Source: Lepidodermella squamata
Lineage: Eukaryota; Animalia; Gastrotricha
Direction: 5' to 3'
Assembly (NCBI GenBank): GCA_047495785.1
Contig: JBLDXI010000032.1
Span: 1,302,001-1,366,000, forward strand
Length of the DNA stretch: 64,000 bases
Shown here: positions 1-64,000 of the stretch, one piece after another
Position numbering within the stretch: the stretch's first letter is position 1
Layout of the letters: the number at the start of each line of letters is the position of its first letter
Program-made: the position numbers and the translations under genes
Notes under the pieces: model-generated
Databases searched by the model: none
Told to the model about the DNA's origin: nothing
Seen by the model: only the letters and a program-made list of their open reading frames with translations

Positions 1-348
1 CTGTTGTGAATAAATATTGCGAATAAATTTACACAGGTCGTGAAAAAGGAGAAAAGGACGTGTGAATCTGACCCAAAAATACAAATATTTGCCCAATTTA
101 AATTACCCTTTAATACACTGATTTTTGTATATTCTGGACCACTATCGCGCCACCATAATCAGTCCGAGATGCGCAAGTCCTGACTATAAAATTATCGCCA
201 AGTACACAAATTCGCCAGCTATATTCGTGTTCCATAGACTCATTCACCTTAATCCGCCCCTTAACGCGAAAGATCGCACTTGAATGGTGAGGAACTTCGA
301 TCCGAACTCGGGCACTCCTGACTGGGAAGGCCGTGTCGGCGTTTTTCT

Positions 349-711
349 TCACGATGTTTTTGAAACCAACAGCTGAGAATAACGGGCAATCTGTTTTACG
401 ATATTCCCATTCACATCAGCACCTTTCTGAACCAAATACTTGACATCATCGAGCTGCCACTCCGATAGGACGCGCCCCTTCATTGGCAGCGGCGTCGATA
501 ATAGCACCATTTTCAGGCAGAATCTTGACAACATCTAAATAGCCATAAGATGCCGCGAGGTGTTTTCCCGTGATCTATTCTCGCATTGACGGCAGCTTTA
601 ATTTTGACCAAGTATTCCAGAACATCAACATGCCTTCTCTCTACACCACTGAATAACGATTTTCCTCCCCGTTCTCTTCCAGATAAATTCGCACCACGCC
701 CAACCAACAAT
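349..711 (-). pseudogene. Degenerate, frameshifted ankyrin-repeat coding fragment
   Basis: Two overlapping ORFs in different frames carry ankyrin motifs: LVGRGANL, HVDVLEYLVKIKAAVNARIDHGKTP, and LDDVKYLVQKGADVN. No continuous frame. Confidence 0.6.
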
Positions 712-1051
712 CTTGGTGAAAATTACTTAAAACTTAATTACTTTACTTCCATGAGGGGTCACTTTGAGACATTAAGGGATCCAAAGCAGAACGTGAGGTC
801 CGGCTGTAAATGATTCCAGCTTATCTGACGCATAGATAATTCAGCAAATAATGATCTTCGGTCTTTTCGATATTTAAACACCACATACATCCTAATTGAA
901 CATCTGCTTTCCTTTAATGTCACACATTTGATGTCACAGCTTTGTTGGCAGTGTAAGCAGTAAGAAGAGTTGCAACGTTTGTTTCAAAAAGTTGCATGTT
1001 AGCTCTAAAGTCTCTTCGCAAACTGAATATTTACTTCTATCACGAAAATTT

Positions 1052-3945
1052 ATGGTTGCATCGAAGTATCTGTCGCTTTGCGCCTTAGCAGCACTGGTTC
1101 TTCATTTGTGCAAAGGTGATTTTCAGCTTGATTTGCTAACTACTACTTGCCCAGGGAAAGATGTGATATTATCATCCCAGGCAAATTTTGAATCTTTCAG
1201 CAAGGGCTAATGCAATGTAACCAAATTAAAACGGCCCAACATTCTATGCTATTTTGCTATTCCTCACTGTTACTCCACGAATACACGCATTTTTATACCC
1301 CTAGGTCGACTGCAATCAAAGCGAGCTGCAAACGTCGAGGTTCCAACGTATGATTGCTCAAAATCCGGCGATGTAGAGGTCACGATCGGCGAACAAGTGA
1401 ACAAGCGTGCTCTACTGGTCGCGCATTATAGTGAAATGGAACTGGCTCTCAACTGCACATTCAGGGTGATAACTTCCGCCGAAGGCACTGCTATTTATTT
1501 CCGCCTGAAAGAATTTTTCTCATCGAGTGATCATTGCGAAAATGCTTCTGTTAAGCTGTTTGACGTCGAGTCCGATGAAATTGCGCTTCTCATCAATACT
1601 TATTGCGAAACACCAACGGAAAATAGCGTCAAAGCCTTCTCCACAAAATATGGCGCCCTTACGATTGAAATTCTCGCACTATCTAACGAAACCTTAGCCT
1701 TCGAAGCTGAAGTCTTCCAGATCCCGGCAAATTGCAGTTTCTTCTGTCCGGCCGACGCGAAATGCATTGATGCGGAGAAACGTTGCGACAATCACACAGA
1801 CTGCTTGGATGCCTTTGACGAAGAAGGCTGCGACCTTGATTCAAGTTACGTAGTCGATATTGTTGGGGACCTTTCTGCTAACGATTCTGCTGATTATATT
1901 GCTGCTGATCACGGTAACGGAGACGCCGATGCACCAGTGGTGATCGACCGATCCTACAAGTCTGCAAAAGCCAGCTATTCGCGTTGCGGGTCGCTGTTCA
2001 ATCAAACCGGCATGAAGGGCACTTTCTCTAGCTTATATTACCCGTCCCGGTACGGACGTCGCATCGACTGCTCGTGGGAGATCAACGCAGCTAAGGATCA
2101 CATTTTGATTAGCTTCGACCCTTTGTTCGATATCAATCCTTGCGCAAACATGTTGTTGGAAATGTATGCGCGCAGTGAGAACGGCGAAGAAAAGTTGGCG
2201 AAAAAATTGTGCGGCATGAAAGCACCCATAACATTCGCTATCAAGGCCAATCGTGCTCGCGCCCAGTTCACGTCGGATGGTTACAGCAGTGGCATTGGCT
2301 TCCGCCTTCATTGGACTGCTATTACCGCTGATGAGCTAGGTAAAGTTTCCCAAGTCTACTTTGCACTTCTTTGCGTCGTTGTTAAAGCTCACCTTGCTGA
2401 GTCTACCTATAAAATTGCATGATATTAACGTCAAATTTCTATATTCCACACTTACCTGCAAAACAATGTACAAATAGCTTGACTGCAATATTTTTATGTA
2501 AATATAGCTTCGCTGGTGAAACCCCAACCGATCGTAGGTCCCACCGGCGGCCGCGGGCTAATCTTCCTGAAAAGTGCTGCTTGTCGCCCAAATACTCGAG
2601 GTCAGGTGCTGACCAATCGAACTGGTGTCTTCGGTTCACCTCGCTTTCAAAACGGCGGAAAGTACACATACAGCACCAACTGCATTTGGATCATCAACGG
2701 CGCTGCCGATCAGCGGATTGTTCTACTGTTCTCCGAATTCGCGCTGGAAAACTCGGCCGACTGCACTTTCGACTACGTCACCATCCACGATGGTAACAAT
2801 CTCGTCGGCAAGTATTGCGGCAAGGCATCCATTCCGCCACTTCGATCGAAGACCGACATTGTAACGATCGAATTTGTTAGCAACGACAAAATCGAATATG
2901 GGGTAATCAATATTGCTCGAATTGAAAACAAGAATGGCTTAGAATCATTGAAATTTAAAGTTACCAAAGACACTTGATATATTGCCTTCGAATTTGCCTT
3001 TCGATTTTTTTCAATTTTAATTCTCATATCTGAATTGAAGTTTTACAAGGATATTTTTGAATTTTTAATATTTGGTTGTAAAGCGGGAAAAATCATTAAA
3101 TAATTTTCCAACCTTCAGCCGTTGTGGATCGTTGTGGATGTATTATTGAATCTCTGAATGCTGAGGCTGAAAATTGTGTAATTATAGGGTTTTCGCGCTT
3201 TCTACCGCATGTCGGATGATAAAGACGACGGTTACGGTTTCCGCCGACATTTGACTGATTCAGGTATGAAAAGCCACTTTCCATTGCATCTCACATTCAA
3301 ACGTAATAGGTTTCGAGAGTTCACCGAAGTGGCTCAGCTGAGTTATAGTTATGATTAACAGCAGTCAACGTGATATTAATTCGCCAAACTTGTTTTTTTC
3401 ATAAAGAATATAGCTTCCGAGAACCAAGTGATGCCAATCTACCATTCGACTGCTTTAAAGCCAAACTAGTCGAAGTCAACCTAAAGATTGATAGTGAATC
3501 GACTAAACACGCTCGACTGATTGCTACCCACACGAACGCCGACTCTGAGCACAAGTGCGCGTTCAAAATCAGTGTTTCGAATGATCATTCCAGTAGCTTG
3601 ATCTACTTCCGCCTCAGAACGTTGAAAATGTCTAGTGATTCTTGCGGCAAGTCGTCCGTCATGCTCTTCGACCTTGGAAACAGCGGAAGTAGAAGCTTCA
3701 TGTCATCCTATTGTGAATCAGTCTCGCCTGGTCAAGCTAGGCCGATTGTTGCGAAGAACGGGGCGTTGCTGGTACGCCTGGACGCTATGGCTAACGAGGA
3801 GTTGGCTTTTGAAGCCGATGTCTATCAGATTTCGCGGGATTGTGGCTTTTTCTGCGCAGAGAATGCGACTTGTATCTCAGCTGAAAAACGCTGCGACAAA
3901 CGAGCCGATTGCCTGGATGGAGCTGATGAACGGTTTTGTTTGTAA
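1052..3945 (+). CDS. Secreted CUB/LDLa multidomain protein (signal peptide, CUB-like, LDLa, CUB, CUB, CUB-like, LDLa), ~702 aa; paralogue of the next gene, no protease domain
   Basis: Exons 1052-1115, 1305-2339, 2508-2902, 3188-3263, 3407-3945 join in frame. Signal peptide MVASKYLSLCALAALVLHLCKG; LDLa CIDAEKRCDNHTDCLDAFDEEGC; CUB motifs YPSRY..CSWEI, FSEFALENSADCTFDYVTIHDG, GFRAFY. The last two joins are less certain. Confidence 0.8.
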
Positions 3946-4999
3946 CTTGAAATCTGACGAATAAACGGCTTGACGAAGTTTGTTTTTGCTTAATAAAATC
4001 GCGGAAACGTTGCATTCTGTTTTAAATTCATGAAAAAAACATTTTTTGTTGGTGACCGCATGACTCACGCTGATTCTCATTTCAACAATTGAGAAACAAA
4101 TTATTTTAGAAAATATTGAAGAGCAGTGGCGAATTTTAAAAAGCCTAATGCCGGACGGTAAGAAGGTGGCTTTAAGGTACGATTTTGTTCAGTCTCATGG
4201 AATCTATAATCAATCGGTTTGGCCATTGGACTAAGTACATTTTCGGCCACGCTAGTTTTTAAGGTTGTTAGTGAATTTTGGCGATATCAATATCCAATCG
4301 CCTTCAAAATAACCGATAAATTATAAATCTACACCTTTAAAGGAGTATTTTGAGCCCAAGAACTTCATGATTCGAGCAAGGGTTCAAGCTGTTCGCCATT
4401 AGTCAATCGATTGATCGATTATTGGCAAAATTTCATGGTGATATCGAATATTCTGCGCAGCAGAACTGACTTTCTAAGTTAATAAGCCATTGTTGATTGC
4501 GAATTTGAGAGCAACATTCAAGCCTGAAGTTTTGCTAGCAAGTTATCGAATGATTTCTACTTTATCGTTATCGGCAAAATCGGTCAATATTTCTGGGGCA
4601 GCGATATTTGAAAAACAGCAGGGATGAAGGGTTTTTGCATCAATTCATATATCTCTAATAATATTTCATTATTTTTAGAGAATAAATTTTGCTGCTGATC
4701 ATTGTGCGAATCAGATTTTTTTGTTTTGATTATAATTTAGTTATCACCTAGGTAGGGATTAACCTCCTCTTCTCTTTCTACAACTGTTAGCTAACAGCTA
4801 TAAAACAATGACTCGATTGACGGTGCAACAGCTTGGCAGCACACGAGTTTTGGCGGCTCGCGATCTCAGGGTGTTACAAGCCCGCGCGCGCGCGATTTAA
4901 CATCTCTCCAACTGAAAAATTCAAATTTCATAAATTATCAAACAGTTTAACTACATTTTTACCACTACAGTTTGTTGCTCTCGCACATTTTTTTTACAT

Positions 5000-7900
5000 A
5001 TGAAATTGTTTACAACCCTGCTGTGTGCCCTAGTGGCACTGGCTGTTCAATCATGCTACGGTAGGCAAACATTTTTTTTTATTTTTAAATTTTAGAAATA
5101 AAATCACGAAATCCTGGAAATCGTCGGAATATAATTTAAATTCAATTTGTTGCTTATTTTTCAGGCCGTCTTCACATGAAGCGAGCCATTAAGAACCCAG
5201 CATCTTACAGCTGCTCGAAATCCGGCGTTGCGGACGTCGTGATCGGCGAGCTGGCGCCTTTGGGAAAACGCGCTGTTTTAGTCTCGTCTTACTCGAAATC
5301 GAAACCCGGCCTCAACTGCACCTTCCGGGTGTTCTTCCCCGAGGAAGACCACACCGAAAGCGTCATCTATTTCCGCCTCAACACCTTCACCTCTTCGAGC
5401 AAAAAGTGCGAAAAGGCATCGGTTCGCCTGTTCGACGTAACCGATGAAGACAGGTCGCAAATCGATGCATTCTGCGAAACTAAACCCAAGAGCAGCTTGA
5501 AGGCCTACTCGTCGAAATACGGCGCCCTTCTGGTTGAAATTCACGCGCTGTCTAGCGAAACGCTAGCCTTCGAAGCCGAGGTCTTCCAAATCCCGGCTAA
5601 TTGCGGTTTCTTCTGCCCGGCCGATGCGAAATGCATCGACTCTGCGAAGCTTTGCGACGGCCGCAGCGACTGCTCTGATGGGTTCGACGAGAAGGGGTGC
5701 GGCGCCCATGGCACCCAGGGTGACTCGAATTACGTCACCGGTCAAGTTGGAGCGTTGTCGATCAACTACGGCAAGGAGATCAGCCAGTCGATCAGCGAGT
5801 TTGACCGATCGTCCACCTTGGAATTGGTCGACCCTGAGGAAGCTCCGGAGCACTCGATCCACATCGCCACGCCTCCTGAGGACGAGACTGCAGATCGAGG
5901 TTCCAACTACAACTCGGCCGCTGGCCAGTCCGGCTGCGGGTCGCTGTACAACCAAACCGGTATGAAGGGCAGCTTTTCCAGCTTCAACTACCCGTGCCCA
6001 TACGGACCTCGCCTGACCTGCTCGTGGGAGATTAATGTCCCGAAAGATCACGTGATCATGTTCGGCTTCAACCAGCAGTTCTACGTCGAGCCGAATAAGC
6101 AACCGGCGGCTGCAGGTGTCCTGCCGTGTAATGATCAGCTGAACCTGTACGTCAAGTCGGAGGAGACTGGCCAAGACCAGCTGGCGAAGACGGTGTGCGG
6201 CAACAAAGCACCTGCCAATTTCTTCGTCAAGACAAACCGAGTTCGTGTCGAGTTCAAATCGGACGATAATGACGACGGTTACGGATTCCGTCTTCATTGG
6301 ACTGCTTTGACCACTGAACAATTAGGTAAAAATTATTTTAGTGTTTAACGTCTCGCTCCTTAACATTTTTGAGGTCAAATTTCCGGAATTATGAACAAAT
6401 TAAATTTTTTAATTTTTTCTAGTTCCAGAGTGAGGCCTTCAGGAATGCGGCAAATTTCTTTATTTTTTCAAAAATCAAAATTATTAAGGATGATTTTTAA
6501 TTTTTCCATAATTTTGAGCGCATTATTTCAGAAATTTTGCAACTTTGCGTAAACCTGAAAAAAAATCGGAATATTATTTAGCATCTAGGCCAAAGATATT
6601 TTGAGCCTGGGAGTTTTTCGGGTTCGCGTCAGTCTAATGCATTTTATTTTAAACAATAAAATTAATCGAATAAATCAATCATGCGGAAAAAAACGATAAT
6701 TGGCGACTGTTTCATTAATTTTATTAAATTAAATTATTTCTAGCTGCGTTGATGAAAAGGCCAACGATCTCGGCTACTGCTGCGCCGACTCTTGAAGGCA
6801 GCGGCCGGCTTCTCGCCAGCCGCAAGCCGATCGTCCTGAAAACCTCTGCCTGTGCGCCTGGAACTCGTGGCCAGCACCTGGCCGGCCGAACTGGTCTCCT
6901 CGGCTCGCCCCGCTTCAAGGACGGCAACTACACCTACGGCGCCAACTGCACATGGATCATCAGCGGCGCGGCTGATCAGCGGATTGTTCTATTCTTCTCG
7001 GAATTCGCGCTGGAAGACTCGACCGAGTGCAATTTCGACTATGTTGACATCTACGACGGCAGCGATCTTGTTGGCAAGTACTGCGGCAAAGCCTTCGTAC
7101 CGCCATACAGATCGAAAACCAACAAAGTCACCATCAACTTTGTCACCGACAACAAAATCGAAGATACGGTGAGTAGAAACGAAAATTTCGAAATTCATGT
7201 ATAATTTTTAGCGAATGAATTGATTTAGGATTATTATTTCAAATTTGAAAAAGGTTCCCCAAGTGAACACCCTACATTTAAGGTTCAAGGTTCCAGAACT
7301 AAAGTTCTCTAATTTGATGGGTTCCCAGTTATCCTGTGGTTTTAATTTCTAGAATTACCGAAAGAAAAAATCACAAGTATAAAAATCGAGTGCTGGAATT
7401 AGTTCTGGAACCTAAATTTTATATTCAAAATATTAGGAATCATCAAAATAAAAATTGAAAAAATGAAGAATGCTGGTTTTTTTTACTTTAAATTTTTTGA
7501 TTTTTCAATATCGAACTTTTCCTTTCAGAAATTCAAGAAATAAAATGCAACAGCATCAAAAATATGTACGGAAATTTAGCTGTGGAACCTTGAATTTAAG
7601 GTGTTCACTAGGGTTCAAGGTTCACTGAACCCTTTTAAATTTGGCAATTTAATAGGTTTTATTCCTTCTCAGTCCTTAGTTCTAACTTAAAACCGATGCC
7701 TTCTAATTTCAGGGATTCCGCGCCTACTACCACATTTTGAAGCCTGAAGATATCAACGATAAGGCGAATCGCGCCAAGCCGAAGTACACCTCCCTCGATG
7801 AAGACTGTGAGACTCGTTTCGGCCGCATTCTCGTTAATGATAAAACCGATGTAACCGCCGCTGCTGCTACCGCCTCGCCCGCCGTAGTCGAATCTCAAAC

Positions 7901-9350
7901 AACCACCAGCGCCAATGCTGTCACCACACCTGCCGAGTCTACCCGCCCGGCGCCCTCGACAATCTCAGTTGCGGATAAAGACTACGATACCGATAGCGAT
8001 GTTCGAAGCTTGGTGCCTAAAAAGGTGAATAAGAAGCCGAAGATTATTCGCCAATCGCTCGCCAAGTGTGGCCATGTGTCCGGCAAGGCGTGGGCGGCGT
8101 CGTTCGATGGCACGTGCCACGGTGCGTTGATTCACAAGCGATGGCTGCTGGCGACCACCAACTGCATGGCCATCCCTGCGGCTGGTTCGGCTGGCGATCA
8201 AGTCGAGTTCGATAACGTAGTCGACTGGGTTTCGAACAAGTCCATTGGTACTGTCAGCGCGATGTCTGTCATGGACTTCAAGTTCCGCGAGGCTGAACAC
8301 AAGGTTCACATTTTTGCAAAATAAAAATTAAATAAAAAATTGAAATTTTGAAAAAATTCAATTTTTTTAAATTCAAATTCCAAATTTGAACAATTTTAAA
8401 ATTTTAACTTTTTAATTTTAATTTAGGAATGATTTAATTTAGAATTATTCAATTTGAATTTTTTATTTTTTACCCGATTTTTATACAGGCAAAGGCCGTG
8501 TCCCGCTTTACTGGAATGACCCTTGTTCAACTTGCGAAACCAGTTGAGGATGCTCAAACATCGCCGGGCGTCGTCTGTCTGCCATCTGACAACGGTGACG
8601 ATGATACTCCGGACGGTGCCTGCGAATTCCCGATGGCGCCATCTCTCACGAAACGCTATCACCACCTTTACGAAAAGTCCAAGTTGTCCGACGATGCCTG
8701 CAACCTTATTCTGCTATCGGCCAAGGGCGCTAAAATCGCGGCTGAACGAACTCACATGTTCGAGTGCTTCCTGGCCCAGGACGTCGATGCTGGCGTCGAA
8801 GTTTCGAGCAATACCGACAAGTTCGCCGTGCAAAAGCAGTACTGCGAGGTGCCGAACAAGTCGCGCTATCGCAATTTGTTCGACGAGTTTCCGCTCAAGT
8901 ACTGCAAGAACTACCAGGAGGCGTGGACTATTAACGGCATTCTTGTTCAAGTTCTGACGTCGAATCCGATCAAATGCGGCGTTTTCGACGAGGCTGGCTC
9001 GGCTGGCATCGATGCCGCTACCACAAAGACCGACAACCACCAAATTATCGCGGTAATTTATTTCCTATTTTTCCTAAATTAATCCTAATTTTTCCAATAA
9101 TTTAAAATATTTTTTAATTTTGTAAAATAATTAATCAATTAGTTAAAAAAATTATTAATTAAATTATTAGAATAAATAATTAATTAAAAAAAATTATTAA
9201 TTAAATCATGAAAAATTAACGAATTTTCTTGAAATTTTGAATTTTTCCCAGGTCTATGTTCGCGTGTCCCACTTTTTCGAATGGATCTTCACTTCGACCG
9301 GCAACGCAGCGGATTCGAGCAGCTCAACTCTCAAGTTCGAAGAATTGTAA
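5000..9350 (+). CDS. Secreted CUB-LDLa-CUB-CUB protein with C-terminal non-catalytic trypsin-like (S1A homologue) domain, ~966 aa
   Basis: Exons 5000-5060, 5165-6325, 6744-7168, 7713-8303, 8489-9052, 9252-9350 join in frame with GT-AG sites. Protease fold motifs: CHGALIHKRWLLATTNC, GMTLVQLAKPV, VVCLP, WTINGI, VYVRVSHFFEWI. Confidence 0.88.
7262..7609. mobile_element. MITE-like element with imperfect terminal inverted repeats in intron 3 of the protease-homologue gene
   Basis: AGTGAACACC...TTCAAGGTTCCA at 7262 versus TGGAACCTTGAATTTAAGGTGTTCACT ending at 7609. Confidence 0.5.
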
Positions 9351-9784
9351 CTATTTCACATCATTTTGAACAGCTTTTTGTATGGCCAATCGATAGCCGC
9401 ATTATCATTATTATATTATGAAATCAACTTGTTATCCACACACGGCTGCATATAATGAAAAAATAAACAACGAATTTTATGAAGTTCGCGCATTGTTCTA
9501 ATAATATATTGATCGGTTGCGAAATCAGCGAAAAAATCGACCGGCGCATGATTTAGCAGTACACACTGGTTGTGAGCAATGAAAATATATGGCCAGTGAT
9601 TAATAATTAACCAGAGTCACCCGCCGCTCAAGTGGATATTCGCGCTTTCGAAAACAATGCAAAAAATTAACGATCGATCGCCAATTCTCGGCTATTGTGG
9701 CCGCTCTACAGACGACACTTGATACTTCGGGTTTATTTACGCCATCGCAAAATTCGATATATACCATAATATAATATTTTTTTC

Positions 9785-12226
9785 ATGGCTCCTGCAAGAC
9801 GGCGATCTTTAGTGAGATTTGCGGCTATTCTCTGTGCCGTAGCTTTTTTAATCACCCTATTGAGGCTGTACCATTTAGAGGTACGAGCGCAGTACCGCCT
9901 TAAAATCGCCACGCTTCGCCGCTATTGGAACGCACTGACCGTGAACGAGGCGCAGGGTGCGCGCATGAAGCGCACAATTGACAAATGCTCGCGATGGCTC
10001 ATCTCCGAGGCAATCGACAAACCATCGCGGCGATTCGAGCGGCATTTCAATGACTCACCGCCGGTTACAATCGGCGGGGCACAGACGGCAGAACCGATGA
10101 AAGTGCCGTGTTCAGTCGCGTGTGTCCACCTTAACACGAAATCAGACCCGCAATTAGACGCGAGTATCGAATTTTTACGCCTAGCAGACCGGCGGAGGAT
10201 GAAAATTTTCTCGATAATTCGAACCATGGAATCGGCGACTAGCATGCCGTCCAGCTCGTTCGACACCGCGAAACAGACGTACGATATAGTAATGACCCCA
10301 AATTTGCGATCCCACGTCCCTGTTCCTTATTACTCGTGGGTGACTTATAACTTTATGGAGCCGGTCGAACTGCCCAAGCCGCAGTTGTTCGAACTCGCCT
10401 CAGCCTTCATTTCAAACTGCATCGCGGCAAGTTTCCGACTTCAAGCTATTGAGCTTTTCCAGTCGAAATACGCCGACAATTTCACGGTTGACTTCCGTGG
10501 GAAATGCGGGAAATCTAAAGAGCGTGCCAATTCTAACAAGGCTGAGGTGATGCGGCGATACAAATTTCACTTCGCTTTCGAAAATTCCGAGGAGGAAGAT
10601 TACGTGACTGAGAAATACTTCGGAGCCCTAGTCGAGGGGGTGGTTCCAGTCGTTATCGGCGCGCCAAATATCGCGGATTTCGCTCCGGCTAATGACTCGA
10701 TTTTAGCTATTAGGTCGATAGATTCCGTGCCGGAAATTGCTGAAAGAATGATTGAGCTAGATAACGATGACGAGGCTTACGAGCAAATGCTTCGATGGAA
10801 ATTTGCTGGACCTTCAGACCAATTCAAAGCTCTAGTTGACCTGGCTGTGGTTCATTCATCTTGTCGATTATGCATTCATGTCGCTGATCGAATTCGGCTG
10901 GATCAGGAGTGTCGGCTATTCGGCCGCCAGCATGATTCTAGTTGCTTGGACAGCGATTATTTGGATGATAATGATGACGAAAATTTGATAGCCATGCTTG
11001 AGCAGGGTATCAGCAGAAATGCGTCAGTTTTGCCGCCTGAGGATATTGATGGTGAACGAGTTGCAACTACGCCATCAGTTGAACCTATGCAAAGGCCGTG
11101 TAAATGTCGCGTTGACACTGGCGTGGATGGCGAAGAAAAATTCGACCTTCACCTTTTCAGAGTTCGAGAGGTGAGTTCGAAAAGTTTTACAGGGATTTGC
11201 ACCCTAAATCCTAACTGTATTGGTTCCAATATTAAATTAGAGGCTTCAGAGTTTCTCGGTTTCATTAGAATCTGAACATTTTCATTATCATGCCTAATCG
11301 ATGAATCCTATATTAGGATGAGCGGTCAGTTTCCAAGCCGTACTTTAACCTGCAGGCCGATATCGATTACAATATCGATTCCAAGTATCGATTTTACAAA
11401 TCAGTGATTTTTTTCGATAACAGAAGTTTCGGAAGTCATTATTTAAAATATTTCCACGTAAATGATGGAGCCAGGTAGCTAAAATAAAAATCCCTGGGTC
11501 ATGGGGGCATAATTATCGACCAATAAAAGAATCGGAACATTTTAGTGACTCCTCAATGTTGCGGGAAAGTTTTTGTAAGTGGATCAGCGTTGCTTTAGAA
11601 ATTTGGAATTTTTTCATCTTGGGTGGATTCATTTTTCCAAAAATAAGGCACGGCTACATAATTTTTAGCCGTTTTCTTATCTGTTCAGTCAATCTTTTCA
11701 GCCTTAAATCCATGGTTAGACTATTGTAAAATCACCAAACCAGAGTGCTCGAGTGGTTTAAGAGGTCAGACTTAAGATCTGATGGGAGTAATCCCGCGTG
11801 GGTTCGAACCCCACCTCTGGTATCAGCATTTTTTATATCGAGATTCCTATATTTTTTTCTAATTTTTTTCTGCAGCGTGGCCGTTTCGAATTTACTCCAG
11901 TCTTTCTCGACTCGCGATCACTAACAGTTCGATCTCTTCACGCTGCTATAATACGAAGTTTCCGAACTGCCGATCCTCACTTCCAACCAATATGGACTGC
12001 CGAACGAGACGATCGCGGCCGCCAAGTTTCGCCGCAAGAACAACATTCCTTAAACAGCACTACTGCCAAGTTGAAACCGCCCAAGCTGAAAATCTACCGC
12101 GTCTACCCTGTTGGAGCTAGCCAGCGCGCGGCTTTGTACGATGGTGCAGCTATCGACTCGGATAAAAAATTGCTTAATTTCATGAAATTTCGCCCATGCG
12201 GCCGGCTGGAGGTCATTTTCATCTGA
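9785..12226 (+). CDS. GT10 glycoprotein core alpha-1,3-fucosyltransferase, plant FucTA/B (FUT11/12)-type, ~578 aa, type II membrane protein
   Basis: Exons 9785-11170 and 11876-12226 (phase 0, GAG|gtgagt ... tgcag|CGT). N-terminal TM; GT10 motif YKFHFAFENSEEEDYVTEKYF; plant-type segments RTMESA, VPVPYYSW, AFISNC, WKFAGPSDQFKALVDLAVVHSSCRLCIH, RPCKC, VRERGRFE, KIYRVYPVG.SQR.ALY, LEVIFI*. Confidence 0.92.
11318..11510. repeat. Dispersed repeat family A, copy in the FucT intron
   Basis: ATGAGCGGTCAGTTT...CCTGCAG...TATCGATTCCAAGTATCGATTTTACAAATCAGTGATTTTT recurs at 25484-25570 and partly in reverse near 29445-29475. Confidence 0.7.
11739..11822 (+). tRNA. tRNA-Leu (anticodon TAA), inside the FucT intron
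   Basis: Acceptor stem ACCAGAG/CTCTGGT plus discriminator A; anticodon arm TCAGA-CT TAA GA-TCTGA; long variable arm GGGA-GTAA-TCCC; T-arm GTGGG-TTCGAAC-CCCAC; oligo-T Pol III terminator at ~11829. Confidence 0.95.
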
Positions 12227-12564
12227 AAAGATTCGGCATAAAAATCCAAGAAATTCCTCATCCAGATTTATTCGCAACTTTAGCTGAAATTTTCATATTT
12301 CTTAATTGTGATATTTTCGTATATACTGAAACTTGTTGCTTATGTATAACCAAAAGTGCTTTTTTATAACAAAACATGATATTTCCATAAATAAATGAGC
12401 TTTTTTATTATATGTATTCCCGCGTTTTTTCACGATTGTAACGTTTCTGCGATCATTTCAACGAGTCTAGCGCCTTTTGCTGCGAAGAAGCAGCAGATCG
12501 TTATCAAATCGTAGCTCGAGACTTGGTTCATGATTCCGGCCGATTTCAACGCTTGAATGTGCTG
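12156..12564. repeat. Direct segmental duplication, copy 1 (functional FucT 3' end plus degenerate INTS15 3' end)
   Basis: Colinear with 15808-16218, e.g. CGCCCATGCGGCCGGCTGGAGGTCATTTTCATCTGA and CACGATTGTAACGTTTCTGCGATCATTTCAACGAGTCTAGC. The INTS15 part carries indels in this copy. Confidence 0.95.
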
Positions 12565-13099
12565 ACACATAATTTCAAAACTTTTGGAAAAATTTCAATT
12601 TCAATTAAAAAATTCAAGAAAATATCGATTAAAATGTCATTTTTTCCTCCATAGGGCTCTGATTGCAACAAAGCGGAAACTGGAAATAATACCGGTGATA
12701 GTATAATACGCCCTCAGAATTGTCGTTCCCAGCCCGGACTCAGCGTTTCGGAACGAGCTATGCCAGCTTTCAGCAAATTCAAGCTATTGGAAGCGGATGA
12801 GGGCAAATTCGGCCAATCAAAAGAAAGGCAAACGGCGTCTTTGCACTAGAGGTGGCGAAATTTTCTATGCTTCACTGGAACGTTCTGAGACATGTTTGGA
12901 GATTGTTTAACAAATAAATGCCTATTATTTCGCTAATTTGAATTTTTATTTTTATTAATAATGCGAGAAATACTGGCGATTCGTTCGTTTTTCGACATTA
13001 AAGTTCATCAAAGATGGGCAAAAAATATTTTTTGCAAATTAAAATTTTGAGGTCGGATGCTCACTTTTGCATATGCAATAATATCATAGGTTTTTGTCT

Positions 13100-13387
13100 T
13101 TAGTAGTAATACTTAGTATTTTGTCGGCATTCCATCCGCTCAGCCAATTTAGCAATACCGTAAGCAGTTAGCGTAGCCACCACAACAACTGCGCCAATCA
13201 GGACAATCGGAACCATCATGGCAGGAAGCGTAGCCGTCAAATATTTACCAAACACGATGGTACAAGGTTCGAAGCTTTCAATGTTTGATTTCTGCTCAAA
13301 AATACCAATAGCTTTCCACGTCCAAGCCATAATCTCTAAAAGTGCCACCAAAGGAATAATTGCTGATATTACAGCCGCAAAACCCAT
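13100..13387 (-). CDS. Small orphan protein with two hydrophobic segments, ~95 aa
   Basis: MGFAAVISAIIPLVALLEIMAW and LPAMMVPIVLIGAVVVVATLTAYGIA; a short GTAAGT...TTTTAG intron lies just upstream of the ATG. Confidence 0.45.
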   Translation of the reverse strand: MGFAAVISAIIPLVALLEIMAWTWKAIGIFEQKSNIESFEPCTIVFGKYLTATLPAMMVPIVLIGAVVVVATLTAYGIAKLAERMECRQNTKYYY

Positions 13388-13665
13388 CGTTTTATAAAAA
13401 TTAGCTCTAAAAGGCGAAAAAACATTTAAAATAGGACGCACTCTTCCATACTTACATTCGTATTTATGTTTGAAACTTCAACCTTTCATAAATAGTTGTT
13501 CATCAAATTTGAGCTGGAGTCATATAGGAAATGCTAAATGACTATTTCTTGTCTGATAGGCAGTGGGGTTTCGAATTTGTAGTTAATTTTGAAAGCGATT
13601 TCTGGTGACGTGCTAGAGCCTTGTGCCTTAAAATCAATCTTCTCCAAAACGCGAAACTCATGCTG

Positions 13666-13743
13666 AACCTAAACCTAACCCTAATCCTTACCATGCCCTA
13701 ACTCTGTCCCCACCCCTATTCCAGAAACCTAACCTTAACCCCC
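13666..13743. repeat. Degenerate CCTAAC/CCCTAA-rich tract
   Basis: AACCTAAACCTAACCCTAATCCTTACC...AACCTAACCTTAACCCC. Confidence 0.5.
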
Positions 13744-13837
13744 TACGATCATTGTTTTTTGATAAAAAAAATTGAATGAAATATTAATGAAAGGTCAACA
13801 TTTCAAGCATAAATATGAATGAAAAAATCACTTCGTT

Positions 13838-14346
13838 TTAAGAATGAAATGAATTATTAACACCTCCTGATCCTGATTCCTGATCGTGATCTTGACCTCT
13901 ATAGAAACGTCTCAAAGTCTTAGCTAAGACAAACACAACCCAGCCAATTGCTGTAAGTCCGTACAAATTCTGCGCGCTCATCTTGAATCTTATATTACAC
14001 AGTAAATTGTAGCCAGTTTTTGCGGCACTCTCTGAATTGCCAGTATCAATATTCATCGATATGGAAGCGTCAATGAAACAAACAATCAGCGACATGACCA
14101 AAATTGCTGCAACAGCAAGGGAGACCGCCTGTCGAACTCGCCTGTCGGTGTTCCCATTTTCGGTCGCATTTTCGGTGTTCCCAATCCTTGATGTGAATAA
14201 TTTAGAGACAAGTTGAAGTTAATTTCTGCATAAAATATGTGACTGTTAACAAGTGAAAAGTGGGGTTTGGCGAATTCAAGATCAATGAACAAGTGGTCAA
14301 ACGATATCAAGAAGAAGATGATAGTCATCACGGCTGCTGAGATCAT
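13838..14346 (-). CDS. Membrane-protein-like coding segments; possibly 3' exons of the RING gene or a separate small TM gene; model unresolved
   Basis: Hydrophobic runs ISAAVMTIIFFLISF, AVSLAVAAILVMSLIVCFI and LYGLTAIGWVVFVLA in two frames. Confidence 0.35.
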
Positions 14347-14644
14347 GGGCTTCAAAGTTTACCCGTGAAAATTGCCAATTTCGAAAAAATCCGCGCTTCA
14401 ACAATTCAATTTTTTTAATTGCATTGTAATTGTTTAATAATTCGTCGCGCAATAACTTTTTTTCTTATGCGAAGTTGAGATATTCTGCGGGAATCTGGGG
14501 TGAGGAATCTAGTTATAGATAGTCAGAAAGTTGAAAGGTATCAAGCTAGGGCTTCAACCTAAATCGATAAGCCTTTTCGGTGACACTTTGGGTGGATTTT
14601 GAGGTGGATGGCGTGTCCCATAAGTAACGCAGGCAAAGAAAATA

Positions 14645-14815
14645 CATGGCCAGAAAAATTTTAGAAAAATTAAAAAAATCACGAGAGTAGAAATTAAGAA
14701 CGTCACTTGTTAATGGGATTAAAAAGTCCGCAGAAATCAACCGGGTAAAACACCGAAAATTACCGAACCAGTTACCTTCGGGGTTTTCTCCGGTAAATTT
14801 GTTATTTCTCCGGTT
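14645..14815. repeat. Dispersed repeat family C
   Basis: CATGGCCAGAAA...ACCGAAAATTACCGAACCAGTTACC...GTTTTCTCCGGTAAATTT is the approximate reverse complement of 38561-38697. Confidence 0.7.
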
Positions 14816-14984
14816 AAATCGCAGATAAATTTAATATCTGGTAGGTTTAATGTAAAAAAAAATCCTCAAGAAAAACTCGGCCATCTTCGAGACAACAGAC
14901 AACACGCTTATGCCATTTGCTAGAAAATACGCAAACCCCAATTTTCACTTGTTAAAGGTCATTTGTAATCACTAACAAACTTAC

Positions 14985-15226
14985 ATGTGTGGCGAATCAT
15001 CTTTGAAGTAATCTCTGCGGGGATCATTGTAATCTGACTGACCCAGGCCATATACCGGTATAGTGTAGCGAGCAATTTGGCGACAAATGGGACAGTTCCT
15101 TGTGGCAGACAATAGCGCAGCTTGACATTGCCAGCATAGCACGTGACCACATTGCAAGGCGATTGGATGTAGAGCTTCATCCTTACAAACAGGGCATTTG
15201 TAAAAAAATTCGTCGTTTAATGCCAT
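14985..15226 (-). CDS. First exon of a C3HC4 RING E3 ligase, RNF5/RNF185-like
   Basis: CPVC...CGHVLCWQC...CPIC followed by IPVYGLGQSDYNDPR, resembling the RNF5/185 post-RING motif VPLYGRG...DPR. Donor AT|gtaagt at 14984. Confidence 0.7.
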
Positions 15227-15807
15227 TTTCTAAGCGTTGCACAAGTGTCTTTTAATTTTTTATTTGGGATTAATATATGAACAATTTTTATGTATCAAAA
15301 AATTTGAATCAGAATTGAAAGATGAGTCATAGCACGCCGCATAAAGTCGCACGCGCGAATGAAACGCTCGCGATCCAATTGGTTGAGGCTTATTGCGGAA
15401 CTCGAACTCCAAAAACTCCAAGAAATAAAATATTTTAAAATTTAAAATCAACTTGGAATAAGTACCTATGAAAAAGGGAAAATACAAAAATTTTGCCTGT
15501 TATTCCACGCACCACGCATATCGAACCCTAGTGCGCTGTTATTCTCCTGAATTTCGGACTTTTTGTTGCGCATTAAATGCGAGCGCAATACATGCAGAAC
15601 TGGGCCGATTTATCGCCTGTGTGTGCAGCCGACCTGCCCTGACCTGCCTTGGCTTTGATGATAAAAATGCTCATGAAATCACATTTTTATTTTTTACTTT
15701 TTAATTAAAAGATGAATTTTAGTAATATTTTGAAAATTCATGTCTGATGGCTGCGTGAGGTTTTTACTCTTGTAGCGAGTGGGCTCTCGCACGATTGCAT
15801 TGTAAAA

Positions 15808-16218
15808 ACTCGAATAAAAAATTGCTAAATTTCATGAGATTTCGCCCATGCGGCCGGCTGGAGGTCATTTTCATCTGAAAAAAATCGGCATAAAAATCCA
15901 TGAAATTCCTTATCCAGATTTATTCGCAAATTTAGCTGAAATTTTCATATTTCTTCATTGTGATATTTTCCTATACTGGAAATTGTTGATTATGTATAAC
16001 CAAAAGTGCTTTTTTTTATAACAAAACATGATATTTCCACAAATAAATGGGCTTTTTTATTATATATTTCCGCGTTTTTTTCACGATTGTAACGTTTCTG
16101 CGATCATTTCAACGAGTCTAGCACCGGATTGCGGCGTGAATTTGCTGCGAAGAAGCAGCAGATCGTCGCGCGAGACTTGCTGCATGATTCCGGCCGATTT
16201 CAACGCTTGAATGTGCTG
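15808..16218. repeat. Direct segmental duplication, copy 2 (orphan FucT tail plus functional INTS15 3' end)
   Basis: Encodes SNKKLLNFMRFRPCGRLEVIFI* on + with no upstream FucT sequence; INTS15 C-terminus intact on -. Confidence 0.95.
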
Positions 16219-19200
16219 TAGTAGCCGGATAATCGGGACATCGAGCAGGGTTGATATCATGGTCGGTACGCCGATCATTAAGGCGGCTTCGGTGAAGAGC
16301 TGGAAGGACAGCCCAGTCAACTCGGATGACGTCAGCCTCGGGTATGGCGCATTGCCTGCTTGGCCTTTACAGCTAGAGAAAAAAACAAGAAAATCAACTC
16401 ATTTAACGAAAAACCCTCAATTCTTATCGTGTGAAAATTAAAATTAAAATCGAAAAAAAATAATTAGGCTCGAAAATTACGTCTGGGCAGTATTTTTAAA
16501 TAGGCTCTTGGAATTATCAAGCCAAGCATGAATTTAATAGAAAGCTGTAACAGGCTATACTTCTCTCTGGAAACCGGAGCTAAAGATGCTGGACGAAAAA
16601 GGGTAATAGAGCTCGTAATCCATTAATTTTCCCACACTGGTCTCATGTCCAAAACGCGAACAGGCCAATATGGAATTTCTGAAGCGTTTTTGGTAATTTT
16701 CGCGCTTCGCTTTCAGCTAGAATGGAAATAATCCCAAGTCATCGCTCACAATTACTAAAAACTCGCCAAATAGCTGCAAATTTGATCATTGAATCTTTGA
16801 TTTACTGGAGGTCTCTTGTTGGATCCTCCATCTTTGATTTACGGCTGAACTCACTACAATTATGCGAGCAATTCATCCATTAGGTATTGGGCATCCCTGA
16901 GGCTTTTAAACAGAAAGTATGTCAAAATTTATCAGTCGTTTATGCTAATACGAATGGCTTGGAATGCTTTGAATGCCATCAGGGACCACTGCAGACTGCG
17001 CCTTCCCTCTATCGACAGTTTTCAACCTCTACTACTCAATCATCGGTTATTCTATTCCCGCAACCAACGGCTATTTCGACCCCGCAGCAACAGGCTATTT
17101 CAACCCAGCAAGCACCGGCAATCTCGGGTGATGAGAATTGCGTTGAATTCCTTGAAGCGTGCGCGGCATCTTCCCCGCGCATGCCGGAATTGAACGACTA
17201 TTCCGAATCCTTCCTACAGTCGGAAATCAACCTGTGCCGGTGAACCCCGTGCCCGGAAGTTCTTCCAAAATGACCTACCAAATTCTCACGCTCACCTACC
17301 AAATTAGCGGAATTTCGGAAAGAACGATTTGAACCATCGTTGAAATGGTGATTGCGATGTTACCATACAGCGGTGTCGACCAAAGATGTTCTGGGCGGTA
17401 GCTGCGGCCTACGCAGTGTAAATTGTGAACAGGATTCCGCACTTTGTATTTTCGCCTCGTAGTTTTTCGACTTGAAATGTTTGTGACGGTTAAAAACTAT
17501 AATTCCATATTATCTATTTCTCATTAACTGCGCACGCTTCTTCAAAATTACCAGATTAATAAATTTAAACACAATATTTTAGCAAGATACTTGTGCAGTT
17601 TCGAGTCATTTTATTTCATTAAGATGTTATATATATTCGTACATATGTATTCGTACAAAGTGCCCATCGTCAGGCAATATCTCAGAAAATGCCCTACGAT
17701 TCGATACTAACATCTATCGGTTCGGTACTCAGCTTAATAAATTTGTGGGAAATAATCTTCTAAAAATTCCTGATTCAATTATTTCCATAAAATTCTCAAA
17801 TTACTAATTTATCAATCTCACTGACTCACTGAGGCAGCAGTTCAAGGATCTGAGTATTAAATATCACTCAACGTCGAACTGGTCTTCACCAGCCGTACGA
17901 TTGTGAGAAATTTCCTGCCAAAGAAAAAAGCTGCCTATGATCAATACTCAAAGCGTGGTATATTACTCCAAATTTACTCGGTGCGACGCCGACTAAGCAG
18001 GTATGACCACCAAGCACCTACACCAACGAATTGACCAACACCGGTATATAGAACGTGGGCTGCCTCGAGTCGAAGTTTACTGTCCTCGCGAAGTGCAGAT
18101 CGAAGTTAGACTGCCTCGTATATGAAATGCTATTCATCCGCGAGAAAAATTGATCAATCAACACTGTTATTGTGTCTGCATGTAAATATTTTTTCTTTCG
18201 TGAACTCTGCATTTTCGATGCGCTTGTGTTTTTTCTTTTATTGTGTTATTTTTGTTTTGATATCGTAAAATTTCAAATTGTAAAAAATTGAGATTGACAA
18301 AAATTCTTTTAAAAAATCAGGAATATCTCTGTATACTATTAATTTAGTCGCTTCCAAAGCCGGTTTGACTTGTGTTTTCTGTCTATATCGGACTTTTTAA
18401 ACTTCCCACGTCTAAAAATCGCTCCGAATTAGGAAAAATCCGGTTAACAGACTCCGGTTTACAATTTTTGATAATTCGATTATTTCCAAAGATAAGTTAC
18501 TCACCTGAAAGCAGCAAGAAGTAGACTAGAATTGAGCCTATCAGCGATAGATTGCAACTTCTTCACCGCGTTCCGGTCGACCGACTGCAGCCAATTCGCG
18601 TTGGCAGTGTTCATAATGGTGGTCTGGGTTACAGCAGTCGCCGTGGTTATCAAAACGATAAAATTCGAAAGACTGGCTATGAGCGAGTTGGAACCAGTTG
18701 GCGAACAGATCAAAATATTAGGAAATTCAGATAGCCATTCTACAATGACTTCAAGCCATGGTAAGCTGAACTGGTCGGGCGTGAAAGCTGAAGAGAAAAA
18801 ATTACCAAAAAATTAAGAAAATATGTTAATTTCTTACTTTGCAACCGCATTTGCCTGGCCGATAGCAAAGCACCTTGAGCGAGAACCGAGGCGAAGGGCA
18901 GCGATAATTTGCTCAATTGCCGAACTGATTGAAACGCATTAGGACACAAAACTTGGTAGTCAGTAGTCAACGAGAAAAAAACGGCCTGAAGAACGGGCGA
19001 AGGGCACGCCTCTAAAATATGAGCCAGTCTGTGAAGAACCGCCGGCGATCCCATTCCGGTCGCGAGTGAGGCTAATTGGCAGATGCTCAGGTAAAACCCG
19101 GCTTTAAGGTGGCTTTCAAAAATCGAGGTTAGGAAAAACGGGCCGGCTGATGATAACAACTCGCCGCCGCCTCGCCTAGCACACCGTTCAATAATCGCCA

Positions 19201-19417
19201 ATAAAATTTGAAATTCGACGACGGGTGACATATCGGGGGTCAAAACTAGACTGCCGCTTTGATTTCGGGCCAGGGGCAGAATTCGATCGGCAATCGCCGC
19301 GATTTGCCCGGCGTCAGCTCGGCTGTCAACGGCCATTTCTAGCTGGTACAACGCAATTTCATACGGCGGAGCGTACGGCCCGGGCGGTTGAGGTGGATTA
19401 ACAGCGGCAGAAATCAT
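16081..19417 (-). CDS. INTS15: Integrator complex subunit 15 (C7orf26) homologue, ~384 aa
   Basis: Exons 19417-18838, 18787-18505, 16372-16081 join in frame. Motifs matching remembered human C7orf26: EFQIL, QLASLA..PAVL, TDYQVLCP, LEVIVEWLSEFP (LEMIVTWIFEDP), RLLQHIQ...SRDDL (RLAQALQ...TRDDL). Confidence 0.82.
17840..18165 (+). mobile_element. Decayed Penelope-like retroelement fragment (GIY-YIG endonuclease) in INTS15 intron 2
   Basis: Hand translation gives VELVFTSRTI, NTQSVVYY..RCDAD*AGMTTKHLHQRIDQHR and SKFTVLAKCRSKLDCLVYEMLFIREK, with stops and frameshifts. Confidence 0.75.
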
Positions 19418-19521
19418 TGAAAATAAAACTCGTTCTAAAAAACATATTTATTACGTACAATTCATCCATACAAAAAAATCGACATAAATTAGCACTTTCA
19501 CGGTGGATTTTTTTTTAAGAA

Positions 19522-19887
19522 TTATTGTTCTTTAATATCGCGTGATTTCGCGTTAACATCAATCGCTATTGGATTCGCCTGCATAAATCGGTCCAGATAC
19601 AGCAATTGTTTCTCCATTTCGCTGTTAAGCGAGCAAAGTTGACTAGATAGCAGGAAAGTTTTTTGTAGGGTTGTCGATGACGTTTCGATTGTTCGATCCT
19701 GACCCGCAAATGTCTTGGCCGTGCTCATCAAAAGTTCTTGCGAGCCGCTGCCTTTTAAAACCAGCTTGCACAACGCGGCCAATTCGGCTACAGAACCAGC
19801 TGCTTTGTCGTTCAATTTCGATTTAACAGCATGGTACGGCAGTGCCGATGCTGATAGCGGCGGTGGTGATGTGGGCACTTGAGACAT
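19522..19887 (-). CDS. BORCS7: BLOC-1-related complex subunit 7 (C10orf32), intronless
   Basis: VKSKLNDK...ALCKLVLKGSGSQELL..TAK...QDRTI..S..TLQK matches remembered BORCS7 (VKGLLTEK...ALTKQVLKGSRSSELL). Confidence 0.88.
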   Translation of the reverse strand: MSQVPTSPPPLSASALPYHAVKSKLNDKAAGSVAELAALCKLVLKGSGSQELLMSTAKTFAGQDRTIETSSTTLQKTFLLSSQLCSLNSEMEKQLLYLDRFMQANPIAIDVNAKSRDIKEQ

Positions 19888-19938
19888 TTAATTAAAATCC
19901 CTATTAACAAATATCGAATATTAAAATATGGCACCTAT

Positions 19939-20274
19939 TTATTTGAGTGGCTGAATTTTTTTCTCTTCGTAGTCTTTTACAACTTGTTCATAAGTTTGTC
20001 CATAAGGCAGAGGTACAGATGGGTGGGGATGATACATCCATTCATCCAAATCGTTTTCTCGTCGAAGAACGCAGAAATACAGCATGAAAGCCGCGGTTGA
20101 TACACTGACGATTAAGCGCTGGTATCGCGGCCTGTTTCGAAACCCACGATCGAAGAATGTATCGACAGATTCGTAGTTATTCGCTTTCGACTCTGAAAAT
20201 TTGACAGCATCGCCGCGTTTCGGAGCTGACGATAGCAATCGTCGAGCTACCGTTGTAACAGCACTTCTTAACAT
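19939..20274 (-). CDS. UQCC4: Complex III assembly factor UQCC4 (C16orf91/CCSMST1), intronless
   Basis: Mitochondrial-type presequence MLRSAVTTVARRLLSS, VKFSESKA, RPRYQ, single TM, and YFCVLRRENDLD motif. ATG at 20274. Confidence 0.85.
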   Translation of the reverse strand: MLRSAVTTVARRLLSSAPKRGDAVKFSESKANNYESVDTFFDRGFRNRPRYQRLIVSVSTAAFMLYFCVLRRENDLDEWMYHPHPSVPLPYGQTYEQVVKDYEEKKIQPLK

Positions 20275-20361
20275 CAAAATATCTATGTAGAAAATTACAT
20301 CAAAATGTCAACAAAATGTCTACAAAAGGAAGTTTACTCGAGAGATAACAAAACAGATTTC

Positions 20362-21150
20362 TTAAATAGCATCCGATGAAAGGCAATCCAAAATTGACAC
20401 TAGCTTTAATTTCACGTAGCTGCGCTGCTCGTCATCCATATCGCAAATTGAGGTGGATATGGTTGTTTTCAAATTAGAGAGCAGATCACTGGTTGTGAAA
20501 GATTTGAAAACATCAATCGATGAAACAGTTTCATCTTCTGTGACGTTACGAGCTATATCAACGAGTGACTGCATTAGACTTTCCCGGGTTTGTTCAAGTC
20601 GTTTCGCTGAAATCGAGCTCCGGGAACGTTGAGTTGATAGCTCACTTTCTAAGCGGTTAATCGCAGTTTTCAACGAGTCCGTGTGAGCAGATAACAAGGC
20701 ACTCTGCTGCTGCGCCTCGCCGACCTCTTTTTGCAAACGACGGAATTCCTTTTCCCGTTCACGGTTATGAGCAATGAAAGCTTGAGTAAAAATCGGAATT
20801 TGATGCTCTTTCTCGCCATTTTCCTTTTGAGTTTCGACGTATTTCGCATTGGATGCTTGACGCTCATTTTCAGCGCGAGCCTGTTCGTTGTATCTCTCAC
20901 GCTCCTCTTGATTTAAATTACGCCAAACACCCCCAATCGTAGTAAGATAATCCTTAGGATTGAGGTTGGGAGATTCAACTTTTAGTCGAGGAAGACGTTC
21001 TTTCAAGAACATATGATAGGCTGTGGCAACTTTCTTCTTCGTGACTCCGTCTCCGTTGCCTTGTTTAGCTTGGTTCTGAGGTTTTCTCTTTACTACTTTC
21101 TTTGCTACTTTCTTCTGCGGCTGGGATGTTTCGCCATTTGATTCGGACAT
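20362..21150 (-). CDS. HMG20: HMG20A/B-like HMG-box plus coiled-coil chromatin protein; CDS intronless
   Basis: HMG box TAYHMFLKE...IGGVWRNLNQEERERY followed by IPIFTQAFIAHNREREKEFRRLQK (HMG20 IPIFTEEFL..KAREAELR.LRK). Confidence 0.85.
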   Translation of the reverse strand: MSESNGETSQPQKKVAKKVVKRKPQNQAKQGNGDGVTKKKVATAYHMFLKERLPRLKVESPNLNPKDYLTTIGGVWRNLNQEERERYNEQARAENERQASNAKYVETQKENGEKEHQIPIFTQAFIAHNREREKEFRRLQKEVGEAQQQSALLSAHTDSLKTAINRLESELSTQRSRSSISAKRLEQTRESLMQSLVDIARNVTEDETVSSIDVFKSFTTSDLLSNLKTTISTSICDMDDEQRSYVKLKLVSILDCLSSDAI

Positions 21151-21947
21151 ATTAGGCGGAAATAATCAGGTGCTTTAACGATGCCTAAATAATAGAACAT
21201 TAAAAGCTCGTGTATTAGACATTTTTCCGAAGCGTTCAGTAGTTTCAACACATGCTTAACAATAAAACGAAGGTTTTTCCGCCGCGAAAACCGAAAAGTG
21301 ATGGAAACACTCTCCTTGAAACGGAGAATGAAGACGGAAAATCGGACACTTTCGGCGGCGGAGACTGACTCTAGAAAACAAACAAAAACAAAGAAAGAGA
21401 AACAAGAGAGATCAAATGGCGGATATTGGTTGCAGACGCAGAAATACCGCGCATTTGTAATTTTTATTGACATATAAATACACATTCTACAAAAAAAGTT
21501 ATTATTTGACAAATAATTTATAATTTATTCACAGGATTTTTCTTAGTTACATTGAGCTTCCCTAGTTTCGAGGGCTGTCTGGGACCATCAGCGACCCCAC
21601 CGTTTCTTCGTAAAGAAGTGGCGTGGGCACAAAGCTATTTAAAACTGGCTAATAATTTTTCGGCTTGGTTGATACTTTCATCATTTTCTGATACTTACCT
21701 ATGGCAAAGTAAACAATTGATTGATTCCAGGACAGCACATTTTTCTGTGGACTGTTCGTCAAGAAATAAGCCGGCTTCCGGCTTGGAACAACAACAATTC
21801 TATGTATATTGCCAATGCCTTTTCAAATTTCGAAAAATGTTTGTTGAGGATGAAAACCTTGTTTAGACCCTCCTTGAAGGTTTTACTGTCTTCGACGCTG
21901 TCGCTGACAAGGTCGCGGAAATATTATATTTCTTGAAGTTGTAACCT

Positions 21948-21961
21948 GTTGCCAGGGTAGT
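21948..21961 (+). promoter_or_regulatory. Imperfect RFX X-box upstream of the LRR gene
   Basis: GTTGCCAGGGTAGT versus consensus GTTGCCATGGCAAC, ~150 nt before the predicted ATG. Confidence 0.35.
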
Positions 21962-22109
21962 TGAGCGATGGCAAGGCGAATACGATCAGACGATCAGTAT
22001 AATACTGTTTAACTGCTCGCAAACCCAACACGTAGCTCTTAATCCGAATATTTATATTAATTATTGTTTGTTTATAGATGTTACTATTCCCGAGAGAAAG
22101 TGAACACTC

Positions 22110-23977
22110 ATGACAGGAGTAAGTGTGGCTCAGAAGCTGGCAGAAAACACTTTAGCTGGCTCAGCGAAAGAACTGCGACCCATTCCTCTTTCCAAGTAAG
22201 GTTTAAATATCACGGGAATATGACTATTAATTTATGTATTAACTATAGCTTTCGACGTGCCTCGTCCGTTGAAATGGTGCAATTAGTTGTAAAATCTGGA
22301 CATAAGAGCATTGGGGACGGTGCGAAAATTGCCGCACCGGACCCAGGCACAAGCGCAAATTCACATCCGTCAACAGTCACATCTATCCAAGCTGATCATG
22401 TTCTACGGTTATCACAAGAGACGCATAAAAACAAAGTTTTCGAAATAGATCTAAGTGGCAATGCTATCAAGAAAATTGAAAATATCGAAAGCTTCACGCA
22501 TCTAAGAATCCTTGATTTGGCTTGCAATCAGCTCGAGAAGATCGAAAACCTGTCGAAAAATGCTGAGCTCCGTGAGCTGAGGCTGTACGCTAATCGGCTA
22601 CAAAAAATTGAAGGTCTCGATCAACTTAAAAAGCTTTCTGTTCTCAAGCTCCAGCAGAACAAAATTGAAAGTATTGGCGATAGCTTTTCTCAACTGCGTG
22701 CCCTCGAAGTTCTTAGGCTAGATAACAACTGCATCAGAGCTCTGAAAACAGCCGAACTATTGCCTCTTCAAACCTGTTTACGTGTGCTCAATTTAAGCGC
22801 TAACCAGTTGAATGACATCAGTGCTGTTTCGATTTTGTACAGGCTAGAAAGCCTCGACGTTAGCCACAACAACATTCCATCGCTGCCAAACCTCAAAAAA
22901 TGCACCAATCTTCAAGAGCTAAATATTTCATTCAACAGAGTTGATAACCTGTCCGGAATTTCGGAAAACTCTCAACTCATCACGTTGAACGTGTCACACA
23001 ATGCGTTAAAATCGTTCAGAAGTCTTGGCCAGCCGAAGAAACAGCTAGAAAATATCATCGCCCAGTCGAATATCATTGAAACGATAGACGATTTGCCCAA
23101 CATCGCCCCAAATGTGGAAATACTAGATATTTCGAAAAACCGACTGAACAACGCGGAAAAAACTCTTGTGGCACTGACAAGATGTGAGCAACTTGTCGAG
23201 TTGAAGTGCTCTGATAATCCAGTTTTCGATGCAATCGGCCCGCATGAAGTGCGGCAAGCTCTTCCTCGTCTCGAACTGGTAAACGGCGTTAATTTTACAA
23301 AGAAAACATTCTCCGTCACTGGAGATCCTGTTTCATTACGGCCTCAAACGCCACTAGCTAGTGCTAGAGGTGATAGACCGCGAAATAACGGCTTGGACGA
23401 GCAAGACCTGCTAAATTACGGCGGAAGTGGTCCAGTTCTACGGCCGAAAACAGCTACAACCGGGTTAACTATTCGCCAGATTGACTCGATTTTCAATAAT
23501 TTAGACGGAGTGATGGAAAATTTAGAACGGTCTTTCGCGCAAACGTTCGACAAAGTCGTTACAACACTGGATGTCGAGGCTCCTAAGTGCGAAATTCATA
23601 GCAATGAGCTGTCGAATAAAATTTGCAAGGCCTGTTTAGCTGGACGAGAAGGCTTTAAAATGATAAATAAAGACAGCGGTAGTTTTGAAGACGAGCGGGA
23701 GAAAACAAGTGATAGCTTGTTCGATGGTCGAAGCGCCGCGTCTCCATCGCCATCAATCTCAAACTCGACTGGTTCGTCATCTCGAACAGATAAATCTAAG
23801 GAAACTTCGGCGACTAGAAATGCGCTGACTAGACGGCTGGAACAGGCCCGTAGTTACTCGCAAAAAATGAACCAAGCCGGTGGAAAATCATCATCGCCTA
23901 AAATAACGTCGACCAAACCGCCACTAGGATCGGTGCCTCGCCAAAATAGTTTGCCAGGGAAGAACCCGAAATTTTGA
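22110..23977 (+). CDS. SDS22-type leucine-rich-repeat protein with disordered C-terminus, ~604 aa
   Basis: Exons 22110-22195 and 22249-23977 (53-nt intron, phase 2). About 11 LxxLxLxxNxIxxIE repeats, LRRcap-like NPV...LPRLELVNG, RPxT motifs in the tail. Confidence 0.85.
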
Positions 23978-24327
23978 ACTCAAATTATGCATGACTGTTA
24001 TTTTTTTTAAATCCTCAACATGTGATTGTGTGTTTTTTGTGTCGTATTGAGTGTTATTTCGCCCGAATTTTATAATTATTACTATCATCATCATTTGTAG
24101 CGAGAATTCTCCGAATAAATTCGAGTTTTTACTCATAAGGTGGCTTGCGTATTTCTTTCCAGGTCTACATCATGTGTTGGGCGCGAAATCGCGTGCCGAG
24201 TCGCGTGATAAGACACGCGATTTTTTTCGAAACTTTTTCAGATTTTTGCTATTCTACAAACAGAAATTTCAACTCCAACTCTAACTTCAACACAATTTGT
24301 TTACTTTTTACAACTGTTCTAATTGAA

Positions 24328-26251
24328 ATGCGAATCATGGCCATACGATTGTTGATAATTGTTTCGCTGTCGATAAATGCCCAGGTTGGCGATGGGCAGT
24401 ATAATAACTACATACCCGCCGCTGCTTCGCCAGCAGCTTGTTACCAGGTTCCAGCAACTTGCAACGTGGCAACGATCCAAAATCCTTGTTCCATTTCTCC
24501 GACCTGTATGGCGGCTCCTCAAGCACTATGCTACGTAAATTATTGTACGGGAACGCCTTGCATTGGCACTACCGAGTATTTCTACCAAAATCCGACGTAT
24601 ACGGCGAATGCTCAGCGGGTTTACAACTGCCAAACGGTTATGAACGGTAACCCAGCGGCATATCCCTACCAGAATGGCAACTTGTATCCGAATCAGCAAG
24701 TTCCTGGAGGATATGCTAACAATGGTTACTACCCGGGCTACCAAGGCTACCCGGCTGCCCAGCAAAGCTGCTCTGATCTCATCACCGCAATTTTAGGCCC
24801 CGCCGCAGGAGGGTGAGCAAAATTTAGAGAATTTTTCTATTTTTTTGCCAAAGATTTCTTTGTTTTTGAGCGGACGCTTGGTTTTTAAGTTTTGGTGCTC
24901 AAGATTGTTTCATGAGGAAAAAGTTTTCAATTTTCGAGCGAAGCAAAAAACCCCTCAAAATGACAATGAAACAAAGGTTTTCCAATATTTTACGCGGATT
25001 TTAGTTGTGCACCATAGCATTTTTTATAGCATGCTTATTTTAAAAATTTTATTTCCCATACTTCAGGGCTGTCGTTGTTGGTAAGCGTGAAGCGCCGGAT
25101 GAACTGGCTCCCCGGGCGAATCTTCGATTTCGGCGGTCGCTTACCGACGATACGACGACATCATCGACTACAACTACCCAGAATGCTCAGATGTCTTGCA
25201 ATTCAACGGGCTGCTGGGTCCACCAAACCGATGATGGCGTTAGTAATTCGCATTACTTGAATTTTTTTTTAATAATTATTCACAACAACATATTAAAAGA
25301 AAAATGGGATATACTAAGGAGATTAGTAAGATAAGGTGGAAATTTGAGGGCGTGCCAAATGCGCACTTTAAATCTAGTGTTCAATAAATAAATTTGAGGT
25401 TCCAGCTCTATTCATTCATCAAAAATAATGTTCTCGAATTTTTTCGAATTATCGAGCTAAACCAATAGATTTTAGAGTAAACTATGAGCGGTCAGTTTAA
25501 GAGTTATACTTCGACCTGCAGAGCCGGTTATCGATTCCAAGTATCGATTTTACAAATCAGTGATTTTTCTGACCTTAGAAGTCTTACAAGCATAAATTGA
25601 AAACTTTCTACCTAGACGGTACCAGGTATTAGGTAAAATGAAAATTCCACGGATTGGGGACATCACTATAGGTCAAGAAAATAAAAAAAAACAGTTCGGA
25701 AATAAATTGGAAAAATTTAGTGCCTCGACGCTTTAATTTAGCGCTGGAGCTTCAATCTTAGTGGTGCAAATTCAACTATAAGTTTTTTCCGGCTAGTAGA
25801 CGGTTTTGGAAATTGAGCTAGATGGTAATCCTTGAACGGGAATGTGAGCAAATGCTATGAAAATCTGCGAGTTCCAGACGTTGCTAAGATTTGAACCTTA
25901 AATTATGTTGATTGGTTTCAGTTTAATGACGATGATGTGCCTCCAACGGGCGATATGCCTTCGGAACGCGGCCGGTGGCATCAGACACATAAGCTGGTTT
26001 TCCTGCGTGCCTGCGATCTCACTATCTACACGACGCAGTGCTTGTACGGCCAGCAGTGCTGCCAAATCTACGCCTTATTCAACAAGTACTACTGCGTCGG
26101 AAAGGCGCAGAACATCAACCAGAACACGCAGTACAACCAGAACGGCGCCCAGATTCCGATGGTTGTTGGCCACGCTCCGAGTCGCGTCACGCTTGACATC
26201 TTCGCGCTTACCGCAGCTTTATCGACAGCTATAGTAGTACTTCTCAGCTAA
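24328..26251 (+). CDS. Orphan secreted Cys-rich, probably GPI-anchored protein, ~328 aa
   Basis: Exons 24328-24812, 25067-25238, 25922-26251 join in frame. Signal peptide, Cys-rich module, Y/P/Q/G/N-rich linker, GKR and RFRR sites, second Cys module, hydrophobic terminus LDIFALTAALSTAIVVLLS*. Confidence 0.78.
25484..25660. repeat. Dispersed repeat family A, second copy
   Basis: Matches 11318-11510. Confidence 0.7.
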
Positions 26252-28750
26252 ACAATTTTACCTCAATTTTTTGTACATTTTTGGTGAATTTTATTGCGAC
26301 AAAATATAGTAAAAAACGTTGAATTTGATGATAATATGATTGAGAGTAAAATTGAAACATTTTTGACTGCTGTGTCACTACTAGGTACTCAAGCAGGGAA
26401 TGCGCTTGTATCGCAATGGAAAAAGTTCGAGGGAGAATTCAAATTCGAACTCCGATTTCCACGGGAAAATAATTGACCTGTGACATATTGTCCTCACGAA
26501 ACCCGTTCAGCAGGGTGAATCGGACAGGTGGTAATGAAATCCACCTGATAGGCTTGATACAGGGCAAAAATTCAACATTTGAGATGTGAGATCCAATTTA
26601 ACATTCTTACCTGCCTTCGATTTACAAATTTTAGCTTTATGCTCGACAATTTCAACCCGCTCAAATAGTGTCATTATTTGACCTAATTTAAATATTCACA
26701 CCAAGTCGTCCGTAATAAGATTGCGCTACCTTTTCGCGCTACGCAGGGGGCATCGAAGATTATACCAGGAAGATTGTTTTGTTTAAATTCTAATAATCGT
26801 CAAATTTATTCCGATTTTCCCTTTTCGGTCCGTTAAAGATCATTCATTCTTCCTTTTTATTATTTTTTGTATGAATTCCACCACGATTATTTGATAATTT
26901 AGGGACACAGATTATGGTAAATACATTACCAATTACCAATATTTAATTTCCTCGAGTGTTAGGTGTGGGTGATCGCGCTTCGATTCGCCGAAAACGATTG
27001 ACGTAAAATTTCGCAGCTTCAACATCATTCCCCTACACATAGAGACAATAATGTACTAATTACGCTTTTTATCATCCGATCTGGATTATAGCGGCGACCT
27101 GCGCTCGATAGATAATTAACCCGGCGCGAAAAAAATAACATCGGCATAAAATATCCGCATGGCCGCGTCCGGGACAGAAAAAATGGCGACGCATGTGTTG
27201 CGTCAAAATACTCAAACCCGAACGAAAAATGCGGTGATTATGATATAAAGACGCTCACAGGTAAAATATTGCTCGGGAAATTTATCGACAAATCGTGGCG
27301 GCGGCGACGGCGAAAATTGGGCAAGTAAGGTGCCTGACTGACTGATAGGTACAACAGTAGCGCGCTGTATTGCCGCTCTTTTAGCAGAAAGATTAATAGT
27401 AATAATAAAATAATCGTCACGCGCGGTGATGATGAGGCGAAAAAGAGACAGGATGCGCGCTGTATGATAATAATATTATATCACCGATGTGCATGATGAG
27501 GATGACTAAGTAGTAGTATTAGTAGTCGTAGTAGTAGTAGCTTTTTGCGTAACCTACACTCTCCCGCCTATGCTCACTACTCAATTCGTGTCAGCGCTCC
27601 GTTTTCTCCACGCAGCGTTACTACACCCAAGCTTCGAACAACGCTCTTGTGTCCCTCTTGGTGGTGATTCAATTCAAATTTTGAAGCGGAAGTCACGAGT
27701 TATCAGTGATTCACTCAAGCTAGCATTCCTGTTCCTTTAAAACGACAGTTATAAAACGCATTTTGGGTCGAAAAAAATCATTCTACAAAACTATAAATTT
27801 ATTGAATATTCCATTTTTAATTTACAACCTTTCATTTCGAGGGGTACCAGGATTGCCTGGATTTGAATGTGAACTCTCGCAACCAGATTTTCCTATAATT
27901 TTTTCTAGCTTCAATGAAAAATATGTGAATTTAGCCTGAACATCGATTTTGCAAAATTTATTTGCCGATAGTAAGTCTCCCTTAATACGGGTTCCCAGAG
28001 ATTAGAGAAATTGAATTTGTTATAACCAGCTTCTCTATGGAAATTGCCCCAGTTTTTTGCTCTCCAATCTTTGCTAACTAACATCCAATTAGCCAACGTT
28101 TCAGCCCAGGTAAATTTCAAAAACATGGAGTGTGAGGTAATTATAAGGTCTGGCGGCAGCGAGAATTCAAAATTATTAGCCTTTAATTGGCAAATAGAGC
28201 TGTTTCAGTTCCAGGTCAGACGTTCGCATCAGTAGACTAGAGAAAGCCTTTCAACTAAAAAAAGTTTCAATAACGAAAAAACTTCATTTTCCATGACCCT
28301 GTGTAGGTTTTTCCTCTAGTGGCGATGCGAATCCTATCAATTTTACTGTAATTTCCACCTAGTATTTTTGTTTAATGGCGTGCAAATTTTATTCCGATAA
28401 AATGAGATCCTTGAATTGGGGTCGAAATTTGAATTATTTTACGAAACCTGCGAATTTCGACTTGAATTTTATAGCAATAACGCCTATAATTTAGGATCGA
28501 GAGTGATCTTAATAGGCTCTATTACATTACTAGTGCAAAGCACGATTTACGTTCTCGATTCCTCCCTATACCCACTTCCTTGACGTTTCTCTCTTCCGTC
28601 ATTGTATCGCTGAATTGTGATATCTTGCACTGATGTGTAGAATAATTTGCGGAAAATGCATGTCACGCTTGCTCGCTAAAAATTATGCCGTCCTTATATT
28701 CTCAAACATCTAGTGCCATAGTTTTTTATATCGAAATATCTGAATAAACC

Positions 28751-30327
28751 ATGGACAGTCCTAGCAGTCAATCAGCGCCCAGCGAGGTTGGAGCCGCTCA
28801 AACCATCAAACTCGTCTTCTTCGGCGCGAGTAAAAGCGGCAAAACCGCGCTTTTGCGGCGATTTCTGGACAACAAATTCGAGGAGAAATACGTCGAAACC
28901 GTCGAGGACATGTATCAAAAGGTGTTCTCAATACGCGATCGAAAATTCACGGTTTGCTTCTACGACACGGCTGGTTCGAACGAATTCCCAGCCATGCGGC
29001 GCGTTCTCGTGTCTGAAGCCACTGGTTTCGTGATCGTTTGCGCCGCCGACGTGCCTGATTCATTCGAGCAGATGAAATCAGCGTGGTATGAAATCGTCGG
29101 AGCGAAACGGACGTTGGAGCAACTTGAGCAGACGCCTTGTGTTGTTGTACTTTCAAAAACCGACCTGGCCTTAAATGACGCGAATACCCTGGCGGCGAAA
29201 CAGGCGCTTACGTTCAAAATCAACGATTGGCTAGACAATAACATCGCGGCTCAAACGCCCGAGGGTGTCCGCAAACGCAATCTCATATTCACCGAATTAT
29301 CATCCAAGTAAGGCTTCAAATATTTCATTTAAAATTATTGAATGTTCTAAATAATTGCGGCTCAAAATTTGAGGTTCCATCGAAAACATTTTACGTACGA
29401 ATTTTTGCAATTTTTTGCAATCTACAGAAAAATTACTGAGTCGTTAAAATCGATACTCGGAATCAATATCGGCAAACTCTATTTCATGGTGATCAACTCG
29501 GGGTCAAGTTCAAATGGAGTCATATAGAACTCCGTCTACGCTCCATGAGCCGAATTATCGTTAATCGTTTCTTATTTTTTCGATTTTTTTCTGATAATTT
29601 GGTACGGCGACAATACAGCAAATTCGCAGAACAGCGAATGCGACAAAACAGCAAAAACTTTCTATGGACGCATAGTGTTTCTGCTGTTGTGTCGCAAGTT
29701 GAAAAATTTGCTGTTTTGTCTTATTTGCTGTTATGACGGTCTGCCTTTAATTTTTATTTAATTTATGCTGATTTTTCTTAATTTTTAATTTTTCTCAAGT
29801 TTCAAAAATGTTACAAATCAGCTTATGTATAATAACTTGTTATGATAGAACTGGTTCAAACATCAAGTCGCCGTTCGAAAAACTGGTCGATCAAATGCTA
29901 CCTCGGACATCGCCTCCCGGAGCTGGAGATCATGAAAATCAGCGAGAAGTGAAAAGCTCAACTATCGGCCTGTTGGCGGCTAAATCAGCCTCTGCCTCGC
30001 CGGAACCTCAAACCCTGTCGGCCTCAACGCCAGTCAAGCGTGGCTTCAGTCTTTATCGCCGCAAAAAAGAAGGGGCGGCAACAACTGATGATAAGGTTAG
30101 TAGTAGAGATATCTTTTTTCAGACACGTTAGGACAAAGGTCACATATTTTTATCTCGTCCCAATTTTTCAGCCTGATAAACCCGTGGAAAAAGAAAAAAC
30201 CCTCGATCCGGAAAAGTCACTCGATCGGAGCAAAACGCAAAGTAAGAGCTTCATTTTCCGAGGTGGCGCAAAACCGAAAGGCGAAACCGTTCAAAAGCCA
30301 GCCGATGACGAATGCTATTTACAATAA
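28751..30327 (+). CDS. RASD (Rhes/Dexras)/DIRAS-like small GTPase with CAAX, ~319 aa
   Basis: Exons 28751-29307, 29849-30095, 30172-30327. G1 GASKSGKT, YVETVED, G3 DTAGSNEFPAMRR, G4 SKTD, G5 ELSSK, C-terminal CYLQ. Confidence 0.88.
29611..29732. repeat. Palindromic MITE-like repeat family B, copy 1
   Basis: ACAGCAA..CAGAACAGCGAATGCGACAAAACAGCAAA ... TTTGCTGTTTTGTC...GCTGTT; second copy at 41829-41981. Confidence 0.75.
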
Positions 30328-31241
30328 AAAAAAACCAGACCCGGACCAAATCGAAACTAATAGCAATTTTTCTACCCTATCACATTGTTGTCTCGATGTT
30401 TTAGTTTTACAAAGCAAATATTTTTGTCGTGTTACGCCTTTTATTTGTCTAGCCTACGTATTGCCTCCTTCTTTATTATTATAACACAGATGTCGAACAA
30501 AAAAAATAAACTGGAAAAAATGACTCCATTTTATTTCATACGTTACTCTTTTTCATCTATAGAACAACACGACGCGGAAAAATTACATATTTTTCTTTAA
30601 ATGCACAAGTAACGAGGGAAAGAATTGCATCTCTCAAGTTGCGAAAAAGACCGAAGTGCGCAATTTTTTCATCATCGCAAAATGGAGCAGATTTTTAGGC
30701 GTGATTTTTTTTCTCGAAGCAGCCAACTTATACAATATTAATTACGCTACTATAATTTTTTATTACTGTAATCGATGCTTCACAACGGGGCAAAAGATGA
30801 AAATACAACCAGGCTCAGAAAAGTCACCAGACCATTATTAAGTTGAGTAAATAAGTACATAGCGATAACAATAAATTTTGTGGAGAGATAAATGGGAAGG
30901 CGTTTAATACTTTAATTCAGTTAGTTTCAATTATATCGACAACAAAATAAAGAGGTTTTTTTATTAATTCAAGGCGGACCAGACCGTTTTTAGTAAGACA
31001 AGACGAAGCACAGAAAGAACGACATCTACCGGTGAAACAGCACCTCGAAACATCGATAAAAATTTGTTCGAAAACAAAGCGCCTCACTCGAAAAAAATCT
31101 GAACAAATAACATCTGCGTATATAGAATGCCTTGAGCACTAAAATAATCGTTTATTTCTTCCATAATAACAATAGTAAATCCCGCAAGTTATCACTCCTC
31201 TCGTTTGGATTTCTTCATCGCCTCTCCATCTCACATCCAAC

Positions 31242-33593
31242 CTACTTGCCATACATAGTAGCAATATCCTTGGCGTAATAATCCGAAATCGCTTTTCGCT
31301 TCAGCTTCATAGCAGCTGTGACCAGGGTGGGCACAGCATCAGGCAGCCAAATTTCAGGCACTAGCGTGATTTTGGTGGGAATTTCGTAACGCTCCAAATG
31401 CGCCTTGTTCGCCGTATCCGTCACCATCTGCAGCGCTTTCGCCGTCAACTGCGGGTTCTTGCATAGCGCTTTCCATGCATCTAACGAGTCTTCACGGCTA
31501 GCCGGGGTTAGACCCAACTCTTTCGCCAGCGCGTTCAACTGTTTCGGGTTAGGCACGACAAATGCGACCGTGTTCGAGTGGAACGGGTCGGCATACACGC
31601 AGATTTGATCGACGATCGGGCATTCGATGAGGCCGCATTCGACTTTCGACAGAGAAACGTACTCGCCAGCTTGCAGCTTCACCAAATCCTTCTTACGATC
31701 TGAAAATACACAAATTGGTCAACAAAAATCGATTCTTCATAGAGGGTATTAGATTAGCATAAATTACGATCTCATTTAGATAATAGGATTGTCTGCTTTA
31801 AATTACCAATGATTTTAAGAACGCCATCTTCCTGCATTTCACCGATATCGCCAGTGCAAAACGCTCGGTGACCGTCAATGTGGATGAAATCAGCATTCTG
31901 AGCCTCGTTCATCTTGTAATACCCAACTGAGACGTTATCGCCAACAATGATGACCTCGCCACGCGGGTTCGGCTTGTCCGTGGTTCGATAGCCGCCCTCG
32001 TCCCAGTCGCGGAGGCGAATTTCGCAACACGTCAAAACTGAACCAGCCCGACCGATGGAGGTATCGTCGAAATCGGCAACAGTACCAGCACCGCAAGTTT
32101 CAGTCAGACCATATCCTTGAATAACCGGGCTGTAAAAATCGAAAATAGTATACAATTGAAGTTAAATTAAAGTCTTATTACCAGCAAAAGCAGACATTGG
32201 CAAATCGCTGAGTTTCCTCGTTCAAAGGTGCACCTCCACACAGCAAGGCACGAACATTGCCACCGAGAATTCCACGCACGTCCTTGAAGATGAATTTTGT
32301 GAAAACCGGGGTGTCGAAGCCCATCTCGAGTTTACGAAGCTTGTATTCATAGGCGAAATGGAAGATCATGCGAGTGAGCGGTGAGGCTGAGTTGACTTTC
32401 TCCCAGACGGTTTTCGACAGGCGGTCCATGATAGTCGGTACACACGTCATAATTGTCGGTCTCAGCACCGAGGCATCACCCTTGGCGCCTCGTTTGATTT
32501 TCGACGACTGGTCGGTCAAGGTCAATGGAGTGCCATATCCAATTCTAGCACCATGGATGAAACAGCCGAATTCGCAGCACATTTCAAGAATGTGGGCAAG
32601 CGGTAGATAAGCAATGTAAGTGTCGGTCGGCGCTAGATTTTTAATAGCTTTGCATTCTCCGGTGAGACCAGCCATGAGGTTCCGGTGGGAAAGCATAACA
32701 CCCTTCGGAGTTCCAGTTGATCCACTGGTGTACATAATAACTGCAACAGTTTCTGGCTTGGGTGGGACAGGTTCAAACGCCTCTTTGATTTGACCAATCT
32801 CTTGGACGTGACTGAGCGACATGAGCTTCACTTCTGGCGGGAAACCTTTGAGGTCAGCATGCATGCCCTTCTGCTCCATGTAGATCAAATATTTGACATT
32901 TGGCAAGCTTGGCAACAGTTTCTAAAGGAAGACATGGTTATGACAGAATATGATACCATTTATAATTCAAACCTTGAACTTTGGTAAGAGAGCATCGCTT
33001 GTAACAACGTATTTAGTTTCGGCCTCATTTATGCCATGAATAACGGCTTCATCGCCCAAAGTTGCGTACAGAGTGACGATAGGAAAGTTGAACTTGAAGC
33101 AGGCAAGAGCTGTCATAAACCACTCGTGACGAGTCTCTGAGAAAATGACGACGTTAGTGTTGTGGGAAATGCCCAAACTAACAAGGCCCTTGGCAAGATC
33201 AGTGACTTCGCGGATAGTTTCACCGTACGTCTTCCACTTGTAATCTGAGAGGATAAACTTCTTGAAAACTTTGCCGTTTGGTTGTTTCTCGTCCTCTTCA
33301 GCGATAATATCGCGCCAGCCGATAGCTTGCTGATCATAGAATCGCGAAACAGCCTTATCAATGATCTGAGGCAAAGTTGAGCATGAAGGATCCAGTGTTG
33401 TGTCAAGCTCATTAGGCGTGGCAGGACTCCGATAGACACCATTCGCAACCTCAACAGACTTGTCGCGAGTTTTAGCCTTGAAATGGCGCCACGGCTTGAA
33501 GATCAAGCAGTAAGGAATGAAAGTCAGCACTTCATATATGTGCACGACCACCTTCACCACGTAAAAAATCAGCCGAGCGACTGTTTCGTTCAT
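31242..33593 (-). CDS. ACSL3/4: Long-chain fatty-acid-CoA ligase, ACSL3/4 class, ~713 aa
   Basis: Exons 33593-32973, 32921-32182, 32129-31807, 31699-31242 join in frame. IMYTSGSTGTPKGV, YLPLAHILE, QGYGLTET, TGDIGE, DRKKDLVKLQAGEYVSL. Confidence 0.95.
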
Positions 33594-33956
33594 GTAAGCG
33601 CGCCCACAATATTACACTATATAAATATATTGAAATAAGATTGAGAGAAAATGATAAGGATTTAAGGTTCGCACACTACTCAATAGCAATATTGGACACT
33701 CATTCGATGATTCATTATGACTAATCAAACCACTTCAGCGAAAGCTTGCTGAGATCTAAGCCACACGTCACTCAGATAGTAGCTCCACATCACCGCAAAC
33801 CAAGACTTGCGTTTGACACGTAGCCCAAAACTGCGAAAACGCGGGTTTAAATAAAATAATAAATGTCAAAAACAAATGTATTTGTTTATATGTTGATTTA
33901 TGACATAAATAGCGTTTTTAATTTAATTTTTAATTTTTCTGGTTTGATAATATTAC

Positions 33957-33971
33957 GTTGCTATCGGCAAC
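33957..33971 (+). promoter_or_regulatory. RFX X-box in the ACSL/EFCAB5 divergent promoter
   Basis: GTTGCT-ATC-GGCAAC, ~100 nt upstream of the EFCAB5 ATG. Confidence 0.7.
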
Positions 33972-34073
33972 GCCTCCTTGCCCATGTCGATTCCGACGGA
34001 TAGGCATCTACCGACTGGACCTGGGCTATGAGTCGTGTTTGATTGATCTATCCTTTTATACCTAAAGCTGAAG

Positions 34074-37000
34074 ATGGTATCAGTTGCGAGAGAGATCGAT
34101 ACAGTTCATCAAGAAGAGCGGATTTTGGCGAAATTGAAAACTCTCTACGATGAAGAACTTCTCAAAGATCTTAACAGCCGTAAAAGTAGCCGCAAGCTGA
34201 ATGCGTATGTTCCGAGTTTATATATTTTTTGCCTTATGTTATGCTGTTAAATATAGGGAGAAACAGCTGAAAGATGCGAAGGATGTTATTCATCGTGTTA
34301 TTGTCGACGAGCTGTCCTCAGAGTGGTTAAAACTTGTTGATACGGGAACGCCGCAGCAGTTCAAAGCTCGACATATTCTCATCGATCAGGTATTACCGGC
34401 CGTAATGATTGGCTTGCAAAAGCTTCTGACCGAAGTTGATCGAAGAGGGCTGGTGAATAATTATGACGAGGCTAACTTCAATCCTATAAATTATCTTGCC
34501 CAATTCTTGATGCGAAATAATCCTAAGCACGAAATTTTTCCCGAGGAGAATCCTTACATCAGCGGTATGCGGCTTGTGGCAGCTAAACTATCGGCAAAGG
34601 TACCAACTGCTGAGCAAATGCGCCTTGCTGAATTGCGAACAGCTATCGAGCGCAGGAAAATTGAAGTCTCGATGGCAAAGTTACAGCGAGCCAGCGAGTT
34701 TGATCAACGCGTTGGTGTTTTGACGAGTCAGTTCCCAGACTGGGGCGTCAGCACATTCGATGGTGTTATTCAAAGTGCCCTTGTTGAAGGAGCTTTGCGA
34801 GCTTTTATCGAGCGATATGAAGAATCCCTATCTGAAATGTACCCTACCAGAGCAGCTGGAATTTTTGCAGCATTATCTGAGAAAATCAGGAGTCCTGGAT
34901 TGAATGTCCACGATTATTCAAACGTAAGCCATATTTTTTACGTTTATTCACCTTTGTTTTATATATTGATGTTTTCAGTCATTGGCAAAGAAGTGCACGC
35001 AAATGACAGCTGAAATATTCAATCTATTTGTTGGCCATTTGCTTAACTGTGCCACGATGTATCGTAGAGCAATCGATAGTCGTCGCAGCATTGATCTACT
35101 CACTGAAATTTTTGCTAAATTAGATGCTCACAAAGAGGGCAGAATCAGTCGGCATAAAGTGATTGAGCTCATTAAAAAGTTATATACCACCACCCCTGTT
35201 GAAAAGCAAGATATTCTCACTGCTCCAACTGAATGGCCGCTTGTACCACCGGAGGAGGACACAACAATCGAGGAAATAATCCCGCTCGATGTCGAACTAT
35301 CTTGCTCCGATGCTTTTGAAGCTACTCCTCCGCCTGAGGAGGAAGAAGCTCCCGAGGGCGAAGGAGAGGAGACTGTAGTTGATGAAGGTGCTGCAGCTCC
35401 GGAGGCAACTGAAGAAACTCCGGCTGGCGATGCCGAAACCCCACCAATCGACCCCGACGTGCCGACCGAAGACGAGATTCGAAACGTCAGCGCCCCAGTT
35501 GAAAGCGCTCCGCCGCCAACTGAACCTGTTGTTGACTACGTCATGATCCACGAAGAAACCAAACTGGTCACCGGAGTACTGACTATTGAACCTCAGTCTG
35601 GCGAGGTCGCAAAATCAGAGGCTCTGGATGTAGGAACTGTTTCAGCCCCTGTGAAACGGCCGGAAACTTTACCCGTAATTGAGCCTTCTTCCTTCTCCGC
35701 CGCTGTCCCTAGGCCTCCTGCGCAAATTGGGACGGTCTTGGAAGGCAAGTGTAGAATCTGTAGTACCCTCCTGATTTATACCCTTTAATCACTAACCTCA
35801 CCTTTCTTTTTCGCTTAATAGCATGCCACACCTATTTGTTGCTTCATTTGATCTAGGTGAATTTTATCTAAAACCGATGGTTTATTTTTAGATGAAGAAC
35901 CAAATGAAGAGGAAGATACCTTGCCCGAGCTGCCGAACCATGCCAGTAAGAGTTTGAGGACTAAAAATGGCGATTCATATTTACCATGCTTTGTTTTAAG
36001 CTGTCAAACGTGTTCTGGGCATTGCACCAAAAGAATTAGAGGCGTTCGACGGGTCAACCCTAACTCAGCACCAGTTCTTGAAAACAGCTCAAAATTTCGT
36101 TATGCCTGCAGTTCTAGCCGCTGAGGAAGCCGAAGATGCGAAGAGAGAACCGAAACCTGAGACTTCGTTAGATCAACCTGTGGAAGAGCAGCCTGCAGTT
36201 GAGGAGGATGACGCATCCACGCCGATGGACTATCAACTCGAATCTGACATGGTCCTACGCCAACTAGGTCGCAGTTTAACAGCCGGCTTTGTGGAGACCG
36301 AATCAGAAGTTGCAGCTAGGCTGAAAGCTACAAAGCAAGCCGCGACATTGAAATCGAAACACGATCGCCTCGACAAATTGTTCGATCGATGGGATAACGG
36401 AGGCCAGGGATTCATCGACCTGGACGAGGTTGAAAATCTACTCGCTCGTTATAAACACGGCCAGGAGAGCTCAGCAATTAGAAATGGTATGCTTTTTCCC
36501 AACAATTTATGAATCTACCCTAAAATTGAACGCAGTCATTGAGGAACATATGGAAAAAATCGAGTGTAGGTTTGATGAGTGAATAGAAATTCAGTTCAGC
36601 TTCGCTTAAATCCATTTTATTTCCGCCATGGTTATTTTTGCCAAAATTAATTGGATTTTATGCGATTTCACAGCTGTTGGGAACTTCATGGCGTCAGATC
36701 CTATTCACAACGACCGTCGTTTGACTCGGGTCGAATTCCGCCAATTGATTATCGGAATCACTGATGCGTTACCCGGCCCGGATGAATCATTCGAGTACCT
36801 GGTCACTTTCATGAACAACTCGATCAAACTGTCCCTAGTTGAGCAGTTGCGAGGCAGCTGCCGTCGCAGGTGGCTAGCCGAAATTCAAAACGCAATCCTA
36901 ACCGCCGGACTTTCGCTTGAAAACGTGTTTCGAGCCGCTTTTCAGGCTATCTACAAGGACGCTGAGCTTCACGGCGAGCGGAAGCAGATCAATGTTTACG

Positions 37001-39334
37001 TAGCCTTAGGCGAGCGAGTGCCGGAAAGTGAGCGGTATCTTCATGGCGATGGTATGTGTCTAAGGTATGTAGCCGCCACGCCGAAAGATGCCCCTCTTCT
37101 ACTGAATAAACGGCTATACCGAGACATGCCCGGGGTTTCGCTGAGCGTCCTAGAAAGCGGCCGGCCGATTCACGTGCCGAGAATAGCCGCGCATGGTAAT
37201 GTCCACTTCTGGGACTCAACTCGGCCTAAATCAGACCGAGACGGCAGCTTCCTAGTTCTACCCCTAAAAGAAACATCTCGCAAGCAGTGTTTCGGAATTT
37301 TAGGCGTTGATACGATCGGCGACCCGCAGAACCAGGGCGGCATAGCCGGGGCTTCATTTTCAAGCCATGAAATCAAATTCTACCAGGGCGTTGCAGCTTC
37401 GTTAGCCGACGCATTCCGAGTAGTTCAGCATTCAGTCGATGTAACTGAGCAGTTGAGCAGATGCGTCCCACTAATTCTAGGCCAAGTGCCTTGCATCCTT
37501 CAATGCACGTTGTACCTAACTGAGTTAGACCCGAGGACGTGCTGGACGAAATCTGGCGATTCGGGCGAGGTAGTTCTGCGGAAAGTTGTCGAGGCGGATA
37601 GGATGAGGCAAAAAACCGAACAGGTCGGCAACCAACCCGCCCGGCTGATTCGGGAGCAAAATTTATTCCGCGAGTACGTTTTCGACGCAGCTGCGACTGG
37701 CACGACTGTTATCAAGCGATCCTACGGCGAGCGGAGAATCGCTGTCCCATTACGCCGCCCGTCTGACGGCCGAACCATCGCAGTTTTCGATCTGGGAGTT
37801 CGCGACCCGGGCAGGGACCGGGCTATCATTCGAGACGATGGCCAGGTTGACAAAAGGCCGCTGCCGCTGATACCAGTTGAAGATCGATTTAAAATGGTTC
37901 GAATTCTGCGCGTCCTCCAGGCTGCGATTGGCGAGTTGTCGATGGAGTTTTTGACCCAGGCCGATGGGCAAACTATTGCGAATCCGAAAATTTTGCACCC
38001 GCCTGGCAATGAGAGTTACACGTTGCTTGCCGAGAGCCCGCAAATTCTAGCGCATGCGGGTGCGAAGCTTAAGAAGGCGCTGCTGCTTGACCGGCTGTTG
38101 TTGGCGTTTCATCGCTCTCGCATTCGTAGATATTCTGAGGCGGATATTTTTGCGGATCTGCGGTCGCTGGGTCGGCCTAATAGCGATGTGATTCAACAGT
38201 TCACGGCTCAGCTTGTTGGCCTGGTTTACCCGAAAAGCCATGCGAGTCAAGAATTGAGTGGAGATTGGATTGCTTGTAAAGTGGTAAGAGTTTTCAACAT
38301 TCTTTATTAGAATGCATGAAATTTTCAAAAAAATTTGAATTACCTAGTTTTGAATGCTACAGTATGTCCTATAAATAACCCAACCTAAGGACGGGAACAT
38401 TTCCTATCTCATGACCAGAAGACCAGCAAATACAGCGTGTCGCATAAGTTGCGCAAGCATTTTTCAATTTTGCAAATTTTTGAATGAAATTTAACTAATT
38501 TTTTAAATTAAATATTCCGGAAAAAATCGTTCATTTTTATCCGCGTTTTCAAAGAAATCTAAAATTTACCGGAGAAAACCCGGCAAACATCGATGGTAAC
38601 TGGTTTGGTACTTTTCGGTATTTTTCCCGATTTTCCCGTATTCTTCGGATTTTTCTCATTGAATTTTGAATTTTTCTATGAAATTTCTGGCCATGATTTC
38701 GCCTCCTTTCCTTTCCTTTTCAACGGTGAATCGTATTTTAGCCAATACCGATAATTACCGAACCAGTTCTCAGCTTTTTTCCGGTTATTTTATAATTTCT
38801 TGTTCTCGATGAAATCGCGAATGAAGGATGGGAGATGCCCCCGGTATGATTTTATTTTTTTTCAGAAAAAGTTTCCAAATCAGAATAGGGTTACGCAACA
38901 ACTCATGGTACAAGCTATTAGCTTTGGACAAATTAACTACAAATTTAGTACGATCCATAATGCTAACTTTTCTAAGACATGAGAACTTCGAGTGTAAATT
39001 TTGATGGCTGAAAGCTGAAAGATGAATTTTCTCATTTTTTTCACTTGTTTAGTATTTGACGGCTGAAATGCAAGAGAGGATGTTGGCAATTGACCCTAGC
39101 CATCCGAGAATCGCCCAATTCATCACGAAGCACTTGATCCCAGCGATGCCGAGTGAAGATCGATTAGCCTCGCTGTTGATCACATCTCGCCTGCAGCTGC
39201 TTAACGACTATTTAACAACCTGTTTCCGAATCGCTACCGTATGCGCGGCTGCTGGTTTGAATAATGGTGATTTCGCGAGTCCGCCTGTATCTCTCGACAC
39301 CCCACTAGAAAACGCTAACCAAAATAAAGAATAA
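34074..39334 (+). CDS. EFCAB5: EF-hand calcium-binding domain protein 5-like (docking-type N-terminus, EF-hands, GAF-like domains), ~1331 aa
   Basis: Exons 34074-34204, 34257-34923, 34979-35744, 35892-35945, 36001-36486, 36674-38283, 39053-39334 join in frame. FNPINYLAQFLMRNNP, WDNGGQGFIDLDE, GRPIHVPR..HGNVHFW, FGILGVDT, EIKFYQGVA. Confidence 0.85.
38561..38697. repeat. Dispersed repeat family C, second copy (EFCAB5 last intron)
   Basis: Approximate reverse complement of 14645-14815. Confidence 0.7.
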
Positions 39335-39639
39335 AAAAACTAATTTTTTCATACAATAATATCGCGAGTTACTCTGAAAAAAATTGCTGTGATAAAATAA
39401 TTGTGAAAGGTTATTTTTTCGAAAATTAATCAATAAAAAAACGTAAATCCTGTCGACTTTTTAATGATGCAAACGTTCAACAACTGTGTAATAATTGTTA
39501 ACATTATTTACTGTATATAATTATTTCAGATAAAACGTTTGAAAATTGCGATTATTATTTTTAAAAGAATAGACAAGCGATTTTTTTCGAGATGAAAAAA
39601 TTGACTGGTTTTTTAGACGTAGTGGTTAAATCAGGTCTT

Positions 39640-39780
39640 CATTCATTCATTCATTCGCCGCTTGCTCGTCCTTTTTATCGGCCCCGAAGGCGAAACTTTC
39701 GGCTCCGCCCCTTCCGCAGCCTTTTGGACCAAATAGATATGCGTAACATGGCATGCTGCAGTACGGCTTCCCGTCATGCT
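39640..39780 (-). repeat. Possible 3' end of a retroposon with (GAAT)n tail
   Basis: GC-rich island ending on the minus strand in GCGGCGAATGAATGAATGAAT. Confidence 0.35.
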
Positions 39781-41169
39781 GAAATTAATGAAAAAATAAT
39801 ATTGAGAAATTTAAATATTCAAATTTTTTACCTCGGAAAATTTCCCGGGCTGTAGAGTTTTGTTGCATTTTTCGCATTTGAAGCACGTAGAATGCCAGTC
39901 CTTACCCATTACATGCTTTCGCTCGGCTAAAAAATGAAAAAATTACTTGAAAAAATCGAGAATTTATTAGATTTTCTCACCGAAATAAACGATTTTGTTG
40001 CACTTCGGACAAGTGGAAGACATTTTTAATTAAGACAGACTTTTTAATTATATCTGATTTGCAAAGGAAAAAAGGAAACAAATATAGCGATCAACTCTAC
40101 GTAATGCTGTAAAATTATAGAATAACCCCCTTGAGAAAAACGAGTTCCACCTGCACGAAATAAAATCGACGAATTTTAAGCTCGAGATCGATATTAAAGA
40201 TGCTGCAAATTATTTAGGACAACGATGGTTTCCTCAATAATAATACAATATAGATAAAAGCCCTGAAAAAAGACGGATAGACTGGGCTGGCCGGCCGGAA
40301 AAAACGAATATTAGAATGACATGTGGTTTGGCTCTTGAGTTGAGCCTAAAAATGCGAAAAATAAATAATGTAAAAATCCATTATATTTATTGCATATATG
40401 TATAGGGTGACTTGAGCTTTCTGCAACAACAACTGTGCAGGGCCGGGTGATATTATATATTTAATACTACTAGTACTACAGAACAACATCAACAAGTACA
40501 TGTCTAGGCGATTTTTTGTTTCTAGTTTTATCGCGCCAGCAGAAAAACGCCATGCTCCAGTGGCAAGCTTGTGCGTATGTGTACTTTTATATGATGATTA
40601 TCATTATTTGTGGTGACTGAAAAAATGTAATAATAATACTATAAAAGGCAAATAAGGGCAATCTGTCTGGGTGTGGCGGCACGCTGCTTTTGCGTTGGTA
40701 CAAATGCTCTGAAATTGTATCATCATCATCATTTCAGAATTTTTCGTAAGGTAGGTACGTATCAAAGGCTTGTTTGCGCGGGTGGTCTTCTTATTCACTG
40801 CGAAAACAGCCTCTTGTTGATCGGTATATGAGTTGAGGGCGTAGGAATGATGATGATGATGAATTCTAAATGCGCAAAACTCACGAGCAAAGAATATAAT
40901 TACTATAGAGTCTTACATTTAGCCACATCATCATGTAATTATAAAATACCTAATTCATAAGTTGGTATAATTTTATTAGCTACGGTAGAACGATCTTTAC
41001 TCCAAAAATTGTAATTCGAAGGGTGATAATTGCTGAACAGAAAATCGTTGATTTTCTTGCTGAAACTGAAAGAAAAATAGGTAGAAGGCTAGAAATTCGC
41101 AAAATACGCGAAACGAGCATTCGGTTTCTAGGATTCCTTGAAGCCTTTTTGTCATGAGCAATCTGTCAG

Positions 41170-41375
41170 ACCCAAGACCGACACGAGCTATTTTGGCTCA
41201 TTCTAACAATTCCGAACAATTCGATTTGACCCCTTTGCTCGCCTGTTTTTGAGCACTTCAGGATTTGTATGGAGTTGTTCGCCTGGAAAATGCTCAAAAA
41301 ACAGGCGAACAAAGGGGTCAAATCGAATTGTTCGGAATTGTTAGAATGAGCCAAAATAGCTCGTGCCGGTCTGGG
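41170..41375. mobile_element. Near-perfect long palindrome (MITE/foldback), ~85-bp arms, ~35-nt loop
   Basis: GACCGACACGAGCTATTTTGGCTCATTCTAACAATTCCGAACAATTCGATTTGACCCCTTTG... is mirrored by ...CAAAGGGGTCAAATCGAATTGTTCGGAATTGTTAGAATGAGCCAAAATAGCTCGTGCCGGTC. Confidence 0.9.
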
Positions 41376-41828
41376 ACAAAGCGTAAAACGATGACTTTTC
41401 TGCATACCTGACTTCTTCTGACTTCTTGTCTACCGAATTGCCCACTAATTTCAAATAAGCCCAATCAATTGATCGAAAGACTATGCTGGAAATCCTGTTT
41501 TATTGGCGAGTTTTTGTAATTTGAAGCTTCTAAATCTACACAGAAATTTCGAGTGAGACCTTTTTGATCGGACAAAATGAATGACTAAAATCAACTGACA
41601 TCAATTAATGTCAGAGGCAAGTTTGCTTCAATACTGAGAATTAAGTTTAGCCGAGAATATGGCTTCTTCCAGCGCTTGGATATTACTCCAAGAGCCTCTA
41701 GTTTCCTAACCCTTTTATGAGCTGGAACCTTTTAGTGAAGGTGTGGTTCTACAGCGATAATTATAATACCGAGAGGAATCATTAAGAGATCAGTTTCCGC
41801 TAGCCCTATTAGGGATGGAATTGCGCTA

Positions 41829-41981
41829 AAACAGCAACTGCACAGAACAGCGAATGCGACAAAACAGCAAATATTTTATTTCGCGCCAAAACATCGAAAA
41901 TTAACCAAATAAAAGATGCGTCGCGTGTCTGCTGTTATGTCGCAAGTTGGAAAATTTGCTGTTTTGTCGCGCTTGCTGTTT
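41829..41981. repeat. Palindromic MITE-like repeat family B, copy 2
   Basis: Matches 29611-29732. Confidence 0.75.
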
Positions 41982-43380
41982 AGGGTATTTGCTGATGTTA
42001 TGATTGTTTTCTGTTTCAGAGGATAGTAAGCTAAGGAGTGAGGCTATACGGCATAAATTCGAACCCATGAAAGCTTAGGAAAAGATTCACGCTGTCAATT
42101 CTAAGTAAATTTTTGGATTTCGGATGAAAATAGGTAGCCATGTAAAAACCTCAAATGTCGGATGAAAAGATAAGGATTTCCCGAAATTTCTCTGCAGGAC
42201 AAGAATTACAAGGATTATCGAGGTCAGAAGTCGATATAAGGCCCATCTCGTGAGAGTGGCAATAAGACATGGAAATCTTTCGTATTGGTAACGGTTGCTA
42301 AGATTTGGCGTCACTCTCAAGAAATTTGTTGACCCATTAATTTGTTCAGCCCCGCATGACGGTCGCAGTGACATGGAATGAACCACGGTGAAATAAGTAT
42401 CTGTTGATCAAACGCATCCCTGATCTTATCGATACAAGCTAAAAGAAAACTGAATCATCAACAATTTCATGAAGCTATACAAGAATTCAGATCTATAGTG
42501 AGCTATAACGCTTTGTCTCTGATAAATAAGGCGGAGAAAAGCCGGGAATTCCCCGCTACGGCTCATTGCCAAGAATGTAAATGATGATCGTGAGAGTCGG
42601 ATGAGAAAAATAATAATATATATTTACGGCGATTTTTGTGGGAAAATTAGACCAACCAATACGTATAAGTGTCGCCACTCTCGCAAACAACAAAAGTGGA
42701 CGCGGGCGGCGCCACGAGACAACGCCAGTCGATACTCTAGTATGTATGATAGGTAAACAAAACGCGCGTGAGGGCTGTAATAAAATGAGGCATTATCCTA
42801 TTACTATATTATTATTTGTGCAATTGCGAATATTCGCCGGCTCGTTGACACTGTTTCGTCGTCGTTTTTACAATATTCCAACCTGAAATATATAAGGAAC
42901 TACTACTACTACTACGATGCAGTCGTGTTGTTGTAACCACACCTCGGCGTCGAAAACTGGGCCATTTTTGAGAGCCTGGTGATTATTAACAAAAACTTGG
43001 CGTTTTGCCAAACAACACCCGTCATTTGCCATTATTAGCTCTGTTATTTGCGAAATAACAACACCTCATACCTTTGTGGCACTGGTCCGTGGTCAGCATC
43101 ACGTGATTAGACCTGTGCTGTAGCGCTTTAAGGGCTGGGAATAATAATTACGTGGAAATGAGTAGATAATAATTCTATAGGGCCGCATTTCAATTTTTAG
43201 ATCGACCACATTTTTAGGGTGCAAAATAAAAGACTATTACATATAATAAAACGTAGCTGTTGTAAAAAAAAACCAAAACACGTGATGGAAAAGGAAACTC
43301 GAAAATCTGATACTTTAACAAATATACGGATACATCTTTTGCGCGGTAATCTTGAATTCGCGAATCGACCTCAACGGTTC

Positions 43381-43566
43381 TACGACATTTCAGCCAACTC
43401 AGCTCAGCCAAGCGACAACTCAGCCCGACATTTCAGCTAACGACAACTCAGCCAAAAATGTTTAAACGACATCTCAGCCAACGACAACTCAGCCAAAACT
43501 CAGCCAAAATAAATATTAATAGTTTAAATAAATGAAAACGACATTTCAGCCAAAACTCAGCCAAAA
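43381..43566. repeat. Short tandem array of ACGACA(A/T)(C/T)TCAGCCAA-like units
   Basis: About 10 imperfect TCAGCC(AA) units. Confidence 0.8.
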
Positions 43567-44596
43567 TTAATTAATTTTCAATTAAAAGGGCAATTTACCT
43601 ATTACGTAATATCAATCAAATGATGGCCATTTTTAATTTCCGCGAAAATATGAATTCGTGATAATTTTTGCGAATCTTGAATATGTGAGCCGAATTACGT
43701 GTACGAATTTCTGACACAATACACGATCCGAAACATTGATTCTAACTATATACTCAAAATAACATTAATAGTAGATCTCGTCTATATTGAGCCTGTTAAC
43801 TAAAAATAGCTCTCCGAAGCTTTTTTCGGCGATATAATTATCAGTCTTAATCGTTAAATTAAGAACCTTTTGGCCGAAGAGCACATAAGAACACATCAAC
43901 ATCGAGAAAATTGATACTCGATGTAACCAATTTACGAACGTTGGATCGTATAATATGGAATTAGCGCCTAAAATTTGGTATGCAATTTTCAGCTCAATTA
44001 CCCCTCAAATGACCCTAATTTGGTGACAAAATATTGATGAGATGAGTCGATCTGCATAAAATATGCTCAGTGGCTGAATGAAATATTCTGTAATTTACAT
44101 TATGGCGAAGGTGAAATCGACTTATGGCAAGGTTAGATTAATTAACTATAATGTTCGTTCGCATAAAATCAGCAATTCCCGTTCGACTCGTCACGTTGAG
44201 ATGAATATGTTTACGCCGAATTCGAGGCACAAATCGCAACTTTTGAATATAACGGCTAACGGCGAACGGCGATTCAGGGAGTAAACAGCTTGAGACTTTC
44301 TGTTGGTATAATTCGGTTTCTAACAACTTTCATGTATGAGAACGAGCGTTAAACCTCTGCATGCAGTCGATGGCCGGCCTGAAAGTGACGTAGTTTAAGG
44401 CGGCATAGAGTCGAACCCGGTGTTGAAATCTATTCCAGTACATCTATTCCGTGTCGTAGATTTATCGTAATTTGGGTATGATGTGGGTGTAAGCGAAGAA
44501 TAAGTGTTGTTTTCAGCGTTCTCAAATCACAAATAAACAAATCGATGCAGGCCTATTGATTTATTCAGAGAGCTTCGTCGTCGATAAAGTAATTAA

Positions 44597-44998
44597 CCCT
44601 TAGCCGCCGAAGACGTGTACACGCGTTAATTCCGGAGAAAATTCACCGTGGTCGGAGGATTTGGGCTATCGAACCCATTATTGCGTCATAAATTATGATA
44701 AATCAATAGCAAGAAACAAGCACTCCCCGAAAATTCAAATTTTCAAAGCCATTCCGACCAGGTCGAAAATAGTGAGAAAAATTTTAAATGACTTGTTAAC
44801 ACGTCATGAAAACGCGTTAACACGTCATAGCAACGGCAACCCAGGTAAATTTCTTCTGAAAAAGAGGTTCGGCTTTCAATCTAAGGCTAAATGTAAGACT
44901 TTCTGCCGATTCAGAATTTGATTTTAGCCTCTTCTTGATTTTCTGGGATTTTCTGAAAGGTGCTCGAGTTAACACGTCATTGCGCCGGCGGCTAAGGG
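44597..44998. mobile_element. piggyBac-type non-autonomous element (MITE), 402 bp
   Basis: TTAA|CCCTTAGCCGCCG ... CGGCGGCTAAGGG|TTAA: TTAA target duplication and 13-bp perfect TIR starting CCC. Confidence 0.92.
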
Positions 44999-46589
44999 TT
45001 AAGACAATAATTCGGTAGAATCAGCTGTGTGGTAGTAATAATTTTCGGATCAACGGGTACACAATTTTTCCAAACTACAGGTATTCATGCTACACATGAA
45101 TATTACGATATGTTTCCAAGAGGCTTGCGTAGCGATCTTCCATCATTCACGCCAAATGTGTAAAAATAATTGTAGGTATTTTAATAAAATAAGATTTCAG
45201 TAGAAAAGTTCAGCCAGATGCAGCCGTCATGCGCAAATGTGATCGAAGATCTGAAAAATTGCGACGGTTATCAAAAAGGAAACAGGAGTTAGACTTACTC
45301 CGCGATTGCTGATTTTCCGCTATTGTGATTTTTTTGCTTCCGCGCATTTAGCGAGCTCTGCCCTGGAAAATTTCACATGTTAGCAATAAAAAAGCGACAT
45401 TCAGAATATGTGTCTTACGCAATAACTTCTCGAGTATCTGATTGTTGATCTTTTATTGCTTTTATTACCCAACCAACACAGAATCTGTTTTCTGGCGTTA
45501 GCATTGCCCTGAATTTACAAATATAAACAGCAACATGTAAAGATTTATTACAGAAAAAAGGCAAAAATGTCGAAAATTTCTGGATTCTAGATATTTGCCC
45601 TATTTATATTCATCCTTATTCCCGATGGTCTATGGTGCTTTTGATTTAGACGAAACGTGAATTGCATCTCGCTCACGTTTCAGCACATCCGAACAACTTA
45701 CTTGATACGTTCGAGAGCTAATACAGCGTTTTGGCCGTGGAAATCCGTATCTTGTGTGGTGGTTGTGGTGGTGGTGGTGGTGGTAGTGGTGGTGGCTGGA
45801 GTCGCCGGTGGCTTACGTGGCGTGGGATCTGCGCTTGCAAGCATAACCAAGCATGCTGCTCCAATGACGAAAGCTGTTGCAATATCGATGCTATAAATCA
45901 TTCAGAATGGAAAGAATCAACTGCCTCACCGTAACGCAGGGTTGTCATTGTTCCGATTCAAAGCTGAAGTAGAGTTAGTAGCTGAAATTTATTTTCGAGA
46001 AAATGGCGAGAAAAATTGTTAAACTGAAGCGCGGAGCGGTCATTTAAATAGCATATGAGAAATTTGCACCTGGGTCGACCCCGGGAAGACGGTTTTTCTC
46101 CTGATTGCAATCTTAATTACGCCGACGACACGACAGCCGAATTCTAATTACTGAAACAGCAGAAAGACGAGAATTTTCTACCCTCATCAACCGTCATTTA
46201 ACGCGGATCCCCTCTGAGATTTTTTGCCCAAATCGCCGCAAACTTCATCTTTTGTTTCAATAAGCGTTAACTGTGAAAAAATGAAAAAACATTTGCAGGT
46301 ATATTAGCTGCCGACGAGCCGACGTCATCAACCATTTTTTCTCGAATCATTTTTTTATTAAATAATTGCACCATCATTTATTTGGACGGCTGCAACCGTA
46401 ACGAAATTTACACGCTTATAAGTTGGACGCCAGTATAGCGGTCCACGCTTTTCATGCGTCAAAACCTGAGGCCGTCCGACTTTTTTGTTAATAATGATGT
46501 TCTCAAATCTTATTATCGCGCCGGGAAACTCGGTGGGTGTTTATTGCTGCTGATGTCATAATTTCTTCGCCTACGGACGGATTAAATTT

Positions 46590-47254
46590 GGGTTGCCCCC
46601 ACTTGCGCATTTCTCGCTTGCGCATTTGTCACTTGCGCATTAATTTTTAGCACTTGCGCATTTATTTTGCTATTTTCAGCGTTGTATCGTTAATTTGATG
46701 GAATATTATCTCTTTTTCCCCCAGAATTATTCAAATACATGTTTCAAGAGATTATTGGTAAATTTGGGGCTGGAAAATGCTAGATTAAAACTAAAAGTAA
46801 TGAAAATTATTGGCATTCGTTGAGCCTTGTTCGTAGATGGTGTAAGAGCTGGAATCTGTGGCATTCAACGGCTCAGGTTCCGTTAGGATAGATAGATTCG
46901 AATGGTCAGAACTCAACGGCGATTCAGAAGCCGCTGATTCAGATATCACCGATTCGGGCGTTGATTCCACTGGCGACTCAACTGTTGGTGCCGCTTCAGT
47001 CTCAGCTCTGGATGTTATGGGATTTTTATTCAGATATCGGATTTTCCAGCGCAACTCAATTATACTTGTTACCAGCGTTAAAGTTGGAAACAACTCTTGT
47101 ATCATGTTTTTGAATAATTATCGTAGAAAAATTTATAATATTTCGCCGAATTCACGATACAACGCTGAAAATAACAAAATAAATGCGCAAGTGCTAAAAA
47201 TTAATGCGCAAGTGACAAATGCGCAAGCGAGAAATGCGCAAGTGGGGGTAATCC
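46590..47254. mobile_element. Non-autonomous DNA transposon with ~100-bp TIRs and 8-bp TSD, carrying an internal coding-like fragment
   Basis: TTAAATTT|GGGTTGCCCCCACTTGCGCATT... and ...AATGCGCAAGTGGGGGTAATCC|TTAAATTT; subterminal CTTGCGCATT repeats; internal Ser/Glu-rich ORF 46791-47105 (-). Confidence 0.88.
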
Positions 47255-47439
47255 TTAAATTTATAACTACCTATAATGTCTTTTTTCATCTGGCTAAAAT
47301 GTTGTCCTGAAAATGGATAACTCTTGAAATATTGGTGTAATTTGGTGTTCCCACATGGTTCGTTATTTTTTTGCTTGAATGGAAAATGTATCTCCGCCCG
47401 CTGATTCGGCCCGCTGACGCATTTAAGGTGGATCCTCTA

Positions 47440-47757
47440 AAATTCGAAAATTCCTTTTTATTATTGAGATGTCCCATTCGTTGAATGGATGGGCCGAAGC
47501 CATGGGTCCCGAATGAGCGCTCTTAGGGTCGCTTGTTGGGGTCTCTTGAGGACAGCTCGGTAGCGATTAGTGCAGTCTCGCTGACACTCCTAATCTACCA
47601 TTTTTCAATTTTGTAACACGATGGAGTGGTCGGCCACCGTCGGGGTAGAGCGTCATTGATAAACCACGGTCGACCCGGGTGGGGATCGAACTCGTGCCCA
47701 TCGATCTTGACGCTCAATACACAGCAGACAGCTATCCACTGAACTACTGTGTGCCCC
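47440..47757 (-). mobile_element. tRNA-derived SINE, 318 bp
   Basis: Minus-strand head GGGCACACAGTAGTTCAGTGG (A box) ... GAGTTCGATCCC (B box); flanked by 11-bp direct repeat TGGATCCTCTA at 47429-47439 and 47758-47768. Confidence 0.85.
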
Positions 47758-48320
47758 TGGATCCTCTACTTAGTTAGTTTATTGAAAAATTCAATAGTCA
47801 GTGCGCCGCCATGCGGTTCTTTGCCGTAAGACACTGCTATAGTTAATTTTGGTTTTATCAGTAGAGGACATTTTTCATCTAGTGTAAATGTGGTTATCAA
47901 CAATTCTTGACGATTTATTGATGACAGAGCGGGAGTCCGAAACGTTTCAGGAAATTTATGAAGAAACGGGGTATTGTACCGCGAGCGCCAATCGTCAGAC
48001 CTAAGACCTCGATTGCGTCGATATCGAAGCGCATCTTCAGGTTCGGTACACATAGTTCGTAGTGGCGTTTCTTCTCTGCGTCGACGTCGGCCGGCTGTGA
48101 CGCTCCTAGCTCGAAGCGGACAGTTGGATCGAGGCCAACCAGCCTTGCCGACTATGCGCTGATGTCTACTCTTTTCGGCTGGCCGTCATCTGCGACGCAT
48201 GCCAGTTCCTCGTGGACTTTGAAGCCCTTTTTCGCCAGGGCGGCGGCGCAAAACTGGGTGTCTTCGAACACATGCCGAGCTGCACCGCACTTCACTCTTC
48301 GCTAAGCTTGCCATTTATTA

Positions 48321-49806
48321 GCTTTCTCTCGAACAATCAATATGGCTTTAGAAAATATCATTCAACCGAAACCTGCCTCAACAAAGTCGTCAGTGATTGG
48401 AAACTTGCTCTGAGCCAATCTGAAACCGTTGCCGCCGTTGCGATCGACTTGCATTCGATTCCTTGCACCACGACGGTATATCATCGTTAGCTAGCGCCGG
48501 ATTCGACAACCAAGCCTTGGAAGTGATGAGATCATACTTATCTAACCGGTACCAAATCGTCAAAGTCGACAATAGTCTCTCGTCGCCGCTCAAAATCAAC
48601 TTTGGAGTGCCTCAGGGAAGTGATTTAGGCCCGCTGTTGTTTACAATGTATATAAACGAAATCTCATCTACAGTTCTTCATTCATCTAGCGCAATATGCC
48701 GATGACACCACTATCTATTACCGCCACGAATGCCCGGACATCGCTCAGACGCGCCTTCAAGCTGACTTGGACTCGATGTGTTCTTGGCTCGGACGAAACT
48801 GCTTGCAAGTGAACGGCAAGAAGTCGCAACTACTGGTCCTTTCAACCAAGAGAAAGAAACCGAACATCGAAGTGACAGTCGAAGGTGTGAAACTTGCAGA
48901 TTCGAAGACCATGAAAATTCTCGGGTTAACGTTGGACAATGCGTTACTCCTGAAAACGCACTTCAGCGAAGTTCGCGCTAAGGCGAACCGAGGTACCTAC
49001 GCTCTAAAAATTGCTTCAAAACATTTGAACAGGAAATCTTTGGTCACGATGGCTTACGCAGTAGTGTTGAGTCACTTGAACTACTGTGACACAGTTTTGG
49101 ACCAGGCGTCTGACAGCAATCTAAAAGCTATTCAATCCGTTCAAAACAGAGTCATGCGCATCATCCTACGAAAAGACCGAACGGCTGACCCTAGCGAAAT
49201 GCAAAAGCAACTGGGTTGGCTTGACATGGCGGGCAAACGAAAAGTGCACATCATCACAATGGTTTGGAAATGCTTGAACCAAGAAGCGCCTACAACTTTG
49301 CGCGATATGTTCAAATCGAAAGAACAACCACGAAACCTACGCAGCTATTTCGACCAAGCTTTGGAAGTGCCATTTTTCACTTGCAAACGTGCTCAATCAA
49401 CTCTCGCTTTCAAAGGTGCTGTAGCCTGGAATGCTTTGTTGCCTCGCCACGTACAAGAATCGAAATCAGCGCATGAGTGTCGACAAAATGTATATCTTTA
49501 CCTTCTCGGCGATGCGCCATTCCAGTTTTCAAACGCGTCCCAAAAATTGTAAATTTCAATAGAAACTATTAACTATTTTCATATGAGAGCTTACCTTACA
49601 TCTCATTCTCTCTAATTTTAACGTCAATGTGGAGCCAATTGTTGTTGTTGTTTTGTATTATCACTACCAAAATGAACAAATGGAATTTGAAACGGACTGT
49701 ATATGATTTTTCTGCCGGCTATGAGTGGATTGCCCGATTAACATTGTTGTGAGCGTTCGGCTACGGACTTAAGCTCTTAAATGAATAAAATAAATAAATA
49801 AATAAA
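48321..49806 (+). mobile_element. 5'-truncated non-LTR retrotransposon (CR1/L2-type reverse transcriptase), frameshifted
   Basis: QYGFRKYHSTETCL, VAIDL, GVPQGSDLGPLLF, YADDTT, KILGLTLD, HLNYC; 3' tail (TAAA)n at 49786-49806. Confidence 0.92.
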
Positions 49807-50662
49807 TTTAACCGTTTATCGCCCATCCACCCCGATCGGGATACCCTACTTTGGAATTTGGAATTTATTGCAGCTGTAACCGTGATAGCCATTGAAATAT
49901 AATTGATTGCTAATGAAAGGACTCATGATAGAACTGCAGTCACCTACGTCGGATAAAAGTCTCGACCTACTTAACTATGGATTTTCCCCCAAGAATCATT
50001 AAATCTACTATGCATATTGATATATGTAAAATTGTCGAAGGTCCTGACCGCGTCGAAATCCAAGCGTGCGCATTATCGTCTGAAAACCAGAAAAAAACAC
50101 CAATATTCAGTCCATTCGATTTCTTTATTCCTCTGGATTTAGCATCAATCCGACAAATTAACGTAGACAAAGCGCAGGATTTTGAAAATTCTCTCATCGC
50201 TATCGCAACTATATAATTATTATAATTATTATTGTAATTATTGTCATAATTCGCGGTAATTTTTCAATTCAAAATCAAAAAATTCAAACCATCTTCAGGT
50301 TGAATATCGTAAGTATAACATAATATTATAGCAATAGTAACGAAAATTATTATTTCAATCATCTTGTGATAAATCAAAACAAATATCAATCATGTTTTCC
50401 GCGGCAGAAAAGAAACGCTTCGATCAAACCAACAATAGAAAACGAAAAAAAGAAACAATGAGAAAAAAAACAAAAAAGATAACTTTGATTTGTTTCCTCC
50501 AACTTTCGACACAGAAAAAAACGGAAAAAACACAAAAGAAGCGAGAATAGATCAGTCCCACGAATTTAATATTATTATTATATAAAAGCGAATTTATTTA
50601 TTTACATTTTTTTTGGAGAGACTAAAAAACGGGAGAAGTGGGACATTTTTTCAAGATTTTTT

Positions 50663-52822
50663 TCAAGCGACAATATGCCTAGGCAGTCGTTTTTTGTAGA
50701 CGCGAATCGACGACATGAGGCAGCACGTGAAAGAAATGCCGATAATTTGCAGGATGCACAGGCCGAGGCCAACGGCGCCGATGATGAACAGGTCGCCGCG
50801 AATGTGCGCGTCTAAAATGTCGCGACACCCGCGCACCCAAATGTTCGTCGGGCTCGTATTTGATCCGCAATTTTTAACATGCGTAATGCAACACGAATCG
50901 GGCACGGCCAGCTGGAAGCCCTGGCCGCCCATCGCCGCCGACATGGTGGCGTTGCGGCGCTTCCACCACCGCGACGCGTCCCAGTCTTTGAACTGCGCCG
51001 CGCCGCAGCAGCGGTACTGCGTCTGCATCCAATCGACGCTGATTGTTCGATCGAGGTCGAAGCCGTAGAAATTTGTCAACACGCCGTGCAGGCTTTCGGT
51101 CAGGTTTTGGCTAAGGTAAGGGTGAAAGACATTCACGTAGGGCATTTCGATGCGCGAATACGTCAGGTACGCCGCTAGCCCGCTTGTAATTTCGATAAAA
51201 AACACGCACAGAAGTAAAAACGAGTACTAAAATTAAAAAAAATTCAATTATTAAGGAGGATTTTTCTGTGATTAAATTGCTTACACAGCATAATGAAGGC
51301 CAGCTATTTTGCAGCGCGCCACAGTAGCCGAGAATGCCGTTGAGGATGATGAGGACGCCGCAGCCGAGCATGCATAGGATGAGGCCGACGTACAGGTACG
51401 ACGTCATCAGGTGGAACACGCTGTACTTGTCGAGGATGATCCATAACGATACGGCTATCAAGCCACCGCCAGTAAGCTGAAACGTAAATAAAGGAAAAAT
51501 CGTAAAATTGTTGTTTTCGACATTTTGAATGAACAAAACAGCAATATTTTGCCGAAAATCCAATCGAAATCGTGAAAATTTCGAAAAAATTTCCTATCCC
51601 TAAATTCGTAAATCGTAATTTCTTTCCCATATTTTTCCTAAATGGTCTAAAAGCTCGAGGCCCAAATAAAAATAGCTATCCTTATGGAAATTTTTGGCTC
51701 ATTTTTAGCCGAAGGTGAACGGTAGATAAAACATTCTTTATTGGTCATTTGGATTGCAAAAATTTCAAAATAATTGTTATGATAATTGATCGAAAGATAG
51801 CCTGTGAAACGCAGTGATGGCTCATTTAATTTCGGAATCGGATATAACTCAAACTCCAAAGCTAGGCGAAAAGCTCGAAATATGCCCAGATTTCAACTTG
51901 AATGTTTTCCATTTAATTTCTCTAGTTATCAAAAACCAAGAACAAAGTTTTTTAAAAAGACATAAAATTACGTTGGAAATTATCGTAATTCATTTTCAAC
52001 TCGTCATAAAATTGAGGAAATAAATGGATGGGGTCGCGTTCAAATTTTGCTTCCGTAACGGGCAACTTATATGCTCTACTCGAAGAAACTAGAATTAAAA
52101 AAATTTAGAAATTCACCCAGTAAAAAACGCATCAAAATTGTCCACCAACTCGTAGAGCTTTTTAAAAATGGTAATAAATTATTTCAGTTAGCCATTGGAA
52201 CCCAGCAAGCACCGACTCGTGGGTTTTCAATGCGAAGATCCCGATAATCAGAATTTTGTTCAAACCGAACAATTTCGTCTAAGGAACAAAATCTAATGAG
52301 TATCTTTAAGCTGAACTAAATTTGCGTTGTCAAATTTGAAATCTTGGCAAAAAACATTGCTAACGTTTTTAGCGTGAATATGCATTCCTTATTCAGAAAT
52401 AAGAAGAAGCATAATTTAACCCTTATTTTTGGATTTTTCGATCATTAACCCTGAAAATTCAGAAAATTTTAAAATGCCAGTTTAAATTGGTTCCGCCTAA
52501 GAATAGACCCATTTTCATAAAGCGATGCGTTATTTGGGCCTCAAAGCCCTTAATATTAATCTAAAATTCTTAGAAAAAAATGTAAAAAAATAGCGAAAAA
52601 GCTTACCCAGAAAATGGAGTTGTAGACGAAGAGAACGTAACGAAGAAAGTAGATGTTACAACACGAGTCGTCATCGCGCTGCCGAACCGGCTGCTTCGGA
52701 ACCGGCGTGTAATAGTAGCCATTCAACATGATCTGCGGATGCTGGTGCCCACCGCCGCCTCCGCCTCCGCCGCTGCTGTACGAATTCGTGCTGTAGTGCG
52801 ACGTGGCCGTTTTCGACGACAT
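50663..52822 (-). CDS. Tetraspanin, CD151/TSPAN11-like, ~323 aa
   Basis: Exons 52822-52607, 51476-51285, 51226-50663, all phase 0. LFVYNSIFWL.G, GILGYCGA, FIEI, DWMQTQYRCCG, VPDSCC, GC. Confidence 0.92.
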
Positions 52823-53287
52823 AAAAACCTCGCTCCAAGATTCACTCACTCGTCAATTGATTAATTTACCAACAATTAATTAATTAGGCCAAGGCGTGGA
52901 AAATCAAATAATAGCCATGGCGACTAGCCGCGCTTCAACCCAACCGTGTAAAATTGTGTGGCCTAGACAAAACAAATAAAACAAGATTTGCGGTTTACCT
53001 GGTTTCAAAGTGGCGTAGGTACAAATTTAAGGAAAATTAAGCGCCTTGTCACATCCGCGCGCCGCCTGTTTAATAAAGTCAGCCGTGTTTATACAACGTC
53101 TTGACTGTGTTGTAGCAATAACGCGAACGTGTAAATGAGACCGGCAAGTGTTTTATAACGCAGCGTCGCACTTGTTGGCCCGGCGACGTCCAGCTCAACA
53201 AAAGCTAATAAAATAAGGCTCATATATTTCAAGGCGTCTGCGGCTGCGGCTGCTGAAAACCGGGTACGATGCCCGTGCAGAAACCAT

Positions 53288-53319
<32 letters not shown>

Positions 53320-56300
53320 TGCTGCAGAGGTCAGGCAGCGTTGGTTTCGTTCGTTACGAAATCGATTATTATTATTGTATTTGAGGGCAAGACGAAACAC
53401 GCTGTGTGTAACTACTGTACATTATAATTACAGCCGGCCGGATTGAGCAGGATCGAACTCGGCCTAGACTATTAACATATGGCCACTGCTGTAGTAGTAG
53501 TAGTGACGATAGGCCTAACATGTATAGTAATTGTTGTGCGAACAAAACTGCAGCGGCGGTGGTTGTGGTGGTGAAAAATTGGAGCATCCCGGGCGAAATT
53601 CTCCCGTGGCGGGTGCGCACGCGTGTGACGGCAACAGATGGGCGCCAATAAAAGTGTAGTGCTAGTCGAAAAATCTCGTATGCATATGTTGGCAATTAGC
53701 CGCGTTTTATTATATCTATGCGCAGTGTTTAGGCCATCGCGCTTACGCAACCGTAGCGTTCGTTGCCAGTGAACTGTGCGCGGCGGCTGACCAGCGGCCC
53801 TTAAAACAGATAATCCGATTTGCATCGAGATTTGATTACAAATCTCATTTAACGCTGTATAATATTATAATATTCAACCGCATCTAAGAAGTTTCAGCAT
53901 CTGCGGTTAAATAATGCTTTTTTTGCGGTAAAAAATCAAAAATTGCTCATTTCCTGTCGCCTATTCATTGCAAGAAATCAGACTTCCGGGCTTTTAAATT
54001 TAAAAAATCATGGTCAAGTGCAAAATGGAATTTTAAGTGCTGAGTTTATAAATAGTCATCTAAAAAAATGTTCGAGATATCAATTATACTTGAAAGAATT
54101 CATTAAATTTACTCTCAAAACTGGACATTCAAGCGTAAAATTTAAACGGAGGCGAAAATTTCGAAAAATCGGAGATGTATTAAAATCTCAAGGAATCTAT
54201 TTTTAACGAGATTTTATCGAGATCTGGACATCCCGTGGGTTTAAAAGACCAATACAAACCCAAAGCAGTATGAGAATATTTGCATCAAAATTGGCATATA
54301 TGGGAAAAATCTCAACCAAGAATTCGGAATTCTGAAAATGTCGGCCATTTGTTAATATTTAACCACTAAGAAAACTGAAAAATATATTAGGAATTTTTTG
54401 TCAATTCGATAACTTGCAATGTCACAATTTTATGTAAAATTCTACTCAACTAAATTACTTGAGAAAATTCGAACTATTTTTTCTTGTAAAATATGAAAAG
54501 AAATCTAATATAAGAAAAAATTGTAACTTTGAGCTCCAATAACGTCCTAATCAATAGCACCTATAATTATCTCCGCGGTGAGTCGCAAAATAACAGAATG
54601 CACCTATTGACTTCCTTGAGGATGCGAAAAAAGTGAAGGGAAAATTTGATGACCAACTGTTTTCTTACACTTGACGAGAAGAAATAATACTGGCTATTAT
54701 TTGTTCTTTGCCATCATATACGAAGCAACATCATGCAAATTGGCTGAAATGAAGGGGAAAAGGGCTCATTCGATCGCATGGGCAAATATGAAGAGGAGGG
54801 TCATCATCGAACGTGTAATTATCCGCTGCCGCTGTTGCTTCCCCTCGCTAAATTTTATTACAATCGAGACGCGTCAATGAATGGATGGGCAAAGCATGAA
54901 AAGAGCTATAAATAATAGTCGTAGTGATATCAAGCTGTGATAGTTATGAAAATTACGGTGATGATACTATATGAACGTTTCGAAATTTTTATTAGCGAGG
55001 CTCATTATTTTATTGCGCGCGCATAGCAGGAGGCAACGAGCTGCTGCTATCATCTAAAAGCTTAGCGTGTCACCTAATGAAAGCTCAAACTGCTGGTAAT
55101 AAATAAATAAATAATAATAATAATAATAACGATGGATGCTAACGCGCGAGATTTTTCTATCAGCAGGCGCCTCTGTAGGTTGTTCTTCAATAATTCAGCC
55201 ACCTCACGCCTATTTGCCGGCTATAAAAACTGGCGACGCTTGCAAATAAAATGCGGAATAGCCTGATGATGATGATGATGGGTGCGGCCTTCTTCTTTTC
55301 CTGTGACAGCATATGGCGTTGTTTTGGGCCCCTTCTCCTCGTCCTCGTGAAAAGGTGCGATGATTGTAGGGCCGTATTTGAGGGGTAGCGAATTAATTGG
55401 CGCTACTTGACGCGATCTGTCTGTCATGCACCGCCTTGTCAACTGGCTATTCAGCAGATGACAGGCAAAGCTAATAAGGCAACGCGGCGAGTTAAAAACG
55501 CGTAATTAATATATTATTAATTACACCTATCAAATAATGTTGTATCGCATCCTCGAAAAGAAGAAATATTTACATTATGCGAGTTTTTTGTGGCCAGAAC
55601 CAACTTCTGAGTTTATTTGACAAGGAATGACACGAGGGAAAACGTTCCGCCATGCAAACCAGAAATAGGCATCGATTTATATCAAGGCATGAGATGGTAT
55701 AAAGGCTCGATAAACCCAAATGAGAAAACTATTGAAATTCTAGTGAGAAATGATAATGAGTCCAGAAGAACGATAAATTTTCCGAAAAATCTCAATTTAG
55801 TCAAATAAATCCCAGAGAAATAACGAAGCTAGTAAAACTAGAAAACCACTGAATTTTCTGGTAGATTGGCCTAAGAATTATCTAGAAAAAATTCAGAAAA
55901 ATTTCAGATTCAGAATCTCTTTTAGCGGAACCAAATCTTCATGTAGCGGAATTTATTTTAGATAAGCAAAAGGTCGCTTTTCGAACATTTCTGCGAAATA
56001 AAGGCAATGTATGATTTCTACAGTGAAGAATGTATCTCATGCAGAATTTTACGCTAACTTTAAAGATGATTTATTAAAAATTATGCTGGTCAGTCATTGC
56101 ATTCTTGAAAGTTTCGAAAAGTGGTATTCAACATTTTCATCATTAAATTTGGTTCCATTGAGAGAAAGGAAAATTATTAAGAAATTATCTAGACAACTTA
56201 ATTCAAAGCTTTTCTGAACTCTAAAGGAGACGATTTTGTAGGGAAAACTGGAAAACCACTGATTCAAATGTTTACGGTTGGGCATTGATTAGTCCCAATA

Positions 56301-59300
56301 AGCATTGAAACTTGAAAACACTCAAAACTTGCAACAAGCAATGCCATCTAACCTATTAGAATATAAAAAAACTAGCCAATTTTTTCAAAATATTGATGAG
56401 AAAATGAAGTTCCTAAATCAAAATTTCGAAGGTGGCACCTACGCATCGATTATCGAAGTACCTAACAGTGCTTCAAGACGCGCGTTTGTCCGCGTGGCGG
56501 CGAGTGCTGCGGCGCGCAAATGGCAGAAGAAGAAGCGTACAAGTGGCAGCAAATGGCAGCTATGAAGGAGGCCTAATAGTAGGCAGGCTATAATAAAAGA
56601 TTGCTGTCTTCCGCCACTCAAGTGCTGCTCTTCGCAATAGGCCGCGTGTTTGCTAGCTAGGCTGATGGTGTGCTCGCTCGCAGAAGGTGCGCTGCTCCTG
56701 CTAGCCAGTTCTTTTTGTTTGCCCAGCCGCAGAGGCACTAAAAGACTGCAGCGTCCGAGTAGGATGAATGGCCAACTGTTGCCGCCTTAATAAAGCAGCC
56801 GAAGATGTGCAGACAGCAGCAGCCCAGATGACAAAAGTGCGCGATAATGAACGAGCGCAAACACACAAGATTCTGCGCGATAAAATACGCAGGTATGTGC
56901 GCCAAGGTCTCGTGGCGCGTGGCCCCGGCATTTCCACCTCGAAAAAGTCTCTCCGCGAGGCAATTAATAATAATAACAATAACAACGGCCGCATATTTTT
57001 TCGACGTGTATAATTTTGTTTTCGCAGCGATTTTCATCTTAGCGGAAAGTAAGCTGTTATTATTCAAGCAGCAAAACGGTCGGTTTGCAAGGCGCGCTTG
57101 ACCGGATACGATCGACCGGATTTCGTATAAACAGCTGAAACGAACGACCACGTAAACAATGTGGAGAGGGCGAAATTTCGTACTAATTTAAGCGTGTTTC
57201 GGAAGTTCAAGTGCTGCGCTGTTTACAACGCGGCTTGGTTATTTCGAATGCAATCAAGGGCGGTGGTGTTGAAAATGATATCGCCTAATTCATCGGCCCC
57301 AATCAATCAGAGCCGGCACATGTGGCGTTCTTACAGCTATCAAAATAATCAGAGAAAAACGATATCTGGTAGCCATAGTTTTTGATGATATTATTGAGCC
57401 CGCATTTCGGGCGAGCGTAACGCCGTGAAAATAACAACAACAACCAGCCAATAGCGGATGAAAAGCAAGATTTACCGACTTATCATTCGTCATCAACGAG
57501 TATAAATAGAAGAGGGACTGGTATATAAATAGCAGATCGCAATCGATGATAACCTAACCAAAATAACTGGGCTGTTTGTTGACTTGTTTGCGGAAGAATC
57601 GCAGTGCCCTAAAATATTATAGTACAGTAGCCCATCGCATTTCATGCAAGTGTCTCATGTCACGCGTTTTATGATGTGTTGACAAGGCTGCGATTATAGC
57701 CGCGTATAAAAACAAGCCGGCTATGATATGTTGACAAATAGTACAGTTGACAGCAAGATTTTACGTGCAGATAAATAATAATGAGGCGCAAAAGCCAAAA
57801 TCGATTTTGTTTTGATTGTGCACTGAGTCAAGTTTGGGAAAGCTAAAAGACAAGCAGCTTCCGTTTGATGCCAACATAACTCGCAATTTTTCGCAGGCGC
57901 CGCAGGGTATTTTGTACCTAACACTCGCGGAAAAAATGTTTAGATTTACGTGCGTGCAAGCAGGACATTCTGGTGAAGAAATCTGCTGCTATGTGTGAAT
58001 TGAGATGAAACATTATGCGCTTCTCGCAAAACCCAAACACGCACAAATCTCGAATTGATGTGAGAACAATGCCAAGATTTTATTACGGCTTAGCTTGATG
58101 GGTACATAATTGTGCATACGCGCTTTGGCGCGCTATCTCTATGCCTAACGCGGCTAATAATGCGAATTTACTAAAAATTGGGCTATGCGGCACGCCGCGG
58201 CGTTAAAAGAGCAAAATACAAATATATGATGCCGTGATAACGATGTTTTTCAATAACACCTACGACCAACAGGTAACAATAACCACCGAATATGACAATA
58301 AGCGTAAAGATTTGGTAAGGTGACTCGGCATTAAAATGAAAACATGTGTTAGAAGAAGATTATGAGCAGCGAAAATAATAATTCATAGTATGCTGCCAAG
58401 TTCTAAGCCTTTTCGGCGTTGATCATTTCAAGTAACGGGTCTCAATCAAACATTGCATGAGTGATGACTGATCCACAAAGAAGAACAAGGAAAAAGCTTT
58501 TAGACCTATTTCCTCTTTGACAACAAAGAAAAAGCTAATATATAAGAGGGTATTCTTAGATTTTGATTAAGCGCTTAGGTTACTTACAATACAATGTGTT
58601 TTATTGCTGTTAACCCAGTTGAATTAATTATTAACAAGCTAGTAATAAATCGGTAAGCATAACATTTCAGAGGAGACTATATTATAACAGCATGGGACGC
58701 AAAGAGACTAGCTACTAACATGCGCCCAGGTACTTGCGCTAAAAGATCTCTAGTAAGACAAAAATCAACTCCACTGCTGCCTAGAAATCATCTACAGAAT
58801 AGTATGCATCATGTATGTCTTCTAACAGATTGCAAATTCCACTGGGTGAATGTTGATGCTTAGTGCATAGTAAATCATTAGTTGGCATATAGCATATAAT
58901 AGGAAGGCGAAATAAAACGTTTATAATTAACACGATGAAAGACATGAAAGCGACGTCTCTGAGGAATCAGTCTTAGCAATCGATCGACAAAACGTAATTT
59001 CCGCGGAAATTCTTCAATTTAATATTGGGCCATACAACATGCATCGCAACTCTGAGAACTAGGTCGAAAGTCGAAAACACTACGAGACATTTAAAATTGA
59101 AATTTGGAATTCAAAAAGAACGAACTACCCTTTGACAGGCAGTGGAAAAAAATAGTACACTGGGGGTTCGCTTTACTATTAAATGCTATTAGCCGAATTT
59201 TAGCTTGTTTGAAACTCGACCAGTACAGAAGACGAAAGGAGTTCACTTTTCACTTCACCACTAAAAGATGGCGGCATTTACTTCAAGCGACCAAAATGCC

Positions 59301-60584
59301 GTCTTCGACGCGAAGGCAACCATTTGCGCAGCCATCTAATGCGATCCTTTAGAATAAATTGATTCGAGTGGTAGATAAATATTGGAGATATAGATGCGTA
59401 CTGCGTACTTGAGTTTTCCTCCAAGATCCAAGGGAGAAACAAACAGGAGAAACGAAAAAAAAAAGAAACCACAAGAACTCACAAGCCGGCGAACATTTTT
59501 GAAATTCCCTCTCAAAAAATCAAAATTGTTGTTATACTTTAATGTTAATGTCATATTCCGTCTTAAAACTGAAATAATGTTTGGTGTGAGAAAAATTTGT
59601 CTTTCGCGCGCGAACAACAGGTGTTTTCGGGATTTGAAAATTTTGCCGGGGGCTTATCAGACGTTGAAAGTTGAGTCATGACGCATGGAGCAGGAAATGT
59701 TCGAATGGCACATGGCTAGCGCAACCCTTCATTCTCCTCTCGAAACGCTTGGATCACCTTATTTCGTGCTAGTTTATTTCTCAATCTTGCATCGGCTTTT
59801 GTGCTTTTCGGTTACCGAACTGGATACTTGGCCTATAAAGGCCTCTTTATGAAAATACGTAACCGTCCTGTCGCGGTGATCGACTTCGGACTAATGTTCG
59901 CGACCTTGCCTAATGTAGAGCTGAAGACTTATCCGTTCTGAAATTTCACGCATATGTCATGCATAGGGAACTCGTGACATGATGGATCTATCTTGATTTT
60001 ATTCGTTACCCATTCTTTCCGATGTCCTTAGGGAACCTGTATAAAAGTCTCACACTGTAATTGCTAACTGATATATTACAAATTAGTGCATTATTGAAGC
60101 CCACATTGATTACTGATCCTTCAATATGCTTACTTTGAAGGTTTAAGTAAATGAGGGAAAATGAAGGAAAAGGTTGGAACAAAACACTAAGTGTGCAAGA
60201 GCTGCAAGAAATCATCATGCAAATTGATCATTTCAGTTCATGGTGGAACGGAATTTCGGTGCAGTAAATGTGGACCACAACGACCTTGAAAACGAAGCGA
60301 TTATAGAGGTCTTGGTGGGGCGTTCTTTACTTATTTGAGTTTGCTCATAACTAACATGTTAAAATATCTACCTTTGTCTCTAGCTACTAGCTATCCTGGA
60401 AATTTTGTTACTAACAATATTTTCTGGATAGCTCATGTCGGTTTTAAAGCTAACATATTGCGCAATAGAACAAACGAATAGAAAAGTATTATCACCTTGA
60501 ATTGCAGATATCGTAAACTGGTACATACCTATATCCCTTTCAATAAATAGCGTTTGACGTTTTGTTCTGACTTGATCAACACAT

Positions 60585-60875
60585 GTTACGTACATACGGA
60601 TGGACGTCGGACTGGTTAGGTATTATGCCTGAGCCTCAAAATTTAAGGCCGACCCCGACCTCCGCCTCAAAGCGGACGAATCGAAAGTCTTTTATTTGTC
60701 CTTCTCTATCCTTGCACAATTTTTCTATCAATAATTTAGAGGCAATCAACATCAATCTAACAATCAAAGCAAGTAAAAAATCAATAATAATAGGAAAAGA
60801 TAAAGGCTCGAGCAAATCAATGATAAATCGAACGTGATGATGAGCAATATTTTTTTCAGGCGAAAATCGGGGTAC
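60585..60875. repeat. Dispersed repeat family D, with a second copy at 61937-62113
   Basis: Shared blocks CCCGACCTC, CAATGATAAATCGAACG and TTTCAGGC.AAAATCGGGGTA. Confidence 0.6.
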
Positions 60876-62398
60876 TCATACTTCCGTCAACTTTACGTAG
60901 ATCAGTATTATTATTGCCTAACTTGACAAAAATCTACATTGTCAAGTTCTTAATGCTGGTATTCAGTCATATTTTTTGTCAGATTCCAAGAGTTATCTAA
61001 TTCAGTGTAGATTTGTTATCGTTACGCCAGAAAGTGTTGAACCTGACTTGCAGATTCATCTTTGCATATTTTTGTTTGCGTGGATTTTTAACCCGATTAT
61101 CAGTGCGCTCGATTTGCGTTTGCGCATTTCTGTCGCCGCGCGAATAGTTATCGCTTGTTATCCAAAAACAAAATCCCAGTAACCAAATGTTTGTGCAACT
61201 TTGCGCCACTCCGACATCACCTGCAACACGATTTCTGAGATTACGCGTTTACGCGGCAAGTCTTGCCTAATCTTGCAAATATTACTCACAAGTGCATTTT
61301 TTAGATATTCCGTAAATCATTATTCTTGTTCCTTTAGTTGATACAAAGATTTGGATGTGAATGGCCGATTTGACTAGCTTGCTTTGTCAGTTAACATAAT
61401 CGCGACGGTTAAGTTTGCTACAAATTTCCTTCGTTTCGTTGCCAACTTTGATACATTTAGCAACAAACGCTTGTTTTTCCTGACGATAGTATTTGCTTAT
61501 CGCATGCTATCCGTTATGCGGCGTGTGCGGTTTTTATTACTGCCAAAACGCGTCAATGTGGGTCATGCGCTGCGCCAAACCCCTAATTAGATATGACCCA
61601 GTAAAGAGGGCGGTTATATTTGAGGTTTTATATCCGCTTGACGTTGACCTGTTCGTGGTGATATTCACCGCTCAAAATGCAATTGAAGGAACCAGGCTAG
61701 AAATTGTCCAATAAACTCATTCCATTCCATTGAAACAAGTTATTGCTAACTTATGTATCGATTGTATGTAGGTTTCTCGCACGAATCTACTCGAATGTGT
61801 GATGACATGATATATTGTTATTTGCACGCTCGGTCAAATGAATGCGTGATCTAGCATAGGCGATAGGCGTGAAGTCTTTTCCCAATACTTTTTAGGGGCG
61901 ATAAACCAATATTCAATTGATAAAAAATATAGCGATGTGACGTATGTGTGGACGGACGGAGGACCGGGCCGATTTTTTTGCCCGAGTCTCGAAACAGGGA
62001 TATTCGCAAATTAAGCCCGACCTCGGCATCGAAACAATGATAAATCGAACGCGTTAATGACTTTTGCTCATTATCGTGTTCGCGATGTTTTCAGGCAAAA
62101 AAATCGGGGTATATATACGCCACATGGAGCGAGCTTTTGTTTTGATACAGCATATACCGGCATCTTCCATTTAACTTGGGCTCGGAATTTTGATTTTGAC
62201 GCCCGGCAGTTGGGGAGTTCAGCTATTTTTTAAACAGCCGAATACGAAGGGGCAATATTTATGTTCATCTGGTCTTCAAGAGTTCACGTTTTTTCTACTT
62301 GATATTTTTCATTTTTTCCCGTTAAAGACTAATTTCTTAACTGTAATACTTGCTATGATAATAGCTCAGAGACATGTTTGTTGATATCCTTACTTGTT

Positions 62399-62448
62399 GT
62401 TAAACCCTGAAGATGGCTGAATTAAAGCCGAAACATGTTGGAGTTGAC
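62399..62448 (+). ncRNA. Candidate minimal type I hammerhead ribozyme of Penelope-like-element type
   Basis: CTGAAGA-T-GGCT(GAATTAA)AGCC-GAAAC-ATGT-T: conserved core, 4-bp stem II, palindromic stem III ACATGT, imperfect stem I GTTAAACC/GGAGTTGAC. Confidence 0.55.
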
Positions 62449-63068
62449 GACTGGTTCTTTTAATAGTCATTTAATGATCTCGCTTTTCCATCAAATCCTA
62501 CTACTACTAGACAATTTGTGTATAGTTTTGTTTTTCGTGTACTCGCGTTGAAGTTCCCAGAATAGTTTGTCGTCTTCTATTATAGCTGGTTTCATTATTA
62601 ATTTTAAGCGTCGTATCTAAACCGGTGTGCGTGAATCATAACATTCCTTTTGTTTCACAAACAAATTTGTAAAAATTCTCACATTAATTTTACCGTGGTG
62701 GTAACTTGGCCAGAAATACTGTTTTTCAAACATCTCATGTCTCTAGTAACATTTATTGCTTTGAATCTAATACAAAAAACCCCGTTAAATTCTCAATCGA
62801 TGGGTCTAACCTGGTCTGCAATCGATAAAATCAATTGATTCTACGGAGGTATAAGTGATCCTGACCTAGTGGGGTAACTCGGCCGGTGCATGGGGTTAAT
62901 TGGCCGCCTGGCTTTTTCGCTAGGACGATGATTCATCACACCCTATCATGTTTTGGCCAAATTTCAGTGCGCATTTACACGTTAATTACACGTTAATCCC
63001 ACAGTTAATAACCGCAATAAGGTCCTTTAATTTAATATTTGTTTTAGAGCTCATTCTGATTTAGTATT

Positions 63069-64000
63069 ATGCTTATTTATGGCACGTTATTCTTCCTATC
63101 AATCGCGGAATATGTTTCATGCGCTGATAAACCGGTGATTCAGGAGGTTTTCACCGACTCTGGGTCGTTTACGATCGCAGAGGGCGCTGACCACACATTT
63201 CGATGCAGTGGAACCCAACAAATGAGCTGGCGCTACCTTGATCGGTCAGAAAAATGCTACGCAGATTCAAAAGTAAGTAAACACCTCGAAATGAATGACA
63301 ATGTTTAAGGAATAATTTTTAGCTGGAAACGATGGAAAATCGAGTGAAAATCAGCAGTCTCCACTTGGCTGGAAATCGGCATCTTTCGAGGTTGTCTTTG
63401 AGCAACGCTAACTGGCTCGATGTTGGCTTTATCGATTGCTACTATGTCGCAAAACCAACCAGTTACGACCGGTTCTATCTATACGTTAACAGTAATACTT
63501 GAATTTTCGCAATTTTTTTGAACTTTCTAATGATTTTCCTTCAGGTTCGAAACATGCGTTGTTGCCTTGTAGTCGACCAGCGGATATGCAGTCATGTAGA
63601 CTACCTGGTGTTCGCCGTAGCGTTTGGATAAACATGGCTTCCGATTCTGACTACGCGCCTTGCCGGAAGACCTCAGAAAACGTCGAGCTGGAAGTAACCG
63701 CCGATCATCAATACGACGGCCTGGTGCTCAGCCCGATTTTCAGCCCGCTCAATAAAGGCTTTCAACTCGCTGATTTTGTCGACAATGACATGACTAATCA
63801 AGTTGTGGTGACGTGCCGTGCAAAGAACAGCCCGACAAATGATTATTGCTCATTCACCTTGCAATACCCGGCCACTCAACACACGTGCCGGGCTAATTTA
63901 TCGAGAGAAATCGTTGCGAAACCGAATTTTGCCGACGCGAGCGATGTAATCTACCGCGATTCTCACATCACGCTGACATGTCGAGTTAGTTGCGTCGAAA
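63069..64000 (+). CDS. 5' part of a PDGF/VEGF-receptor-like Ig-domain protein, runs off the window
   Basis: Exons 63069-63272, 63323-63491, 63545 onwards join in frame. Signal peptide; Ig1 FRCSG..MSW ... LSLSNANWLDVGFIDCYY..FYLYV; Ig2 PCRKTSENVEL..KGF..TCRA. Confidence 0.75.

Follow-up and report, generated by a model that had tools for sequence, protein, structure and literature searches.

A transcribed GT10 fucosyltransferase gene of AtFUT11 architecture in an animal genome, probably a Golgi enzyme of a deep pan-eukaryotic family and not of land-plant derivation

The window, by which we mean the whole 64,000-nucleotide stretch of DNA that was analysed, contains a two-exon gene for a GT10 fucosyltransferase of 578 aa, which lies between an upstream gene with CUB and LDLa domains (Pfam) and a convergent block of host genes. 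The features of this region are as follows.

9785..11170, + strand: exon 1, aa 1-462 (462 codons, ending in phase 0), open reading frame taken from the first in-frame ATG
11171..11875, + strand: spliceosomal intron of 705 nt, GT..AG, phase 0, between VRE and RGRFE, from sequence and cDNA
~11318..11531, no strand assigned: high-copy host repeat inside the intron, X1 word depth ~41,000 against ~100, with many loose ends at 11372/11412
11739..11822, + strand: tRNA-Leu(TAA) inside the intron, from ARAGORN and Rfam (RF00005, 58.5 bits)
11876..12226, + strand: exon 2, aa 463-578 and stop (116 codons and stop), most of the C-terminal Rossmann subdomain, ending EVIFI
12156..12564, + strand: copy 1 of a direct duplication, 409 nt, the last 71 nt of the coding sequence and 3' flank, from blastn and a repeat search
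15808..16218, + strand: copy 2 of the direct duplication, a relic of the GT10 3' end abutting the 3' end of INTS15
16090..21150, - strand: syntenic host block, convergent with the GT10 gene, from Pfam and collinear tblastn matches of genes on metagenome contig L001
16090-16299 and 18507-19363, - strand: INTS15 (Pfam)
19525-19887, - strand: BORCS7 (Pfam)
19942-20307, - strand: CCSMST1/UQCC4 (Pfam)
20362-21150, - strand: HMG20-like gene with an HMG-box (Pfam)

The original prediction of a GT10 enzyme of 578 aa was confirmed by the open reading frame, by a Pfam match to PF00852 (GT10) over aa 204-369 (E 2.1e-29) and by cDNA that crosses the splice. The splice donor is GTGAGT at 11171 and the acceptor ends in ctgcag with its last nucleotide at 11875. 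Run X2 is SMART cDNA, as both poly(A) ends and the SMART oligo are present in it, and a contig from this run passes directly from 11168 to 11874 and leaves out 705 nt, which becomes GT..AG after a shift of 2 nt, so that the predicted 11170/11876 junction was found exactly; X2 gave no depth over the unique bins of the intron. Polymorphism listed for the gene comprised at least 19 synonymous and at least 7 nonsynonymous differences, over 402 and 1332 sites, respectively. Thus, the GT10 gene is intact; it is transcribed, its intron is removed correctly, and purifying selection acts on it. The intron had been described as spliceosomal and as holding a host repeat and a tRNA, and all three were borne out by the cDNA, by word depth and by ARAGORN and Rfam, respectively. 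Elsewhere in the window the repeat recurs twice, at 25484-25684 (71%) and 29428-29469 (86%), and the tRNA is the sole Rfam match.

The neighbours had been identified earlier as a CUB-LDLa-protease homologue and INTS15. Pfam bears out CUB, LDLa and INTS15, and it does not bear out the protease, as the open reading frames 7707-8321 and 8438-9079 of the upstream gene had no Pfam match. In the independent metagenome contig L001, two adjacent GT10 genes are followed by INTS15, BORCS7, CCSMST1 and HMG in the same order and orientation as in the window. The identity of the syntenic genes of L001 to those of the window is 45-81% by tblastn, and this relative stands at ~46% protein identity. Because the same gene order is found in L001, the GT10 gene predates a deep split, that is, it already adjoined INTS15-BORCS7-UQCC4-HMG20 before the host lineage separated from that of this distant relative. 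The same neighbourhood in an independent contig also argues against contaminant DNA or a chimeric assembly, a reading in whose favour no point was found and to which we give practically no credence. A contig from X1, an independent DNA run, differs by 7 substitutions and 3 indels and so stems from another individual or haplotype; it spans 9250-10020 and thereby joins the 3' region of the upstream gene to the GT10 coding sequence, the intron holds the host repeat and the tRNA, and the GC and GC3 of the gene are inside the range of its neighbours (GC3 of 0.51 compared to 0.40-0.69). The earlier denial of contamination is therefore upheld.

The encoded protein starts with a short, basic cytosolic tail. 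A hydrophobic signal-anchor helix (aa 12-26, nt 9818-9862) and a stem come after it, and then an N-terminal acceptor subdomain of the AtFUT11 type (aa ~65-192) that includes the catalytic Glu149. Next are the GDP-fucose donor Rossmann domain (aa ~193-343), a CxxC helix, an acidic linker (aa 377-436, about 60 aa extra) and the RPCKC motif, all of them in exon 1. The tail and the hydrophobic stretch, together with an N-terminal helix at residues 2-28 in a structural model of the syntenic relative P0001, predict a type-II membrane protein of the Golgi. The window protein gave no match to PF17039 (Glyco_tran_10_N) at E values up to 1, whereas the Palpitomonas outgroup sequence and 95-99% of the listed animal Atlas clusters have this domain; its absence points to the architecture of AtFUT11 and not to the canonical Lewis/FUT10 layout. 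Exon 2 had no Pfam match but it matches the C-domain HMM, and the last 116 aa, when aligned alone, match the C-terminus of AtFUT11 end to end (residues 406-501, chain residues 319-414, E 2e-9), which was one of the checks proposed at the outset. Residues 65-376 match the AtFUT11 chain 9s6a at 8.8e-73, aligned from AtFUT11 residue 88 on. The AF2 model of P0001 (pLDDT 86.4) matches 9s6a with an E of 1.7e-41 and a TM of 0.87, compared to a TM of ~0.65 against both human FUT9 and mango FUT13. AtFUT11/FucTA of Arabidopsis thaliana (PDB 9S6A, PMC12929593) thus has the same three-part architecture, with 41-47% identity, and it shares with the window protein all but one of the donor residues, the disulfide cysteines, the His/Ser pair and an EV(I/V)F(V/I) C-terminus. 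The window protein differs from it in the acidic linker before RPCKC, in the position of its intron and in belonging to a separate deep clade.

When the active-site residues reported for AtFUT11 (PMC12929593) were mapped by alignment, it was found that, in AtFUT11 numbering, the donor-site residues Phe216, Ser218, Asn219, Arg226, Lys256, Asn271, Glu280 and Lys281 are identical in the window protein and Arg248 is replaced by Lys. The catalytic Glu158 of the MES motif corresponds to Glu149 of the window protein and Met157 to Met148, and the cysteines Cys91, Cys124, Cys128, Cys364, Cys367 and Cys391 are all identical. Among the acceptor contacts, Met157, Tyr192, His361 and Ser362 are identical whereas Tyr163 is changed to Met, Glu197 to Thr (Thr187 of the window protein) and Asp120 to Met. 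Glu197 is replaced throughout the clade of the window protein.

A probable function, by analogy with AtFUT11, is core alpha-1,3-fucosylation of N-glycans. The N-terminal subdomain would provide the catalytic base Glu149 and part of the N-glycan site, the Rossmann donor domain would bind GDP-fucose without a metal, and the C-terminal Rossmann subdomain would be held to the N-terminal subdomain by disulfides. N-glycans with a GlcNAc on the alpha-1,3 arm would then receive fucose on their innermost GlcNAc, in alpha-1,3 linkage, and the product would be an epitope of the anti-HRP type, which is common in invertebrates. Since Glu197 is replaced clade-wide and Tyr163 and Asp120 also differ, the acceptor may not be the same as that of AtFUT11. 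An enzyme with the same fold could instead act on antennal LacNAc/LacdiNAc, on the distal core GlcNAc or on a protein domain and not on the proximal core GlcNAc, which we regard as unlikely though worth serious attention. It is in keeping with this that Glu197 binds the core mannose in AtFUT11, that AtFUT11 has a LacNAc side activity (PMC12929593) and that human FUT10/11 turned out to be protein O-fucosyltransferases after having long been listed as alpha-1,3-FUTs (PMC11949838). [quoted passage not shown] We consider it quite probable that the gene encodes a working Golgi GT10 enzyme of AtFUT11 architecture, with a putative core alpha-1,3 activity, that its family is deep and pan-eukaryotic, and that it does not derive from land plants.

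Drosophila FucTA and C. elegans FUT-1 are GT10 enzymes too, and they carry out the reaction proposed here for the window protein, giving the anti-HRP epitope (PMC8724618). However, these invertebrate core alpha-1,3-FucTs are reported to have two Pfam GT10 domains and the plant enzymes one (PMC6536626), which differs from the window protein with its PF00852 only. The vertebrate enzymes FUT10/FUT11 (POFUT3/POFUT4) and the Lewis-type FUT3-7/9 share the GT10 donor domain and the GDP-fucose motifs with the window protein but are far more distant (1.7e-11 by sequence and a TM of ~0.65 for FUT9), their Atlas clusters carry PF17039 and their acceptors differ (PMC11949838).

All of the motifs that had been listed as typical of the plant enzymes are present in the window protein, in order, when it is aligned. 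That the C-terminal domain is a plant trait was, however, not borne out. It was found in the charophytes Chara, Closterium and Mesotaenium, and also in Rozella (Holomycota), in the raphidophyte Heterosigma, in a diatom, in the rhizarian Leptophrys and, in a weaker form, in the choanoflagellate Salpingoeca, so that it occurs in Holomycota, a choanoflagellate, stramenopiles and Rhizaria too. The layout of domains is common to these non-plant members and the window protein, down to the C-terminal domain and its last LEVIF(V/I), and the C-terminal motif of the window protein (AAIDSDKKL...CG.LEVIFI) is more like the protist sequences than the land-plant one. The sequences of Rozella allomycis (EPZ31356), Heterosigma akashiwo (A0A6V1N1J2), Chara braunii (GBG84902) and Stephanodiscus (KAL3789308) are in the strongly supported 42-row clade that contains the window protein, and Salpingoeca helianthica and Leptophrys vorax are more distant members of the family. 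The non-plant members keep Glu197 (Asp in Salpingoeca), which the window clade has lost, and they have no supported sister relation to that clade. The best named matches in word-indexed searches were land-plant FucTA proteins with 38-49% identity, and in the Atlas the streptophyte clusters rank first. A word-indexed search with exon 1 gave the two L001 proteins and then only plants among the matches listed, and one with the C-terminal region of P0001 gave only P0001 and P0002 among the matches listed. For the HMG20-like neighbour the sole match listed was its L001 orthologue, and an acyl-CoA-ligase exon compared with the Atlas pointed to no usable taxon. No named animal was among the best 120 word-indexed matches or the nearest 150 cluster representatives listed, which is not evidence that animals lack the gene. 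Of the 80 loci that turned up in metagenomes, none was nearer than ~37% across its full length, and the scan of viral collections gave only weak matches of ~30%, which give no sign of a giant-virus route.

In a maximum-likelihood tree, computed without the canonical animal GT10s (insect FucTA, nematode FUT-1 and FUT10/11), the window protein and its metagenomic relatives form a deep clade of their own with no supported sister, inside an unresolved pan-eukaryotic radiation whose backbone is a polytomy. The land-plant clade is recovered at 100/100 without the window protein. In AU tests, for which the groups were picked after a first tree was seen, forced nesting in crown land plants was rejected (delta lnL 65, p 0.002), a position as sister to land plants was disfavoured but not rejected (p 0.092), and grouping with Rozella (p 0.21) and with Salpingoeca (p 0.073) was not rejected. 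An intron shared with plants was considered and rejected, as the plant (Brassicaceae) intron is 12 codons downstream of that in the window; Rozella and Chara have no intron at the position of the window intron. Neither intron position nor base composition carries a donor signal.

The original prediction had the gene come from a plant, a green alga or a protist. A very old transfer from a protist is compatible with the data whereas a plant donor is not supported, because the family is found across eukaryotes and the gene is an old resident of the lineage. Transfer from a land plant or a green alga to the animal draws on the best named matches and the Atlas ranking given above and on the p of 0.092 for a sister position, and yet we hold it to be very improbable. 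The rejected nesting in crown land plants, the land-plant clade that excludes the window protein, the C-terminal motif that is nearer to protist sequences, the plant intron 12 codons off and the syntenic tandem pair that is already present in the distant relative L001 are all against it, and the prominence of plants in the match list comes in part from their dominance of the database. Acquisitions from plants are reported for glycosyltransferase genes of the whitefly Bemisia tabaci, among them an alpha-1,4-fucosyltransferase (Bta08851) and a beta-1,2-xylosyltransferase (PMC9599486). These too are plant-type N-glycan enzymes in an animal genome but, unlike them, the window gene is only 38-49% identical to plants and is outside the land-plant clade, whereas the whitefly fucosyltransferase is listed at 76.1, far closer to plants. 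On these sequence comparisons the family of the GT10 gene is deep and spans the eukaryotes, and the gene is an old resident without land-plant derivation.

How the gene entered this lineage is more evenly balanced. We lean slightly towards inheritance from an ancestor among the early opisthokonts or eukaryotes, followed by loss in most animals, and give almost the same likelihood to a very old transfer whose donor was a non-plant eukaryote. The lack of a named animal among the closest relatives listed fits transfer as well as loss. In the case of transfer, an ancestor would have taken the gene from a protist, an alga or an early fungus-like organism, after which an intron and the linker were gained and the gene was duplicated and kept. 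This is a reasonable candidate that falls somewhat short of an even chance. It would account for a clade without a supported sister, and the AU test barely tolerates a group with the single choanoflagellate sequence; but it has no nameable donor clade and no donor signal in composition or intron positions, grouping with Rozella, an opisthokont, is not rejected, the gene is older than the deep split seen in the L001 synteny, and the lack of named animals is one among the best word-indexed matches listed. A fuller version, which we put forward only tentatively, is that a very old non-plant transfer into an invertebrate lineage was followed by expansion of the family with a remodelled acceptor pocket, as the clade-wide loss of Glu197 would suggest. 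If this is true, the core-fucosylated or new fucosylated glycan epitopes of such animals are the product of a type of enzyme that is not otherwise known from animals.

Plants, insects and helminths have in common the cross-reactive and allergenic anti-HRP epitope, core alpha-1,3-fucose, which to our knowledge is made by a different GT10 subtype in the animals studied so far. The presence of an AtFUT11-type enzyme in an animal lineage means that this subtype is no plant speciality, and its design is apparently an old eukaryotic one, which has survived, or was re-acquired, in some animals; no description of such an enzyme in an animal was found in the part of the literature that was covered. With the same catalytic apparatus and one changed core-mannose contact, the window enzyme lends itself to comparison with AtFUT11, whose mechanism has recently been solved. 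It also calls for caution in screens for transferred genes, in that plants came out as the best matches here from the make-up of the database and the patchiness of the family and not from a plant donor.

Finally, the two copies of the direct duplication downstream of the gene are 87-96% identical and are spaced by 3652 nt. The relic in copy 2 (15808-15878) corresponds to the last 23 codons and the stop, with 87% identity over 23 aa by tblastn and 96% over 71 nt by blastn, and no other GT10 remnants were found in 12227-16100. That this relic is what remains of an old second tandem GT10 gene was considered and rejected, as it is a young 409-nt duplicate of the 3' end of the same gene and is 96% identical to it. 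The site of copy 2 is the position that the second tandem GT10 gene of L001 occupies relative to the INTS15 of L001.

The original prediction of a two-exon gene encoding a 578-aa GT10 fucosyltransferase was borne out, since the exon and intron model was recovered, the two exons splice to a 578-aa product and the GT10 donor domain was matched by Pfam. The host repeat and the tRNA that had been placed in the intron were both found within 11171-11875.

Features of the GT10 gene and its surroundings
9785-11170, +, GT10 exon 1, 462 codons, begins at the first in-frame ATG
11171-11875, +, GT10 intron, GTGAGT at the 5' end and ctgcag at the 3' end
about 11318-11531, high-copy short repeat in the GT10 intron; further window copies at 25484-25684 and 29428-29469
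11739-11822, + (same as GT10), tRNA-Leu(TAA) gene inside the GT10 intron
11876-12226, +, GT10 exon 2, 116 codons plus stop
12156-12564 and 15808-16218, 409-nt direct duplication, 87-96% identical, spacing 3652
downstream of GT10, - (opposite to GT10), INTS15, BORCS7, CCSMST1/UQCC4 and an HMG-box gene, animal-type

Two sequencing runs, X1 and X2, were compared with a 5,001-nt stretch of the window. X2 is a cDNA library, because one of its loose ends is the SMART oligo in reverse complement, its contigs have poly(A)/poly(T) ends (9483 and 9429) after the AATAAA at the poly(A) site (about 9463-9483) of the upstream CUB/LDLa gene, and the last intron of that gene (9051-9251, GT..AG, 199 nt) is spliced out in them. 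An X2 contig connects 11168 with 11874; when its cut is shifted by 2, the 705 nt left out have GT..AG ends, and this splice is exactly the predicted GT10 exon junction. The junction at 11170/11876, for which RNA-seq had been proposed, is thereby seen in cDNA. X2 depth was present on the GT10 exons and there was none on the unique portions of the intron. X1 is an independent DNA data set that has many differences from the window and covers the entire stretch compared, and one of its contigs, over 9250-10020, links the 3' region of the upstream gene to the GT10 coding sequence. This contig and GC and GC3 of GT10 that are in line with those of the neighbouring genes argue against contamination, as do the repeat and the tRNA in the intron. 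The differences listed in exon 1 (n=26) were 19 synonymous and 7 nonsynonymous, over 402 and 1332 sites, respectively, which gives a pN/pS of roughly 0.1 from an incomplete list of differences. The splice in X2, the bridging contig in X1 and the excess of synonymous differences therefore show that the GT10 gene is real, host-encoded and in use.

In the intron, X1 depth over the repeat was about 41,000 compared to about 100, that is ~400x the single-copy level; the core of the repeat is ~40 nt (11372-11412) and reads run on from it into many different flanks. X1 depth at the tRNA-Leu(TAA) gene was about 3,750, which suggests many near-identical genomic copies. The position of the intron was matched in none of the genes examined: the two GT10 genes of the metagenome contig L001 are uninterrupted, the Chara gene is intronless, the Rozella gene has no intron at this position, and the last intron of the Brassicaceae gene lies 12 codons downstream of it.

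All the plant motifs listed in the original prediction are present in the alignment in the same order. PF00852, the GT10 donor domain, lies at aa 204-369 (E 2.1e-29), and in Pfam neither PF17039 in the protein nor any match for exon 2 was found; invertebrate alpha-1,3-FucTs have been reported with two Pfam GT10 domains (PMC6536626). By sequence the closest structure is Arabidopsis FUT11 (9s6a), with 8.8e-73 for aa 65-376 and 2e-9 for exon 2 alone against the last 96 residues of the chain, and human FUT9, mango FUT13 and the Helicobacter enzyme gave weaker matches of only 1e-13 to 1e-5. Likewise, the AF2 model of P0001 (pLDDT 86.4), a GT10 protein of L001, matched 9s6a with E 1.7e-41 and TM 0.87 and matched FUT9 and FUT13 with TM about 0.65. 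AtFUT11 consists of three parts with disulfides between them, which are the donor domain, an N-terminal subdomain that gives the catalytic base Glu158 and is missing in other solved alpha-1,3-FUTs, and the C-terminal 150 residues, which form a second Rossmann subdomain (PMC12929593). When residues were mapped in a 45-sequence alignment through a Brassicaceae orthologue numbered as AtFUT11, Glu158, Met157, Tyr192, Phe216, Ser218, Asn219, Arg226, Lys256, Asn271, Glu280, Lys281, His361 and Ser362 were identical in the window protein, Cys91/124/128/364/367/391 were all kept and Arg248 was conservatively replaced by Lys. Tyr163 is replaced by Met, Asp120 by Met, and Glu197, which touches the core mannose in AtFUT11 (PMC12929593), by Thr. 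Across the five-member window clade (the window protein, P0001, P0002, P0137 and P0034) the Glu197 site (window codon 187, 10343-10345) reads T/I/F/T/L, and Glu is retained by Rozella, Heterosigma, Chara and Leptophrys; this replacement may be a clade-wide shift in acceptor recognition. Only the window protein and the L001 pair have an acidic linker of ~60 aa before RPCKC in the alignment. The protein begins with a basic tail and then has a hydrophobic anchor, a predicted layout like that of Golgi type II enzymes.

The C-terminal domain had been taken as specific to plants and this did not hold. When 1.84 billion cluster representatives were searched exhaustively with a profile, 447 proteins had E below 1e-30, and an HMM of the domain found it in most of the best 150 of these 447, including Holomycota, choanoflagellate, stramenopile and Rhizaria sequences. 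The nameable representatives include Rozella allomycis (Holomycota), the choanoflagellate Salpingoeca helianthica with a weaker match to the domain, Heterosigma (raphidophyte), Stephanodiscus (diatom), Leptophrys (Rhizaria) and the streptophyte algae Chara, Closterium and Mesotaenium; Naegleria, Protostelium and Palpitomonas are more distant and lack the domain. Many sequences from protists have the C-terminal ending LEVIF(V/I) and the motif "IDSD.K" in common with the window protein, whereas land plants depart from it at the latter. In a maximum-likelihood tree (62 rows x 460 columns, LG+C20+F+G4, canonical animal GT10s left out) the full AtFUT11-type enzymes formed a clade of 42 rows (100/100) with a polytomy as its backbone. 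The window protein grouped with P0001 and P0002 (100/98) and these were joined by P0137 and P0034 (99/91), separate from the land-plant clade, the zygnematophyte group, the Rozella group and the diatoms. The groups for the AU tests were defined after viewing a first tree, and several rows have long branches.

AU tests of placements of the window clade
inside crown land plants, delta lnL 65.3, p-AU 0.002, rejected
sister to land plants, delta lnL 23.6, p-AU 0.092, not rejected
with the Rozella group, delta lnL 12.4, p-AU 0.207, not rejected
with Salpingoeca, delta lnL 33.3, p-AU 0.073, not rejected

A land-plant donor is thus not supported, as nesting in crown land plants is rejected and the land-plant clade is 100/100 without the window protein. 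The whitefly, whose reported plant-derived genes include an alpha-1,4-fucosyltransferase with a tabulated value of 76.1 (PMC9599486), has in it a protein far nearer to plants than the window protein is at 38-49%. Of the plant, green-alga or protist origin first proposed, what stands is that a very early donor among non-plant eukaryotes fits the data. The results agree with an old eukaryotic family whose gene this animal lineage either kept, with loss in most animals, or took up very early from a eukaryote other than a plant. Acquisition is favoured by the lack of named animals among the nearest relatives listed: in the word-indexed protein search the first two matches listed were metagenome proteins (46% and 41% identity), followed by more than 100 land-plant FucTAs at 38-49% identity, and no named animal was among the matches listed. 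Scans of metagenome and viral contigs gave no closer relative either. We regard such an early acquisition as a serious possibility that falls somewhat short of an even chance, and slightly favour retention of the old family with loss in most animals.

The gene is also old in its present place. P0001 and P0002 are a tandem GT10 pair on L001 (7.8 kb). After the pair, on the other strand, L001 has INTS15, a BORCS7-like ORF, CCSMST1 and an HMG-box gene, whose order and orientation are those of window 16090-21072 and which match it with 49%, 81%, 61% and 45-59% identity. GT10 therefore adjoined this block before the split of lineages that now differ at about half of their residues. The two intronless genes of the pair (L001 435-4101) are 65% identical to each other and were duplicated after parting from the window lineage; with a second GT10-like fragment on the P0137 contig (L002 4223-4363), this indicates that tandem duplication is recurrent in the window clade.

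The metazoan neighbours first described were found as regards the CUB and LDLa domains upstream and INTS15, but for the upstream gene the 'protease' portion was unconfirmed. The 3' end of this gene and the start codon of GT10 are only ~300 nt apart. The 409-nt duplication takes in the final 71 nt of the GT10 CDS, the GT10 3' flank and part of the INTS15 3' end, and the ~3.2 kb between its copies looks like an insertion that parted two formerly tightly convergent genes. In copy 2, 23 codons of GT10 survive as a relic, at a distance of about 210 nt from the INTS15 end. The sole relative of the HMG20-like neighbour (20362-21150, -) detected in the word-indexed protein collection was its L001 orthologue, which reflects either a lineage that is sparse among public proteins or a fast-evolving gene. 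Further on, a long-chain acyl-CoA-ligase-like gene (31245-33611, -), of which a 247-aa exon was named an AMP-binding enzyme by Atlas, apparently consists of four ORFs with gaps of about 13-56 nt, and gaps this short fit a small-intron genome.
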